Shown here piece by piece: positions 1 to 64,000 of a stretch of DNA of 64,000 nt. Within the stretch, counting starts at the first letter, position 1; each line of letters begins with the position of its first letter. Source of the stretch: Pseudomonadota bacterium (GTDB taxonomy: Bacteria; Bdellovibrionota_B; Oligoflexia; Oligoflexales; CAIYRB01); NCBI GenBank assembly GCA_031416315.1, contig JANOTL010000138.1, positions 98,131 to 162,130 of the forward strand. Reading direction: 5' to 3'. The notes under the pieces were generated by a model. That model ran no database searches, was not told the DNA's origin, and was given only the letters and a program-made list of their open reading frames with translations. Both the position numbers and the translations under genes were made by a program.

Positions 1-311
1 ACGTAATCGCCCGCTTCCGGCATGCCGTTCGGCGCGAGGAAAAGGTTCTCTTCGACCTGGATGCTGTGCCGGCGCGCGGTCATCGACAGCTCGTCCAAAC
101 GCTCGCCGGGCAGGATCGAGCCGCCCCACATGACGAGGAGCTCACCCGCTTCGATCGTCTGCGACGCGAACACGCCGTAGCCGCCCTTTTCGGGCCGCAC
201 GCGGGCCTCGAGCGCAGGCGAGACGTAGTGAGTGGAGGTGGCAAGGGCTTCGTTCGGAAGGATTTTAGCCTTTCGACGCGAGAGCCTCGAGACATCGGAA
301 ACTGCTGCCAT
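1..311 (-). CDS. SET-domain protein, N-terminal part (gene continues beyond window start)
   Basis: Minus-strand ORF starting at ATG 309-311, immediately after the stop of the upstream gene. It is not in the ORF track because it has no stop inside the window. Translation MAAVSDVSRLSRRKAKILPNEALATSTHYVSPALEARVRPEKGGYGVFASQTIEAGELLVMWGGSILPGERLDEL shows a GxGxFA...I..GE SET-like core. Confidence 0.4.
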   Translation of the reverse strand, partial: MAAVSDVSRLSRRKAKILPNEALATSTHYVSPALEARVRPEKGGYGVFASQTIEAGELLVMWGGSILPGERLDELSMTARRHSIQVEENLFLAPNGMPEAGDY

Positions 312-313
312 CG

Positions 314-1381
314 TCACCCTTTCTTCTGCCGCGGGTCGCTAGCCGCGGACACCGTCACACCCGAAGGAAGCTGGAGCAAGACGCAGTGAAAGCCGCCGCC
401 GTTATACAGCAGGCCGTCGGCGAGTACGAAGACTGTTTCATAACCGTGGCGCGCGTAAATTTCGCGAACCGCCCGCTCGTACCCGGGCTCGAGCGCGGCG
501 TCCGGATAATCGTCGTGGCCCCAGCCCCAACGCTCGAAGCGCGGCGTGATCGCCGTCTGGTTCACGAGGAGCGAGTTGGCGAAAGTGCGAAAGACGCCGC
601 GGTACGGCAAAGGCATCGGCAGCCGCTCGACCTTCAAGCTTTTCGCCAGCTCCCGCGCGCCGGCGTCCAGGCGGTCGCGCGTGCGCTCGAGCTCCTCCGC
701 CATCCGACCGTCTGGGCCCGCCGCGGTCTTGAGGGTCTCTGGCCCGAGCTGGTTGACGAGGACGGTGTCCTTCCCTACGACCTTGATCCACATGTCGACG
801 TGCGCATGCGGCGGATTGCGGAGGGTGATCGTCTCGCGGCAGCCCAGTGCGGCGCGCGTCGTGGGCGAGAGCTCGGGGGTCGCCGGCCCGACGCTGGTGA
901 TGCAGACGTCGCCGGCGACGAGGAGGTTGCCGCCGTCGAGCGCGGCCGGGAGCGCCGCGGCTTGGATGCCGACCGCCTTGCCGAGCGCCGTCGGAAAGCC
1001 GTCGTTGTCGGCGCCGGTGTCGTCGTATTTCGCGTCGAGGAAGCGCGGCGCCGCCGACTGTGCGTCGCGGACCAGGATCGGACCGTAGTCGCGTAGCCAG
1101 ATGTTGCCGTGCGGGACGGTGAGGAAGCGGAGGGCGAGGTCGGCCTTGCCGGCCTCGGCAAAAAGCGCCTTCCGGGCGGCGGCGTCGCGCGGCTCCGAAG
1201 TGACGATGATGACTTCCGCACCGGCGGCGGTGACGGCGGCGACCAGCTCGGGCGCGTGGTATCCGGCGGCAAAAAGCTCTTCGGGGAAGAGAACCGAGCG
1301 TGTGGGCTCGTATTCAGCGATGGGACTGACGGAACCGGCGGCTGCTGCGGAGGCGGCTGCGGCTACGAGGGCGACAAGCAC
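314..1381 (-). CDS. Agmatine deiminase / Porphyromonas-type peptidyl-arginine deiminase family protein, secreted
   Basis: N-terminal signal peptide MLVALVAAAASAAAAG. Family motifs WLRDYGP near the N-terminus and GGGFHCVLLQLP (GGGxxHC) near the C-terminus. Confidence 0.75.
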   Translation of the reverse strand: MLVALVAAAASAAAAGSVSPIAEYEPTRSVLFPEELFAAGYHAPELVAAVTAAGAEVIIVTSEPRDAAARKALFAEAGKADLALRFLTVPHGNIWLRDYGPILVRDAQSAAPRFLDAKYDDTGADNDGFPTALGKAVGIQAAALPAALDGGNLLVAGDVCITSVGPATPELSPTTRAALGCRETITLRNPPHAHVDMWIKVVGKDTVLVNQLGPETLKTAAGPDGRMAEELERTRDRLDAGARELAKSLKVERLPMPLPYRGVFRTFANSLLVNQTAITPRFERWGWGHDDYPDAALEPGYERAVREIYARHGYETVFVLADGLLYNGGGFHCVLLQLPSGVTVSAASDPRQKKG

Positions 1382-1620
1382 GCGCTACCACTCCTCGCTG
1401 TTGGAGAGGCCGCGCGCGCTTGGCGCCGTGCTTCGATGCGGGAAAGGGTCTTCCGACATGGAGTCCAACAGTGAGACAGGCCGAGTCCGGCCGAGATGCG
1501 TGTGCAAGCTCAATATTCAGTAAAGGACCATTCATATGCGTAGTCAAGTTTATTGTGGGCGAGATACGATGGCAGCTTCGGGCGAAAAGTTTTGCGCTTT
1601 CGGGCGCTCAGGAGATTGAA

Positions 1621-2124
1621 GTGTCGTTGCGTCGTTTTTTCTCCGCAGTCACCGTTACGGCCCTTGCGCTGACGCTCGTAGCGGCTCGTTGCACGAGCGA
1701 CGACGAGGAAGAGATGCGCCTCTACCCGACGCCGGCCGACAGCCGCGTGCCCGCGGATCCGTCGGCGCAGAGGGGCGAAGACACGGACGCCGAGGCCGAG
1801 CTCTTGAAGCCCGACACCGTGCGCGCGCCGACGACCGGCGATGGCGAGACGGTCCCCGACATCGGCGGCGAGGTCGCGCCGAAATCGCCGCAGGACGCGA
1901 AGGGGCCCGAGGACGATCTCTTCTCCGACCCGCTCGAAGGCGCGAACGCCGGCACGCCGGACGGCGCGACGAGCAACGTGCCGATGCTCGACGACTCCAC
2001 GATCCAGGAAGACGCCTCCACGTTCGAGGACTCCGGCGCGGGCGGCGGCGGCGAAGCCTTGGACGGCGCGCCTTCCAGCGACGACCCGGCCGACGCCGAG
2101 CCGATGCCGGATTTGACGGAATAA
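1621..2124 (+). CDS. Acidic low-complexity lipoprotein, hypothetical
   Basis: GTG start with AGGAG 10 nt upstream. Signal peptide plus lipobox (LVAARC). D/E/P/A-rich remainder. The start is trimmed from the longer ORF 1420..2124. Confidence 0.45.
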   Translation: MSLRRFFSAVTVTALALTLVAARCTSDDEEEMRLYPTPADSRVPADPSAQRGEDTDAEAELLKPDTVRAPTTGDGETVPDIGGEVAPKSPQDAKGPEDDLFSDPLEGANAGTPDGATSNVPMLDDSTIQEDASTFEDSGAGGGGEALDGAPSSDDPADAEPMPDLTE

Positions 2125-2336
2125 AGTATTTCCCGTATTTTTCAGTGCGGTTCACGGTCTCCAACCCTCACCAGGAGGTGCCACATGACTGAGCTCTTCT
2201 CGTGCGGGGATGCCTGGACGGCCCTGGCCTAAGCTCGCTCGAGCCACGTCACGCTTCCCAGCTCCCTGCCAAATCCAATCCCATCTGGTTGATTCGATTT
2301 CGCAATGTTTCGCCTCCGGGCGAAGGAGCTTTCGAC

Positions 2337-3386
2337 ATGCATCTTTTCGACTTGGGCCTCGACGCCCATTTCGCGGGACTCGTCACGCCATCGGAGCAAG
2401 AGTCGCTCGGTCGCGTCGTCGAGACCCAAAAGGGCGGCGCCCTCGTGCAAACGACGGCGGGCACCGTCTGGGCGAAGCCGCGCGGGCGGCTCGTACACAT
2501 GGTCGGCGAAGCCGAGGCGCAGCCAGCGGTCGGCGACTGGGTCGTCCTCCACGGCGGCGCGCAGATTGAACGCATTTTGCCGCGGCGGACGCTCCTGGCG
2601 CGGCAGCAAGTCGGCGAAGGCGGCGCGGAGGCGCAGCTGATCGCGGCGAACGTCGACGTCGTCTTCCTCGTCATGGCCTTGGCGGAAGACTTCAACGTCC
2701 GCCGGCTCGAGCGCTACTTGGCGACGGTCTGGGCCGGCGGCGCGATGCCGGCGGTCGTCCTGACCAAGGCGGACCTCTGTGCGGATCCCGCGCGCTACTT
2801 GGCGCAGGTGCGCGCGGCCGCGCCCGGCGTCCCGGTCGTCGTCGTCAGCTCGGTCACCGGCGAAGGCTTGGCCGAGGTCGAGCGCCTCGCCGAGACCGGC
2901 AAGACCGTCTGCGCCGTCGGCTCCTCCGGCGTCGGCAAGTCGACGCTCGTAAACCGGCTGATGGGCGTCGACGTGCTCGCGACGCAAGGCGTGCGCGAGA
3001 GTGACGGCAAGGGCCGCCACACGACGACCTCGCGCCATCTGTTCACGCTGCCCGGCGGCGCGTTGATGATCGACACGCCAGGCATGCGCGAGCTGATGCC
3101 GTGGGACGCCGAGTCCGGCGTCACGCGAATCTTCGGCGACGTCGAGGACTTTGCCGCACAGTGCCGCTTCAGCGACTGCCGGCACGAGACGGAGCCAGGC
3201 TGCGCGGTACAGGCCGCGCTCGAAGGCGGAGCTTTGACGAAAGATCGCTTCGCCGCCTGGGAGAAGCTCCTGCGTGAGCAGGCGTTCCAGGAGCGGCGCC
3301 GTGACGTTAAGGCCCAGGTCGTGGAGCGTGAAAAATGGAAAAAGATTCACAAGGAGATGCGGCGCAAGCCGCGCGTGAAGACCTAA
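2337..3386 (+). CDS. rsgA: Ribosome small-subunit-dependent GTPase A
   Basis: ATG at 2337 with GAAGGAG RBS. GTPase motifs AVGSSGVGKSTLVN and DTPG. C-terminal zinc-finger CRFSDCRHETEPGCAV is typical of RsgA/YjeQ. Confidence 0.9.
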   Translation: MHLFDLGLDAHFAGLVTPSEQESLGRVVETQKGGALVQTTAGTVWAKPRGRLVHMVGEAEAQPAVGDWVVLHGGAQIERILPRRTLLARQQVGEGGAEAQLIAANVDVVFLVMALAEDFNVRRLERYLATVWAGGAMPAVVLTKADLCADPARYLAQVRAAAPGVPVVVVSSVTGEGLAEVERLAETGKTVCAVGSSGVGKSTLVNRLMGVDVLATQGVRESDGKGRHTTTSRHLFTLPGGALMIDTPGMRELMPWDAESGVTRIFGDVEDFAAQCRFSDCRHETEPGCAVQAALEGGALTKDRFAAWEKLLREQAFQERRRDVKAQVVEREKWKKIHKEMRRKPRVKT

Positions 3387-3513
3387 ATGCCTGATTAAAA
3401 TTAACTATTTGCGCCAGACCGGCCTCAACAAGGCTGGTCTGGTGGCCCATTTCAATCTAATATATGGGCCTGCCGTCCATTCCCGGACCCCGACTCACCG
3501 AATCAAGAGAATT

Positions 3514-5385
3514 ATGTCCAGCAATCTCCGCAACATTTGCATCATTGCCCACGTCGACCACGGCAAGACGACGCTCGTCGACTTCCTCTTGAAGCAAGCC
3601 GGGACCTTTCAAGCGCACGAAACCACGGCCGACCGCATGATGGACTCGGACTCCCAGGAGCGTGAGCGCGGCATCACGATCTCTGCGAAGAACGCCTCGT
3701 TCATGCTCGGCAACGTCAAGGTGAACGTCGTCGACACGCCGGGTCACGCCGACTTCGGCGGCGAGGTCGAGCGCATCATGGACATGGTCGACGGCGCCAT
3801 ATTGCTCGTCGACGCGGTCGAAGGGCCGCTCCCCCAGACCCGCTTCGTCCTCCAGAAGGCGATCGACAAAGGTCTGAAGATCGTACTCTGCATCAACAAG
3901 GTCGACCGCCCGGAAGCCGTCGGCAGCAATATGGTCTCCGAGTGCGTTGACAAGGCCTTCGACCTCTTCGTCGAGCTCGGCGCCTCCAACGAGCAGTGCG
4001 ACTTTCCGATCATCTACGCGTGCGCCCGCCACGGCTGGTGCACGGCGGACATCGACGCGATCCCGACCTATCTGGCCGGCGGGGGCGAGCGCAATCTCAA
4101 GGCGCTCTTCGCCACGATCCTCGCGATCCCGTCGCCGACGGCCAACGTCAACGCTGAGATGCAGCTCCTCGTCTCGAACATCGCGTATTCCGACTATCTC
4201 GGGAACCTCGCCTTGGGCCGGATCGCCGCCGGCAAGGTCCGCAAGGGCCAGGAGCTCCTACGCCACGGCGTGACCGAGACCGGCGCGCCCTCCGTGCAGA
4301 AGTTCTACGTCGCTCGCCTCCTTTCCTATGAAGGCATGAAGCAGGTCGAGGTCGAAGAGATCGGCGCGGGCGACATCGGCCTGATTGCCGGCTCTGACCA
4401 GCTGGAGATCGGCGACACCTTGAGCGGCCCGGCCGGCGTCGCGCTGAAGCGCATCAAGGTCGAAGAGCCGACCATGCGCATGATCTTCTCCATCAACACG
4501 ACGCCGAACTCCGGCCGCGAAGGCAAGGCGATCCAGTCGCGCGAGCTACGTCAGCGCCTGTACAACGAAACGCGCGCAAACGTCGCCCTGCGCCTCGAGG
4601 ACACCGAGCAGCCCGACCAGTTCTACCTCCTCGGCCGGGGCGAGCTCCAGTTCGGCATCCTGATCGAGAAGATGCGCCGCGAAGGCTTCGAGTTCATGGT
4701 CGGCCGCCCGAACGTGCTCTTGAAGAAGGAGGACGGCGTCCTGTTGGAGCCCGTCGAGCGCATGACCCTCGACCTTCCGGAGGCCTTCGCCGGCGAGGTC
4801 ACGCGCATGTACCAGCAGCGCAAGGGCACGCTTCTTTCGTATGAGGCGGCCTCCGCCGCCAGCACGGAAGAGGCTCGCGTCCGCCTCGTGATGGAGATCC
4901 CCACGCGCGGCATGCTCGGCACCAACTCCATGTACAAGACGGCGACGCGCGGCTCCGGCCTCATCAGCTCCGAGTCTGCCGGCTACAAGCCGCACTCCGG
5001 CCTGATCCAGCACCGTCTCACCGGCAGCTTGATCGCCGACCGCTCGGGCAAGACGACCGAATACGCGCTGGCCTCGGTGCAGGAGCGCGGCGTCTTGATG
5101 ATCGGCGAGGGCGTCGAGGTCTACGAGGGCATGATCATCGGCGAATGCGCGAAGGACAACGACCTCGTCGTCAACGCCATCCGCCCGAAGAAGCTCACCA
5201 ACATGCGCACGACCGGCTCGGACGGCATCACCAACCTCTACGGCGTCAAGCAGATGAGCCTGGAGAAGTGCATCGAGTGGATCGACGACGACGAGTGGAT
5301 CGAGGTCACGCCGAAATCGGTCCGCCTGCGCAAGAAGATCCTCGGGGCGCAGCAGCGCGGCTTGCGGAAGACCGAAAGAGACTAG
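3514..5385 (+). CDS. typA: Translational GTPase TypA/BipA
   Basis: [31 protein letters not shown] and NKVDRP G-motifs. Length ~623 aa and full-length collinearity with the EF-G-like fold. The start is trimmed to MSSNLRN. Confidence 0.95.
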
Positions 5386-5531
5386 CCCGATTCTCGAGCG
5401 GCGCGTCGGACAGCCGTCGCTGATGGCCGACAACGTCCACATCGACAAGGTCGCCGACAGCTACCGGCTTTTCCACGGCAAATACAAGCGCCGCCACGGA
5501 CTCTTCGAGTACCTGGCTCTCAAGCTGTGGA

Positions 5532-6701
5532 TCAGACTGCGGCGCTGACAGCGAGCGACTTCTCGCGGTCCTGCGCCCAGCTCTTTTCCCAGCCGTTGAA
5601 GACGAGGATCGCCGGATAGAGCGACACCGTCATCAGGACGAACAGCGGCAGGGCCAAGGCGAGAGGCAGCGTCTGCGGCACGAGCAGGGCGCAGGCATAA
5701 ATCGCCAGGATGTGGAAGACGAAGGCCGGCAGCGACTGCTTGCCGATCGTCGCGAGCGGCCGGAACCCGAGCGGCCGGCGCAGGTGGGGCCAGACGCCGC
5801 GGATCGCCATGCCGAGCGCGATGAAGTTGAGGAGCCGAAGCGGGGCCAAAGCCCGCACGGAGAGGTAGGGCTCAAGGCGCAGGGGCGGCAGCGGCAGCTC
5901 GGCGTGCCGCTGCACGAAGAGAAAGACCAGAAGGAGCGCGAAGGGCGCGGTCGTCTTCCAGGTCGGACGCGCCAGGAAAGCGGGCAAGCCGCCGACCCGG
6001 CTCAGGTTGCCGAGGACGAAACCCGAGACGAAGACGAGTTGCCAGGCGGCGAGCTCGAACCAGCCGAAAGACACGTAGCGGCTCGGGAAAACACGCATCA
6101 GCGCGTCGGCGACCTTGGCGGACGGGAAGAACTGCCCGGCGACCCAAAGCGCGCCGGAGACCGCCAGCGGCAGCCACAAAACGCGGCGTTTTTGGGCCAG
6201 AATCAACAAAGGAATGGTCGCCAGGAAAATCATATAGGCAGGTAGGATGTCGAGCAGCCACGGCTCGTTGACGCCGACGGCCAGCTCGAGGAGCGACAGA
6301 CCGCGGATCGCGCCGTATTCCTTGAGGACGGCGCTCGTCCACTCGGGCTGGGCGGCAAACGACCAGGCGACGGGCGCGATGACCGCGGCCAGCACGAGGT
6401 TGACCAGGAAGAGCCTGCGGATGCGACGGGCGACGGCGAGGCCGACCTCGCGCAGCGGTTTTCGGTCCGCCAAACGGCCATAAGCCATGGCGCTCACGAG
6501 GCCCGACAGGAAAAAGAAGCCTTCGGCGGCGCTGACGAAGCCGAACGGCTGGTAGAGGTGCTCGAGGGCCGGCTTGAGCATCTGCAGCGGCCAGAGGACC
6601 AGGTGGTTGGCCATCATGATCAATAGAAGAAGTCCGCGCAGGGCATCGATCTCGACGCACCGTGTCGATGGTTTGGTGGCGGCCGGGGTGGCGGTCTGCA
6701 T
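5532..6701 (-). CDS. Acyltransferase-3 / OpgC-like integral membrane protein
   Basis: About 10 predicted TM helices. N-terminal IDALRGLLLLIMM motif is characteristic of acyltransferase_3 / OpgC / DUF1624-type membrane acyltransferases. Confidence 0.55.
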   Translation of the reverse strand: MQTATPAATKPSTRCVEIDALRGLLLLIMMANHLVLWPLQMLKPALEHLYQPFGFVSAAEGFFFLSGLVSAMAYGRLADRKPLREVGLAVARRIRRLFLVNLVLAAVIAPVAWSFAAQPEWTSAVLKEYGAIRGLSLLELAVGVNEPWLLDILPAYMIFLATIPLLILAQKRRVLWLPLAVSGALWVAGQFFPSAKVADALMRVFPSRYVSFGWFELAAWQLVFVSGFVLGNLSRVGGLPAFLARPTWKTTAPFALLLVFLFVQRHAELPLPPLRLEPYLSVRALAPLRLLNFIALGMAIRGVWPHLRRPLGFRPLATIGKQSLPAFVFHILAIYACALLVPQTLPLALALPLFVLMTVSLYPAILVFNGWEKSWAQDREKSLAVSAAV

Positions 6702-6858
6702 GCGGATCCTCGTGAAAAGGCTCCGCTGCTTACACCCTGTAAGCCTTGTGGCTCAACGGCTTCCAGGATTCCCCTGCCCCGCCGCGGATTTAACGACCAC
6801 GATCGATCGCGCCAGGGGAGGTAGCGGACGCTCACGCCTAACTCTGTATTGCTAGTCC

Positions 6859-9225
6859 TCAATAATCTCGGCGGTTGTACAGCGGCGCGTTCTTACTCAC
6901 CTCGAAATCCCCCGAGATCAGGTCCTTCCCGTTCGCGTGCAGACGCACCTTCCACTTCCCCTCTTCCATCGGGCCGGGGGATTTGTGGAAGACGTGCGCC
7001 GACGTCCAGTCCTTGTCGAACTTGAACGTGATCTCGCGCTTTTTGCCGGCGGGTGAGGTCCATTCGTAGAAGACCGTGGTGTCGTCCGGGAAAGCGACGC
7101 CGAAGGTCCACGCGACCATGTCCTCTTCCGGGTTGACCGTCTTGATCTCGTGGAAGTCCTTCTTCTTCCCGCCCTTGAGCGAGCCGAAGGCCAGCTTCTT
7201 CGGCCCGGGCGTCGAAAGGTCGTCGATCGCGAGCGCCACGCCGGCGGTCTTGCGGAAGCCCCGCAGCCGGTCGCCGTAGTCCTTGTTGATCTTCAGGTAC
7301 CACTGCTTCACCAGCGCCTGGTACTCGGTGATCTTCTCCAGGTTCTTGTCGGCCAGGTTTACGAGCTCGTGCGGGTCGTTCTCGAGGTCGAAGAGCTCGG
7401 GCTCGAACGGGGCGACCTTCTTGGCGATGAACTTCCACTTCCCGTCGCGGAGGCCCCAGCGCTCGGGCTGCGCGTTCTTGTGGAAGTAAGCGATGCGTTC
7501 TTTGTAATTGGGGTCAAAGAGATCCTGGCCCAAGAAGTCGCGCTTCGCCGGGGCCACGGTGTTGACCATGGTCGGCGCGATGTCGCCGACCGCGCCGAGG
7601 ATCGGCACCGTCGTCGGGCCGTCCTTCTTGCGCGGGTCGATGACGAGGAGGAAGTTCCGGATGTTCTCGTCGTAGATGTAGTTCTTGTGCGTCATGTTCG
7701 TCGGGTGCCACTCGCCGAAGGCTTCGCCGTGGTCGCCGCAGATGAAGATGATCGTGTTGTCGAGCTGGCCCTTCGCCTTCAGCTGGTCGACGAGCTGCTT
7801 GATCACGGAGTCCGTGAAGTTCAGCGCGTTGGTGTAGCGCGCTTTCCGATCGACCGGACCATCGCCGGTGCCGGCGGGGACGAGCGCAGGGTAGTCCTTC
7901 GGGATCGAATACGGATGGTGCGTGCCGTTGGTCATGTACTCGAGGAGGAAGGGGCCAGACTGCTTGCTGGCCCACTCGATCGCCTTGTCCATGACCCGGC
8001 GCTCGTCGACACCCCACGAGTTCAGCTTGTTCGACTTGCGGAAGTCGTCGGTGCCGTCCTCCGGCGTGAAGCTCTCGTCCCAAGGCAGGTTCTCGTAGAC
8101 GATGCCGAGGTTCTCGGTGTCCATGAACTGCGCCGAGAAGAGGCCCGTCTTGTAACCGGCCTTGCTGAGCTCGCCGGGGATCGTCGGGCCCATGAAGGAC
8201 TGCTTGTACTCTTCGTAGACCGAGCCCCAGGTGATCGTGTAGCCACCGGTCAGGATCGGCACGTGCGAGCGCACGGTGCCCGGAAAGTTGTCGTAGATGT
8301 GCGTGAAAATCGTCTGGTTCTGGCTCAAAGAGGCGAGAAAGGGCGTCGTCTTCGGGTCCAGCTTGCCGTCCGGCAAGATCTGCTTCGAGCCGACCGACTC
8401 GAGGACGAAGAACACGATGTTCGGCTTTTTCGGGTCGGTGCTCCAGCGCTTCGGCGTGTCGCGCCAGCCGGCCGGGAAGCCGTTGACGTTCGAGGGCAGG
8501 CCGAACTTCAGCGGATAAGGATCGTAATTGAGCGTCGCTGCTTGCGCCATGTTCGCTTGCGGCGCCGCGCGGAAGAGGCTAGCGGTCACGGAGATCAAAG
8601 GATGCGCGCTGATGTTGTAGAGGTCGCCACGCCCGATCAGCATGCCGCAGCAGATGATCGAATAGACCGCCGTATAGACGTAAGGAACGCGGCCGTTCTT
8701 GAAGTAGAACTTCGGCCAGGGCTCGCCCTTCTCCTGCCGGCGCAGGATCTGCGCGCCGACCAGGCAGGCAAGCCAAAGCGCGACGATCGCGTTCGCCGAG
8801 AAGGCGACGCCGAACTCGCCAACGATCGAGTCCTTCAGGGTCTCGAGGCTCGTCTCGGCGCCTTCGATGAAGCCGACCTGATAGTGGTCGAAGAAGATCG
8901 TGTAGAAGATGTTGTTGAAGAGCATGTAGGTGAGGACGAAGACGTAGACCGAGACCGCGAAGACGCGGCCGAAAACGGTCTTCGATGCGGCCACGAAGAG
9001 CGCGGTGACGAGCCCCGAGACGATCAGGTTCTGCACCTGGCTGAGCAAAATGCGCGAGAGGTCCGAGAACATCGGGTAGAACGCGGTGCGATGCCGCGCG
9101 AAGTAGATGCCGTAGTTTTCGTACTGCAGCGCGAGGTAGAAGAGGAACGTCGTGACGAAGACCAGCGTACCCGTGCGCCAGATGTTGGCTGGAGCACGGG
9201 GCGATTTGATTTTCTCGGACATCAT
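6859..9225 (-). CDS. LtaS/sulfatase (alkaline-phosphatase superfamily) membrane enzyme with C-terminal extension
   Basis: Five N-terminal TM helices. Extracytoplasmic sulfatase-like domain with NIVFFVLESVGSK and ICGDHGEAFGEWHP metal-site motifs. ~200-aa C-terminal extension. Stop overlaps the start region of the upstream rSAM gene (9222-9225). Confidence 0.8.
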   Translation of the reverse strand: MMSEKIKSPRAPANIWRTGTLVFVTTFLFYLALQYENYGIYFARHRTAFYPMFSDLSRILLSQVQNLIVSGLVTALFVAASKTVFGRVFAVSVYVFVLTYMLFNNIFYTIFFDHYQVGFIEGAETSLETLKDSIVGEFGVAFSANAIVALWLACLVGAQILRRQEKGEPWPKFYFKNGRVPYVYTAVYSIICCGMLIGRGDLYNISAHPLISVTASLFRAAPQANMAQAATLNYDPYPLKFGLPSNVNGFPAGWRDTPKRWSTDPKKPNIVFFVLESVGSKQILPDGKLDPKTTPFLASLSQNQTIFTHIYDNFPGTVRSHVPILTGGYTITWGSVYEEYKQSFMGPTIPGELSKAGYKTGLFSAQFMDTENLGIVYENLPWDESFTPEDGTDDFRKSNKLNSWGVDERRVMDKAIEWASKQSGPFLLEYMTNGTHHPYSIPKDYPALVPAGTGDGPVDRKARYTNALNFTDSVIKQLVDQLKAKGQLDNTIIFICGDHGEAFGEWHPTNMTHKNYIYDENIRNFLLVIDPRKKDGPTTVPILGAVGDIAPTMVNTVAPAKRDFLGQDLFDPNYKERIAYFHKNAQPERWGLRDGKWKFIAKKVAPFEPELFDLENDPHELVNLADKNLEKITEYQALVKQWYLKINKDYGDRLRGFRKTAGVALAIDDLSTPGPKKLAFGSLKGGKKKDFHEIKTVNPEEDMVAWTFGVAFPDDTTVFYEWTSPAGKKREITFKFDKDWTSAHVFHKSPGPMEEGKWKVRLHANGKDLISGDFEVSKNAPLYNRRDY

Positions 9226-10874
9226 GACCCCGTCGCGTCGACCTGAGCCGGTACGGCCCTCTCGAGCTGGATTTCCTGCAGCTTGGCTGTCTTATCTAGA
9301 ATATAGCGCCGTTGGGTCGAGAAATGGAGGTACATCCCCATCAAACGCATCGCCAGGTCGAAGTGGTTCGGCCCGGCAAAAAGTGCCTTGAAGAAGTTCC
9401 GCCAGTAAAGCGGGCGCCATTCGGGATTTTTGCTCATCTTCCAAGAGATGATGGCCAACCCCATGATGTCCCGCTTCAGCTCCCAGAGGCGGGGGAGGCG
9501 CTTCTGCTTGAGCTTGACGAGGAGGCACTGGCGCAGCACGCGGTCGAAATAGACCTTCGGCGAGTAGACCGTGTCCACGACGTTGCGGAACTCGGCCAGG
9601 ATCTCGTAGCGATTTCGCGTGGTGATGAAGTTGAGGCCGGCGACCGTTTGGTCGGCCACCTCGAAGGTCTTGAGGTCGGCGCCGTGCGCCGTCGAGGCGG
9701 AGGTGTCGTTGGCGTCGATCAGCTTCGAGTCGAAGCCCATGAGCCGACCCTCTTTCTTCAGGCGGCGGGTGAGCTGCGTGTTGGGCAAGGCCACGAGGAG
9801 TCCGGTCATCGCGATCGTGACGGCCCCGTCCTCGATGCACTTGATGATCGCCACGTCCATGTTCTTCTTCTCGCCGTCGAAGCCCATGATGAAGCCGGCG
9901 GTCGGCATGAGCCCGCAGGCCATCATCCGGTGCAGGCGGTCCTGGATCGGGCGCACGGTGTTCTGCGACTTCTGGGTCTTGAGCAGGAGCTCCGGGTCCG
10001 GCGTCTCGATGCCGGTGAAGACGATCCGGAAGCCCGCGTTCGCCATCTCCTTCATCATCGGCTCGTCGTCGGCCAGGTTCATCGACGCCTCGGTGGCGAA
10101 GAAGAAGGGGCGGAAGCGTTTACGGTTCCACTTGGTCAGGGCCGGCAGGATGTTCTGGCGGATGTAGCGCTTGTTGCCGATGAAATTGTCGTCGACGATG
10201 TCGACCGAGCCCGTGTAGCCCGTCTTCTTGATCGCCTCGAGCTCCTTGATCACCTGCTCCGGCGATTTGATCCGCGGCTTTCTGCCGAAAAGCTCGATGA
10301 TGTCGCAAAATTCGCAGTTGAAGGGACAGCCGCGCGAGATCTGCAGCGCCATCTGGTTGTAGTCGTTCTTGTCGAGCAGGTCGTAGCGCGGGACCGGCGT
10401 CGTCGTCATGTCGGGCTTATCGGCGGAGCGGAAGAGGCCCTTCGCCTCGCCCTTGCGCCAGCTTTCGAGCCACATCGGGATGGTGATCTCGCCTTCGTCG
10501 AGGACGCGCGCGTCGGCCGGCGTGTATACGTCGGCCTGGCTCGACGGGTCGGAGCCGCCGACGACCACGAATTTGCCGCGTTTTTTCGCCTCGTCGATGA
10601 CTCTCAACGTGTTCATCTGCTGCGGCAGCATGCCGCCGGTCGCGACCAGCTCGGCCCAGGCCCAGTCGGCGTCGCTCACCTGGCGGCAGTTCATGTCGAC
10701 GAGGCGAAACTCCCAGTGCTGCGGGAAGATCGCGGCGACCGTGATCAGGCCGAGGGGCATGTTCGGCGTCTTCGCGCCGATCGCCTCGACCGATTCCTTG
10801 TAGTTCCAAAAGCTCCCGATCGGGAACTCGGGCTGGATGAGGAGGCAGCGGATGGGCTGGTCGGGTGATTTCAT
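9222..10874 (-). CDS. B12-binding (class B) radical SAM protein with DUF4070-like C-terminus
   Basis: Start trimmed to MKSPDQPIRCLLIQPEF (ATG 10872-10874, AGGAAA RBS). N-terminal Rossmann-like cobalamin-binding region. Radical SAM cluster motif CPFNCEFC. Long C-terminal domain. Confidence 0.85.
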   Translation of the reverse strand: MKSPDQPIRCLLIQPEFPIGSFWNYKESVEAIGAKTPNMPLGLITVAAIFPQHWEFRLVDMNCRQVSDADWAWAELVATGGMLPQQMNTLRVIDEAKKRGKFVVVGGSDPSSQADVYTPADARVLDEGEITIPMWLESWRKGEAKGLFRSADKPDMTTTPVPRYDLLDKNDYNQMALQISRGCPFNCEFCDIIELFGRKPRIKSPEQVIKELEAIKKTGYTGSVDIVDDNFIGNKRYIRQNILPALTKWNRKRFRPFFFATEASMNLADDEPMMKEMANAGFRIVFTGIETPDPELLLKTQKSQNTVRPIQDRLHRMMACGLMPTAGFIMGFDGEKKNMDVAIIKCIEDGAVTIAMTGLLVALPNTQLTRRLKKEGRLMGFDSKLIDANDTSASTAHGADLKTFEVADQTVAGLNFITTRNRYEILAEFRNVVDTVYSPKVYFDRVLRQCLLVKLKQKRLPRLWELKRDIMGLAIISWKMSKNPEWRPLYWRNFFKALFAGPNHFDLAMRLMGMYLHFSTQRRYILDKTAKLQEIQLERAVPAQVDATGS

Positions 10875-10962
10875 GTCGTGTTTTCCTCGCTTACGCCTAT
10901 CGGACGCGAGGCCTTCCCGGCTTGAGGCGGCCAGATCCGCCGCGCTTTGGTAGAATGGGCAA

Positions 10963-11736
10963 ATGCAGAGAAAACAAATCATCATGCTGGGCGCGAGCAA
11001 CCTGACCCGCGGCATCTCGACCGTGGTCTCCTGGCTCCGTGGCAACCTCGGCGGCCCTTTCGACCTGTACGTCGCCTTTGGCTACGGGCGCTCTTTCGGG
11101 ATCAAGAGCGGCGTCTTCGGCCGCGACCTCCCGAGCATCAAGGACTGCGGCATCTGGGAGGCGCTCGCCGCTCGACCGCCCCACGAGCGCGACGCTCCGA
11201 CTTACGCTTTGATCACCGACATCGGCAACGACCTTCTGTATCAAGTCCCCCCGGATGAGATCGCGCGCTGGCTCGAATACGCCCTGCGCAAATTTCGCGA
11301 GCTAGGCGCCAAGATCTCGATCGTGCAAATCCCGAAGGCCAACGTCGAGAAAGTCACGAGACTGCAGTTCTTCCTCCTGAACCGCATATTCTTCCCCGGC
11401 CGCAACATGCAGCCCGACGACATGCGCGCCCGCGCCATGCGCCTCGCGGCGCACGTCGAGCGCCTCGCCCGCGAATACGGCGCGACGCTCGTCGACCAGA
11501 AGCCCGAGTGGTACGGCTTCGACCCGATCCATTATAAGATCTGGTGGTGGCCGCGGGCTTGGGCCTCGGTGCTGGGGTCCTGGCAAGAGACCGCGCTCGT
11601 TCCCGTCGCCGCCTTCCGCCAGTGGCTCTACCTGCGCAGCCGGGGTCCGGCCCAGCGCTGGTTCTTCGGGCGGGAGCAGCGCTATGCGCAGCCGCACGGC
11701 CGCCTGAGCGACGGCTCGACGGTGCACGTTTACTGA
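10963..11736 (+). CDS. Hypothetical protein, SGNH/GDSL-hydrolase-like
   Basis: Divergent from the rSAM gene. N-terminal IIMLGASNLTRG (GDS-like block) and DIGNDLL (GNDL-like block). No signal peptide. Confidence 0.4.
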   Translation: MQRKQIIMLGASNLTRGISTVVSWLRGNLGGPFDLYVAFGYGRSFGIKSGVFGRDLPSIKDCGIWEALAARPPHERDAPTYALITDIGNDLLYQVPPDEIARWLEYALRKFRELGAKISIVQIPKANVEKVTRLQFFLLNRIFFPGRNMQPDDMRARAMRLAAHVERLAREYGATLVDQKPEWYGFDPIHYKIWWWPRAWASVLGSWQETALVPVAAFRQWLYLRSRGPAQRWFFGREQRYAQPHGRLSDGSTVHVY

Positions 11737-11750
11737 GCTGGAAGCCCACG

Positions 11751-13094
11751 ATGCAATCCACGCACGCCGCCTGGCCCGTTTCCGCGTTCGAGCACTACAT
11801 GCTCGCAGACGACCGGCCCGATTTCGCGATGACGTGCTTCGTCCGCTGCCGCTTCGCCGGCCACTTTGATCGTCTTCGCTTCGAAAGCGCGTGGCGCGAG
11901 GCCGTCGTGCGGCATCCCATGACGCGAGCCTTGGTGCGCGGCCCGCGGTGGGGCCGCCGTCGCGACCTAGTCTGGTATCTCGACCCGAACGCCGCCTTTC
12001 CGGCAGTGCGTTGGCGCTCCGCGAATCCTGGAGTCCGTCCCGGCAGCTTTCCGTCGGACCCGCGGCGTGGAACGGGCTTCTTGCTTTGGCTCGACGAGCT
12101 ACCCGAAGAGACCGAGCTTTTGTTCCAGTTCCACCATGCTGTCTGCGACGGGGCGGGAGTCTTCGGTTTTCTGGAGGACCTCTTGCTCGCGTACGATCAC
12201 GCCGGCGCCGGCGGCGGCATGACGCCGCGCGTCTTGGATCCGACGCGCTTCGAGCGCCGAGACACGATCGGCCTCGACGCGGCCGAGCTGAAGGCGCGGT
12301 TGCCGCTGGACGTAGAGGAGACGCGCAAGTTTTTTCGCGTCTTGCCCGCGCCGGTCCGGCGCCCCAAGCACCGCCCCGCGGGGCTCGATAGAGCCCCGGA
12401 CCTTGCGGCGATCGTGCGGCGCGTGCTGTCAGAAGAAGACCTTCGCGCGCTTTCGGCCGCCGGCAAGCGCCGCGGCGCCACGTTGAACGACGCGCTTCTT
12501 CGCGACTTCTTCCTGGCGCTCGACGACTGGAACGGCGCGCAGGCGCCCGGCGCGCCGCGGCCTTCGTTGCGGCTCGCAATGCCTATGGACCTGCGTCTTC
12601 CCGACGACTCGGCGATGAGCGCCGCGAACCTGGTCAGCATGGTGTTTCTGACGCGGAGCGCGCGCGAGCTCGCGGACCGCGACGTCCTTTTGGCCTCGAT
12701 CGCCGCGGAGACGGCCCGCGCCAAGCGTCATCGCATGGGGATCACGCTGATCCGGGTCGTGCGCGCCCTCGGCGCCTGGTTCGCCGCGCTCGTGCTGTTT
12801 TTTCGCTTGCCGCTGTGCAGCGCGAGCGCCGTGCTCACCAATTTGGGTCGGCCCTTCTCGGGCTCCGGCCTTCTCGACGCCGAGGGACGAGTGCGCTCGG
12901 GGTCGACTAGGCTGCTGTGGCTGGAATCGATCCCGCCCCTGCGGCGACGCACGCGGGTCGCTGTCTCCGTCAACACCTACGGCGGCAAGCTGCGCCTCAC
13001 GTTGCATTACGATTCGACGGTCTTCGGCGCGGAGCATGCGGAGGAGATGCTGGAGCGCTACCTCGTTCGCCTGCGGCAGACGGCGCGGATCTGA
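11751..13094 (+). CDS. Condensation-domain / WS-DGAT (PapA5)-like acyltransferase
   Basis: HHAVCDGAG matches the HHxxxDG catalytic motif of the condensation/WS-DGAT superfamily. 447 aa. Starts 15 nt after the previous gene. Confidence 0.65.
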   Translation: MQSTHAAWPVSAFEHYMLADDRPDFAMTCFVRCRFAGHFDRLRFESAWREAVVRHPMTRALVRGPRWGRRRDLVWYLDPNAAFPAVRWRSANPGVRPGSFPSDPRRGTGFLLWLDELPEETELLFQFHHAVCDGAGVFGFLEDLLLAYDHAGAGGGMTPRVLDPTRFERRDTIGLDAAELKARLPLDVEETRKFFRVLPAPVRRPKHRPAGLDRAPDLAAIVRRVLSEEDLRALSAAGKRRGATLNDALLRDFFLALDDWNGAQAPGAPRPSLRLAMPMDLRLPDDSAMSAANLVSMVFLTRSARELADRDVLLASIAAETARAKRHRMGITLIRVVRALGAWFAALVLFFRLPLCSASAVLTNLGRPFSGSGLLDAEGRVRSGSTRLLWLESIPPLRRRTRVAVSVNTYGGKLRLTLHYDSTVFGAEHAEEMLERYLVRLRQTARI

Positions 13095-13119
13095 GCCGGA
13101 AGCGATCGGTGCGATCGCT

Positions 13120-13677
13120 TCACTTGCAGTCGCGCCACGCGAGGGCGAGCTTGGCCGCCTTCACCATCGCGACGCGGCTCGTCGCGGCGGGCGTGCCTTT
13201 CGCAAGGGCGCCCAGGCCGAAGACCAAGGTCGTGGCTTTGCCGCACCCGCCCCAGCGCGGCTCGAGGCGGACCGTTTCTTCCTGAGCGTTGCGCTTCACG
13301 CCGTCGCCATACGCGACGACGCCGGATGAGGTCTCCGCTGCGCCCTGCAGATGCATGCGAGCCGTAACCTCCGCGCTCGCGCCGTTCGCCACGTCGGCGT
13401 CGACGGAAAAGGTGAGCGCGTTGCCGGCGAGCTGCTTTCCAGGCTCGGCGGAGATCGTCACCGCCGCCTCGCAGTTGGACCTCATGAGGCCGCGCGCCTT
13501 TGGGCCGCCGGCCGCCGCCTCGAACGCGGGCATCTCGACGACCAGCGCGTCGGGCTCGAGCCGGGTGACGGCGGTCTGGGCCGCTTTGCAGCCGCTGCCG
13601 GCGAGCGAGGCTTGGGTGACTTTCGGCTCCGCGTGAGCGGAGGTCGCGACGAGGATCAAAGGCAAGAGATGACGCAT
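13120..13677 (-). CDS. Secreted paralog A of a DUF4360-like family
   Basis: Start trimmed to MRHLLPLILVATSAHA (signal peptide). GSGC motif and conserved Cys pattern shared with the three downstream paralogs. Most diverged member. Confidence 0.55.
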   Translation of the reverse strand: MRHLLPLILVATSAHAEPKVTQASLAGSGCKAAQTAVTRLEPDALVVEMPAFEAAAGGPKARGLMRSNCEAAVTISAEPGKQLAGNALTFSVDADVANGASAEVTARMHLQGAAETSSGVVAYGDGVKRNAQEETVRLEPRWGGCGKATTLVFGLGALAKGTPAATSRVAMVKAAKLALAWRDCK

Positions 13678-13766
13678 GGGAGGCCCTCCGAAAAGAGGAC
13701 CCCCCGCGACCCAAGGGCCGCGGGGGGCAAGACGAGTCTCGTCCATTTACCCCTGTCTTCCGTCGA

Positions 13767-14384
13767 TTAGCAACGGCGCCAGCGGACGCCGTAGACGTGC
13801 GTGAGCTCGCCGTCGATCGAGTCCGTGGTCATGAGGCCGCGGGCGAAGCGGTTTGAAGAGGTCAGGCGGACCTGAGTGTTGATGTTGAGCGCACGAGTCG
13901 CGCCGCAGGGCGACCACACGACGGCTGCGAGGCCGAGGCTGTCGCGGATTTGGTAGTCTTGCTGCGTCGGGCCGCGGAAGTTGGAGCGCAAGGTCGCCGT
14001 CGCAGCCGAACCTTGGAAGTAGTATGCCGACTGTTGCGTGCCGGTGACGCCGGCTTCGAGGCTCGCGTATCCGCGGTAGTCGACGTCGAGGATGGAGTAG
14101 CTCCAGCCTTGCGGGAAATGCAGGTCGACGGCGATCTGGCAGTTCTTGCGGGACTGGTTCAGCTGGACGCCGGGGCCGACTTCGGCGATGTAGCTGTCGA
14201 AGAGCAGCGTGAAGGCCTTGAGATCTTGCGCGACGTTTTGCGAGACGGTCCCGGCGGGGCAGCCCGAGCCGGCGTACGAGATGCTGCGGATGCGGACGTA
14301 CTCAGGGCTCTGCGCGAAAGCGGACGAGCTGAGCATCGCGATCGCGAGTCCGGCTCCGGCTTTCAAAAGGTTCGAGAATTTCAT
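13767..14384 (-). CDS. Secreted paralog B of the DUF4360-like family
   Basis: Signal peptide. VRIRSISYAGSGCPAGTVSQNVA...KNCQ...WSPCG. About 80% identical to paralog D (15682..16306). Confidence 0.75.
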   Translation of the reverse strand: MKFSNLLKAGAGLAIAMLSSSAFAQSPEYVRIRSISYAGSGCPAGTVSQNVAQDLKAFTLLFDSYIAEVGPGVQLNQSRKNCQIAVDLHFPQGWSYSILDVDYRGYASLEAGVTGTQQSAYYFQGSAATATLRSNFRGPTQQDYQIRDSLGLAAVVWSPCGATRALNINTQVRLTSSNRFARGLMTTDSIDGELTHVYGVRWRRC

Positions 14385-14557
14385 TTGTGACGATCCTCCT
14401 CAGAATGTTTGTGTTCCGCATTTGCCAGAACGATGCGTACTGTGCAGTTCACATGCCACCGCGAAAAAACGGGGAAAAAGCGTGCGAACTCGCGCGACCG
14501 CGCCATTGCGCGTGAGCGCTCGCGGTAACAAAAAACGCTGAGACGGAAAAAGATGGA

Positions 14558-14627
14558 CCGTTCTGTTGTTCTGCGAGCGCTCTTCGCCAAGTCACAGAAC
14601 GCTTTGTTCTGCGAGTATATTGCGTTC
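14558..14627. promoter_or_regulatory. Cluster of CAGAAC/GTTCTG half-sites including the palindrome AGTCACAGAAC-gcttt-GTTCTG, in the divergent promoter between paralogs B and C
   Basis: GTTCTG at 14560, 14569 and 14606; CAGAAC at 14595; direct repeat TTGTTCTGCGAG x2 (14566-14577, 14604-14615). Lies 40-110 nt upstream of the paralog C start. Confidence 0.5.
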
Positions 14628-14669
14628 TAAACAATTGTTTCGTATCTTCAGCCCGAGGGGGAGACGAAG

Positions 14670-15311
14670 ATGCACGAGCAAAGCACTTGGAAAGAGCAAT
14701 TTTTCGCCGCGATCGCCCTGGCCGCCGCGGCCGCTATCGCCCAGGCCGCGCGCGCCGACGAAAGTCGGGAGCCTGAGTTCACCGACGAGCCGGCATGGGT
14801 CTCGGTCCTTAGCGTCGTCAAGGCCGGCAGCGGCTGCCCCGCGAGCTACGGCGACGCGGTCGTCTACGGCGAGTCGCTCCTCATCATTGATTATGATCGC
14901 ATGACCGCGCGGTACGGCGCGGGCCACTCCCTGCGCGAATCGCGCAAGACTTGCCAGCTCTCGATCGATCTCGACTACCCGAGCGGCTGGACTTACGCGG
15001 TCGAGGCCGTCTACGCCGAGACCTCGCTGCGCCTCCCGGCCGGCACGACCGGTAAGGCGGTCTTCTCCGCCTACTTCCAAGGGACGAACGAGACGGCGCG
15101 CGCCGAGCGCCCCTACTACGGCCCAGCTGCGAGCTACGACGCGATGGATCTTTACTTCGACCGAGCCGTTTTCGCGCCGTGCGGCCAGTCCCGCCCGTTG
15201 AACGTCAAGGCCGAGGTCCAAACGAGCGTAAGCCGCTACGGCGGCGGGGCGAGCCGCGTCGGCCTCGACGGCCCCGCGTACCTCCTTCTTCGCTGGCAGC
15301 GGTGCGAGTGA
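14670..15311 (+). CDS. Secreted paralog C of the DUF4360-like family
   Basis: Signal peptide. GSGCPASYG ... KTCQLSIDLDYPSGWTY ... APCG. Same architecture as A/B/D. Confidence 0.7.
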   Translation: MHEQSTWKEQFFAAIALAAAAAIAQAARADESREPEFTDEPAWVSVLSVVKAGSGCPASYGDAVVYGESLLIIDYDRMTARYGAGHSLRESRKTCQLSIDLDYPSGWTYAVEAVYAETSLRLPAGTTGKAVFSAYFQGTNETARAERPYYGPAASYDAMDLYFDRAVFAPCGQSRPLNVKAEVQTSVSRYGGGASRVGLDGPAYLLLRWQRCE

Positions 15312-15445
15312 GCCGGGTTCGTAAGGCCCCGCTTCGGGGACCCGTGCCGCGCGCGGGACCCCCATTCGGACAAAAGTATCCCACCTGGAGCGCCGCTCTG
15401 GCGGGGCATCTCAGCGAATCTCAGTGAAACTTAGCGAGTCTTAGT

Positions 15446-15495
15446 CCCGATCGGTCGCACAAGTAAACCGCGCGACCGGTCGGGATTCTGTCATT
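15446..15495 (+). terminator. Stem-loop after paralog C (probable terminator)
   Basis: 13-bp stem CCCGATCGGTCGC / GCGACCGGTCGGG (one G-U), 13-nt loop, followed by a T-rich ATTCTGTCATTT. Confidence 0.4.
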
Positions 15496-15681
15496 TGGAC
15501 GTACGGGCTCCCCGAGCAGCTTGTCGTTGCAATCCCCGAAACCCTTACTCCGCGGCGTGTTCGAAACATCGCCCCGTCAATTTCGCGCCCTTCGCTCACC
15601 TCTGGCACATCGTTTGCTCAAGGGAGCGTGTTCGCAACGCAGCGAGCTTCAACTTCTTCATCTCTCTTGGAGGACTCCGCA

Positions 15682-16306
15682 GATGCTTTCCGCTCTCAAG
15701 AACCTGGTCAAATTCGGCGCTCCCGTGGCTGTCATGGCGTTCGCTTCCGTCGCCAACGCGCAAGCGCCTTCGCATGTCCGCATCCGCTCGATCTCGTACG
15801 CCGGCTCGGGCTGCCCCGCCGGAACCGTCTCGCAGAACGTCGCGCCGGACCTGAAGGCCTTCACGCTGCTCTTCGACAGCTACATCGCCGAAGTCGGCCC
15901 CGGCATCCCGCTGAACCAGTCCCGCAAGAACTGCCAAGTCGCCGTCGACCTCGACTTCCCGCAAGGCTGGTCCTACTCCCTGATGACCGTCGACTACCGC
16001 GGCTACGCGGCCCTCGACGCCGGCGTCCGCGGCGAGCAGAGCGCGGCGTACTACTTCCAAGGCCAGTCGGCCACCGCGCGTCTCGGCACGACCTTCAGCG
16101 GCCCGACCGCCCGCGACTACCAGATCCGCGACACCCTCGGGATCACGGCTCTCGTCTGGTCGCCGTGCGGCCTTTCCCGCGCGCTCAACATGAACACCCA
16201 AGTTCGCTTGTCGGCCCCGGCCGGCCGCCGCGGCATGCTGACCACCGACTCGATCGACGGTCAGATCACCCACGTCTACGGCATCCAGTGGCAGCGCTGC
16301 CGCTAA
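15682..16306 (+). CDS. Secreted paralog D of the DUF4360-like family
   Basis: ATG 15682 with GGAGG 8 nt upstream. Signal peptide MLSALKNLVKFGAPVAVMAFASVANA. Near-identical blocks with paralog B. Confidence 0.75.
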
Positions 16307-16357
16307 TCTTAGCGGTCCCGCTCGTACCGGTTACCTAGAAGCGCCTGTGTGTCTTCC

Positions 16358-16395
16358 GAGCTCCGCGGCGCCCGCCGCGGAGCTCTTCGTTTCCC
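16358..16395 (+). terminator. Rho-independent terminator after paralog D
   Basis: 13-bp perfect GC-rich stem GAGCTCCGCGGCG/CGCCGCGGAGCTC with a 3-nt loop, followed by TTCGTTTCC. Confidence 0.55.
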
Positions 16396-16438
16396 GCCAT
16401 AAATATAATCCAGTTTATAAACAAACTCTCAGCCAAAG

Positions 16439-16461
16439 AGTCACAGAACACCACGTTCTTT
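16439..16461. promoter_or_regulatory. Second copy of the AGTCACAGAAC-N5-GTTCT palindromic motif, ~60 nt upstream of the TIGR02147 regulator gene
   Basis: GAGTCACAGAACaccacGTTCTT matches 16 of 16 core positions of the 14592-14611 site. Preceded by an AT-rich stretch (16400-16430). Confidence 0.5.
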
Positions 16462-16518
16462 GAGCTTGTGCGCGGCGCGATAATCCGCTAGATTCTGTTT
16501 CGGAGGCGCGAAGTCGGA

Positions 16519-17325
16519 ATGCAAGATCTAGCGATCAACGACTACAAGACCATCCTCAAGGAGGAGCTCGCGTCTCGTTGTCGGCAGAACCCGCGCTACT
16601 CGCTCAGGGCTTTCGCCCGCGACCTGAAGCTCGCTCCCTCGCGGCTTTCCGAGGTGCTTTCTGGGAAGCAAGGCTTGTCGCGCCCAGCCGCCGAGCGCAT
16701 CGCCAAGTCCCTCGGCTACGCGGCGGGCGACATCGAGCGCTTCTGCGACCTAGTCGAGAGCCTGCACGCCCGCTCGAAGAAAAACCGCGATTCGGCTCGC
16801 CTGCGCTTGAAGAAGGTCGGCGGCGATTCCAGCGAGATTCAACTGCAAGCCGACACCGTCAAGCTCATCGCCGACTGGTATCATTTTGCGATTCTCGAGC
16901 TCACCAACCTCGACGGGTTCCGCTCGGAAAGTAAGTGGATCGCGAAGCGGCTCGGAATTTCCGAGTTCGAGGCGCAACTTGCGCTCGACCGCTTGCAGCG
17001 CCTGAACCTCATCACCCGCAAGGGCGACGAGATAAAACTGAACCACCAACATGGTTTTCATGCTTCCAACGTCTCCACCGAGGCGATCAACACCTTCCTC
17101 GGCCAGCTGATGGCGAAGGCGCGCGATGCGCTGTATTTCCAGCAGGTAGAACGCTCGGAGATCAACGCGGAGATCGTCGCGATCGACCGCGCGAAGATCC
17201 CGGAAGCGAAGAAAATGATTCGTGACTTCAGGCATAAATTTTGCAGAAAACTCGGTGAAGATGAGGTCCGCGACGGCCTCTACTGCATCGCGATCCAGTT
17301 CTTCGAGCTGACCGAGAGGGGATAG
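16519..17325 (+). CDS. TIGR02147-family HTH transcriptional regulator (Fibrobacter/Bdellovibrio-type)
   Basis: 268 aa. N-terminal YSLRAFARDLKLAPSRLSEVLSGKQGLS HTH block typical of the TIGR02147 family. Stop is 4 nt before the next gene start. Confidence 0.65.
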   Translation: MQDLAINDYKTILKEELASRCRQNPRYSLRAFARDLKLAPSRLSEVLSGKQGLSRPAAERIAKSLGYAAGDIERFCDLVESLHARSKKNRDSARLRLKKVGGDSSEIQLQADTVKLIADWYHFAILELTNLDGFRSESKWIAKRLGISEFEAQLALDRLQRLNLITRKGDEIKLNHQHGFHASNVSTEAINTFLGQLMAKARDALYFQQVERSEINAEIVAIDRAKIPEAKKMIRDFRHKFCRKLGEDEVRDGLYCIAIQFFELTERG

Positions 17326-17328
17326 ACG

Positions 17329-18936
17329 ATGTTCAAGGCTTCTCAAAAAATCGCGACGACCATGGCCTTGTGGTCGGCGTTCGCAACAGCGGCCTACGGC
17401 GGCTGGGGCATGGGCCGCGGCGGCGACTCCCTGCGACTCGCGTTCGCGCAAGCGAAGCAGCACGCCTCGCACATCGTCCTACGGCTGCGCCCGGAAGCGC
17501 TCCCGGCCAGCGTCCCCGCGGACGTGCGCGCCTGGCTCACCGAGCAGACCAACCGCGAGCAACTCGCGGCCGACATCTCCGCCTCGGAGCACGTCTGGAC
17601 GGAAGACGAGAAGCCGACCTGCGCCTGGACGCAGACGACGCGCGACGCCGCGATCGACCTCTCCTACGTTACCTGTCGCAAGGCGATGGATTTCGCCAGC
17701 GGCAACCGGCCGAGCGACCACACCTCGATCCCGAGCTTCGAGGCCGTCGGCCGCCTCTTGATCCACGAGTCCGTCCACCATTTCGGCATCACCGACGAGC
17801 AGTTTGCGGACTCGGTCGCGATCGCCGTCTACGACGCTTGGAGCGCCGGCGCCAACGAGTGGCTGCGCATCCCGAGCGCGCCCGAAGCGAAGACCAAGCA
17901 CGCGGCCGTCTGGGCCGACAATCAGATGATCGTTTTCGGCGGGCTCAACGCCTCGGGACGCGCCACCAATACCGGCTTCTCCTTCGACCCGAAGACCTCG
18001 ACCTGGACGGCACTGCCGAACGCCGGCGCTCCGGCGCGCGATCTGCCGCAGATGGTGTGGGCGGAAGATAAGCTGATCGTCTGGGGCGGCTACGTCGCGA
18101 AGACCGTCTCCGGCACGCAGACGTTCGTCTGGCAGAACAACGGCGCGGTCTATGCGAACGGACGCTGGACCAATCTTGCGCCGCCCGCAGGCCAACCGGC
18201 GGAGCTCGCCGACGCGGCGGCTTACATCGACCGCGGCGTGCAGACGATGGTTTGGACCGGCACCGAGGCCGTGATCTTCGGCGGCGCGCCGGTGAGCGGC
18301 AAGCTCATGGGCGGAGCCTACAACCCGACGACCGGCGCCTGGCGCCAAGTGAAGACGCAGGGCGCGCCCGACGCCGTCAGCGGCCACACTGCCGTGTGGG
18401 CGGGCGACAAGATGATCGTCTTCGGCGGCCGCGACTCGGCTCGCAACATCTCGAACCGTGGCGCCGCTTGGAGCGCTTCTGCGAACGCCTGGACGACGCT
18501 CTCGACGACCGGCGCCCCCTTGGCCCGCGACGCGCACACCGCGGTGTGGACCGGCAGCAAGATGCTCGTCTTCGGCGGTCAGACCTCGACCTCTGCAGGA
18601 TCGAGCGGCAACGGCGGCGTCTATGATCCGAGCAACGGTAGTTGGCTCTCGTTCACGACCGAAGCCGCCCAAGGCCGCTTCGAGCATGCCTCGGTCTGGA
18701 CCGGCTCGGAGATGCTCGTCTACGGCGGCAAGTCGGCCCGCTTTATCTTCTCACTCGGCGCGATGGCCGCCTACAGCCCGGCCGCCAAGGCCTGGCGCGT
18801 GAGCGAGGGCGCGGCGCAGGCACCGGCCTCTCGGATGCACCCGACCGCGGTTTGGACGGGCTCGTCCGTCATCGTCTTCGGCGGCACCCTCGACGGCGGT
18901 GCAGCCACCGCAACCGGCGGCGTGTTCTTCCCGTAA
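17329..18936 (+). CDS. Secreted Kelch-repeat protein with N-terminal HExxH-containing domain
   Basis: Signal peptide. N-terminal domain with LIHESVHHFG (HExxH). At least six WxGxxMIVFGG Kelch-like repeats. Confidence 0.75.
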   Translation: MFKASQKIATTMALWSAFATAAYGGWGMGRGGDSLRLAFAQAKQHASHIVLRLRPEALPASVPADVRAWLTEQTNREQLAADISASEHVWTEDEKPTCAWTQTTRDAAIDLSYVTCRKAMDFASGNRPSDHTSIPSFEAVGRLLIHESVHHFGITDEQFADSVAIAVYDAWSAGANEWLRIPSAPEAKTKHAAVWADNQMIVFGGLNASGRATNTGFSFDPKTSTWTALPNAGAPARDLPQMVWAEDKLIVWGGYVAKTVSGTQTFVWQNNGAVYANGRWTNLAPPAGQPAELADAAAYIDRGVQTMVWTGTEAVIFGGAPVSGKLMGGAYNPTTGAWRQVKTQGAPDAVSGHTAVWAGDKMIVFGGRDSARNISNRGAAWSASANAWTTLSTTGAPLARDAHTAVWTGSKMLVFGGQTSTSAGSSGNGGVYDPSNGSWLSFTTEAAQGRFEHASVWTGSEMLVYGGKSARFIFSLGAMAAYSPAAKAWRVSEGAAQAPASRMHPTAVWTGSSVIVFGGTLDGGAATATGGVFFP

Positions 18937-18968
18937 AAAAAACGGGTGCAAACGGCGAAAAATTTCGG

Positions 18969-19001
18969 CATGAGACGTCCTCCCCCAAAGGACGTCTCAT
19001 G
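18969..19001 (+). promoter_or_regulatory. Perfect 12-bp hairpin enclosing the SD-like AAGGA and the ATG of the astacin gene
   Basis: CATGAGACGTCC-tcccccaaa-GGACGTCTCATG. The 3' arm ends exactly at the start codon (18999-19001). Confidence 0.45.
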
Positions 19002-20222
19002 CCGCGCTGCATTATGCCGATTTTCATGGCCCTAGCGGCTTGCTCGAAGCCACTGCCCGAGGCCTCGCGTGCGGCGTCTTACGTTTCGGAGCGCGATCTT
19101 TGGCCGACGGCGCGGATCTCGGTTTGCTGGGAGCTGTCGGCTCTCCCTTTCCCCGAAGAGCGGGGCTGGGTCCGCGAGCAGATCGAGTCCCAATACAACG
19201 AGAAGACTTCGCTCAGCTTCGTCGACTGGCGCATGTGCTCGGCGAGCACGCGCGGCGGCATCCGCGTCGGGGTCGAGGACTCCGCGAGCAACAACCCGCA
19301 CACCGTCGGCCTCGGCCGCAACGTCCGCCACGCCGTCGACGGGCTGGTCCTCAACTTCGAGTTCCGCAACTGGAGCACGAGCTGCCAGGCGAACCGCGAG
19401 GACTGCATCCGCGGCATCGCCGTCCACGAGTTCGGCCACGCCGCCGGCCTGGCCCACGAGCAGAACCGGACCGATCGCCCGTCGAGCTGCGCCGAACCGG
19501 CGCAAGGCACCGACGGTGACCGGACGGTCGGCGCCTACGACGCCGCATCCGCGATGAACTACTGCAATCCGATCTACAACAACGGCGGTTTGCTCAGCGA
19601 CGGCGACTTGGACGGGATCGATCACCTCTACGAGGGCCGCCCCGACCTGCCGATCGCCGCGCGGCGACCGATCGAGCTCCCTTGCAACGCCGTCGTCGCG
19701 AGCCGCGACCGGGGCCCGCGCCTTGCGGTCGAGCTCGTCAACGCCTCGCGGCGTGCGATGCGCCTCGAGTGGGTCGACACGGCCGGCGTCCGTCGCCCCT
19801 TCAGCGCCATGCCGGTCCGCCACGCCTCGACCTTTCAGGCGACCGTCGGCCACGTCTTCGAGGTCGCCGACGCCAACGGCGCCTGCGTCACGCGCTACCA
19901 GGTCGACGCCAATGCGACGCCCTTCGTCGTCCACCAGGAGGAGCCCTTCCTCGACGACTGGGGCTGCGGCACGCCGAACCAGACTCTGAGCTCCGGCGCG
20001 CCCGGGACGATCGAGTTCGTCAACGAGTCGGCGCGAGCCGCCACGGTTTTCTGGCTCGATTGGCAGGGCAATCGCCGCGACTTCGCCGTCGTCTCGCCGG
20101 GCCGACGCCATGTGCAAACGACCTTCGACGGCCATGCCTGGATGGTGGGCGACGCGAACGGAGCTTGTCGCGCCACGACGACCGCGACGGCGAGTTACCG
20201 TTACCTCGTGTTCTCGCGGTAA
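18999..20222 (+). CDS. Astacin-family (M12A) zinc metalloprotease lipoprotein with two C-terminal VHL-beta-like domains
   Basis: Lipobox MALAAC. Extended astacin signature HEFGHAAGLAHEQNRTDR (HExxHxxGxxHExxRxDR) and Met-turn SAMNY. Two ~95-aa C-terminal repeats (VNxS...W.D..G.RR.F...T....GH.W..DANGAC). Confidence 0.85.
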   Translation: MPRCIMPIFMALAACSKPLPEASRAASYVSERDLWPTARISVCWELSALPFPEERGWVREQIESQYNEKTSLSFVDWRMCSASTRGGIRVGVEDSASNNPHTVGLGRNVRHAVDGLVLNFEFRNWSTSCQANREDCIRGIAVHEFGHAAGLAHEQNRTDRPSSCAEPAQGTDGDRTVGAYDAASAMNYCNPIYNNGGLLSDGDLDGIDHLYEGRPDLPIAARRPIELPCNAVVASRDRGPRLAVELVNASRRAMRLEWVDTAGVRRPFSAMPVRHASTFQATVGHVFEVADANGACVTRYQVDANATPFVVHQEEPFLDDWGCGTPNQTLSSGAPGTIEFVNESARAATVFWLDWQGNRRDFAVVSPGRRHVQTTFDGHAWMVGDANGACRATTTATASYRYLVFSR

Positions 20223-20641
20223 GCACGCACTTCGATCCGGATCCCGTCCGGGTCGGCGAAGTAGAGCGTCTTCAGCGGTGGCCGCTCCTCGCTGTGCTCC
20301 CGCAAGCCGGCGCCGAGGCGCTCCGAGTCCTCGACCTCGATGCGCCGGCCCTCGAGCTCGGGTAAAGCGCGGAGGCAGGCGGCATACTCTTCGAGCGCCG
20401 TTACGGACTCGACCGCGACGCAGAAGTGGTCGATGCGCACTTCGTCGGTTACGCTCGCGTCGCGACGCGCCTCGGGCAGAAAATGCAGGCGCTGCTCGCC
20501 GAGCATGATCTCCAGGAAGTGGGGCGACGGTTTTGACACCGTGCGCCCTCCCAGGGCTTCGTAGAAACGCCGGCTCGCGGCGAGGTCGCGAACGGCAAGA
20601 GCGATGTGGTCGGTCAGGAAGGCGGCGGGCGGCGGGTTCAA
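20201..20641 (-). CDS. VOC/glyoxalase-family protein
   Basis: 146 aa. LTDHIALAVRDLAASRRFYE opening is typical of glyoxalase/bleomycin-resistance fold proteins. Convergent with the astacin gene; ends overlap by 22 nt. Confidence 0.7.
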   Translation of the reverse strand: MNPPPAAFLTDHIALAVRDLAASRRFYEALGGRTVSKPSPHFLEIMLGEQRLHFLPEARRDASVTDEVRIDHFCVAVESVTALEEYAACLRALPELEGRRIEVEDSERLGAGLREHSEERPPLKTLYFADPDGIRIEVRAYRENTR

Positions 20642-20799
20642 GGTGGGCTTTCCTCGCGGAGTTGCGGGAGGAGCGAAGCTGAGACCAGTTGTACGCGCTG
20701 GAAACTGCTAACGGAAATGTTCGTTTTTGATCGTCGCCATAGCTTCGCCCTATCGCTCGAGCTGTCACGAAAGCCGCTGTTTCGACCGATGATCCTGCT

Positions 20800-22161
20800 A
20801 TGAAGTCCCGTCAACTCACCGCCGAAGAGCGCGAGTTCGTGGTCGCCTGGGTCGAGGCGCACGCGGACGCGACGACGCGCACCATCAGCCGGCTCGGCTT
20901 AGGAATGTGCCTCCTCGCCATGATCGGTGCGACGCTCATCGCCGAGGTCGCGAAGCCGATCATCCAGCTGACCATCGGCCTCGCAGGCATCGCGCTGCTG
21001 CTCTCGGTCGTGAGCCGCCGCCTCGGAATCGTCTTACTCTCTCACGCTTCCGTCGTCGTGGCGCAGCTCATCGTCATCGCGGGCTTCGCCTACTTGCTGC
21101 GGCAGGGGCTCGGCGGCTCGGGCGTCAGCGTCACCCTGGCGGCTGCGTGCGTCATGAGCCTCGGGAGCGCGTTCCTCCGGTTGAGCCCGTTCTGGAGTCA
21201 TCGCGTCTTGGCTGCCGAAGGCATCGCCTTCGCCGTGATCGCGTCGACGCCTTACTACGGTTATCCGGAGTACCTGCGCTGGGTCGTCATGTGCATTTTG
21301 GCGACTTTGTTTTCCTGGGGATGCGAGTTCTTCCGAATTCAACGCATGCGCAGCGAGGCCCTAAACGAGCTGGATGCTCGCGAGCGCGTTCGCGTCGGCG
21401 AGCGCAAGGCGATGGACAAAGAGCTCGAGATGGCGCGCCAGATCCAAGACTCTTACACGCTGCCGCCGACGCAGCTCGCGGCGAGCGGAGTCCGCGTCCA
21501 CACCTTCCAGAAGAAGCACCACGTCCTCGGCGGCGACTGGGTCGGCGTGCGCGAGCTCCCCGACGGCCGTGTCGCGCTCCTCGTCTCCGACGCCAGCGGC
21601 AAGGGCGTGCAGGCGGCGCTCGTGACGCATGCGCTGCAGTCGCTCTGGGCGAACGCCTCACTCGATCCGACCTTCGAGCCGATCGCCTGGTTGGAGCGCG
21701 CGAACAAAACGCTCTTGGTCCTCGGAAAGTCGCAGCTCCAGACGATGACGATCGGTCTCGCGATCATCTCCGTGCGCGAGATCGTGTACTACAGCGCGGG
21801 CCATGTGCCCTGCTTCGTCGCCGTGCGCTCGGAGTCGGGGCGTTACGTCAAGGCGCTTCGCGCGCGGGGCAACATGGTCGGCGTCGTCGAGTCGCTTGAT
21901 CTCGAACCGGTCAGCCTCGACTTGTCCCGTTACCTCGAAGTGCACGTCCTGCTCGGTAGCGACGGCATCTTCCACAACGCGCATTCGACCCGTGGACCCG
22001 CCATCCTCTCGATGATCGACAAACTGGAGCGTGACGAGTCGGCCGCTGTCCTCGACGTCGAGTCGGGCGACGACAAGCTCTTGATCTGGGTGCAATGCCG
22101 GACGGAGGCCTCCGAGGCGGAGGCGCGTCAGGCGGCTGCGACGTCGTCCATCGCGGGCTGA
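20800..22161 (+). CDS. Membrane-anchored PP2C-type serine phosphatase (SpoIIE/RsbU-like)
   Basis: N-terminal multi-TM region. C-terminal PP2C/SpoIIE blocks GGDWVGV and LLVSDASGKG. Ends with DGIF.... Confidence 0.8.
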   Translation: MKSRQLTAEEREFVVAWVEAHADATTRTISRLGLGMCLLAMIGATLIAEVAKPIIQLTIGLAGIALLLSVVSRRLGIVLLSHASVVVAQLIVIAGFAYLLRQGLGGSGVSVTLAAACVMSLGSAFLRLSPFWSHRVLAAEGIAFAVIASTPYYGYPEYLRWVVMCILATLFSWGCEFFRIQRMRSEALNELDARERVRVGERKAMDKELEMARQIQDSYTLPPTQLAASGVRVHTFQKKHHVLGGDWVGVRELPDGRVALLVSDASGKGVQAALVTHALQSLWANASLDPTFEPIAWLERANKTLLVLGKSQLQTMTIGLAIISVREIVYYSAGHVPCFVAVRSESGRYVKALRARGNMVGVVESLDLEPVSLDLSRYLEVHVLLGSDGIFHNAHSTRGPAILSMIDKLERDESAAVLDVESGDDKLLIWVQCRTEASEAEARQAAATSSIAG

Positions 22162-23390
22162 GGCTCCTTGCTCCCCTTGCGCCCGTTGCCGGCGCCGCTC
22201 GTTGCGGCGCGCTCCGCGGCCGCATCTTTCTTCGGTTTCACGACCCTGACGTAGTAGACCGCGCCCCCGATCGCCGCCCCCAGGAAGAGGACGAGCAAGA
22301 CGGGACTGTGCGCGATCATCGAGACCAGCATGGTCACGCCGGAGAGGACGAAGGCGACGAGGCCGAAGATGGCCCCGAGGACGAAGCGGCCGACGGTGGC
22401 GAGGATCGGGATGAAGTCGAGAAGCGTGATCAGGGGGCCAGCGAGAAGGTTGAGGCCGATCCACATGACCGCGAAGCCGACGAAGCGAAAGACCCATGCC
22501 ATGTCGCTCGCGGCTTCCTTGCCGTGCTCGATCATCTGCTTCGGCTGCTTCTTGCCTTCTTCGACCAGGAACTTCTCTTTGCCGTTCTTCGATTTCCAAA
22601 GGCCGAGCTTGCCGCCCGGCATTTGGCGCGCCATGACGCTGAACGGCCCCTGGCGCACGACGCGGTAGCTGACGCGAACGTCGCCGATCTTGTCGCCCGT
22701 AGCCTTCGGATCTTTTTTGAAATAGAGGAGACCCTTGTTGATGACCGCGCCCTTCGTCTCTTTGCCGGAGGCGAGGTTTTCCTTGGTGACCGGAAGGTTC
22801 TCCGTCGGGTAGACCCGCTCCAGAATGGCGGCGCCGTCGAATTTGCCGAGGGAGGACTTCTTCACCATGCGGCGATGCCCCTCGACGGTGAGCGGCGGGT
22901 TCTCGTGACCGGCGCTCATCTGGAAGCTCGCCGACTCGACGCGGCCCGGGGCCCAGCCGAGAGCGTACGTGTATGTAGTCTCGCGCGTGCTGCTGCCGCC
23001 GAGGTTCGACTTGCGGCGCGTCTCGCTCTTCTCCGTCCACTGGTACATCTCGACGACGCGCTCGACGACGAGAAAGTCGCCGGCTTTCAGATAGGGCGCG
23101 TCGCCGATCTTCTCCACTGACTTCAGCGGCCCGCTCGCGAACACGAGCTTGCCGTTGTGCTTCGCCGCGGGCGCCGAGACCTGGGCCTTCTGCACGACCT
23201 TGCGCATCTCCTCGAACGCGCCCTTCTCGGCGATGACGTTGCCCTCGTTCCACCAGAGGATGACGAAGCTGGCGAGGAAGAGCACGAGGCCGATGAGAAC
23301 GCCGATCACGGAGTTGAACAAGCGCGACATGAAGCCGTCGGTCGAGGTCACCGTGACCGAGTTGGCCGCACCCATCAGCTTGTCGAGCAT
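22128..23390 (-). CDS. TMEM43 (DUF1625)-like membrane protein
   Basis: Start trimmed to MLDKLMG (AGGGGG RBS). One N-terminal TM with the LWWNEG motif, large soluble middle, and three C-terminal TM helices, as in TMEM43/LUMA homologues. 3' end overlaps the convergent PP2C gene by 34 nt. Confidence 0.55.
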   Translation of the reverse strand: MLDKLMGAANSVTVTSTDGFMSRLFNSVIGVLIGLVLFLASFVILWWNEGNVIAEKGAFEEMRKVVQKAQVSAPAAKHNGKLVFASGPLKSVEKIGDAPYLKAGDFLVVERVVEMYQWTEKSETRRKSNLGGSSTRETTYTYALGWAPGRVESASFQMSAGHENPPLTVEGHRRMVKKSSLGKFDGAAILERVYPTENLPVTKENLASGKETKGAVINKGLLYFKKDPKATGDKIGDVRVSYRVVRQGPFSVMARQMPGGKLGLWKSKNGKEKFLVEEGKKQPKQMIEHGKEAASDMAWVFRFVGFAVMWIGLNLLAGPLITLLDFIPILATVGRFVLGAIFGLVAFVLSGVTMLVSMIAHSPVLLVLFLGAAIGGAVYYVRVVKPKKDAAAERAATSGAGNGRKGSKEPQPAMDDVAAA

Positions 23391-23606
23391 GTCCGAACCC
23401 CCTGCGTTGCCTGAGCAGAGATTTTTTCGGTGGTAAAAATGCAAACTTTAAGCAAATTGCCAATGATTACCGTATACCCTTGCATTTTCAGGCTCTTCCC
23501 TTAAGATCCGGGCAAGACTTCCCCTGGTGTCACGTCGGTGGAGGTCTGTCCCAAACCCCGGTTTCGACGGGTCCCGCATCCGTGAAGCCACTGGAGGAGT
23601 TCGCCC

Positions 23607-25814
23607 ATGCATCCCACCGCCCATCCGTCCCTCAAGCTCAGCGAAGCGAGCCAATTGCTAAACCAAAAAAGCCGGAAGGACTTCTCGATGGTCCCGGTCT
23701 CCGAATATTTCGGCGAGCTCACCTTCGGGCTCGGCCAGATGCGCGAGCGCCTGCCGCGTCACGCGTATCAGGATCTGACGCGCTCCCTCGAGCACGGCGG
23801 CCGTAAGATCACCAAAGAGACGGCCGAGGCGATCGCGCAGGTCATCATGGACTGGGGCGTCCGCAACGGCGCGACCCACTTCTGCCACTGGTTCCAGCCG
23901 ATGACGGGCTTGACGGCGGAGAAGCACGACTCCTTCATCTCGATCCAGCACTCGAATCACTCCGAGCTGAAAGTGATCGAGCGCTTCACCGGCGGCCAGC
24001 TGATCCAGGGCGAGCCGGATGCGTCGAGTTTCCCCTCCGGCGGCATGCGCTCCACGTTCGAGGCGCGCGGCTACACGGCGTGGGATCCGACCTCGCCGCT
24101 CTTCATCCTCGAAGGCACGACGACCAAGACGCTCTGCATCCCGACCGTCTTTTTCGGCTACCACGGCCAAGCGCTCGACAACAAAACCCCACTGCTCCGC
24201 TCGGTGCAGTCGGTCTCCGCGGAGGTCGTCAACTTCCTCAAGCTCATCGGCGACGTCGACGTGAAATCCGTCGTCTCGACCCTCGGCGCCGAGCAGGAAT
24301 ACTTCCTGGTCGACAAAGAGCTCGCCGCCAAGCGCCCGGACATCATCATGTGCGGCCGCACGGTCCTGGGCTCCGGCTCGGCCCGCGGCCAGAAGCTCGA
24401 GGACCACTACTTCGGCGCGATCCCGACGCGCGTGCAAGCCTTCATGGAAGACATGGACCGCGAGCTCTGGCGCCTCGGCATCCCGGTGAAGACGCGCCAC
24501 AACGAGGTCGCGCCGAGCCAGTTCGAGATGGCGCCCATCTTCGAGAACGCCGCGGTCGCCTCCGACCACAACGTCCTCGCAATGGAGACCATGAAGCGCG
24601 TCGCCTCCCGCCACGGCTTCACCTGCCTCCTGCACGAGAAGCCGTTCGCCGGCATCAACGGCAGCGGCAAGCACTGCAACTGGAGCCTCGCGACCGACAA
24701 GGGCGACAACCTCCTGGAGCCGGGCCACACCCCGCACCAGAACCTGCGCTTCCTCGCCATGATCGCGATCACCGTCGCGGCCGTGAAGAAGCACAGCGAC
24801 ATGCTCGTCGCCTCGATCATGAACGCAGGCAACGACCTCCGCCTCGGCGGCAACGAAGCGCCTCCGACCATCATCTCCGTCTTCCTCGGCGCGCAGCTCG
24901 AGGCGATCTTCGAGCAAATCACCAAGGGTGAGGCGGCGCGCGCGACCGAAGCTCAGATCATCAACTTGGGCGTCGGTCACCTGCCGGACGTCACCAAGGA
25001 TTACACCGACCGCAACCGGACCTCGTCGTTCGCTTTCACCGGCAACAAGTTCGAGTTCCGCGCCGTCGGCGCCTCCGCCAACACCGCCGTGCCGATGGCG
25101 ATCCTCAACGCCGCCGCGGCGCAGGCCTTCGCCGACGCCTCGGTCCGTCTGAAGGCGCTCCTCGCGTCCAAGAGCAACCGCGACGAAGCCGTCATGACGC
25201 TGGTGAAAGAGCTGATCACGGAGAACGGCGGCGTCGTCTTCTCCGGCAACGGCTACTCCGCCGAGTGGCGCGCCGAGGCCAAAAAGCGCGGCCTGCCGAT
25301 CTTCGACTCCAGCGCCGACGCGTTCGCGGTCTGGAACGACAAGAAAGCCACCCAGTTCCTCGTCGACCAAAAGGTGCTGAGCCGCGACGAAATCGCCTCC
25401 CGCTACAACGTCAACCTCGAGCGCTTCGCCAAGACGGTCGAGATCGAGCTCCAGACGATGGGCGAGCTGGTCGACGAGTTCGTCATCCCGGCCATCGAGA
25501 AGCAGCTGCAGCGCACCTACGGCGTCGCCGAGAAGACCCGCTCGAACAAGCTGTCTGAGACCTTGGGGGAGCGCTTGAGCAAGCTCGAGTCGCTCTTCAA
25601 CGACGTCATGACCTACCGCAAGAATTTGAGCGAGAGCCTGGAGAAGGCCCACCACATCGAAGACGAGGCCAAGAAGGTCCAACACCTGGCGAAAGAGTCG
25701 CAGCCCATCGGCGCGAAGCTACGCACGGCCTCGGACGCGGCCGAGCTCTTGGTGGCGGACGAGTTCTGGGGTTTGCCGAAGTACCGCGAGATGCTCCATA
25801 GCATCTTGAAGTAG
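23607..25814 (+). CDS. Glutamine synthetase type III
   Basis: ~735 aa. GSIII-specific N-terminal domain (SEYFGELTFG..MRERLP) and catalytic core. An alternative start at 23688 (MVPVSEYF) also has a GGAAGGA RBS. Confidence 0.85.
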   Translation: MHPTAHPSLKLSEASQLLNQKSRKDFSMVPVSEYFGELTFGLGQMRERLPRHAYQDLTRSLEHGGRKITKETAEAIAQVIMDWGVRNGATHFCHWFQPMTGLTAEKHDSFISIQHSNHSELKVIERFTGGQLIQGEPDASSFPSGGMRSTFEARGYTAWDPTSPLFILEGTTTKTLCIPTVFFGYHGQALDNKTPLLRSVQSVSAEVVNFLKLIGDVDVKSVVSTLGAEQEYFLVDKELAAKRPDIIMCGRTVLGSGSARGQKLEDHYFGAIPTRVQAFMEDMDRELWRLGIPVKTRHNEVAPSQFEMAPIFENAAVASDHNVLAMETMKRVASRHGFTCLLHEKPFAGINGSGKHCNWSLATDKGDNLLEPGHTPHQNLRFLAMIAITVAAVKKHSDMLVASIMNAGNDLRLGGNEAPPTIISVFLGAQLEAIFEQITKGEAARATEAQIINLGVGHLPDVTKDYTDRNRTSSFAFTGNKFEFRAVGASANTAVPMAILNAAAAQAFADASVRLKALLASKSNRDEAVMTLVKELITENGGVVFSGNGYSAEWRAEAKKRGLPIFDSSADAFAVWNDKKATQFLVDQKVLSRDEIASRYNVNLERFAKTVEIELQTMGELVDEFVIPAIEKQLQRTYGVAEKTRSNKLSETLGERLSKLESLFNDVMTYRKNLSESLEKAHHIEDEAKKVQHLAKESQPIGAKLRTASDAAELLVADEFWGLPKYREMLHSILK

Positions 25815-25866
25815 CCGCGAACCGGTACTTCCCTCCACTTTCGACTTTCGACTCTCGACTCTCCGT

Positions 25867-26511
25867 CTACTTCGAGCCCGTACCCACCGGTACGGGCTCA
25901 TTCTTCTTCGCCGCCGCCGCCGGCTTCGCATAACGCACCGTAAACTTCACGAGCGTACCCTTGTCGTCCGTGATCGTCATCGCGACGTTCGTCCGCGCCG
26001 GCACGTCGAACTTCGTCGGCGCGATGATGTGGTAGCTCGTCTTCCCCACCATCGTGTCCTCGCCGAGGAAGAAGAAGCGCTTGTTCTTCTCCGTCATCTC
26101 GATCTCGACCATGACGGCGACGTCGCCTTCGGTGACCTTGAGCTCAGTCATCGTCCGCGCCACGAGCTCGCGCACGGCGTTGCCCTCGATGGTCAGCTCC
26201 TTCGCGTCCTTCGCTTTCTCGTCCGCCTTCCAGGTGCTCAGGGCGTCGATCTTGGTCGCGCCGAAGGTGCCGAGATCGACCTCGAGCTTCTTCCGTTTCT
26301 CGAAGGCCAGGTTGCGCTCCTCGGAAGAGTTAAGGAGGCCGAAGACTCGGGCGTGGAAGACGTAGTCGTTCACCCCGGAGTCGTCGTGATTGCCCGCGCG
26401 CAGCGCGTCGATCGCAATAGTCTGGCTCAGCAGATCGTATTCCAGCGGCTCCGCTACTGGAGTCTGGGCCAAGGCGAATGCGGTCATGAGCTTGAGGAAT
26501 GGGGATAGCAT
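25867..26511 (-). CDS. Secreted hypothetical protein
   Basis: Signal peptide MLSPFLKLMTAFALAQTPVA. K/E-rich. No recognisable motif. Confidence 0.45.
   Translation of the reverse strand: MLSPFLKLMTAFALAQTPVAEPLEYDLLSQTIAIDALRAGNHDDSGVNDYVFHARVFGLLNSSEERNLAFEKRKKLEVDLGTFGATKIDALSTWKADEKAKDAKELTIEGNAVRELVARTMTELKVTEGDVAVMVEIEMTEKNKRFFFLGEDTMVGKTSYHIIAPTKFDVPARTNVAMTITDDKGTLVKFTVRYAKPAAAAKKNEPVPVGTGSK
25874..25910. terminator. Perfect 11-bp hairpin between convergent GSIII and 25867..26511 genes (candidate bidirectional terminator)
   Basis: GAGCCCGTACC-cac-GGTACGGGCTC followed by ATTCTTCTTC. The stem encodes the last residues of the minus-strand ORF. Confidence 0.4.
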
Positions 26512-26525
26512 CCCCTCATTCTAGC

Positions 26526-27338
26526 TCAATGCGCCGGCCGCGTGTCCTTCTCGGCGGCCAGCTGTGCCAGAATGCGGAACATGGTCTCCAAGAGCGCCCG
26601 GGTCCGTTGGTCCGGGTTCTGCCGGTTCTCGTCCATGCAGACCTTCTCGACCACGGCGTGGTGGGGGACGTTGCTCGCCAGGGTCATGATCGCGGCCTCG
26701 CCGATGGCGTTGGCCAAAGCGTCCGACTCATTGCCGTAGTTCTTCACTGCGCCGACGATCTTGCGGACAAAGGCGGCGTCGCCCGTGGCGCTGAAGGCGG
26801 CCCACAGGAGGTTGATGTGCCGCGGATCGGTGATGTCGCCCTCGGTGAGCGCCGGCGGCGCGACCTTGGCCTTCAGGACCTCGCCGAGGCGATCCTGATA
26901 CTGCCGCGAGGCCCGACCGAGATTCTCGGTCAAAAGCTCGTGGCCTTCCTTCGTGCCGGAGAACCAGAGGGCGGTGAGGAGGACGCTCCAAGCCTCTTCT
27001 TTGAGCTTTGCGTCGCTCTTCCACTCGCTGACCCAGCTCGCCAGCGCGGCCGGTTCTTTCGTGAAGATGTGGCCGATGAAGATCGAGGCGATGTCGGGAT
27101 GGTCGGAGAGGTAGGCGTTCGACTGCATGAAATGAAGAGCCGCGGTCAGCCGCGCAGGGTTCCCGTTCTTGTAGTAGTAGGCGAACCAGTTGCGGAAGTC
27201 GTCGTCGCCTTGGAACGGCGTCACGTCGCTACCGGGGCTCGACGCCGTCGCGCTTCCGGAGAGCGTCTGGCAGCCACTGCTCGCCAAGCTCAAGGGCGTC
27301 AAAGCCGCGACCAGGGCGAGAATTCTGAGCGTACGCAT
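26526..27338 (-). CDS. Hypothetical lipoprotein
   Basis: Start trimmed to MRTLRILALVAALTPLSLASSGC (signal peptide plus Cys). Confidence 0.45.
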   Translation of the reverse strand: MRTLRILALVAALTPLSLASSGCQTLSGSATASSPGSDVTPFQGDDDFRNWFAYYYKNGNPARLTAALHFMQSNAYLSDHPDIASIFIGHIFTKEPAALASWVSEWKSDAKLKEEAWSVLLTALWFSGTKEGHELLTENLGRASRQYQDRLGEVLKAKVAPPALTEGDITDPRHINLLWAAFSATGDAAFVRKIVGAVKNYGNESDALANAIGEAAIMTLASNVPHHAVVEKVCMDENRQNPDQRTRALLETMFRILAQLAAEKDTRPAH

Positions 27339-27481
27339 CGAGCACCTCCAATCCGAGATCGACAGGGTTCGTGAGAAACCTGAGATGAAACCCGGAAAGC
27401 CTTGAGACTCAAGGGATTCGTAGGTCAAAACCGCGACTTGAGAGCGTCGCCGCTGCGGCGGTCGGACGGCGATTCGAGCTC

Positions 27482-28672
27482 TCACCGACGCAGCCGGTAG
27501 AACGCCTCGACCCGCTCTTGCCGCTCACGGACGTGCGCGCGCAAAGCAGCGAAGGCATAGAGTTGCCGGCGCCAGACGATCCCGCCGCGCCGATGGGTCA
27601 GCCACACGGAGCGCAGGATCGCCCAGATCACGAGGCTCGCCGCCGCCGGCGCTAGGAGCGCGTGCGCCGGCGACAGCCGACTGGAGCGGCGCATGAGCGT
27701 CATGATCGCGAGCATCGCCGCGATTGACGCGCAGCTTGCAATGCGCGCCGTCGCAGAGCCGAAAACGAGCCAGAGCGACGGCCCGATCGCCGCGATCGCC
27801 ATCGCCGCCGTCATCACCGTCGTGCGAACGAGAGAGAGTCCGAAACCGGCGTACGCGTTCTTCTCGATCCCGCGGATGTACCCGGCGAGCCCGTTCTGCC
27901 AGCGGACTTTGACCATGTCCGTGCCCTGCAATACGCGGCTCGCGCCGCCGGCCGCCTTCATCATCTCGCCGAGGCGCACGTCGTCGTCGACGCTGAGCGA
28001 AAGGTGCGCGAAACCGCCGGCCGCGACGAAGGCCTCGCGGCGCACGAGGTTGAAGGCGCCGATGCCGAGGTGGTTCCGCGAGCGCCCCGACTCGACGGCC
28101 CAGCTCGGATGTCCGAGCCCGAACATCAGCCCGAAGAAGCCGACGAAGAGCCGTTCGCCGAAGCCGCCGTGGTCCATTTCGGGATAGACCGTGAGGTGCG
28201 TGGCGGACGCGGCCTCCGCATACGCGACGGCGCGGGCGGCGGCATCGGGCGCAAAGCGAACGTCCGCATCGGTGAAGAGGAGCCACCGCGGCTCCGCGGG
28301 CGCGAGGCGGCCCATTCCTTCACGCAACGCGTGCGTCTTTCCGAGCCAGCCTTCGGGCAAGCTCGCGATCGTCACCACTTCGAGCCTTGGATCCTCCGCC
28401 GCGAGGCGGGCCAGGATCGCGCTGGTCCCGTCCTCCGAGCGATCGTCGACCGCCACGATACGCAGGCCCGGCAGGAGTTCTTGCGCCAGGAAGCTACGGG
28501 TCGCCGCTTCGATCCCCGCGGCCTCGTCTCGCGCGGCAAAGACGAGCGCGACACTGCCGTGCGGTAGCGGCGCCGGTCGCGGCAGATCGGCCAGCCAACG
28601 GCGGCGGCAGATCAACATCATCACAAGGAAGCGGACCCAGACGAGAAGGACGACGAGGCTCGCGGCGGTCAT
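27482..28672 (-). CDS. Family-2 glycosyltransferase, membrane-bound
   Basis: GT-A fold blocks (ALVFAARDEA, AVDDRSEDGT, DAD motif in LLFTDADV). C-terminal TM helices. Confidence 0.8.
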   Translation of the reverse strand: MTAASLVVLLVWVRFLVMMLICRRRWLADLPRPAPLPHGSVALVFAARDEAAGIEAATRSFLAQELLPGLRIVAVDDRSEDGTSAILARLAAEDPRLEVVTIASLPEGWLGKTHALREGMGRLAPAEPRWLLFTDADVRFAPDAAARAVAYAEAASATHLTVYPEMDHGGFGERLFVGFFGLMFGLGHPSWAVESGRSRNHLGIGAFNLVRREAFVAAGGFAHLSLSVDDDVRLGEMMKAAGGASRVLQGTDMVKVRWQNGLAGYIRGIEKNAYAGFGLSLVRTTVMTAAMAIAAIGPSLWLVFGSATARIASCASIAAMLAIMTLMRRSSRLSPAHALLAPAAASLVIWAILRSVWLTHRRGGIVWRRQLYAFAALRAHVRERQERVEAFYRLRR

Positions 28673-28820
28673 TCCTTGATGAGGTCGGTGAAGTGCATCC
28701 CGCCACCGCCCGCGAACGCAGAAGCGGCGACGACCCAGAGGCTCAGCGCGATCTTCGGTCTCGCCGCGCTCGTCCTCTGCATCACCGCCGTCTCCGTCTC
28801 TCCACCGCCGTCGCGCTTGC

Positions 28821-29327
28821 TTACTTCTTCTTCGCCGGCTTCTTGCCGCCGGCCTTTTTCGGGCCCTTGGCCGCTGCCGCTTTGTTCTTGGTCGGCTCGG
28901 TCTCGGAGAGGCGCGCGGCCGCGACGTACTCGTTCGGGCCGATCTTCGCCCATTCGCCGTTGACCACGACCTCGATCTTGTCGCCCCATTTCACATGGCG
29001 CGTGACCGGGGAGTCCTTCGTCGGGCCGGAGCGGACGTTGAGCGCGAAGCTGTTGACGAAGCGCCACACCTTGGCGCCTTCGAACCCGGCGGGCTCGGCC
29101 GAAGCCGCCGGCGCGGGCTCGGGAGCCGGGGCCGGCTCTGCAGCGACCGGAGCGGGCTCTTCGGCCGGCTTCTCTTCTTCGGTCTTCTCTTCTTCTTCCT
29201 CGGGAGCGGCGGCCTCGGAGCCAGCGCCTTCACCCGCCGGCTCGGCCGGCTCTTCTTGATCGCCGGAGCAACCGCCCGGCGCGAACGCCATGAACCCGAC
29301 CAACATCGCCAGACGATAAACTCGCAT
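28821..29327 (-). CDS. SH3b-domain lipoprotein with acidic P/A/E-rich linker
   Basis: Signal plus Cys. C-terminal bacterial SH3-like block WRFVNSFALNVRSGP...GDKIEVVVNGEWAKI. Lysine-rich tail. Confidence 0.55.
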   Translation of the reverse strand: MRVYRLAMLVGFMAFAPGGCSGDQEEPAEPAGEGAGSEAAAPEEEEEKTEEEKPAEEPAPVAAEPAPAPEPAPAASAEPAGFEGAKVWRFVNSFALNVRSGPTKDSPVTRHVKWGDKIEVVVNGEWAKIGPNEYVAAARLSETEPTKNKAAAAKGPKKAGGKKPAKKK

Positions 29328-29435
29328 GTCACTCTCCCTTAAAATTCATCTCCGCAGAGAATACGGTGCCAAAAGTCGGAGTAAAGAGCAAAAAGTTTCG
29401 TCAAATCACTCCCTCAGGTCGCTTACGAGGCGCAT

Positions 29436-31328
29436 TCAAGCCGACCGCTGCAGTGCCGCGCGCGCCTTCGCCAGCTCGCCCGGCAGGTCGACGTCGTCGG
29501 CCTTGAGCTTCCGGCCCATCGACAGGACGAACGCCTCCTCGTCGGCCGTGATCTCGCCGTCGGCGACACAGAGCTTGATCAGGAAATAGAGAAAGTTCCG
29601 GCGCTGGGCCTTGGTGATGAAGCGCACGGCCGGGAGCTCGTGGTTCTGCACCTGTTGACAGATCGCTAGGAGCCGTTCGCGGCCGATGCCGTGCATCGCC
29701 GCGAACTCGCCGAGCAGCGCCATCTCCCGACCCGCCGCGCGCCCGTCGGCCATGACGAGGCGCACGGCGGCCGCGATGGCGTCCTCCGCATCCGGCGTGC
29801 GGACCCGGCGGTCGCCCGTCGCCGTAGCCCCTGCCGCGGTCGGCACGTCGACCCCGACCGAGCGTCCTGAGTAGTGCCGGACGTCGGCCAGGACCCAGTC
29901 CGCGTCGCCGGTATTGAGCAAGGAGCCGCACCGCGAGCACGTTGTGCCGCCCAGCCGTGTCTCCGGCGCTCCGCAGCTGGCGCAGGCGCGCGCCGCGAAG
30001 CCCTCTTTCGCCGACTGCACGCCGGTCCGCCGTACGAGGACGAACTCGTGGTCGAAGGGATGCGTCTCCCGCACCGACGGCTTGATCAAGGCCGGAAGCT
30101 TCGCCGCGACCTCCCGTCCGGACCATTTCACCCGCACGTGCAGCTTGTCGAAGCCGCCGACGTCGCTTTCCACCGAGACCAGGTCGACCGCCCCGACCGC
30201 CGGATCGGCGAAGAAGCGCGTGCCGCCGTCCGCCTGCTTCTCGTAAGCTTTGTGCCTCTTCGTCAGGAAGTCGGGCGCCGCGACGCCGCGAACCGGCAAG
30301 GGCGAGCCTTGCAACTCCGCCGCGCGGAGGCGCCAGAAGATGACCGAGGCGCGGTCCTCGACGTACTGCTCGTTGAATCCCGGATCGCGTGCTGCGATCT
30401 CAGCCAGGCCGGCGACGGCGCCCGCACGCCGTTGCGCCGCGCTCGTCTGCGTGATCTCCGCGAGCACCCAGTCGTAGGACCCGGAGTTCACGATCGCCTG
30501 GCAGTATTCGCAGGCGCCGCGGTCCGAGATTTTGAGGGGCGCGCCGCAGCTCGGGCAGTTGCCGTCGGAGAGACCTTTCGCGCCCGGCTTCGTCCTCACC
30601 TTGGGGCGGCGGAGAAAGCTCCAATACTCGACGAAGCGCTCCGGCGCGTCGGCGCCGTCGACACGGGCCCTCGTGTCTGTGCGCTCGAAGTAGTCGACGG
30701 CCGAGGCCTCGATCTTCACCTCGATCGTGTCGAAGTGCGCGTCGCTCTTCACGCAGCGAAGGTGCACGTTCGTCACGGTGACATCCTTCATCACGTTGCG
30801 CAGCAACCAACGCTGGTGCATCTCGAGCAAGATCTCGAAGCGCTCTTGGACGCCGTCGCTCACCAGGGGCCGGATGCGCTCGAGGCTGCGCGCGCTCCAC
30901 GCCTTCTGCACCGCGAGAAAGGTGTCCCTCACCTTCTTCTTGAACGCCAGCTCGTCGAAGCCCGGGTCGCGGGCCTTCAGGCGATGTAACTCCGGCATAA
31001 GCACGTTCTTCGGGGCCGGCTCTTCGTAGTTTCCCCAATCCGCCTTGGCGCCGCCCCAAACCGAGTCGCCGCGCGAGTAAATGTAGTAGATGACGCCGCA
31101 CACGATGATCGCAACCGGGATTCCTACCGCAGGCTTCCAAATGATGAGCCGGACGAGCATGTAGATGATGTCGATGACCCAGCCGCTGTCGCTGTTGCTC
31201 CCGCCGCCACTGCCGCTATTGTAGCCGCCGCCACCGCCCGCGCGGCCGAACGAGGCCTCGTCCGAGACCATCATGAAGAGCAGGATAAGACTGGCAGCTA
31301 AGGACAGACGACGCACGCTGGCCCTCAC
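29436..31328 (-). CDS. Membrane protein with two Tim44-like domains, two zinc ribbons and C-terminal TerB-like domain
   Basis: Signal/TM plus Gly-rich segment. Two repeats of Tim44-like sequence, each followed by CxxC...CxxC (CPSCGAP..CEYC; CASCGAP..CSRCG). C-terminal TerB-like DGEITADEEAFV. Confidence 0.65.
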   Translation of the reverse strand: MRASVRRLSLAASLILLFMMVSDEASFGRAGGGGGYNSGSGGGSNSDSGWVIDIIYMLVRLIIWKPAVGIPVAIIVCGVIYYIYSRGDSVWGGAKADWGNYEEPAPKNVLMPELHRLKARDPGFDELAFKKKVRDTFLAVQKAWSARSLERIRPLVSDGVQERFEILLEMHQRWLLRNVMKDVTVTNVHLRCVKSDAHFDTIEVKIEASAVDYFERTDTRARVDGADAPERFVEYWSFLRRPKVRTKPGAKGLSDGNCPSCGAPLKISDRGACEYCQAIVNSGSYDWVLAEITQTSAAQRRAGAVAGLAEIAARDPGFNEQYVEDRASVIFWRLRAAELQGSPLPVRGVAAPDFLTKRHKAYEKQADGGTRFFADPAVGAVDLVSVESDVGGFDKLHVRVKWSGREVAAKLPALIKPSVRETHPFDHEFVLVRRTGVQSAKEGFAARACASCGAPETRLGGTTCSRCGSLLNTGDADWVLADVRHYSGRSVGVDVPTAAGATATGDRRVRTPDAEDAIAAAVRLVMADGRAAGREMALLGEFAAMHGIGRERLLAICQQVQNHELPAVRFITKAQRRNFLYFLIKLCVADGEITADEEAFVLSMGRKLKADDVDLPGELAKARAALQRSA

Positions 31329-31448
31329 GTCTCTAACGAAATACTTAGCTCCGCCATTCTAGCAAATGCGGGATCCTTCGCGTTAAGATGAGGAAACTCC
31401 TTCTGAACTCGCGACCCTTCCCCTTCCCCTTCACCGGAGCGGCTACCG

Positions 31449-32552
31449 ATGGGCATCCTCGACAAACTCAAGGGCGAATTCATCGACATCATCGAGTGGA
31501 CCCAGCCCACCGATCGGGGAATCCTCGCGTACCGTTTTCCGCGCCATAACAACGAAATCAAAATGGGCGCGAAGCTCACCGTGCGCGAAGGCCAGGCCGC
31601 CGTGTTCATTAACGAAGGCCAGCTCGCCGACGTCTTCAAGCCGGGCATGTACACGCTGCAGACGCAGAACATGCCGATCCTCTCGACCGTCAAGGGCTGG
31701 AAGCACGGCTTTAACTCGCCCTTCAAGGCCGAGGTCTACTTCATCGCGACGGCGCAGCAGCCGGACTACAAGTGGGGCACGACCAACCCGATCATCGCGC
31801 GCGACGCCGATTTCGGCATGGTCAGGATCCGCGGCTTCGGCTCCTACGTCTTCCGCGTCTCCGACCCGGCGCTCTTTATGAAGGAGCTCGTGGCCACCGA
31901 CCCCTGCTTCGAAGATTACGAGATCGACACGCAGCTCCGTCAGGTCATCGTCGCGCGTTTCTCCGACGTCCTCGGCAAATCGAAGATTCCGGTCTTGGAC
32001 CTCGTCGGTAACTACGAGCAGCTCGCGAAATTCGTCCTCGACCTGATCAAGCCGGAGTTCGCCGGCTGGGGCCTCGAGATCGTGAAGTTCTACATCGAGA
32101 ACCTCTCGCTGCCGCCGGAGGTCGAGGCCGCGATCGACCGCCGCACGCAGATGGGCGTTGCCGGCGACCTTTCCAAATACAACCAATTCCAGATCTCGGA
32201 GGCCATCCGCGCCTCGGGCTCGAACCCGGGCGGACTCGTCGGCGCCGGCGTCGGCCTGGGCGTCGGCTTGGGCGTCGCGCAGCAGGTCGCGAGCACCGTC
32301 GGCCAGCTGGGCCAGCCCGCCGCCGGCGCGCCCCCGCCACCGCTCCCGGGCGGCGCGCAGTATCACGTCGCCATCAACGGCCAGGCTTCCGGTCCCTTCC
32401 CCATGGCCACGATCCAGCAGTACGTCGCGCAAGGCCAGGTCAGCCGCGACACGCTCGTCTGGAAGAACGGCATGGCCGAATGGGTCAAGGCCGGAACCGT
32501 CTCAGACCTCGCCTCTTGCTTCCCGGCGACCCCGCCTCCCATCCCCAGATAA
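31449..32552 (+). CDS. SPFH/band-7 domain protein with C-terminal DUF4339 (GYF-like) domain
   Basis: SPFH-like N-terminal 260 aa. GLGVGLGV linker. C-terminal YHVAINGQASGPF...LVWKNGMAEWVKA. Confidence 0.7.
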   Translation: MGILDKLKGEFIDIIEWTQPTDRGILAYRFPRHNNEIKMGAKLTVREGQAAVFINEGQLADVFKPGMYTLQTQNMPILSTVKGWKHGFNSPFKAEVYFIATAQQPDYKWGTTNPIIARDADFGMVRIRGFGSYVFRVSDPALFMKELVATDPCFEDYEIDTQLRQVIVARFSDVLGKSKIPVLDLVGNYEQLAKFVLDLIKPEFAGWGLEIVKFYIENLSLPPEVEAAIDRRTQMGVAGDLSKYNQFQISEAIRASGSNPGGLVGAGVGLGVGLGVAQQVASTVGQLGQPAAGAPPPPLPGGAQYHVAINGQASGPFPMATIQQYVAQGQVSRDTLVWKNGMAEWVKAGTVSDLASCFPATPPPIPR

Positions 32553-32564
32553 GCGAACGAAACA

Positions 32565-33680
32565 TTGATCAAATCGAAGCAGAAAAAACGGCATGCGCCG
32601 CGCGTCGCGCGCCTCACCAGTGGTCTCGTGCGCAGCTCGGTGCGCTATTCACGGCGATTCTTCACCAGCGCGCGCCATTTCGGTCCGGCCAAGAGTCATT
32701 TCGACGGGAAAAAGTTCCTCAATCAGGTGCCGACCATGAACTGGTCCGCGCATGTGATGAAGTGGCTGCTCAACCGCAAGGGCGACAGCTGGCCGAAGTG
32801 GCTCGAGTCCGAGCCGGCGCCGAACCCTTCGGCGCGCGTCGACGGCGGCGAGATCGTCATCACGTTCGTCAACCACTCCACCGTCCTGATCCAGACCGCG
32901 GGCCTCAACATCCTGACCGATCCGGTCTGGTCGAACCGCGTCGGTCCCTTCCCGTGGCTCGGCGCGCAGCGCGTCCGCTCTCCCGGCCTGACCATCGACC
33001 AGGTGCCCAAGCTCGACCTCATCCTCATCAGTCACGATCACTACGACCACCTCGACATCCCGACGGTGAAGACTTTTCTCGAGCGCGACCACCCGAGGAT
33101 CTTCTGCGGCCTGGGCGTCACCCGCTCCCTCGAGATCGACGGGGTCAAGGGCGCCGAGGCCCTCGACTGGTGGGATACCGTGGACGTCGCCAACGGCGTC
33201 AGCGCCACCTTCACCCCCTCGCGGCACTTCTCCGGCCGTGGCCTCTACGACCAGGATTCGACCTTATGGGGCGCCTTCGTGGTCCACACGCCCTCGGGCC
33301 CCATCTATTTCGGCGGCGATACGGGCTACGGCCCGCACTTCCGCGAAGTGCGGGAGCAATTCGGCCCCATGGCCGTCGCCCTCCTGCCGATCGGCTGTTA
33401 CGAGCCCCGCTGGTTCATGAAGACCTTCCACATGTCGCCTTTCGACGCGGTCGAGGCGCACGTGGATCTGGAGGCGCACTACAGCGTGGGCGTCCATCTC
33501 GGGACCTTCCGTCTCGGCGACGAGAGCATCGAGCGGCCCGGTCTGGACCTCCTACAGGCCTTGTCCGAGAAGGGCTTGCCCCATTCTTCCTTCGTCGTGC
33601 CGGGCTTCGGCGAGCGCCTCGTGGCCCCGCCCCGCCCTCTCGGCCTCGGGCTCGGGAAGCCCGCCGTGGCGCGGTCCTGA
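32565..33680 (+). CDS. MBL-fold metallo-hydrolase (NAPE-PLD-like)
   Basis: ISHDHYDHLD (HxHxDH) plus downstream His/Asp ligands. Architecture matches N-acyl-PE phospholipase D-type hydrolases. Confidence 0.75.
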   Translation: MIKSKQKKRHAPRVARLTSGLVRSSVRYSRRFFTSARHFGPAKSHFDGKKFLNQVPTMNWSAHVMKWLLNRKGDSWPKWLESEPAPNPSARVDGGEIVITFVNHSTVLIQTAGLNILTDPVWSNRVGPFPWLGAQRVRSPGLTIDQVPKLDLILISHDHYDHLDIPTVKTFLERDHPRIFCGLGVTRSLEIDGVKGAEALDWWDTVDVANGVSATFTPSRHFSGRGLYDQDSTLWGAFVVHTPSGPIYFGGDTGYGPHFREVREQFGPMAVALLPIGCYEPRWFMKTFHMSPFDAVEAHVDLEAHYSVGVHLGTFRLGDESIERPGLDLLQALSEKGLPHSSFVVPGFGERLVAPPRPLGLGLGKPAVARS

Positions 33681-33798
33681 AAAGTTTTACATTTCCCTTA
33701 CATGTTGAAACTCGCGTCCTATCCGGCCTAAGATAGGACTTTGTCCATTATCCCATTGATCGGTTGCGGAAACTCCAGCTCGGGCGTAGGGAGAGGCG

Positions 33799-35004
33799 AT
33801 GCAGTTGCAAGAAATCAGTCGGGGGAACATCCTGCTCACGGGCGCCACTGGTGTCCTCGGGTCCCACCTGCTGAAAGAGCTCCTCGCCTCGACGGACTCC
33901 GACGTCTTTTGCGTCGTCCGGGCGGAAACGATCGAGATCGCGCGCCAGCGCCTCCACGGCTTCCTGCGGGTCTACGACCCTCAGGACAAGCTCTTCCCGG
34001 AGTTTCTGGCGCGCGTGACGCCGGTCCTCGGCGACGTGACGCATCCGACCCTGGGTCTGGACGCGAGCACCTACGCCGAGCTCACGGACTCCATCGACGT
34101 CACCATTCACTGCGCGGCGAACACCAACCTTTTCGCGCGCATGAAGCAGATCGAGCCGATCAACGTCGGCGGCACGCGTAACATCCTCGACTTCGTCCTC
34201 AAGACCCGCGCGAAGAACCTGACCTACATCTCGACCTACACGGTCATGGGCAACAGCTCCTTCGACGCCTCGGTCGTCTTCAAGGAGACCGATCTCGATA
34301 TCGGTCAGACCTTCAAGTACATGACCTACCAAGAGAGCAAGTTCACCGCGGAGAAGATGATCCACGCCGCCGGCAAAGAGCACGGCCTGCAGTGGAAAAT
34401 CATCCGTCCGGGACAGATCTTCGGAGAGGCGCGCACCGGCAACTATCCGCAAGGCCAGACGAACGTCTCCGGGCTCTTCTACGACATCTTCAAGACCGTC
34501 ATCGAGTCGGGCGTCGCGCTCTATGCCGACACCCACTACGACGTCTCGCCGGTCGACTACGTCAGCCGCGCCACCGTCCATTTGGCGATGCGTGAGCCGG
34601 CGACGGCTCAGACCTACCACCTGACTAACCCCGACATTAAGACGTACTCCGACGTCATCAAGATCGTTCGGGGCTTCGGCTACCCGATCGACATCGTTCC
34701 CCAGGATGAATATAAGCAGCTCCTCTTCAACAAGGGGCTCATGGTGAACGGCGCCGAGTACAAGAGCTACACGACCAAGGCGTTCCGCTGGTGGTACACG
34801 CGCGAGGAGTTCGAGTTCGACTTCCGCGAGAGCTGTCGCACCGTCTGCGACGCCACCCGCGCCGTGCTCGAGCCGCGCGGCATTCGTTGCCCCAAGATCG
34901 ACCACGACCTTATCGGCACCTACCTCGAGGTCGGCATCCGCAATCAGTACTTCCCGCAGGCGCCCGTACGCGTCGCGCAGCGCGCCAGCGCTGCCTCGCG
35001 GTAA
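33799..35004 (+). CDS. Fatty acyl-CoA/ACP reductase (thioester-reductase-domain, extended SDR)
   Basis: LTGATGVLGSHLL NAD(P)-binding motif, YxxSK catalytic pair (YQESK). About 400 aa, as in FAR / NRPS R-domain. Confidence 0.75.
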   Translation: MQLQEISRGNILLTGATGVLGSHLLKELLASTDSDVFCVVRAETIEIARQRLHGFLRVYDPQDKLFPEFLARVTPVLGDVTHPTLGLDASTYAELTDSIDVTIHCAANTNLFARMKQIEPINVGGTRNILDFVLKTRAKNLTYISTYTVMGNSSFDASVVFKETDLDIGQTFKYMTYQESKFTAEKMIHAAGKEHGLQWKIIRPGQIFGEARTGNYPQGQTNVSGLFYDIFKTVIESGVALYADTHYDVSPVDYVSRATVHLAMREPATAQTYHLTNPDIKTYSDVIKIVRGFGYPIDIVPQDEYKQLLFNKGLMVNGAEYKSYTTKAFRWWYTREEFEFDFRESCRTVCDATRAVLEPRGIRCPKIDHDLIGTYLEVGIRNQYFPQAPVRVAQRASAASR

Positions 35005-35025
35005 CAAACTCTAAGGACCGACGTC

Positions 35026-36789
35026 ATGATGAAGTGGTGGGGCTGGGGCGACCAGAAGATCACGTTTCCGATGCACGAGAAGCCCACCCTCTGGCCTTGG
35101 ATCAGCAGCAAGCTGAACATGAAATCCGAGCGCGCCACCCCGCCGGTCGCCCGCAAAGACGTCGCGATGCCCCCGCCGACCGTAAATCATGCGTTCCTCG
35201 CGGCCCTGAAAGAGAAGCTGAAAGCCGACCAGATCACGAGCGACGACGAAGCGCGCTTGCACCACTGCTACGGCAAGAGCTATCCGAACCTCTTCCTCGC
35301 CCGTAAGGGCTACATCCAGCAAGCCCCCGACCTGATCGTCTACCCGCGCTCCCACGACGACGTCGTCGCCGTGATCGAGCTCGCGAACAAGCACGACGTC
35401 TGCGTCATCCCGTTCGGCGGCGGCACCAACATCGTCGGCGGCATCGATCCGCGCGAGGACGGCGACCGCATGATCGTCACCTTGCAGATGACCCAGATGA
35501 GCCGCCTCATCTCCGTCGACAAGATGGCGAACACGGCGACCATCGAAGCGGGCGCCCTCGGCCCGAAGCTCGAGCAGGACCTGCAGGCGCAGGGCTACTC
35601 TCTCGGCCATTATCCCGACTCCTTCGAGTATTCGACCCTCGGCGGCTGGCTCGCCACGCGCTCGGCCGGCATGCAGTCCGACGCCTACGGCAAGATCGAG
35701 GACATGGCCGTCTGCATGAAGATGGTCACGCCCGCCGGCACGATCGTCACGCGTCCGTTCCCGGCCTCTTCCGCCGGCCCGGACCTGAACCGCCTGATGT
35801 GCGGCTCCGAAGGCGTCCTCGGCGTCATCACCGAGGCGACGATGCGCGTGCATCCGACGCCGGCGGTGAAGGACTACCGCGGCTTCCTCTTCAAGAATTT
35901 CGAGAGCGGTGTCGTCGCGATCCGCGAGCTCATCGAGAAGAACCACCTCCCGAGCATGATCCGCCTCCAGGACGAAGGCGAGACCGAGCTGGCCTTCAAC
36001 ATGAAGTCCCCGCCGAAGGGCCTGCAAGCCTTCGTCGCGAAGGGCGTCAAAGGCTACCTCAAGCGTACGGGCTACACGAAGCCCGTGATCATGGTCGTCG
36101 GCTGGGAAGGCCTCGAGGAAAGCCTCGTCCACCGCCGCGAAGAAGGCCTCGCGATCCTGAAGAAGCATGGCGGCTTCGCTTTAGGAAAGTCGGTCGGAAC
36201 CTCGTGGTCCAAAGACAAATTCAACATGCCCTACCTGCGCGACTGGGTCATGGACCGCGCCGTCATGTGCGACGTCTCGGAGACCGCGGCCACCTGGACC
36301 AACGTCCTGCCGCTCCACGCCGCGACCACTGCTGCTGTGAAAGAGAAGTTCAAGCAGGAGCCGAGCGGCGACGGCTACGTCGGCTGCCACATCTCGCACA
36401 CCTACGAGACCGGCTGCTGCCTCTACTTCACGTACGCCGCGGTGCAGCGCCCGGGCCAAGAGCTCGAGCAGTACTACGAATACAAGAAGCTCGTGACCGA
36501 CACCTTCATGCGCACGGGCGGAACGCTGTCGCATCACCATGCGATTGGCTACGAGCACATGCCGTGGATGGAGCAGGAAGTTTCGCCCACCGGCGTCGAG
36601 GCACTGCGCGCTCTGAAGGCGAAGCTCGATCCGAAGGGCATCTTGAACCCGGGCAAGCTCATTCCGCAGAAACTCGAAGTCTCGACCGAAGTGGCGAAGA
36701 TTCCGGCGGACGGCATCGAAGGCTGGGGCGCGCAGAGCTTCCAACCCAAGACGCTGCAGACCGCTACTTACGAAGCCGGAAGTGATTGA
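35026..36789 (+). CDS. FAD-linked alkyldihydroxyacetonephosphate synthase (AGPS)-like oxidase
   Basis: N-terminal KWWGWG motif, PCMH-type FAD-binding domain (VIPFGGGTNIVGG), ~587 aa. Confidence 0.8.
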   Translation: MMKWWGWGDQKITFPMHEKPTLWPWISSKLNMKSERATPPVARKDVAMPPPTVNHAFLAALKEKLKADQITSDDEARLHHCYGKSYPNLFLARKGYIQQAPDLIVYPRSHDDVVAVIELANKHDVCVIPFGGGTNIVGGIDPREDGDRMIVTLQMTQMSRLISVDKMANTATIEAGALGPKLEQDLQAQGYSLGHYPDSFEYSTLGGWLATRSAGMQSDAYGKIEDMAVCMKMVTPAGTIVTRPFPASSAGPDLNRLMCGSEGVLGVITEATMRVHPTPAVKDYRGFLFKNFESGVVAIRELIEKNHLPSMIRLQDEGETELAFNMKSPPKGLQAFVAKGVKGYLKRTGYTKPVIMVVGWEGLEESLVHRREEGLAILKKHGGFALGKSVGTSWSKDKFNMPYLRDWVMDRAVMCDVSETAATWTNVLPLHAATTAAVKEKFKQEPSGDGYVGCHISHTYETGCCLYFTYAAVQRPGQELEQYYEYKKLVTDTFMRTGGTLSHHHAIGYEHMPWMEQEVSPTGVEALRALKAKLDPKGILNPGKLIPQKLEVSTEVAKIPADGIEGWGAQSFQPKTLQTATYEAGSD

Positions 36790-37552
36790 TCACCCGCATG
36801 AGCATCGCTAGCCAGCCGCCTGGCAGGATGCGCACGAGGGTGACGAAGAACTTGTTGATGCCGCCGGGTACGGTCAGGCGCTTGCCCCGCACGAGCCCGG
36901 CGTACGCGACCTCGGCCACGGCCTCGGCGCTTAGGCCCTTCCCCTTCTCGGGCTTGCCGGCGCGGCTTCGGAACTCGGTCTTCGTCGTTCCCGGACAGCA
37001 CACCGAGATGGTGATCCCTTGGCTCGCCGTCTCGTTCGCGAGCGCTTCCGAGAACGAGTACATGAACGCTTTGCACGAGCCGTACACGGCCTGGAACGGC
37101 ACCGGCACGAACGAATACACCGAGGCGACGTTGAGAAACCAGCCGCGGCCCCGCGCCAGCATGCGCGGCAGGTAGAGCTTCGTCAGCCCGAGGAAGCACC
37201 CGATCTGCACGTCGACCATCTCGGCCTCGCGCTCGAGCGACGTGGTCTCGAAGGGGCCGTGGACCGCAAAGCCCGCGTTGTTGACGACGATGTCGATCTC
37301 GAGCCCGAGGCGCTGCGTCGCGGCGTAGAGCTCGACCGCCGCGCTCGTCCGCGTCAGATCTTTCACCATGACGTGCGTCTTCACGCCTTGGAACCGCGCC
37401 GCGATCTCGGTTGCGACTTTGTCGAGCGCCGCTTCGTCGCGCGCGACGAGGACGACGTGCGTCCCGCCTTCCGCCAGACGCAAGGCCAGCGCCCGGCCGA
37501 TGCCGGACGAGGCGCCGGTGACCAGCGCCGTTTTCCCCCGCAGCTCGCTCAT
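36764..37552 (-). CDS. Short-chain dehydrogenase/reductase with C-terminal membrane anchor (candidate acyl/alkyl-DHAP reductase)
   Basis: Start trimmed to MSELRGKTALVTGASSGIG (TGxxxGIG). NNAG and YxxxK motifs. Hydrophobic C-terminal helix. Start overlaps the upstream PlsC-like gene by 4 nt. Confidence 0.8.
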   Translation of the reverse strand: MSELRGKTALVTGASSGIGRALALRLAEGGTHVVLVARDEAALDKVATEIAARFQGVKTHVMVKDLTRTSAAVELYAATQRLGLEIDIVVNNAGFAVHGPFETTSLEREAEMVDVQIGCFLGLTKLYLPRMLARGRGWFLNVASVYSFVPVPFQAVYGSCKAFMYSFSEALANETASQGITISVCCPGTTKTEFRSRAGKPEKGKGLSAEAVAEVAYAGLVRGKRLTVPGGINKFFVTLVRILPGGWLAMLMRVINHFRLRK

Positions 37553-38331
37553 GCGAAGTAGCGGTCTTCGAGCGCTTTGATGGTCGTGCCGACCTTGTCG
37601 ACGATCTCTTGGTAGCTCTCGCGACTCTTGCCGCGGGCGACCAGGTCGAGGGGCTGCATCGAGATGCGGAAGCGCGAGCCGGGCGCCGGGTAATTCGAGA
37701 AGGATTCCTGCTTGTCGCCGCGGACGTAGACGCAAAGCACGCGGCAACGGCCGAGCTGCGTCACGAGCTTTGCGACGCCGTAAGTCAGCTTGTCCGGATC
37801 GAAGCGACCGGTGCGGCTACGCTTGCCTTCGGGAAAGATCGTGACGACCTCGCCCGCGCGCAAGAGGTGCAAGCACAGCGTCAGGACGCTGTCCTTGTGC
37901 TCCTTCGAGCCGTCGCGGTGGATGAACACGCACTTCGAGATCAGCGCGATGAATCGGTACAACAGCTTCTTCTTGAAGAAGTCGCCCGCCGGCAGGTTCC
38001 ACGAGAAGCGGTGGAAATGCGACAGGTACCAGAAGTTCGAGCCGAAGGCCCAAATCAAGAGCACCGAATCGATGAACGTCAGGTGGTTCGAGGCGATCAG
38101 GATCGGCCCAGGCTCGCGCGCCAGCTCTTTGAACTGGCGGCGCAACTCGGCCATATTCTCGATCACGTAGCCGGCTTTAAACTTCATCATGCCTGTGCAT
38201 ACCGCATAGAGCGGAATGTGCAGAACGCGGCACAGCAAATGCTGCCAGCGCGCCTGCGCCAGCAGCCCCTTGGACGGGGCGGCGAGGGCCGCGAGGTCGG
38301 CATTCGGTCGCGTGAGATCGGCTTCGGTCAT
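37549..38331 (-). CDS. PlsC-family glycerolipid acyltransferase (candidate DHAP/G3P acyltransferase)
   Basis: NHLTFIDS (HxxxxD) and FPEGKRS motifs of lysophospholipid acyltransferases. Confidence 0.8.
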   Translation of the reverse strand: MTEADLTRPNADLAALAAPSKGLLAQARWQHLLCRVLHIPLYAVCTGMMKFKAGYVIENMAELRRQFKELAREPGPILIASNHLTFIDSVLLIWAFGSNFWYLSHFHRFSWNLPAGDFFKKKLLYRFIALISKCVFIHRDGSKEHKDSVLTLCLHLLRAGEVVTIFPEGKRSRTGRFDPDKLTYGVAKLVTQLGRCRVLCVYVRGDKQESFSNYPAPGSRFRISMQPLDLVARGKSRESYQEIVDKVGTTIKALEDRYFA

Positions 38332-38373
38332 CCGCAGATTTTAGGGCAGGGCGAACAGGCTTGCCACTGATCT

Positions 38374-39723
38374 TTACAAACTGGGATTCCAAAGGCTTAC
38401 GGGTGCGTGCCAGGTGATCACGAGCTTGGCCCACCGACGCGTGCGGTTGTCACCGATGAAGTTGGCGCTCGCCCCGCCCTCGAACCCGCGCATCATATAG
38501 CCGAGGGTGTCCGCGAAATGCGCGTACTGCGGATAGTCCCATGGGAAGTCACGAGTCTTGGCGCCCCGCACGCTTTCCGGAAGGAGCCGGTCCAGGACGG
38601 CGTGCGCTTCGGTGTCGCTGAGGTCACCTTCTAAGCGCTGCACCACCGCGGCATGCATGACCATGTCCGAGTCGAAGCCGACGAGCCATGCTTCGACGTC
38701 GCCTTCGAGCTGCCGGCGCCGCAAAAACCCGCGTTCCTCGGCCTGCGGCGCGATTTTTCCGTAGCGCATCGCCAGGTGCATCGTGATCTTGCGCTGCGTC
38801 ATCACGTTCGGGTGGTCGTTCATGGCGAGGAGCAAGGGCTCGAGCTCGAGGTTGGCATCGCTTGCCGCCTCTTCTGCGATCGCGAGCTCGCCGCAGGCGA
38901 TGAGGCGCTTGATCTCGTCCGGCGAATCGAACATTTCGTGAGCATAGAAGTCGATGCCATTGGAGACGGGGAGCATGTTCGGCTCTTCGCTCAGCCGCTG
39001 CTCCAGGATCTCGAACATCCAGGCCTTGACGTCGATCGCGCCGCGCTCGGCTAAGTCCTCGAGATTGCCATGATAAAAGGCAGCGAGGAAGGGTCCGGCC
39101 ACTCCCGGCCGGGCGATCTCCATGCCCTTGAGTTGCTGCACCAGCTCGTGCAAGGGCGGGTCGAGATCCGACTCGTCGACGTAGAGCTCGCCGAGACCGC
39201 GGGCAGCGCTCGCGCGCGTCAGCACGCCAGCAGCGTTCAAGCCTTCGAGCAGGGCGACTAGTGCTGTGTCGGCATCACTCGCATTGCCCGTGTGTATGAG
39301 GCGCGCCGCCTCGAGCACCTCGGCCGGCACGGTCGGCCGCTGGGCTTCGATCCAGTTCGCGATCTCGGGGGCGTCCTCGACGTACTTCGAATGATCTTGG
39401 ACGAACTTCAGGAGCAGCGACGCATCGCGCGCGACGGCGCGCGTCAGCAGCGGACCGATCGTCGCGAAGCGCCGTCCGCCTTGCTCGACCCAGAGCGAGA
39501 CCCCGACCCAGTGAAACGCGCTGTCGCGCACGGACTCTTCGTCGCGGTCGAGGAGCGCCGCCATCGCGGGAACGAAGCGGTCCCAGAACGACGTCGCGCC
39601 CGTGCGCAGATTATAGACCTGAAGCACCTGCGTCTCGTCGAGCACCCGGCGTGCTGCGACGTCGTCCCGGGACGCGACCGCGCGCTCCAGGCTCTGCAGA
39701 TAGGCCTCTGCCTCGGGACTCAT
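38374..39723 (-). CDS. Hypothetical protein (alpha-helical)
   Basis: Start trimmed to MSPEAEAYLQSLERAV, which overlaps the upstream small membrane ORF by 4 nt. No motif recognised. Confidence 0.45.
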   Translation of the reverse strand: MSPEAEAYLQSLERAVASRDDVAARRVLDETQVLQVYNLRTGATSFWDRFVPAMAALLDRDEESVRDSAFHWVGVSLWVEQGGRRFATIGPLLTRAVARDASLLLKFVQDHSKYVEDAPEIANWIEAQRPTVPAEVLEAARLIHTGNASDADTALVALLEGLNAAGVLTRASAARGLGELYVDESDLDPPLHELVQQLKGMEIARPGVAGPFLAAFYHGNLEDLAERGAIDVKAWMFEILEQRLSEEPNMLPVSNGIDFYAHEMFDSPDEIKRLIACGELAIAEEAASDANLELEPLLLAMNDHPNVMTQRKITMHLAMRYGKIAPQAEERGFLRRRQLEGDVEAWLVGFDSDMVMHAAVVQRLEGDLSDTEAHAVLDRLLPESVRGAKTRDFPWDYPQYAHFADTLGYMMRGFEGGASANFIGDNRTRRWAKLVITWHAPVSLWNPSL

Positions 39724-40094
39724 TTCCCGGGTCGGCTCTGGTGCGCAGACACCAATATAATCAGTCCCTTGAGCGCATCGAGGAAGAGGTTGTCGAGGCG
39801 TCCGTAGAGGACGCAGAGCGCCGTCCCGATGCCGATCCACCACGCGCCGAGAATGTAGCTCAAGGTCCAGCCCACAGCCTCGTTCTTGAGCACCATGCGG
39901 AGAGCCAGGCCGCAGATGATCGCAACGAAGAGCAGGAGCCAACTCGCCACGTGCCCGAGGAAGAGCGTGTCCGGCGAGGCTTGCACTTTAAAGAGCGAGA
40001 GCGCCAGCTCCGGCATGAAGAAGCCACCGATAGGGAACAGGCATTCGATCACGAACGCGAGGCCGAGGATGCCGATCAGGACTTTCCGCGCCAC
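39720..40094 (-). CDS. Small 4-TM membrane protein
   Basis: 124 aa, four hydrophobic helices. First gene of the minus-strand operon ending with the SDR. Confidence 0.4.
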   Translation of the reverse strand: MARKVLIGILGLAFVIECLFPIGGFFMPELALSLFKVQASPDTLFLGHVASWLLLFVAIICGLALRMVLKNEAVGWTLSYILGAWWIGIGTALCVLYGRLDNLFLDALKGLIILVSAHQSRPGK

Positions 40095-40182
40095 GAGAAC
40101 CTCTAGAGCCTGCCCGTCGGCGGCGAATCCGTGTTAAAGATGGAACTTACGTATCTTCACTGATTCTTAGAGGAAGCTCAAC

Positions 40183-41289
40183 TTGCGACTCTGGCGCGCA
40201 CTCGGCGTCATCATCGGACTCGGGATCGCGCTTTCGGCACAGGCCGCCGAGCCGACCGGAAGGCCGCTCGTCTTCATCCACGGCATCAAGGGGGCCGAGC
40301 TCGTCGACGCGCAAGGCGAGGTCGTGTGGATCGCCGCCGCTCAAGCCCTCGGCTTCTCGACGCCGCAGCTCGCTCTTGAGACGCGCTTCGTCGACGGCAA
40401 GCAGCCGCTCGACGCGGTGAAGCCGCACGGCGTCCTCGCTAAAATTTCAATTATTCCAGGCATCTTCTCCGTCAACGTCTACGGCCCGTTCCTCGAAGCG
40501 GCCCTGGCCTCGGGACGGCCGTTCCATCCTTTCGCGTACGACTGGCGCCGCGACAACAACGAGACGGCGAAAGAGTTCGCGGCCTTCCTCGAAGAGCTCG
40601 TGAAAAAATACGCGCCGCAAAAACCCGTGGTCGTCGCGCACAGCATGGGCGGACTGATCACGCTCGCGGTTGTGAACGAGCGGCCGGAGCTCTTTGATCG
40701 CGTCGTTTTCGCCGGCGTCCCGTTCCGCGGCGGCGTCGGTTTCCTGAGCGACTTGACCGTCGGCGAGGCGGCCGGGTTCAACGACGAGATCCTCAGCCGC
40801 GAAGTGCTCGCCACGTGCCCTTCCGTTTTCACCCTCTTCCCGCTGGTCCACGAGGCGGTCGTCGACGCTGGGCAGAAGCCCGTCGCCGTGGACTTCTACG
40901 ACGCGGAGAGCTGGAAGCGGTTTCGGCTCGGGCCTTATGCCGAAAGGACGCCGCCGGAAACCTACGCCATCTTCTTGCGCGAGACCTTGAGCCGCGGCAA
41001 AGCCTTCCGCCAAAGGCTCGTCCCCAAACCGGGTGCGGTTTTCCCGCCGATCCTAATCGTCACGAGTAAGGCCCACAAGACGCTGGTGAAGGCGCAGATC
41101 GCCGGCCCGAAGAGCGAGAACGGCGTCGACTTCGAGTCCATGCCCAAGGCCGACGGCGATGGGCGCGTCGCTTACGAGACGTCGCTGCCGCCTACCGGCA
41201 TCAACCCGGTTCGCATCATGACGACCGCGAACGATCACTCCGAGCTCTTGAACGATCCGGAAGTGATCGGGAGCGTCCTGAAGTTCTAG
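40183..41289 (+). CDS. Secreted alpha/beta-hydrolase lipase (LCAT/PGAP1-like)
   Basis: Signal peptide. FIHGIKG and AHSMGG nucleophile elbow. Architecture of lecithin:cholesterol acyltransferase-like lipases. Confidence 0.65.
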   Translation: MRLWRALGVIIGLGIALSAQAAEPTGRPLVFIHGIKGAELVDAQGEVVWIAAAQALGFSTPQLALETRFVDGKQPLDAVKPHGVLAKISIIPGIFSVNVYGPFLEAALASGRPFHPFAYDWRRDNNETAKEFAAFLEELVKKYAPQKPVVVAHSMGGLITLAVVNERPELFDRVVFAGVPFRGGVGFLSDLTVGEAAGFNDEILSREVLATCPSVFTLFPLVHEAVVDAGQKPVAVDFYDAESWKRFRLGPYAERTPPETYAIFLRETLSRGKAFRQRLVPKPGAVFPPILIVTSKAHKTLVKAQIAGPKSENGVDFESMPKADGDGRVAYETSLPPTGINPVRIMTTANDHSELLNDPEVIGSVLKF

Positions 41290-41303
41290 GGACTAGGTCG
41301 CGC

Positions 41304-41831
41304 TCACCACGGAAACAAGAGCCCGACGCGGAACGAGTTGTGTGACAAGTCGTGCTCGAGGCGCAGCCCCATGTCGGGCTTGAAGCGCCAGACCGCGCCG
41401 CCCTGCAGGACGAAGCCGCTGCCGTGGCGGTTCCGGCGCGGATTGAAGTATTTTTCGTCGTCTTTGTCGTCGTCGTCGTCGCCGAAGCGCGTGCCGAGCT
41501 CGGCGCCGGCCTCGCCGTACACCGTCCACTCCGGATGCAGGTGGAAGCACCACTGCAGCAAGGGCGCCACGAAGAGGTGACCGCTCTCGGAGACGAGGAC
41601 GCTGCCCTCGATGAACACCGAGTTGTTGATCTGCGGCACGAAGCCCGGATTGGCGATGAGCCAGCCCGCCTTCGCGCCGAGCTCGAACCCGTAGTAGGTC
41701 GAGGCGCCGACCCACGGGGTTACCGTTTGGTCGGGCTCGTTTTGCGCTTTCGGCGTGGCGACGTAGGCGCGTCCGAAAGCGGGGGAGGAAATAAGAGTGG
41801 CCAGCATGACCTGGAGGAACTTGTGCATCAT
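41304..41831 (-). CDS. Small outer-membrane beta-barrel-like protein with poly-Asp loop
   Basis: Signal peptide. Alternating amphipathic strands. DDDDDKDDEK loop. C-terminal aromatic residue. Confidence 0.45.
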   Translation of the reverse strand: MMHKFLQVMLATLISSPAFGRAYVATPKAQNEPDQTVTPWVGASTYYGFELGAKAGWLIANPGFVPQINNSVFIEGSVLVSESGHLFVAPLLQWCFHLHPEWTVYGEAGAELGTRFGDDDDDKDDEKYFNPRRNRHGSGFVLQGGAVWRFKPDMGLRLEHDLSHNSFRVGLLFPW

Positions 41832-41903
41832 GCCGGCCACTCTAGTCGCTGTCGAATGCCTTGAGAACCCCAAACTTGCGTGTCGGGCAATGACCTGCGT
41901 CGC

Positions 41904-43643
41904 TCAGTGCGACAAATGCGCCCCGGTCTGCACCTTCCACAGCCACGCATACTGCGCATTCAGCGAGACCAGATCCTCGTGCGTTCCCGCTTCGACGATC
42001 TTCCCGTGATCGAGCACGTAGATGCGCGACGCCTTGCGGATCGTGCTCAAGCGATGCGCGATCACGAGCATCGTGCGGCCGACGGCGATCCGCTCCAGCG
42101 CCTTTTGGATCAAGCGCTCCGACTCGTTGTCGACGGCCGAGGTTGCTTCGTCGAGGATGATGATCGGCGGATTCTTCAGGATCGCACGCGCGATCGCGAG
42201 CCGCTGCCTTTGCCCGCCGGAGAGGCGCATGCCGCGCTCGCCGACCTTCGTGTCGTAGCCGTCCGTCAGCTTCTCGATGAACTCGTGCGCGTCGGCGTCC
42301 TTCGCCGCCTGGATCACCTCAGCCCGCGTGGCTGCGAACGCGCCGTAAGCCAGGTTCTCGTGGATCGTTCCGTCGAAGAGAAAGAGATCCTGTCCCACGA
42401 AACCGATCGCCCGGCGCAAATCCATCGTGTCCAGCGCGGAGACGTCGTCCCCGTCGAGCCGGATCGTGCCGCCCGTCGGCTCGTAGAACCGCAAGAGGAG
42501 CTTTGCGATCGTGCTCTTGCCCGAGCCCGTCGCGCCGACGAGTGCCGTCGTGGAGCCGGCGGGAAACTTCAGCGTCAAGTGCTCGAACAAAGGCGGTCGC
42601 CCGGCATAGGCGAAGCTCACGTCATGCAGCTCGATCTCGCCCCGCACCTTTGTCGGCTCGATCTTCCGCCCGCCTAGGGGTGCCGTCACTTTCGTCTCGA
42701 TCAGCTCGAGCACGCGCGCCGTCGACGCCAAGGCCCGTTGATAGAGGTCGATCGTCTCGGCCAGCCGCGTGAACGGCCACAGGAACCGCTGCGTCAGAAA
42801 CACCAGCACGCCGTAGCTGCCGACGCCGATCGCGCCGTCGACCGCCATGGACCCGCCGATCACCAGCGTGCCGATGAAACCGGAGAGCACCGCCATCCTG
42901 ATCAGCGGAATGAAGGCCGAGCTGACCTCGATCGCCCGCCCGTTCGCTTGGCAGTACTCCTGGCTCAGCGATTCGATCTTTCCCGCCTCGACGGCCTCCG
43001 CCGTCTGGCTCTTGATCGTCGTGATCCCGGAGAGGTTCGCCGCCAGCTTACCGCCGAGCCGCGCCGCAGCCGCACGGACACCGACGTAAAGGGGCTCCGC
43101 GCGCCGCTGATACTTGCGCGCGCCCCAGATGATGACGGGGATCGGCAGCATCGACCACACCGCGACGGCGGGCGCCAAATAGAAGAAAATCGCGCCGATC
43201 ACGATCGTCGACGTCGCCACCTGGAGCAGCGCGTTGGCGCCGTTGTCGAGGAACCGCTCGAGCTGGTTGACGTCGTCGTTCAAGATCGAGACGAGGCCGC
43301 CGGCCGCGCGCTCCTCGAAGTAAGCGACGTCCAAGCTCTGCACATGCCGATAGGCCTCGAGCCTCAAGTCGTGCTGGACGCGCTGCGCCAGCCGCCGCCA
43401 CTCCAATTGGTACAAGTATTCGAAGATCGACTCCGACACCCAGATGAAGAGCGTCAGCGCCGCTAAGGCGTAAAGCTGCATCTTCACGTCGCCGATACCG
43501 ACCCGCGCGAGGAAGGAGTCCTTCTTCATCACCACGACGTCGACCGCGACGCCGATGAGCACCTCTGGCGCGATGTCGAAGACTTTGTTGGTCACGGAGA
43601 AGAATGTGGCGCGGGCGCACATGCGGCGATAACGCCCGCTCAT
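41904..43643 (-). CDS. ABC exporter, fused permease/ATPase (MsbA-like)
   Basis: Start trimmed to MSGRYRR. Six-TM domain. Walker A GATGSGKST, signature LSGGQRQR, Walker B ILDEATSAVD. Confidence 0.9.
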   Translation of the reverse strand: MSGRYRRMCARATFFSVTNKVFDIAPEVLIGVAVDVVVMKKDSFLARVGIGDVKMQLYALAALTLFIWVSESIFEYLYQLEWRRLAQRVQHDLRLEAYRHVQSLDVAYFEERAAGGLVSILNDDVNQLERFLDNGANALLQVATSTIVIGAIFFYLAPAVAVWSMLPIPVIIWGARKYQRRAEPLYVGVRAAAARLGGKLAANLSGITTIKSQTAEAVEAGKIESLSQEYCQANGRAIEVSSAFIPLIRMAVLSGFIGTLVIGGSMAVDGAIGVGSYGVLVFLTQRFLWPFTRLAETIDLYQRALASTARVLELIETKVTAPLGGRKIEPTKVRGEIELHDVSFAYAGRPPLFEHLTLKFPAGSTTALVGATGSGKSTIAKLLLRFYEPTGGTIRLDGDDVSALDTMDLRRAIGFVGQDLFLFDGTIHENLAYGAFAATRAEVIQAAKDADAHEFIEKLTDGYDTKVGERGMRLSGGQRQRLAIARAILKNPPIIILDEATSAVDNESERLIQKALERIAVGRTMLVIAHRLSTIRKASRIYVLDHGKIVEAGTHEDLVSLNAQYAWLWKVQTGAHLSH

Positions 43644-43684
43644 GCCTAAAAGGCGTCGCAGAGGCGAGGCTCCGGATGCCGGCG

Positions 43685-44155
43685 TCACGGATGCAGGCCG
43701 CTCGCCGCCGTCGTCAAGCTGCCGATCAGGCCGCGAAGCGCCTGATCCGCGGCGTCCAGGCTCGTGGTGACCATCGGGAGCTCGGCGAGATGCGCCTTGA
43801 CCCGCGCGCTGGCCCGCCCCTTGATGTCGCGATGCGCCGTCTCGTCGACGACCACCGCATGGAACATCCAGAACGGCAGCCGCTCGACGTCTTCCAGCGT
43901 CCATGCGATCGCGGGGTGCGCGTCAACCATCTCGGCCGTGTGCGCGACGCGGCTCGCGAACTGGATGTCGCTCGAGATGCAGAGGATCTGCCAGCCGCCC
44001 TTTGCGTGCATCGGTCCGCGCAAGGTCGTGGTCACCGGACGAGGCGCGAGCCCTTGATCCGCGAGCACCTGCTCGACTTTGGCGTCGCGGGTCGCGTTGC
44101 GGTCGCGACGGTCGGCACGGTCGTTGCGGTCGGGACGGTCGAGTCGGTCGTTCAT
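43685..44155 (-). CDS. Hypothetical protein with DR-rich N-terminus
   Basis: Start at M with GAGGA RBS. N-terminus MNDRLDRPDRNDRADRRDRNATRD is encoded by degenerate CGGTCG hexamer repeats. Confidence 0.35.
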   Translation of the reverse strand: MNDRLDRPDRNDRADRRDRNATRDAKVEQVLADQGLAPRPVTTTLRGPMHAKGGWQILCISSDIQFASRVAHTAEMVDAHPAIAWTLEDVERLPFWMFHAVVVDETAHRDIKGRASARVKAHLAELPMVTTSLDAADQALRGLIGSLTTAASGLHP

Positions 44156-44272
44156 CGGCGGGAAGTCCTCGAAATGAGCCGGGTCTTGATATCCGAACCC
44201 ACCCCGCAAGTAAAGCCGCCAGGGTCTAACGTGTCGCATACCTTGAGGAATGCCGAGCGCAGCGTCCGCGGC

Positions 44273-45403
44273 TCAGAAGGGCAATACGGAAACCCGCACC
44301 ACCTGCTCGTAGATCCAGATCGCGGCCAGGCCGCCGGTGATCGCCGAGCCCGCGTACAGGAACGTGCCCTTGTAGAACCGAGTCCGACGCAGGAGGAACG
44401 CGACCGGCAGAAAGACGGCGAGCACCACCAGCTGCGCAAGCTCGACCCCGATGTTGAACCCGACCAGCGGCGAAGCCAGATGCCAACCCTCGAGCCCGAG
44501 ATCCGTCAATGCCGAGGCGTAGCCGATCCCGTGCACCAGCCCGAACACGAAGCCGACGATCCAGCGCTGGGTTTTCACCGTTGGGAAGATGTTGTTCAGC
44601 GCCGTAAGGAGGATCGTCAGCGCCACGAGCGTTTCGACGAGCCGCGTCGGCGGCGGGCGGATGACGCCGAACGTCGTTAAGCACAGGCTCAGCGTGTGCG
44701 CCGCCGTGAACGCCGTCACCACCTTCGCCGTCTCGATTAGGACGGCGCTCAGACGCGCCTTCGGCACGAACCGCCGCCCGATCTGCCAGAACACCGCCGG
44801 CAGGAGCAGCGCGACGAGGAAGAGCATGTGATCGTACCCGCGGAAGATGTGCCGCATCCCCTCCCCGACGAAGCGACGCATCTGCCGCGTCCAACCACCC
44901 TCGTTCGGATCGAAGGTGAACGTGCGCTCTTTGTCCGTGAATGCAAACGCTTCCTGCTCCTCGCGGTAGCTCATGCGAAAGAGCCCACGATGCTGGGCAT
45001 CCACGTCGAAAAGCCCGTCGTAACGCACTTTCAGCAAACCCACGGCTTCCGTCATGCAGCTCGTGTTGAACAAGAGCGTCGCATAAGCGCCGTCGGCATA
45101 ATCGGTGACCGCGAGATCGAGCGGAACCAGCGCGCAAGGCCCGCGGTCCGTCGCGATCCCAAGCCGCTCCGCGGCGTAAGCGCGCAGCTCTGCGTCCTGC
45201 GCCTTCAGCTCTCCCCAGGTCACTTTCCCGTCGCCGTCACGGTCGAGCCCGAGGGCCAGCTCCAGGTCCTTCAGCGCCAAGTCGAGCTGCCCCGAAACCG
45301 TCGTGCCCTCGATGTCCACGGTGATGAACGCATCGCTCGGCTTGTGGGCGAGCGCCGGCGTCGCCCCTAAGAACATCGCCAGCACCAGAGTGAGATGACG
45401 CAT
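44273..45403 (-). CDS. HupE/UreJ-family membrane protein with periplasmic EF-hand-like N-domain
   Basis: Signal peptide. DRDGDGKVTWGE Ca-binding-like loop. Six TM with HGIGYA and E-rich helices as in the HupE_UreJ_2 family. Confidence 0.55.
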   Translation of the reverse strand: MRHLTLVLAMFLGATPALAHKPSDAFITVDIEGTTVSGQLDLALKDLELALGLDRDGDGKVTWGELKAQDAELRAYAAERLGIATDRGPCALVPLDLAVTDYADGAYATLLFNTSCMTEAVGLLKVRYDGLFDVDAQHRGLFRMSYREEQEAFAFTDKERTFTFDPNEGGWTRQMRRFVGEGMRHIFRGYDHMLFLVALLLPAVFWQIGRRFVPKARLSAVLIETAKVVTAFTAAHTLSLCLTTFGVIRPPPTRLVETLVALTILLTALNNIFPTVKTQRWIVGFVFGLVHGIGYASALTDLGLEGWHLASPLVGFNIGVELAQLVVLAVFLPVAFLLRRTRFYKGTFLYAGSAITGGLAAIWIYEQVVRVSVLPF

Positions 45404-46590
45404 CACAAAGCCTCGAGCTGTTTTTTCGCGCCGACCAGCGCCGGATCCAACGCCGCCGTCTTCGCCAGCCACGCCATCGCCGGCTCCGCCAAGCGCGGTT
45501 CCCGCGCCTTCGCCGCCGCCTCGAGGAGGAGCCGCGCATCGATCGGCTCGCGCTGCACCTTCCAATTCTCGTGCGCCAGGTGTGCCGCCAGGGCCGGCTC
45601 GTCCGTCACGTACAGGCGAAAGTAGGCCTCCTCACGCAAGTGCGGGGCGCTCCCCCGCTCGCGCTCGGCGACGAAGCGCTCCGCGAGCGCAGCCGCATGG
45701 GCTTTCGCCGCCGGGAGGCCGAGGCGCTTCTCGGCGACGGTCAGCCGCAGAAGAACGGAATCCTGCTCCGTCCGATCGGCGAGGAGGTCCAGTACCTCCT
45801 GATGCCGGCCGAGGTCGTTGAGGACATCCGCCATCGACACGAGGGAGAAAAGGTCCCCCGGCCATGCCGCTTGCGCCGCCTTGAAGTGCGCCAGGGCATC
45901 GTCGGTTCGCCCGATGCGCAGGGACAGCTCTCCCAAGGTCCCCTCGACCCAAGCGGCCGCGTGCGGCTCCGAGGGCGCAAGGAATGTCGCCATCGCCCGC
46001 AGCTGCTCGAGCGTCCGCGCCGCATTGCCTGAGAGACCGGCGGCGGCCGCGCTACAAGTCGCTTTGAGGATCACCTCGCGCCCGGACGGCAGACTCGCGC
46101 AAGTGGCCCGCGCGGCGTCGTACTCGGCGATGACGACGTGGATCATCGCCTTCATGAGGCGCGCGCTCACGTCATCCGGCCGTTTCAAGAGGTAGGCGTC
46201 AAGATCCTTCAGGGCCGCCGCAAACTCATGATTGAACTGCCGAATCGTCGCGCGCAAGCGCAAGACGTCGACCGGCGGCTCGGCTGCGGTCCACCACGGC
46301 TTCAGGGCGGCTTCCGCCTGACCGTAAGCTCGTGGATCCGCCTGCTCGCGACCGATCGCTACGAAACCCTCGGCAAGCCGCAGCGCGAGGTCCAGATTCT
46401 TCGGGTTCCGCGCCAGCTCGACATGCAGCGCGCGCAGCTCCTGCGGCACGTAGCCGTTGGCGCGCTTCGGCAGGATCTCGAGGACCACGGCGTCGTCGCG
46501 CGGCCGGTAAGTCTGCGCAAGTCCCGTGTTTTCGTAAGCCAAAAAGGCGCCGAGGAGCGTGCAGACCGTGAGCCACGTTCGATTTGACAA
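45403..46590 (-). CDS. Secreted TPR-like helical repeat protein
   Basis: Signal peptide. Alpha-helical A/L-rich repeats. Stop/start overlap with the downstream HupE-like gene. Confidence 0.45.
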   Translation of the reverse strand: MSNRTWLTVCTLLGAFLAYENTGLAQTYRPRDDAVVLEILPKRANGYVPQELRALHVELARNPKNLDLALRLAEGFVAIGREQADPRAYGQAEAALKPWWTAAEPPVDVLRLRATIRQFNHEFAAALKDLDAYLLKRPDDVSARLMKAMIHVVIAEYDAARATCASLPSGREVILKATCSAAAAGLSGNAARTLEQLRAMATFLAPSEPHAAAWVEGTLGELSLRIGRTDDALAHFKAAQAAWPGDLFSLVSMADVLNDLGRHQEVLDLLADRTEQDSVLLRLTVAEKRLGLPAAKAHAAALAERFVAERERGSAPHLREEAYFRLYVTDEPALAAHLAHENWKVQREPIDARLLLEAAAKAREPRLAEPAMAWLAKTAALDPALVGAKKQLEAL

Positions 46591-46677
46591 GGCTCGGAGT
46601 CCTTTCTAAGGTGCTCGCGCCGTCAACATTGCTGACTTTTGCCCAAGCCGTTCAAAAGCTGAAGAGAAAGGTTCCCC

Positions 46678-46995
46678 ATGAAACTCACCACTGTCAAGCT
46701 CGCTCTCGTCGCTGCCGCCACGCTCGCTCTCGCACCGCAAGCCTTCGCCCACAAGGCGAAAGACAATCACACGCACTGCGCCGTCGGCGGCAAGGGCGTC
46801 TCCGTCGCCGGCTCGACCGACGCGGAGCGCAAATCCGACTGCACCAAGCAAAAGGGCAGCTGGGACGAGAAAAAGACCCTGACGATCGACCCCAAGGGCA
46901 TGACCAAGGCCGAAGCGCCGAAGGTCGAGGACGCCGCGACGCCGGGCGCCACCGCCACCGATGGCGCGACGAAGACCGAAGAGCCCACGAAGTGA
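46678..46995 (+). CDS. Small secreted protein
   Basis: Signal peptide MKLTTVKLALVAAATLALAPQAFA. 105 aa, K/T/D-rich. Confidence 0.4.
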   Translation: MKLTTVKLALVAAATLALAPQAFAHKAKDNHTHCAVGGKGVSVAGSTDAERKSDCTKQKGSWDEKKTLTIDPKGMTKAEAPKVEDAATPGATATDGATKTEEPTK

Positions 46996-47167
46996 ATTCG
47001 TCACTCGGCCTCGCTGGCGCCTTCGCCTCGTCTCCGCCGTTCGACGCCGCGGCATCCGCCGATGCGACCGAATCGGGACGCGTCGGTGACGTCTCCTGCG
47101 AGGCGGAGCTTTTCCTGCCTCTGCCGCCTTCCTCTCGTGTTTTCTTCCTGCGCGCGCTGGCGGGCCT

Positions 47168-48748
47168 TTGGCTCTTCGACCGCGTCTTCTCCCTGGAGTT
47201 CATGCCGTTTTAAAGCTCATCCAAAAAGCCCTCGCGCGCGCCGCCGGCGTCAAGTCCGAGGACGACACCCCGCAAAACCAACAGCCGAAGCAGGATGCCG
47301 CCAAGCCCGCGGCCAAGCCCGCGGCCAAGCCCGCGGCCAAGCCCGAATCGAAGCCTGCCAAGGTCGTCGACACGAGCCCGGTCACGACCGAGGCCTTTGC
47401 CGCTTTGGGCCTCGAAGAGCCGATCCTCTCCGCGGTCGCGGCGCAGGGCTATCGCACGCCCACGCCGATCCAAAAGCAATCGATCCCTTACGTGCTGAAC
47501 AAGCGTGACATGCTCGGCTGCGCGCAGACCGGTACGGGCAAGACCGCCGCCTTCTCGCTTCCGATGATCCAGCTCCTGGCGAAAGCCTCGGCCTCGGAGC
47601 GCCACGGCAAGCGCTCGATCCGCGCCCTCGTCCTCGCGCCCACGCGCGAGCTCGCCATCCAGATCGACGAGAGCTTCCGCGCCTACGGCAAGGGCTCGGA
47701 CCTCCGCTGCGCCGTCGTCTACGGCGGCGTCGGTCTCTCGCCGCAGATCGACCAGCTGAAGCGCGGCCTCGACATTCTCGTCGCCACGCCGGGCCGCCTT
47801 CTCGACCTCCAAGGTCAGGGCTACGTCGACTTCCGTCACGTCGAAATCTTCGTCCTCGACGAAGCCGACCGCATGCTCGACATGGGCTTCATCCACGACG
47901 TCCGCAAGATCATCGCGGTCCTGCCGCCGAAGCGCCAGAACCTCCTCTTCTCCGCGACCATGCCGCGCGAGATCCAGGGCCTCGCCGACAAGCTCCTCCA
48001 CAACCCGGCGAAGGTCGCCGTCGCCGCGGTCTCCTCAACCGCCGAGACCGTCGAGCAAAAACTCTTCCTCGTCGACAAGAAGCTCAAGACGCGCCTTCTG
48101 GTCCACCTCTTCAACGAGGACCCGGCGATGTCGAAAGCGCTCGTCTTCACCCGCACCAAACACGGCGCCAACCGTCTCTCCGAGAACCTCGAAAAGAACG
48201 GCATCAAGGCCGAGGCGATCCACGGCAACAAGTCGCAGTCGGCGCGGCAGCGCGCGCTCTCCAACTTCAAGGCCGGAACGATCAGGGTCCTCGTCGCCTC
48301 CGACCTCGCCGCGCGCGGCCTCGACGTCGAGGAGATCTCGCACGTCGTGAACTTCGACTTCCCGAACATCCCCGAGACTTACGTCCACCGCATCGGCCGC
48401 ACGGGCCGCGCCGAGGCGACCGGCATCGCCATCAGCTTCTGCGACCAAGAGGAAAAAGCCTTCGTCCGCGACGCGGAGCGTCTTATTGGCCGGAAGATCC
48501 CGGTCATTGAAAATCATCCGTTTCCCATGGGAACCGCGGTATCAGCGGACGATCGCGACAATGAGTCCCGCGATCGCGACGGCGGCTCGCGCGGGGGCCG
48601 CGGAGGTGGCGGCAGTCGTCACGGAAGCTCCCGACCTGATTCACGTAACGCTAGTGCCCCAAGGCCTCCAGGGGGACAGGCGCCGCGCCCCGAAGGCGCG
48701 CCCAAGCGTCGCCGTCGCCGTCGCCCGAAGCCCGCCGGCGGTTCTTAA
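47168..48748 (+). CDS. DEAD-box ATP-dependent RNA helicase (RhlE/DeaD-like)
   Basis: Q-motif GYRTPTPIQ, Walker [28 protein letters not shown]-rich C-terminal tail. No in-frame ATG/GTG precedes the Q motif, so the start appears to be TTG at 47168 (uncertain). Confidence 0.85.
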
Positions 48749-48863
48749 TAAAATTTTGAATTCTATAGAAACTATTGTAAAAGAGGCCGCTGGCAGGTCC
48801 GGCCCTCCCCCGAAATCAGCTCAATGCGCCCCCGCAAAACGCCATTCTAAAGAGGTGCGACCG

Positions 48864-50519
48864 ATGAAACATGTTTCGATCAAAATGACGTTGGGCTTGG
48901 CTGCCCTGGTTTTCGCAAGCGCAGCGCACGCGGACCAAAAAAGTCGCGACCAGCGCAAGACGGGCGGCGAAGTCTACTGGAGCGCCGGCGACGAGCCGCC
49001 GTCGATGGACCCGACCAAGCAAGCCGACACGCTCTCCGGTATGTGGCTCGGCCACATGTTCGAAGGTCTGATGACCTACGACAAAGCCGGTAACGTCACG
49101 CACGGCACCGCCGAGTCGATGACCGCGTCGGAAGATAAGAAGACCTACACCTTCAAGATCCGCAAGAACGCCAAATGGCACGACGGCAAGCCCGTCGTCG
49201 CCGGCGACTTCGTCTACGCTTGGCAGCGCCTGGTCGACCCGGCCTACGCCTCCGAGTACTCGTTCATCGCCACCGCGGCCGCCATCGTCAACGCGGACGA
49301 GATCATCGCGAAGAAGCTCCCGAAAGAGCAGCTCGGCGCCAAAGCGATCGACGACTCGACCCTCGAAGTGAAGCTGAAGCACCCGGTCGCCTTCTTCGAC
49401 TCGCTGATGGCTTTCCAAGTCTTCTTCCCGGTCCGCAAGGACCTGGTCGACAAGTACGCGGACAAGTTCGCGAACGATCCGGCCTCGATCGTCGGCAACG
49501 GCCCCTTCAAGCTCGCGTCGTGGAACAAAGAGCAGTCCATGCGCATCGAGAAAGCCGACACGTATTGGAACGCCGCCGCGATCAAGCTCAAGGCGATCGA
49601 GTCGCCGGCCATGGTCAAGGACCTCCAGGCCAACTACAACAACTTCCAAACCGGCGGCATCGACCTCACGGGCGTCGGCCAGCCGGAGTTGATCAAGCAA
49701 GCGCAGGACGCGAAGCTCAAGATCTCGACGTTCCAAACGGGCTGCATCAGCTACATGCAGGCCAACGTTCGTGACGGCAAGCTCTTCTCGGACAAGAACC
49801 TGCGCCTCGCGATCCGTAACGGCATCGACCGCAACGAGTACGTGAACAAGATCATCGGCGTCCCGGGTTACAAGCCGGCCTACAGCATCATCCCGGATTA
49901 CATGCCGGGCTCGAAGCCGGGCCTCAGCTACGGCAAGGAAGCGCCCCTGTCCTTCAAGGACGCGGACGCCGCCGGCGCCAAGAAGCTCGTCGAAGCCTAC
50001 TTGAAAGAGAAGAAGCTCGACAAACTCCCCGCGTTCACGATCCTCTCGGGCGACTCCTCGCGCGCGAAAAAGTACGCGGAGTACTTCCAAAACAGCCTCT
50101 CGAAGCTCCTTGGAGCCGAAGTCAAGGTCGAGTCCGTCCCGTTCAAGACGCGCCTCCAGAAGACGCGTGACGGCCAGTTCGACATCGTCATGGCCGGCTG
50201 GTGCCCGGACTACCGCGACGCGATGACCTTCGCCGACCTCTTCACGACCAAGAACGAGAACAACAACTCGGGCTGGTCGAACAAAGAGTTCGACGCGTTG
50301 ATCGAGCAAGCCGGCGCCGAGACGGATCTCGCCAAGCGCATCCAGCTCTTCGCCAAGGCCAACAAGATCCTCACCGACGACGCGCCGTTGATCGCCGAAG
50401 AAGCCTCGGGCGGCGCCTTCGTGCTCGCCGGCGGCCTCGAAGGCGTCCAGCGCCGCATCTTCGGCGTCGACCCGGACTTCCGCTACGCGGAATGGACCGC
50501 GGGCAAAGCCAGCCACTGA
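48864..50519 (+). CDS. ABC transporter periplasmic substrate-binding protein, family 5 (OppA/DppA-like)
   Basis: ATG 48864 with AGAGG RBS. Signal peptide. Family-5 solute-binding-protein length and motifs. Confidence 0.9.
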   Translation: MKHVSIKMTLGLAALVFASAAHADQKSRDQRKTGGEVYWSAGDEPPSMDPTKQADTLSGMWLGHMFEGLMTYDKAGNVTHGTAESMTASEDKKTYTFKIRKNAKWHDGKPVVAGDFVYAWQRLVDPAYASEYSFIATAAAIVNADEIIAKKLPKEQLGAKAIDDSTLEVKLKHPVAFFDSLMAFQVFFPVRKDLVDKYADKFANDPASIVGNGPFKLASWNKEQSMRIEKADTYWNAAAIKLKAIESPAMVKDLQANYNNFQTGGIDLTGVGQPELIKQAQDAKLKISTFQTGCISYMQANVRDGKLFSDKNLRLAIRNGIDRNEYVNKIIGVPGYKPAYSIIPDYMPGSKPGLSYGKEAPLSFKDADAAGAKKLVEAYLKEKKLDKLPAFTILSGDSSRAKKYAEYFQNSLSKLLGAEVKVESVPFKTRLQKTRDGQFDIVMAGWCPDYRDAMTFADLFTTKNENNNSGWSNKEFDALIEQAGAETDLAKRIQLFAKANKILTDDAPLIAEEASGGAFVLAGGLEGVQRRIFGVDPDFRYAEWTAGKASH

Positions 50520-50562
50520 TTCGGCTGTCGGTCCCCTCGTAAATCTTGCCCTTGGGTTGTCG

Positions 50563-51534
50563 ATGAAGGCGTTCTTCTCTTCCGGTCTGGTCAGGTTCCT
50601 CGGGGGGCGGCTTTTGCTGTCCATCGTGACGCTCCTCGCGCTCGCGAGTCTCACCTTCGTCTTCATGCGCGCGGTCCCCGGCGACCCGCTCACGCGTACG
50701 AAAGAGATCCCGGCCGCGGTGCGCCAGAACCTGGAAGAGAAGTACGGCCTCACCAAGCCCATGTGGCAGCAGTACCTGATCCAGATGGACCGGATGTTCC
50801 TCAAGGGCGACTTTGGGGAGAGCTTCCGGACCGTCGGTCGTAGCGTCAACGCGATGATCGAGGAGCAGTTCCCGCGCAGCGCGATTCTAGGAATCGTGGC
50901 GCTCGTGGTCGGCACGACCGTGGGGCTGCTCCTCGGCATCTTCGCCGCTTTGTATCGAAACTCGCTCATCGACCGGACCGCCATGGTCCTTTGCGTCGTG
51001 GGCATCGCGATTCCGTCCGCGGTCATTGCGCCCGTGATCCAGTACTTCTTCGCCGTCTTCCCGCTCACCAACATGGGCGCGAACCCGGACTTCTGGCTGC
51101 GCCCGGTCGGCTGGGGCCAGACCCGCGACATCATCCTGCCCTCGCTCACCCTGAGCCTCGGCATCATCGCCGTCATGACGCGCTACATGCGCAGCCAGAT
51201 GGTCGACGTCTCCTTCGCCGAATACGTCCGTACCGCGAAAGCGAAGGGCGTTTCGACGCTCCGCCTCGTCGTGCGCCACGAGATCCGTAACGCCATCCTC
51301 CCCGTCATCTCGCTGCTCGGCCCGATCTTCGTCGGCGCCGTCTCGGGCTCCCTCGTCGTCGAGGGCGTCTTCGGCGTCCCCGGCTTAGGCGTCGCCTTCA
51401 TCAACTCGATCAACAACAACGACTACAACGTCCTGATGGGGCTCACCGTCTTTTACGGCGGCTTCTTCATTCTCGTGAACTTGCTGACGGACGTTCTGTA
51501 CGGCGTGATCGACCCCCGGATCCGGGTCGCGTGA
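50563..51534 (+). CDS. Peptide ABC transporter permease (OppB/DppB-like)
   Basis: Six TM. EAA-like loop of binding-protein-dependent permeases. Confidence 0.9.
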   Translation: MKAFFSSGLVRFLGGRLLLSIVTLLALASLTFVFMRAVPGDPLTRTKEIPAAVRQNLEEKYGLTKPMWQQYLIQMDRMFLKGDFGESFRTVGRSVNAMIEEQFPRSAILGIVALVVGTTVGLLLGIFAALYRNSLIDRTAMVLCVVGIAIPSAVIAPVIQYFFAVFPLTNMGANPDFWLRPVGWGQTRDIILPSLTLSLGIIAVMTRYMRSQMVDVSFAEYVRTAKAKGVSTLRLVVRHEIRNAILPVISLLGPIFVGAVSGSLVVEGVFGVPGLGVAFINSINNNDYNVLMGLTVFYGGFFILVNLLTDVLYGVIDPRIRVA

Positions 51535-51548
51535 GCGGCGAGGGAAGC

Positions 51549-53054
51549 ATGAGCAATCGTAAAATCGAAGGTAAAGACTCGCGCGAGCCGGCGGAGCCGC
51601 CGTTCACCGACGCGCAGTTCATGCCCATGCCGCGCGAAGCCGGCGAGGCCGAGATCATCTCGCGCCCGGCGCTGACCTACTGGCAGGACGCGATGAAGCG
51701 TCTGCGCCAAGACAAGCTGGCGATGACTTGCGTCGCGATCATCGCGATGGTCTGTCTCGTCGGCGTGGCCGGACCGTGGTTCTTCCCAGCGGAAGTCGAC
51801 GGCGTCCCGTACGAGAACCAGCAGAACCCGAACAACCTCGACGTCTCGCCCAACTTCGGCGAGAAGTTCGTCGTCACCGAGGACAGCTCGGGCTGGGGCG
51901 AGGACAAGATCGCCGCCAATTTCGACCCAGCCGCCGCGCCGATCCTCTCCGCGGGCCAGATCCCGCCGGTCACCGGCCTCAAAGTCAGCCAAGCCTCGGT
52001 CAACGGCGTCGTCCTCGAGTGGGACTGGATCGCCGGCGTCGCCGGATATCAGATCTATCGCACCGTCATCGAGCGCGACTCGCTGAAAGAGCCGGACCTC
52101 ATCCTCGGCTTGAAGCAGGGATCGCTCGAGCGCGGCATCGCCAGCGGCGAAGCCTCGCAGCCGGGCCAGGTCAGCTACACCGACCGCATGGGCCTCGACT
52201 CCTCCGAGCGCTACGCCTACACCGTCGTGCCCTATATCGACAATCCGAGCACTTTCCAGCGCGAAGAGTCGCAAGCGGCCGGCGTCGTCATCACGGACCT
52301 GAAGCGCACGATCAAGCTGAGCGACGCGCAGCTCCTCATCTCGAACGTCAAGGTCGGCGACGAGATCGCGGGCCGCGCCCATCCGTTCGGCACTGACGGC
52401 CTCGGTCGGGACGTGCTCGCGCGGATGGTTCAGGGCACCCGCATCGACATGCTCCTTGCGCTCCTCGTGCCGACGCTCGCGATCTTCCTCGGCGTTCTCT
52501 ACGGCGCCGTCTCCGGACTCATCGGCAAGACGACCGACGTCATCATGATGCGCATCGTCGAGATCGTGGACAACTTCCCTGATCTTCTCGTCTTCATTCT
52601 GCTGCAGGTCGCCTTCGGCAAAGGCCTCCTCACACTGATCGTCGCGCTCAGCATCTTCAGCTGGGCCGGCTTCGCCCGCATCGTCCGGGGCGAAGTGCTT
52701 CGCCTGCGGGAGATCGAGTTCGTGCAAGCCAGCCGCCTCCTCGGCGCCCCGGTCATGCGCCTCGTCATGAAACACATCGGCCCGAACCTCTTGGGCCTGA
52801 TCATCATCGCCTGGTCCTCGCGGATCCCGAACGTGATCGCGGCCGAGGCTTTCTTGTCGATGCTCGGCCTGGGTCTCGAGCAGCCGACCCCTTCCTGGGG
52901 CAACGTGGTCTTCGACGCCGCGCGCCGCCTGCAGGTGAATCCGATCCAATTCTTCTTGCCGGCCGCGGTGCTCGGCGTGACGCTGCTCGCCTTCTACCTG
53001 CTCGGCAACTCGCTCCGCGACGCGTTCGATCCCAAGCTCCGCGGTCGCGGCTGA
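51549..53054 (+). CDS. Peptide ABC transporter permease (OppC/DppC-like) with ~250-aa periplasmic insertion containing an FN3-like module
   Basis: ATG 51549 (GAGGGAAG RBS), overlapping the stop of the previous gene. First TM, then insertion with LKVSQASVNGVVLEWDWIAGVAGYQIYRT (FN3-like), then the five-TM permease core. Confidence 0.85.
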   Translation: MSNRKIEGKDSREPAEPPFTDAQFMPMPREAGEAEIISRPALTYWQDAMKRLRQDKLAMTCVAIIAMVCLVGVAGPWFFPAEVDGVPYENQQNPNNLDVSPNFGEKFVVTEDSSGWGEDKIAANFDPAAAPILSAGQIPPVTGLKVSQASVNGVVLEWDWIAGVAGYQIYRTVIERDSLKEPDLILGLKQGSLERGIASGEASQPGQVSYTDRMGLDSSERYAYTVVPYIDNPSTFQREESQAAGVVITDLKRTIKLSDAQLLISNVKVGDEIAGRAHPFGTDGLGRDVLARMVQGTRIDMLLALLVPTLAIFLGVLYGAVSGLIGKTTDVIMMRIVEIVDNFPDLLVFILLQVAFGKGLLTLIVALSIFSWAGFARIVRGEVLRLREIEFVQASRLLGAPVMRLVMKHIGPNLLGLIIIAWSSRIPNVIAAEAFLSMLGLGLEQPTPSWGNVVFDAARRLQVNPIQFFLPAAVLGVTLLAFYLLGNSLRDAFDPKLRGRG

Positions 53055-53061
53055 GGCTCCC

Positions 53062-54096
53062 ATGCAAGGCAAAATCCTGCTCGACGTCAAAAATCTGTCG
53101 GTCAACTTCGCCGTCCACGGCGGCGAGGTGAAAGCCGTTCGTGACGTCTCCTTTCACGTGTTGGAAGGCGAGACGCTCTGCATCGTCGGCGAGTCCGGCT
53201 CGGGCAAATCCGTCTCGACGCAAGCCGTCATGGGCATCCTGCCGATGCCTCCCGGCAAGATCACCGGCGGCAAGGTCCAGTTCGACGGCAAGGACCTGGT
53301 CGCGATGACGCCGAAGGAGCGCCGCCAGATCATCGGCAAAGACATCACGATGATCTTCCAGGATCCGCTCGTGAGCCTGAACCCGACGATGACGGTGAAC
53401 GACCAGATCGCCGAGTCGCTGGTCGTCCACACGGACATGAACGCCGAGCAACGCAAGAAGCGCGTGCTCGAGCTTCTTGAGCTGGTGCGCATCCCCGAGC
53501 CCGCGCATCGCATGTATCAGTTCCCGCACGAGCTCTCCGGCGGCATGCGCCAGCGCGTCATGATCGCGATGGCGCTCGCCTGCAATCCGAAGCTCTTGAT
53601 CGCCGACGAGCCGACCACGGCCCTCGACGTCACCATCCAAGCGCAGATCCTCGTGCTCATCAAAGAGCTGTCGAAGCGCTTGAACATGGCGACCATCCTG
53701 ATCACGCACGACCTCGGCGTCGTCGCGAAGATGGCGGATCGGGTCGCCGTCATGTACGCCGGTCAAATCGTGGAAGAGGGCTCGGTCGACGACGTCTTCT
53801 ACCGCCCCAAACACCCGTATACGCTCGGACTCCAGAAGGCGATGCCGAAGGACGACGGCGTCTCCGGCGAGCCCCTCACGCCGATCCCCGGCACGCCGCC
53901 CGACCTCTTCGCCCCGCCGGTCGGCTGCGCCTTCGCCCCTCGCTGCGGCGCCGCGATGGTGATCTGCAAAGAGCGTCAGCCGCCGATGACGGAAAAAGGC
54001 GGCCAACGCGCCATGTGCTGGCTTCAACACGAGAAGGGCGCGAGCCTCCGCACCGCTTACGGACTCCACTCCGTCGAGCAAAGGGTTGCCCCGTGA
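53062..54096 (+). CDS. Peptide ABC transporter ATP-binding protein (OppD/DppD-like)
   Basis: Walker A GESGSGKS, signature LSGGMRQR, Walker [12 protein letters not shown]-terminal oligopeptide-transporter extension. Confidence 0.9.
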
Positions 54097-55115
54097 CCAC
54101 GACGCAAAACCACCCGACGCATGCCGCGAACAAATGGTCGAGCACCTCCAAGGGCACGGCCGGCACGCCCTTGATCGAGGTCAAGCACCTCACGAAGAAG
54201 TTCGACCTCGGGCACGGCAAGATCTTGCACGCCGTCGACGACGTGTCCTTCGAGATCAAGAAGGGCGAGACCCTGGGCCTCGTCGGCGAGTCCGGCTGCG
54301 GCAAGTCGACCCTCGGCCGCACGCTCGTGCGCATGTACGAGCCGTCCGGCGGCGAATTCAGCTTCGACGGCCAGAACGTGCCCGTGAAGATGAACATCGC
54401 GGCGCGCAAAGATTACGCGCGCAAGGCGCAGATGATCTTCCAAGATCCTTACGCCAGCCTAAACCCGCGCATGACCGTCGGTGACATCGTCGCCGAGGGT
54501 CCAGATATCCACGAGCTGTGGACGCGCGGCGAGCGTCAACAGAAGATCGATTTTTGGCTGAAGCGCGTCGGCCTCGTTCCCGAGCACGCCTTCCGTTTTC
54601 CGCACGAGTTCTCCGGCGGCCAACGTCAACGCATCGGCCTTGCGCGCGCCTTGGCGCTCGAGCCGAAATTCGTCGTCTGCGACGAGCCGATCTCGGCCCT
54701 CGACGTCTCGATCCAAGCTCAGATCGTCACCCTTCTGCAGGACCTGCAGAAGGAGCTCGGCCTCACGTACTTGTTCATCGCGCACGGCCTCAGCATGGTG
54801 CGCTACATCTCGACCCGTATGGCGGTGATGTACCTCGGGCAAATCGTCGAGCTGGGCTTGGCCGAGGACGTCTACTCCCGGCCGATCCATCCGTACACGA
54901 AGGCCCTGGTCGCGGCCAATCCGTCTCCTGATCCGGCGCGTGAGCGCAGCCGTCCGGACACCCTCTTGGGCGGCGAGCTGACGAGTCCGGTCAACCCGAA
55001 AGCCGGTTGCCGTTTCGCCAACCGGTGCCCGATGGTCATCGACCGTTGCCGCGTGGAAACCCCCGCCCTGAGAGCGATTCAGCCAGGTCGGGTCGCCGCC
55101 TGCCACCGCGTCTGA
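54093..55115 (+). CDS. Peptide ABC transporter ATP-binding protein (OppF/DppF-like)
   Basis: GTG start in a GTGA overlap with the upstream stop. Walker [28 protein letters not shown]. Confidence 0.9.
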
Positions 55116-55232
55116 TTTTGGCTCGCGCGCTAAGCAGCGGAGTTAACTGGCGTTCGAGCCCGAGCTAATCTCGGCGCCGGCTTTAACCGATGAATTCCCC
55201 TAGAGAGAGTCGTCTTTCAACGGGAACTTCGT

Positions 55233-57332
55233 ATGCCAAACGCATCCGCGTCTTTGCTGCGCCATCTCTTCGTCGCTTTGAGCGTCGGAGGCATGACGTT
55301 CTTCGCGAGCTGCGACTCGGACAAGGTCGCCGATCGCACCGGCTCGGCGGCGTCGACGACGAAGCCCGCGACCGGCGCATCCGCGCCGACCGGCGTGAGC
55401 GATGACGACGACGACGACGATGACGATTCCGGGTCGGAGCCGGGCTCGGCCACGGGAGATGCTTCGGGAACGGACGTCGGCTCCGGAACCGAGGATGCGG
55501 GCGGGACCGATACGGGCACGGGCTCCGGTACGGAAGACGCGACCGGCTCCTTGAATATCGACATCGAGAACGGCGGCGCAGACCCAGAGGCCAACTTCAC
55601 CCCCGAAGAGATGGACGACGCAAGCGCGGTCGCGTTCTTGAAGAGCGCCTGCGCCTCTTGCCACAAGGACGGCGCCGGCAACGACAGCGCCTGGAGCATG
55701 GGCGCGGAAGCCAACATCGTTCCGGAGAAGTACGTCGCGCGCCTCAAATCAGACGTCCAGCTCGACGCCGTGTTCGCCGCGATGGCCAATAAGTTTCTCG
55801 GCATCGAGGCCGCGTCGCCCAAGCCGATGCCGTTCGGCCCGACGCTCGACCTAGAGCTCAAGATGAAGCTCGCCGGCGTCTTGCAGTGGATGAAGGTCCA
55901 ATTCCCCGTGTCCTCGGCGGCCGGCGAGGAGCGCCTCGGCGGCCTCGCGCTCGACCTCAAGGGGCCGAGGGTGTCGAAGCGCTACAAATGCGTCGAAGTC
56001 CCGGACAAAGGCGCGTACTTGCGCCGAGTCATGGCCGACATCTTCGACCGTCCGCCGACGACGTCCGAGAAGGCCAAGTTCTACGCCAGCGTGGCGGAAG
56101 AAGGCGAGCCCGCGGACGCAGAGTACCGCAAGAAGGTCATGAACGAGCTGTTCAAGCCGTCGACCTCTCTGAACACCGAGTTCGACCGCAAGGGTCTTGA
56201 AAAGCTGTCGTCGAAGATCACCGGCGTCACCGGGCTGCGCCCGAACGCCTCCTATGACGCCGACGTCATTAAGGACTTTCAGGCTGAGTTCCTGATGCTG
56301 CTGCGCGCTAAGGTGAAGGAACTCCCATTCAAGGACATCCTCCTGGCCAAGAAAGTGATGGTCTCGAAGAAGACCGCGAAGTTCTACAGCGCGGCGTGCG
56401 AGACAGCGGCCGCCAACCTGAATGACAGCTCGACAAACATCAAGGAACGCTTCGTCGAGTGCGACCTCGACGCCGAGCGCAGCAACTTTTTCGGCACGAT
56501 CCCCTACCTGAACCTTTGGCAGAGCTCGTTCTTAATCAACAACAACAACTACACGCGCATGGCGCACATGTACACGGTGCTGACCGGCGAGGCGCTCAAG
56601 CCGAAAACCGACGGCCCGACCGGCGGCGCCGCGTTACCCGGCGCAAGCTGCCTGAAATCCAAGGACACGCGAGCGAAGCTGGCGAATCCGGATGATCCTA
56701 CGTCCGCCCTCGCCAAGCATGGCACGATCTCCATCCCGAGCGTCGGCATTTTCTGCCAGTCCTGCCATGTCGGCAGGAACCTCGCCAACGGCTCGATCAT
56801 CTTTCGTCCGTTCCACTTGCATGGAGAAAAGCTCACGAAGGTCCTGGTCGCCGAAGCGGTGACGGCCCTCAACATCCCGAACCCGGATCCGGTGCCCAAG
56901 TTCCTGGAAGAAGTGAAGATCGCGACGGAGCCGGGCCGCGTGTTCGTGGACATCGTCCAAAACAAGCCGAAGCTCGTCGAAGTCTCGAGCCCCGATGGCC
57001 TCTTGCGCCTCGCCGCCCTGCTCGACAAGAGCAGCTCCGAGAACGAAGGTTGCGTCGCGACCGTCGACCCCGCCGGCAATAAAGTCGAGAAGAAGATCGT
57101 GACCATCGGCGACCTCACCGCCGAGATCGTCGGCGACGGCAAGATCCTGATCGCTGGCCTTGCTCGCCACATTCCTAGGGCTTTCGGCAACCAATCGGTG
57201 ACCAACCAGGAAATCCTGGCGGCTATGAGCAAGGCGAACACCGAAGGCGGGGGCAAGCTTTACCCGCTCATTCGGGCATACCTCGAGACCGAGTCTTATG
57301 CTTGCGGTCGAACTGCCGAAGCACCGAACTGA
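55233..57332 (+). CDS. Diheme c-type cytochrome lipoprotein (possibly PSCyt/PSD1-type)
   Basis: Lipobox FFASC. Poly-Asp and G/T/D low-complexity linker. Two heme-binding motifs, CASCH (~residue 150) and CQSCH (~residue 505). Confidence 0.65.
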   Translation: MPNASASLLRHLFVALSVGGMTFFASCDSDKVADRTGSAASTTKPATGASAPTGVSDDDDDDDDDSGSEPGSATGDASGTDVGSGTEDAGGTDTGTGSGTEDATGSLNIDIENGGADPEANFTPEEMDDASAVAFLKSACASCHKDGAGNDSAWSMGAEANIVPEKYVARLKSDVQLDAVFAAMANKFLGIEAASPKPMPFGPTLDLELKMKLAGVLQWMKVQFPVSSAAGEERLGGLALDLKGPRVSKRYKCVEVPDKGAYLRRVMADIFDRPPTTSEKAKFYASVAEEGEPADAEYRKKVMNELFKPSTSLNTEFDRKGLEKLSSKITGVTGLRPNASYDADVIKDFQAEFLMLLRAKVKELPFKDILLAKKVMVSKKTAKFYSAACETAAANLNDSSTNIKERFVECDLDAERSNFFGTIPYLNLWQSSFLINNNNYTRMAHMYTVLTGEALKPKTDGPTGGAALPGASCLKSKDTRAKLANPDDPTSALAKHGTISIPSVGIFCQSCHVGRNLANGSIIFRPFHLHGEKLTKVLVAEAVTALNIPNPDPVPKFLEEVKIATEPGRVFVDIVQNKPKLVEVSSPDGLLRLAALLDKSSSENEGCVATVDPAGNKVEKKIVTIGDLTAEIVGDGKILIAGLARHIPRAFGNQSVTNQEILAAMSKANTEGGGKLYPLIRAYLETESYACGRTAEAPN

Positions 57333-57342
57333 GGGAAACGCG

Positions 57343-58197
57343 ATGAAGCTCAGAATGCTCTATGTTTCGGCGGTCGCATTAGCGCTCGTCATCGGTTGCG
57401 GCGACAAAGAGCCGATCCTCGCCGGCAACGGTGGGAAGGCTCCTGGCTCCTCCAGGAAGACCGTGAGCAACGAGGACGGAAGCGGATCGGAAACCGCGAG
57501 CGGAAGCGGCAGCACGCCGGTCATCGTGATCGATTCCAATTCCGCCGAGCCGGTCCCAGCTACCCCGGACCTCGTGCCCGTCGTCGAAGAGCCGACCATC
57601 GGCGAAGACGAGACCCAGGCCGTCGTCATCGACGTCGAGCCGATCGAAGGCCCGTCGTTGCAGGTGAAGAACGTGCTGCTCCTGAGAAGCTCGATTTCCG
57701 CCTGTCTCGATGTCGAGCCGAACAACAAAGCGATCTACCTCGTCGGCCCCGAGACGAAAATCGGCAGCTCGGCGGACCTCGGTATGACCGGCAAGCTCAA
57801 ATTTTACAACGGCTCGTGCCCGACCGGCGGTGACATCGTCGACTGCTTGAAGTCGGACCTCTACAACCCCGCGGCCGTCTCCGGCGACACGGTGGCGGCC
57901 AACGCGCTGACCGCCGGTTATCTGCAGGCGCTCGGCACCGTGGCGAATTTCGTGGCTCAGAACTGCAACGTCGCGGACGCGAACAGCCGCTGCCGCTGCG
58001 AGAAAGAGGACGTCGCAAAGTCCCTGATCTCCTCTTGCCTCCCCTACCTCAAGGGCGATGACGCCACGCTAGCGGCTGAGTATCTGCAGCAGACCTGCGA
58101 AACGACCTCAACGGCCGAGGACAAGATCAACTTGGCGCGGCGAATCGGCATCGCTAACCTCCTTGGATCCATTGCTTTCGCCGTCTCGCGCGAATAA
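57343..58197 (+). CDS. Hypothetical lipoprotein, Cys-rich C-terminal half
   Basis: ATG with GAGGGA RBS. Lipobox VIGCG. Ten Cys residues in the C-terminal 150 aa. Confidence 0.5.
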   Translation: MKLRMLYVSAVALALVIGCGDKEPILAGNGGKAPGSSRKTVSNEDGSGSETASGSGSTPVIVIDSNSAEPVPATPDLVPVVEEPTIGEDETQAVVIDVEPIEGPSLQVKNVLLLRSSISACLDVEPNNKAIYLVGPETKIGSSADLGMTGKLKFYNGSCPTGGDIVDCLKSDLYNPAAVSGDTVAANALTAGYLQALGTVANFVAQNCNVADANSRCRCEKEDVAKSLISSCLPYLKGDDATLAAEYLQQTCETTSTAEDKINLARRIGIANLLGSIAFAVSRE

Positions 58198-58209
58198 GGA
58201 AGCACCGTC

Positions 58210-59889
58210 ATGGCCAAGAAGAATCTCGATTTCGTTCTGCGTGATCGCCGCGAGTTCTTTAAGCTGAGCTCCGCTCTGGGACTCGGCGCCGCGACTTGGG
58301 CCCATGTGCCTTGGCTCGCGAATCGCTATGTGGCGCCAACGGTGGCCAGCCTCTACGACGCATTCAACCGCTCAGCCCTCGCGCAGAGCGTCGACGGCTT
58401 CGACTACTTGGTCGACGCTGCCAAGGGCGGCCTCTCGCTTTTGCGCTTCACCGAGACCGCGCAGGCCGCGGTCGAGGATGAAGAGATTTACTACGTGAAC
58501 ATCAACGTGACCTGCGGCATCTCGCCGAAGTTTTTCACGATTTTCGAGGCGGAGAACGCGGCCGGCCTCAAGGGCGGGTTGCTTGCCCCCGGTAATGCGG
58601 CCAACTTTCCGAACACTCTTCAGTACCTCAAAGATACCGGCCTCGAGAAGATGACGACGATCGACCGCTTCAAGCCGATGCGGATGACCGAGTGGTTCTC
58701 GCAAATCCTCATGCACGGCACGAACGACGGCAAGGACATCGGGACGACGGCGAGCGTCCTCGACAAGGTCAAGCCCTACATCGCGCCTTTCACGGACGAG
58801 GCCCGGATCCAGATCGCCCACGCTTTGACGGGCGGCGTCTCGCACATCTACAGCTCCTTCCAGCTCACGGGCGGCGGCGACATCAACTACGAGATGCAGA
58901 AGGGCGGCTTGTACAGTCCCCTTCAGCTCCTTTGCTTCGGCTACCCGGTGCTCCTCCCCGGCGACGACGACCTCAACTCCGGCAACAACAAGATCCAGGG
59001 CCCAGGCGGCTCGGTTCTCGTTCCAGCCAAGACGACGAACAACTTCGTGCAAACAATCAACCAGCTCGTTGCCGACTCATTCCTCTCCACCGACAAGTGC
59101 GCGGAAAACAATATCATCTGCTCTTTCGACAAGCTGGCGCGCAGTCGAGACGCGAACGAGCTGCGCAACACGATGCTCGAAAAGCTCGATTTGATCCGCA
59201 CCAAGATCAAGACGATGGGGCCCAACATCGAAGGCGTCGCCAATGCGACGGCGGTGCGCGACGAAGCGATGGCCCTGCATTCGGTCACGACCACCCGGGC
59301 GCAAACGACCCCGCCGACCAACTTCGCGAGTATGGACTTCATGTCGCAGATGGTCGCCTGCTGCGAGCTCATGACCAACTTGGATGCGTACCGAAACTTC
59401 TCTTGCCATCTCAACATCGTTGACCTCGACGGCCGGAAGTACGATGCGAAGGATGACCCCGAGGCGATTCCCCACGGCCACAACTACGTCAACGGCCACC
59501 GTCAGCTGGCGATCGCTCTCAACATGCTGGGGACACTGATCAAGCGCACCGGCAAGAAGATTTACGTCACCGTCAGCGCCGACACGGGTCGCGCGGTCTC
59601 CGGGGTCGATGCGGTGGGCTCGACCGCGATCCTCATGGCTCCAAAGTCGACGAAGCTGAAGGATGCCTACGTCTATTACAACGACACGGCATTGACCACG
59701 AATGACGGCGCCGCCGCGGATCCAAGCTCAAATCCGGCTATCTGGGGCAAGGACCTTCGCGACCAGGCAGACGCCGCCGACACGACGAAGCCGACCTCGT
59801 TCAAGGCATGGGCGGCCGGCGTCTACCACTTCATCCTGGGCAAGCGCATGGCCAACGAGCCTTACGTCAAGATCAAGAAGGACGCCTGA
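58210..59889 (+). CDS. Tat-exported hypothetical protein
   Basis: Twin-arginine signal DRREFFKLSSALGLGAATWA. 559 aa. Begins 13 nt after the lipoprotein gene. Confidence 0.55.
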   Translation: MAKKNLDFVLRDRREFFKLSSALGLGAATWAHVPWLANRYVAPTVASLYDAFNRSALAQSVDGFDYLVDAAKGGLSLLRFTETAQAAVEDEEIYYVNINVTCGISPKFFTIFEAENAAGLKGGLLAPGNAANFPNTLQYLKDTGLEKMTTIDRFKPMRMTEWFSQILMHGTNDGKDIGTTASVLDKVKPYIAPFTDEARIQIAHALTGGVSHIYSSFQLTGGGDINYEMQKGGLYSPLQLLCFGYPVLLPGDDDLNSGNNKIQGPGGSVLVPAKTTNNFVQTINQLVADSFLSTDKCAENNIICSFDKLARSRDANELRNTMLEKLDLIRTKIKTMGPNIEGVANATAVRDEAMALHSVTTTRAQTTPPTNFASMDFMSQMVACCELMTNLDAYRNFSCHLNIVDLDGRKYDAKDDPEAIPHGHNYVNGHRQLAIALNMLGTLIKRTGKKIYVTVSADTGRAVSGVDAVGSTAILMAPKSTKLKDAYVYYNDTALTTNDGAAADPSSNPAIWGKDLRDQADAADTTKPTSFKAWAAGVYHFILGKRMANEPYVKIKKDA

Positions 59890-59892
59890 CGC

Positions 59893-61212
59893 TTAAGGAA
59901 TGACGCCTTCCGCGAGGCGGAGCGCTTCGCCCGCCAGGGCGAAGAACTTCATCTCCCTGGCGGCGCCGGCGTAAGCGTCGTGCGTCGGGTCGTTCCAGGC
60001 AAGGGCAAGGCAACCCGCGGCGCCGGCTCGCGAGCGTAGCCCGTACGTCATGTGGATGACTCCGGGCTCCGAGCCGCCTTTGTAGCCCGCCCAGGCCCAG
60101 TGCGAGCCTTCGCGGCCCGGCGCGACAAAGGGCGTATTGGCGCCCAAGATTTCGACGAGGTGCGCATCGCCACGCGCGGTGAGCCAGCGCATGGCGGCGC
60201 ACGTCTCGCGCGTCGACGCGAACCATTCGATCGTGTCGATCAGCTTCGGCGTCAAGAAGCAGCGGGGCTCGATACAGATGGCTTCCCTGGGCTTCGTGGC
60301 TAGCTCAGCGAGGATGGCGTTGCGCTCCGCCAGCGTCCCGAACACGTACCGCGTCGCGCGCGTAGCGTCATCCTCAAGCCATTTCAGCTTGAACGCCTCG
60401 ACAGTCGAGAGAAAGGGCGCGTTTCCCGGGTCCGCGTTGTCGAGACCCATCACGCGCGCGTGCGCCGCGACCGCGTCCCGGCCGAGATAGTGCAAAAGGT
60501 GGTCGGTGGCGGTGTTGTCGCTGTCGGCGATCATCTTGCGCGCGTACTCGAAAACGCCGGCCTGCGATCCCGCGGGCCAAAGATGCATCTCGCCGCTGGG
60601 GAGCGACTTCCAGTCTTCGCGGATTGCGAGCGGCGTCGTCCACGAGAAGGTCGAGGGAATCGTCGTCCACAGCGTGCCGAGGATCCACAGCTTGAAGGTC
60701 GAGCCGATCGCGAGCGGCTCCTCGTCTGCCACGCTCGCCGCGGCGCCGGGTGCGCCGTCGAGGCTCAGATGCAGGCTTGTTTGACCGCCGAGAGCTTCCA
60801 GCGCCGCCGCGAGCGCGGCCGGCGTCTCGAGATGAAGGCGAGGATCGTCGGCGTCGACGATCCGGAAGCCGTCGACCAGGCCCGCTTCGTCGACGTGCAG
60901 CGAAACGAGGATCGCGCCGCCGGCGTCGGTGTCGAAACGCAACAAGTTGGCTTCGACAAGGCTCGACTTGCTGCAGGCGCCATACTCGCGCGCGAAACCG
61001 GCGAGGTAACGCTCGAGCTCGGCCGGCGTGACGATCGCGCGCACTACTGGGGCGAAGGTGGCTTCGAAGTCGATCTCGGGCGCGAGCGTCGTGGCGGCAC
61101 AGATCCGCTCGCCCTTCTCGAGGAGGTCGGCGGCGGCGTCGGCGCGGGCGGCGGGCGCCGGCAGCGCGGCGCCGACCGTCAGGGTCAAAGCCATGCGGGA
61201 CAAGGCGTTCAT
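59893..61212 (-). CDS. Secreted serine hydrolase, class-A beta-lactamase-like, with N-terminal extra domain
   Basis: Signal peptide. STFK (SxxK), SDN and KGG motifs in class-A order and approximate spacing. ~150-aa N-terminal extension. Confidence 0.45.
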   Translation of the reverse strand: MNALSRMALTLTVGAALPAPAARADAAADLLEKGERICAATTLAPEIDFEATFAPVVRAIVTPAELERYLAGFAREYGACSKSSLVEANLLRFDTDAGGAILVSLHVDEAGLVDGFRIVDADDPRLHLETPAALAAALEALGGQTSLHLSLDGAPGAAASVADEEPLAIGSTFKLWILGTLWTTIPSTFSWTTPLAIREDWKSLPSGEMHLWPAGSQAGVFEYARKMIADSDNTATDHLLHYLGRDAVAAHARVMGLDNADPGNAPFLSTVEAFKLKWLEDDATRATRYVFGTLAERNAILAELATKPREAICIEPRCFLTPKLIDTIEWFASTRETCAAMRWLTARGDAHLVEILGANTPFVAPGREGSHWAWAGYKGGSEPGVIHMTYGLRSRAGAAGCLALAWNDPTHDAYAGAAREMKFFALAGEALRLAEGVIP

Positions 61213-61270
61213 GGAGTCTCCTGGGCGGCGGTCGGGGCCGTTCTACCGCAAGGTCTGCTACAATGCCAGG

Positions 61271-62197
61271 ATGCATAATCGGATTTCGATTCAGCTGGTT
61301 GCGACAACGATCGCGGTCCTGCTCGGACTCGAGGCCGGGCTATTCTGGGCGCTGGACTCGGGGAGAACGGCGCTCGTGCTGGGCTTTGCCGTCGGCATCG
61401 GCGTGTGGCTCGACCGGCTCTACGTCGTCGCGCACGAGGCGAGCCACTTCAAGCTCTTCCCCCGAAATCGTTGGGCGAACGATCTTGCGGGTGGGCTCTT
61501 GACCCTGCCGGTGCTCGTGCCGATCACTGCGTTTCGCAAGATCCATCTCTTCCATCACGGCCAAAACCGGCGCACGCCGGAGCTGGCAGCGCTCGACGTG
61601 TTTGTCGTCGACCGCGAGCCCGGGCGGGTGAAGCGCGCTTATCTTTACGCGTCTTGGTACCTGTGCGTCTTTTGCGGCGGCTTCTTCCTGCACTCGTTGG
61701 CGACGGTCGCGATCATGCTGCTCTTGCCGACGAAGACGGCCGTGCGCATCTCGCCGGCGTTCATCGGCTGGTCGCGGCGGCAACGCCTGATCGCGTGGGG
61801 CGAGACGCTCTGCGGCGCGGCGCTGCATTTAGCCGTGTGGCGGAGTTTCGGCGCCGAGGCCTGGTTTTTCGCCCTCGGACTACCGATTCTCGTGTTCGCC
61901 TGGCTCTGGTCGATCCTGCTTTACGTCTATCACTACCGCGCGACCATCGGCGCGAAGGTCGGCTGGAACGCGCGGTCCTTGCCACGGCAGCGGTTCTTCT
62001 CGTGGCTTCTGCTCAACTTCAACGAGCACGTGACGCATCACGCAGACCCGCGAATTCCGTGGTACGAGCTGCCGCAAAAGCGCATGGAGCTGCCGGAGAC
62101 GCACGGCGCCAACGCGACCGGCAAGGGATTGGCGTCCTTGGTGTTGGCGCAGCTCGCCGGACCGACGATCGTCGTTCGTCGGAAGGAGGCCTCATGA
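61271..62197 (+). CDS. Membrane fatty-acid-desaturase-family protein
   Basis: Three His boxes HEASH, HLFHH and HVTHH. Four or more TM helices. Confidence 0.8.
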   Translation: MHNRISIQLVATTIAVLLGLEAGLFWALDSGRTALVLGFAVGIGVWLDRLYVVAHEASHFKLFPRNRWANDLAGGLLTLPVLVPITAFRKIHLFHHGQNRRTPELAALDVFVVDREPGRVKRAYLYASWYLCVFCGGFFLHSLATVAIMLLLPTKTAVRISPAFIGWSRRQRLIAWGETLCGAALHLAVWRSFGAEAWFFALGLPILVFAWLWSILLYVYHYRATIGAKVGWNARSLPRQRFFSWLLLNFNEHVTHHADPRIPWYELPQKRMELPETHGANATGKGLASLVLAQLAGPTIVVRRKEAS

Positions 62198-62835
62198 GGC
62201 GGGCGACGCTTGCGGACGTCCCCGCCGTCATGGCCCTGAAAGAGTCGCTACGCATGGATCCTTCTCGGACCATGGCGGCGGAAGGGTTCCTGCTCGGATC
62301 GAGCGCCGAAGCGTACGCGCACTTCGTTCAAGGAGCTGCCTTTCGCTTGCTGTGCGCTAAAGAATCTAGTGAAATCAACGGATTCGGAATTGCCCTGCCG
62401 GACGCGATGCTGCGAGCGAGCGAAGTGTGGGAAAGGCGCCACGAGATCGCGTGGACGGAGCCGGATCTGCTCGCCTCCTTGGAGGCCCGCAAGCTCGGTT
62501 ACGTCGAGCAGCTCGCGTTTCGTCCTGGAATTGCGGCACGAGTGTATGCGCCTGCCCTCGCCATGCGCTTGGTCGAGGACCTCGAGGAGATGGGGACGGA
62601 GCTCGTTCTGGCGACGACCGTGGCGGCGCCTTTCATGAACGCGGCCTCGCTGACGCTCATGGCGACCGTAGGCGCGCGGGTTGTGGGGCGCGTGGAAGAG
62701 CAGCATGGCGCGATACGCCTCATCTCCGACGTGCATTTGTTCTCGATGGCGGAGTTCGCGCGCCTTCGTGATCATAGCGCGCCGCGCCGGTTTCGGCGGA
62801 TCCGTGACACCATGCTGAGACTGGTGAGAGAGTAG
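62194..62835 (+). CDS. Hypothetical protein translationally coupled to the desaturase
   Basis: ATGA overlap with the desaturase stop. GGAAGGAGG RBS. No motif recognised. Confidence 0.45.
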   Translation: MRRATLADVPAVMALKESLRMDPSRTMAAEGFLLGSSAEAYAHFVQGAAFRLLCAKESSEINGFGIALPDAMLRASEVWERRHEIAWTEPDLLASLEARKLGYVEQLAFRPGIAARVYAPALAMRLVEDLEEMGTELVLATTVAAPFMNAASLTLMATVGARVVGRVEEQHGAIRLISDVHLFSMAEFARLRDHSAPRRFRRIRDTMLRLVRE

Positions 62836-62890
62836 CTGGAACGCGACTTGCTTCAGCAGGGGCCTGATCCCTCTCATGGAGGACCGGCCA

Positions 62891-63352
62891 ATGTTGATTC
62901 AAGACTATCTCGTGCAGCAGCACGTCCCGTTCCGGCAGATCGTGCACGACACGACGTTCACGGCGCGTACCCTGGCGCGGAAGATCCATGTCGACGTGGC
63001 CTCGGTCGCGAAGACGGTGGTGCTCGACGCAGAGGATCGGTTCGTGCTCGCGGTCCTGCCCGCGAATCGGGAGATCGACCTCGAGCGCGCGGCGGAGGTG
63101 CTAGGCGTTCATGGCGTGAAGTTGGCGTCCGAGACGACGTGCGGGATGTTGTTCCCGGAGAGCGAGTTGGGAGCGATGCCGCCGTTCGGCTCACAGCACG
63201 GGATGATGACGATGGTGGACCGCCGGCTTTGCTACGAAGAGGACATCACGTTTGAGGCGGACCGCCACCGCGCGGCGATCCGGATGAAATTCGCGGACTT
63301 CGAGCGTTTGGAGCGGCCGATGATCCGCGACTTTACGCGCACGGCGTCGTAG
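62891..63352 (+). CDS. YbaK/ProX-like deacylase-domain protein
   Basis: ~150 aa. KTVVLDAEDRFVLAVLP...GAMPPFG pattern resembles YbaK/aminoacyl-tRNA-editing domain proteins. Confidence 0.45.
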   Translation: MLIQDYLVQQHVPFRQIVHDTTFTARTLARKIHVDVASVAKTVVLDAEDRFVLAVLPANREIDLERAAEVLGVHGVKLASETTCGMLFPESELGAMPPFGSQHGMMTMVDRRLCYEEDITFEADRHRAAIRMKFADFERLERPMIRDFTRTAS

Positions 63353-63353
63353 A

Positions 63354-63701
63354 TCAAGTTCGCCGCGCTTCCTCGCGCAGCGCGGCTTCGGCTTCACCGA
63401 AGGCGACGTTGATCCGAAGGAGCAGCGCGGGCGCGTCCTCGATCGCGCGTTCCCGGCACCGCCGCTCCAGCGTGACGCAAAGATCTCGAAGCTGGGTCGC
63501 GCCGATCGTGGCTGCCGTGCCGGCCATCGCGTGGGCAGTCATGCGCAAGCGTGTCGAATCGCCGTGCGCGAGCCCCGCGGCCAACGCGTCGAGGAGGGCG
63601 CCGCAGCGGGCGGTGAAGAGGAGGATTTGCTCGTCGAAGAAGGGGTCCTCCGGAATCGACAGACTCTTCAGGTCGTCCACGATGCGAGGATCCAGAATCA
63701 T
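63354..63701 (-). CDS. Hpt (histidine phosphotransfer) domain protein
   Basis: Start trimmed to MILDPRIV. HAMAGTAATIGA fits the Hpt HxxKGxxxxxGA helix. Overlaps the upstream REC-domain ORF by 4 nt. Confidence 0.55.
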   Translation of the reverse strand: MILDPRIVDDLKSLSIPEDPFFDEQILLFTARCGALLDALAAGLAHGDSTRLRMTAHAMAGTAATIGATQLRDLCVTLERRCRERAIEDAPALLLRINVAFGEAEAALREEARRT

Positions 63702-64000
63702 CGAGCTTTCTCCTTGAGATGCGTCCCGAGGCAGCGGCGGAGCTCCTCGAAGCGCAGTGGTTTCAAGAGCACTTCGTCCATGCCGGCCGCGTGGCATGCG
63801 TCTCGGTCCGCTTGGAAGACGTCGGCGGTGAGGGCGACGATGCGTAGCTCCGGGTCTTTGTTGTCTTTGCGGATTTGCCGCGTCGCCGTGAGGCCGTCCA
63901 TCTCGGGCATCTGGCAATCCATGAAGATGAGGTTCGGTTTGTGCCGCGTCGCGAAGTCGACGGCCTCGGCGCCGGAGCACGCGACCTTCACCTTAAAGCC
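63698..64000 (-). CDS. Response-regulator receiver domain (C-terminus of a gene continuing beyond the window, likely hybrid histidine kinase)
   Basis: LIFMDCQMPEMDG, ALTADV and KP motifs of REC domains. ORF is open to the window edge. Confidence 0.7.
   Translation of the reverse strand, partial: GFKVKVACSGAEAVDFATRHKPNLIFMDCQMPEMDGLTATRQIRKDNKDPELRIVALTADVFQADRDACHAAGMDEVLLKPLRFEELRRCLGTHLKEKAR

Follow-up and report, generated by a model that had tools for sequence, protein, structure and literature searches.

A three-gene cassette for a dihaem cytochrome lipoprotein, a Cys-rich lipoprotein and a Tat-exported protein as a candidate divergent variant of PSCyt/PSD cytochrome modules

We report a cassette of three genes, here designated A, B and C, in a 64,000-nucleotide stretch of contig JANOTL010000138.1 (the window), encoding a dihaem c-type cytochrome lipoprotein, a small Cys-rich lipoprotein and a Tat-exported protein, respectively. 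The cassette is rare and the A family small; it is autonomous and separate from the peptide transporter that it adjoins in the window. On balance, and with modest confidence, we interpret it as an operon-like cassette for a cell-envelope (periplasmic) complex that would represent a divergent three-gene variant of the modules in which a PSCyt/PSD cytochrome is paired with a Tat partner; its product is probably a periplasmic redox complex. Judged from the alignments, the relationship to the planctomycete-type pairs appears to be distant and to run through the cytochrome A only. Each of the known PSCyt/PSD families has a Tat-signal protein of unknown function encoded next to it, and in Planctomycetota, Verrucomicrobiota and some other bacteria the PSCyt/PSD cytochromes and their DUF1501/DUF1552 partners rank with the most expanded gene pairs whose function is unknown (PMC3542564, PMC5615132).

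The genes A, B and C are co-directional, with intergenic gaps of 10 nt (A-B) and 12 nt (B-C), and are preceded by genes for an opp-type ABC transporter, for which Pfam matches identify SBP_bac_5, two BPD_transp_1 (one with OppC_N) and two ABC_tran+oligo_HPY proteins (Table 1). The first-pass annotation had described three tightly spaced genes downstream of opp, which agrees with the ORF coordinates and the Pfam matches, while the gap lengths given there (11 and 13 nt) are corrected here. Ribosome-binding sites are present before B (GAGGGA) and C (AAGGAAG) and are, like the short gaps, compatible with a single A-B-C transcript. A convergent gene begins 3 nt past the end of C. For B, a longer ORF starting at 57298 was rejected since the homologues and an independent gene call begin at MKLRML.

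Table 1. Positions of the cassette genes and their features in the window
Feature	Position	Strand	Basis
Spacer of 117 nt, oppF to gene A	55116..55232	+	ORF coordinates
Gene A, dihaem c-type cytochrome lipoprotein, 699 aa	55233..57332	+	ORF
A, signal peptide and lipobox (...MTFFAS↓C27)	55233..55313	+	read from translation
A, low-complexity tether, residues 28-115 (D9 run and G/T/S/D/E-rich stretch)	55314..55577	+	
A, haem motif 1, C140-A-S-C143-H144 (CASCH), N-terminal class-I cytochrome c domain	55650..55664	+	
A, M199-P200, probable distal Met ligand of haem 1	55827..55832	+	conservation
A, haem motif 2, C508-Q-S-C511-H512 (CQSCH), core domain	56754..56768	+	
Gene B, small Cys-rich lipoprotein, 284 aa	57343..58197	+	ORF, alignments
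Gene C, Tat-exported protein, 559 aa	58210..59889	+	ORF
C, twin-arginine motif D-R-R-E-F-F-K	58243..58263	+	

Comparison of loci answers the question of whether the three genes are part of the peptide-uptake operon or a separate module, and the answer is the latter. The A-B-C order was found in seven other, unrelated contig contexts, with B between A and C at every locus including the window; the cassettes share only about 17-56% pairwise identity and their flanking genes differ. Upstream neighbours at the other loci are a Kelch-type protein, divergent genes, a methyltransferase, FliD/FliS or a cytochrome c gene, and opp genes adjoin the cassette in the window alone, being absent at all seven other loci; A-B-C is therefore an autonomous module. 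That the three proteins are accessory parts of the upstream uptake operon, e.g. in periplasmic peptide processing coupled to transport, we consider highly improbable. A, B and C share the strand of oppF and begin just 117 nt after it, and a pattern scan found neither a sigma-70-like promoter nor an intrinsic terminator in the spacer, so that read-through from opp is possible in this genome; however, none of the seven other loci has adjacent opp genes and A, B and C contain no domain resembling a peptidase or a transport protein. In annotation, A-B-C should accordingly not be assigned to the opp operon.

Lipoboxes in A and B, the twin-arginine motif in C and six further near-invariant Cys in A (47-member alignment) argue for an envelope location of the three products. 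In the A homologues an N-terminal Cys follows a hydrophobic stretch and is kept in the close homologues, and a loose lipobox pattern matches 23 of 46 full-length family members. The tether that comes next, with a D9 run at residues 57-65 and a G/T/S/D/E-rich linker extending to about residue 115, is conserved among homologues in neither sequence nor length. The two haem motifs are separated by 368 residues (140 and 508), and about 0.002 CxxCH motifs would be expected from the composition of A. C140, C143 and H144 are found in 46 of the 47 aligned family members, and C508, C511 and H512 in all 47. Invariant in the same alignment (47/47) is M199-P200, which corresponds in the alignments to the PSCyt1 "MP" of DUF1553 proteins; M199 is probably the distal ligand of haem 1, conservation pointing to His144/Met199 ligation. 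At haem 2 no distal His or Met is invariant (H646 occurs in 36 of 47 members only), and the site is accompanied by the invariant polar residues E352, Y385, R442, R480 and R525. A short, lipoprotein-like subfamily is mono-haem and keeps haem motif 2 as its only CxxCH.

The N-terminal part of A resembles class-I cytochromes (Cytochrome_CBB3/Cytochrom_C, e.g. CcoP) in having its CxxCH at a helix end, with an invariant Met-Pro following after about 55 residues, but such a domain accounts for only about 110 of the 699 residues. Pfam Cytochrome_CBB3 matches 38 of 47 family members (best E 9.8e-8), with the window protein itself below the cutoff (18.6-19.2 bits vs 27), and CcoP is the top, non-significant, match among PDB sequences (E 0.014). 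The AlphaFold2 model of A, computed from the 47-sequence alignment, has a pLDDT of 91.3 over residues 116-699, and haem motif 2 is placed in a helix within a block with pLDDT 86-96; no relatives of the model were found among the solved structures in the PDB. An exhaustive profile search for the A family returned 112 clusters among 1.84 billion representatives. One divergent A homologue is not followed by B-C.

In B, the lipobox was read from the sequence (...LALVIG↓C19) and its Cys is kept in the close homologues; a variable tether is followed by a conserved C-terminal domain of about 180 aa. Nine Cys are present in total, with C219 and C252 invariant and C208, C217 and C232 mostly conserved in eight homologues. 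No match to B was detected in Pfam, NCBIfam or PDB, and no hhalign similarity to any of the reference sets. In C, DRREFFK is followed by LSSALGLGAATWA, which fits an S/T-R-R-x-F-L-K-like Tat motif with a hydrophobic stretch; all homologues (7/7) keep the RR pair, and weak matches to Pfam TAT_signal were obtained for C homologues (E 0.0015-0.025). Likewise, C has no match in Pfam, NCBIfam or PDB, and the AlphaFold2 model based on a 3-sequence alignment is unusable (pLDDT 30). The features read at the outset from the letters were thus largely borne out, i.e. the poly-Asp and G/T/D linkers, the two CxxCH motifs (with the spacing of approximately 350 residues revised to the value above) and the twin-arginine signal; and the proviso that the CxxCH motifs might fall in disordered linkers does not apply, both being in confidently modelled and conserved regions.

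The first-pass annotation had also likened the arrangement to a PSCyt/PSD1 (DUF1549/DUF1553) cytochrome with a Tat-exported DUF1501 protein, in a compact form. Sub-threshold Pfam matches to PSCyt2, PSD4, PSCyt3 and PSCyt1 recur across the A family and follow the correct N-to-C order PSCyt2/PSD4/PSCyt3, with neither A nor its family reaching the gathering threshold of any PSCyt or PSD family. The matches to PSCyt2 (PF07583) are weak (E about 0.004); 4 of 47 members are matched at E≤1, and on A itself PSCyt2 scores 17.6-17.8 bits vs a cutoff of 29.8 and covers only profile positions 15-63 of 209. The best matches to PSD4 (E 0.003; three members) and PSCyt3 (E 0.058; two members) are below the gathering score, PSCyt1 matches a single member (E 0.033), and PSD2 has no match among the 47. 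For PSD1 (PF07587) no match was obtained at E≤10 in A, fragments of A or the 47 members.

Profile-profile comparison with hhalign, where the reference alignments are thin (3-9 sequences) and both positive and negative results are soft, gave the strongest match between the A family and a 7-sequence DUF1592 core (93.3% probability, P=2.7e-7, 147 columns spanning PSD4 and the start of PSCyt3), with controls at P=0.1-0.6. Collinear sub-matches link haem motif 2 of A with the CxxCH of PSCyt3 (P=3.4e-3) and a downstream part with PSD2 (P=0.014). Towards the DUF1549/DUF1553 type, the N-terminal cytochrome module together with the motif that follows it gave 86% and P=5.5e-6; the N-terminal domain of A alone matched the PSCyt1-type N-termini of the DUF1553 set (78%, P=1.9e-5; CxxCH, MP and W aligned) and the middle domain the PSD1 region of the same set (P=2e-3). 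These profile similarities support the A core as a remote homologue of the DUF1592-type PSD4-PSCyt3(-PSD2) core, short of family membership, which appears closer to the DUF1592/DUF1588/DUF1585 type than to the DUF1549/DUF1553 type. The general idea of a compact PSCyt/PSD-like cytochrome beside a Tat partner survives, and the DUF1549/DUF1553 identity is not supported: the DUF1549 gathering score was missed, DUF1553 had no Pfam match, and the DUF1592 core was the stronger in hhalign (P=2.7e-7 vs 2e-3 for the middle domain of A against the DUF1553 set).

A DUF1501 identity for C is not upheld either. No Pfam match to DUF1501 (PF07394) at E≤10 was found in C, six homologues or the consensus, and the hhalign comparison was not significant with the Tat signals trimmed (P=0.08-0.14); an untrimmed value of P=1.4e-3 was rejected, as it was due to the Tat signal peptide. 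DUF1552/HXXSHH (PF07586) gave no Pfam match in C and P=0.33-0.43 with hhalign (Tat signals trimmed), and direct reading shows that the HxxSHH motif is absent, C having AHALTGGVSH with only H212 invariant. The best, non-significant, alignments of C to DUF1501 and to DUF1552 share a C-terminal strand-helix-strand "S-D/E-x-G-R" region. C should therefore not carry a DUF1501 label.

The DUF1592 type has the order PSD3/DUF1587 - PSD5/DUF1595 - PSD4/DUF1592 - PSCyt3/DUF1588 - PSD2/DUF1585 beside a Tat-signal DUF1552 (HXXSHH) protein, as exemplified by Sphingobium herbicidovorans pMSHV (WP_169802872.1, 536 aa, with WP_062793095.1). A without its tether (about 580 aa) is similar in size to the Sphingobium core (536-564 aa), has a conserved CxxCH at the equivalent downstream position and a C-terminal "S-x-x-F" helix region collinear with PSD2, and a Tat-signal protein of 440-560 aa is encoded two genes further on. 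In contrast to this type, A carries a lipoprotein tether and an additional class-I cytochrome c domain at its N-terminus, its PSCyt3-like and PSD2-like parts are separated by an insertion and six of its Cys are conserved; a further lipoprotein gene, B, is intercalated, and the Tat partner C has neither detectable DUF1552 homology nor HxxSHH. The PSCyt1-PSCyt2-PSD1 (DUF1549/DUF1553) cytochromes are encoded beside Tat-signal DUF1501 proteins (PMC3542564), and we used examples from Catenovulum, Chondrinema and Haliscomenobacter plasmids. The cassette shares with these the Tat-exported neighbour and, as the profile alignments suggest, the N-terminal CxxCH...MP...W module followed by an "RR-x-x-x-D-x-x-x-R/G-x-P-T-x-x-E" motif; however, the known proteins are larger (960-1120 aa vs 699 aa) and often have Laminin_G or other binding domains, they form two-gene rather than three-gene units, A has no PSD1 match and C is not recognisably DUF1501.

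As a divergent variant of these modules, the cassette might work as follows. A would be tethered to a membrane by its lipid anchor and flexible acidic linker; its N-terminal class-I cytochrome c domain would hold haem 1 and be joined to a core, stabilised by disulfides and about 450 residues long, with haem 2. C would be exported folded via Tat and takes the genomic position of DUF1552/DUF1501 in the known modules, and B may be a family-specific lipoprotein subunit or scaffold. The haem-2 core may dock with C, which may bind or transform a periplasmic substrate, and haem 1 may act as a relay, exchanging electrons with soluble periplasmic or respiratory carriers; complex formation, the way in which electrons flow and any part in catalysis are inferred. 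Counting against the divergent-variant reading, the known two-gene modules include nothing equivalent to B, no Pfam threshold was reached, C has no significant similarity to DUF1552/DUF1501, and the divergent A homologue mentioned above is without B-C.

It is conceivable, and to us a serious if not a probable option, that A-B-C is instead an unrelated stand-alone envelope system, where the likeness of A to PSCyt/PSD would go no further than general properties of cytochrome c and a handful of helical motifs, B and C would have new folds unrelated by descent to DUF1501/DUF1552, and the arrangement would be convergent. The failure of B and C to match anything in Pfam, NCBIfam or PDB sequences, the non-significant comparisons of C, the A model without a PDB relative and an exhaustive search that led to 112 proteins only, and not to the large DUF1592/DUF1549 families, are all consistent with this. 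On the other hand, the strongest hhalign match lies in the non-haem PSD4 region and not at a CxxCH, the weaker matches are collinear with the PSD4-PSCyt3-PSD2 order, and the best alignments of C to DUF1501 and DUF1552, non-significant as they are, coincide in the same region. An unlikely alternative is that A by itself is the enzyme (e.g. a peroxidase- or MauG-like dihaem protein), with a catalytic, five-coordinate haem 2 that oxidises or matures B or C or acts on a small periplasmic substrate, C not being the catalytic subunit. The lack of an invariant distal ligand, the invariant residues that accompany haem 2 and its retention in the mono-haem subfamily point in this direction, but no similarity to CCP/MauG or any peroxidase was detected in Pfam or PDB, and such a role is compatible with, rather than exclusive of, the divergent-variant explanation.

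The cassette looks like a minimal, lipoprotein-anchored and rare offshoot of the PSCyt/PSD modules, and it adds three protein families (the A type, B and C) outside the coverage of Pfam and NCBIfam. With a confidently modelled core of 580 residues, only two haems and no carbohydrate-binding add-ons, the cassette is convenient for heterologous expression, haem spectroscopy and reconstitution of a complex. The PSCyt/PSD and Tat-partner superfamily numbers thousands of genes across Planctomycetota, Verrucomicrobiota and other phyla and, to our knowledge, has been without an assigned function since 2004. Finally, we put forward as a tentative and somewhat doubtful possibility that A-B-C constitutes an undescribed three-component periplasmic haem enzyme system, in which B and C would be new folds or families and haem 2 would be catalytic, without a distal ligand and surrounded by invariant Tyr, Arg and Glu; if true, a small and tractable member would for the first time open the whole superfamily to experiment.

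We report that the genes for a dihaem c-type cytochrome lipoprotein (A), a Cys-rich lipoprotein (B) and a Tat-exported protein (C) are co-oriented, tightly spaced and conserved as a unit, and that this cassette is best read as a compact and rare three-gene form of a system type that is known but functionally dark. All three products carry predicted export signals, two of the lipoprotein type and one Tat, and two of the three belong to families outside current domain libraries. The coordinates are listed in the table. The first-pass annotation had described the trio downstream of the oligopeptide ABC transporter operon (opp), and the ORF layout, motifs, export signals, upstream importer and convergent downstream gene confirm it. 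The tight spacing likewise stands, but the spacers are 10 nt (A-B) and 12 nt (B-C), not 11 and 13 nt; ribosome-binding sites GAGGGA and AAGGAAG are located ahead of B and C, respectively.

Features of the cassette, its surroundings and the compared loci (L numbers: other loci or contigs compared with the window)
Locus	Feature	Position	Strand	Remarks
Window	OppC-like permease	51531-53054	+	507 aa
Window	A	55233-57332	+	ORF, 699 aa
Window	B	57343-58197	+	ORF, 284 aa
Window	C	58210-59889	+	ORF, 559 aa
Window	Beta-lactamase2 gene	59893-61212	-	439-aa secreted protein, E 1.5e-13; convergent, 3 nt past C end
Window	Receiver- and Hpt-like ORFs	about 63354-63991	-	3.5 kb downstream of cassette
L001	HisKA/HATPase_c sensor kinase gene	5018-5818	-	directly after cassette
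L008	HisKA/HATPase_c sensor kinase gene	4853-5920	+	directly after cassette
L003	Gene without Pfam match, first set	6264-7532	-	just downstream of C
L008	Gene without Pfam match, first set	6578-7624	-	just downstream of C
L010	Gene without Pfam match, first set	14865-16196	+	just downstream of C
L008	Gene without Pfam match, second set	7630-8586	-	same region
L010	Gene without Pfam match, second set	13450-14841	+	same region
L004	Beta-lactamase2 neighbour	2873-3463	-	50% identity
L009 (GCA_031416935.1)	Short-variant genes	3-857, 892-2232, 2261-2908, 2943-4268
L017 (pMSHV)	Cytochrome c gene, then cytochrome b/b6-domain gene	6240-7351		directly after DUF1592/DUF1552 pair
L025 (NZ_CP064357.1)	DUF1800 protein gene	1-2010		directly upstream of DUF1501 gene

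The five genes upstream of A correspond to an Opp/Dpp-type ABC importer as identified using Pfam (SBP_bac_5; two BPD_transp_1 proteins, one with OppC_N; two ABC_tran plus oligo_HPY proteins), and 117 nt separate the end of opp from the start of A. In the OppC-like permease approximately 220 residues separate the OppC_N transmembrane segment (aa 49-101) from the permease domain (aa 321-504); the part in between, which includes an Fn3-like sequence (…VVLEWDWIAGVAGYQIYRT…) and gave no Pfam call at E<=1e-5, may represent an extra periplasmic domain inserted in the ABC permease. The Beta-lactamase2 neighbour is syntenic in the L004 lineage. Whole-window scans of the 64 kb gave no tRNA genes and no Rfam families at the gathering score, and GC ranges over 61-69% along it, the cassette being among the GC-poorest parts (61-62%).

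The predicted signal peptide of A ends FFAS before C27 and is followed by a run of nine Asp and, up to about residue 115, by sequence rich in G, T, S, D and E. Two CxxCH motifs are present as had been noted, CASCH at residue 140 (haem 1) and CQSCH at residue 508 (haem 2), but 368 rather than about 350 residues apart; since only ~0.002 such motifs are expected from the Cys/His content of A, their presence is not due to chance. An exhaustive HMMER profile search of 1.84 billion representatives gave 112 proteins, of which ~55 are full length with 25-34% identity; the family is real but rare. In a 47-member alignment C140, C143 and H144 are each kept in 46 members and M199-P200 is invariant, a pattern that fits a class-I cytochrome c of the His/Met kind. 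Of the 47, 38 match Pfam Cytochrome_CBB3 (best E 9.8e-8), and the window A itself falls below the cutoff. C508, C511 and H512 are invariant, as are E352, Y385, R442, R480 and R525. Six more Cys residues (253, 389, 410, 473, 607 and 691) show little or no variation and probably form three disulfides, as fits an envelope protein. Taken together, the alignment predicts for A a pair of conserved haem c sites along with conserved Cys of the disulfide type. The AlphaFold2 model of residues 116-699, based on the same 47 sequences, is confident (pLDDT 91.3, pTM 0.88) and places both motifs within well-modelled helices, which removes the objection that they might fall in disordered linkers.

Members of a short A subfamily (P0071-P0098; 414-454 aa) have the second CxxCH only and, by eye, lipoprotein-like N-termini, and at L009, a short-variant locus, the product of a separate gene located upstream has a cytochrome c domain at its end (Cytochrome_CBB3, E 1.8e-4). 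These two observations argue that the haem-2 core defines the family and that the N-terminal cytochrome is an add-on.

Comparison of A with the "planctomycete-type" cytochrome domain families (PSCyt/PSD) in Pfam gave sub-threshold matches only, though recurrent and consistently ordered: PSCyt2/DUF1549 (E about 0.004, residues 251-303), PSD4/DUF1592 (E 0.003-0.09 in the family, about residues 340-385), and, among a few members, PSCyt3/DUF1588 and PSCyt1. Reference members were fetched from annotated plasmid records using pseudo-consensus queries, and their identity is confirmed by the record annotation and, for a sample, by Pfam matches with E 1e-8 to 1e-98. Using local hhalign, the A family matched a 7-sequence DUF1592 core (93.3%, P=2.7e-7) over 147 columns from PSD4 to the start of PSCyt3, and collinear with this the CxxCH-2 region matched the PSCyt3 CxxCH (P=3.4e-3) and the C-terminus PSD2 (P=0.014). 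The N-domain, a cytochrome c module, matched PSCyt1-type N-termini of DUF1553 proteins (78%, P=1.9e-5) and the middle domain the PSD1 region (P=2e-3), while cross-family controls gave P 0.1-0.97. On the basis of these and the ordered Pfam matches, A is judged remotely homologous to the PSCyt/PSD superfamily, with a core nearest the DUF1592 type. A belongs to no current Pfam family, and the 112 proteins form a family of their own, since the exhaustive search returned none of the large PSCyt/PSD families.

In the plasmid records DUF1553 proteins adjoin DUF1501 and DUF1592 proteins adjoin DUF1552, pairings described previously with the function stated to be unknown (PMC3542564; PMC5615132); the core of A is remotely related to cytochromes always paired with Tat-signal proteins. 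The suggestion of a PSCyt/PSD1-like cytochrome with a Tat partner thus holds for the kind of module, but not for the DUF1549/DUF1553 assignment. The closest architectural analogues of A are compact Sphingobium DUF1592 proteins (536-564 aa, one CxxCH) beside DUF1552. On Sphingobium herbicidovorans pMSHV such a pair is directly followed by cytochrome c and b/b6-domain genes, neighbours that fit an electron-transfer role for this module type. A Miltoncostaea oceani plasmid carries a DUF1800 gene next to DUF1501, a third kind of helical-protein and Tat-partner pairing.

C begins with a twin-arginine signal (DRREFFK), as annotated, and the RR pair is invariant in seven homologues together with H212, R319, G408, D412, G429, R431, G460-R461, D467 and P478. 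No match was found in Pfam, NCBIfam or PDB sequences, nor against plasmids using tblastn (E<=10). The proposed DUF1501-like identity found no sequence support: the hhalign score (P=1.4e-3) came from the Tat signal peptides (-norealign check), trimming gave P 0.08-0.14, and adding five further DUF1501 sequences did not make it significant. With signals trimmed, DUF1552 gave P 0.33-0.43; DUF1501 and DUF1552 detect each other in the same test with 94-96% probability. Homology of C to the known Tat partners is hence unsupported at the sequence level. Its best non-significant alignments to both involve the same C-terminal strand-helix-strand segment ending S-D/E-x-G-R, which we regard as a lead, not evidence. 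AlphaFold2 based on three sequences gave pLDDT 30, too low to read the fold.

B, with nine Cys, consists of a lipoprotein signal (MKLRML...VIG before C19), a tether of variable, low-complexity sequence and a conserved ~180-residue C-terminal domain with the motif VAHNC-x(4-7)-C-x-C...RC-x-P...C...IA-x-L-I-G-S-Y-A-F-A. The domain has no database match, and hhalign against all reference sets, A and C revealed no similarity. The known two-gene modules have no equivalent of B.

Word-indexed searches with A and with C gave just three relatives apiece, on contigs that carry A-B-C in the same order. Among more distant members this order is also seen at L008 (576, 245 and 542 aa) and L010 (826, 327 and 610 aa); the L020 cassette encodes 641, 224 and >401 aa (C cut by the contig end) and that of L009 446, 215 and 441 aa. 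Downstream of a divergent A homologue (P0061) B-C is absent, and two other contigs end too early to show B-C. A pattern scan of GTDB genomes gave one other locus only, and two of JGI metagenomes none. The flanks vary (Kelch-type protein, divergent genes, methyltransferase, FliD/FliS, sensor kinases), and opp genes are beside the cassette in none of seven other loci examined; the adjacency in the window is therefore incidental at the family level, which speaks against membership in a peptide-uptake operon. Since a pattern scan of the opp-A gap gave no terminator or promoter, read-through from opp into A may occur in this genome.

At the three most distant cassette loci (L003, L008 and L010) extra downstream genes are mutually homologous (tblastn E 1e-22 to 1e-55; second pair, L008/L010, 1e-6); they have no counterpart in the window and may encode further components in certain lineages. 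Sensor kinase genes directly follow the cassette in two lineages and receiver- and Hpt-like ORFs are present in the window, and a regulatory link with the cassette is possible.

We infer that A, B and C would assemble in the periplasm, with B as anchor or scaffold of the complex. C would leave the cytoplasm in folded form, perhaps carrying a metal or cofactor, and act as the substrate-handling partner in contact with the haem-2 core of A, while haem 1 on its flexible tether would trade electrons either with carriers in solution or with the respiratory chain. Alternatively, haem 2 might itself be catalytic, a reading considered because the 47-member alignment has no invariant His or Met as distal (sixth) ligand; H646 is present in 36 of 47. 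The interest of the module would rise substantially if it proved amenable to experiment, or if new folds were found in C or B.
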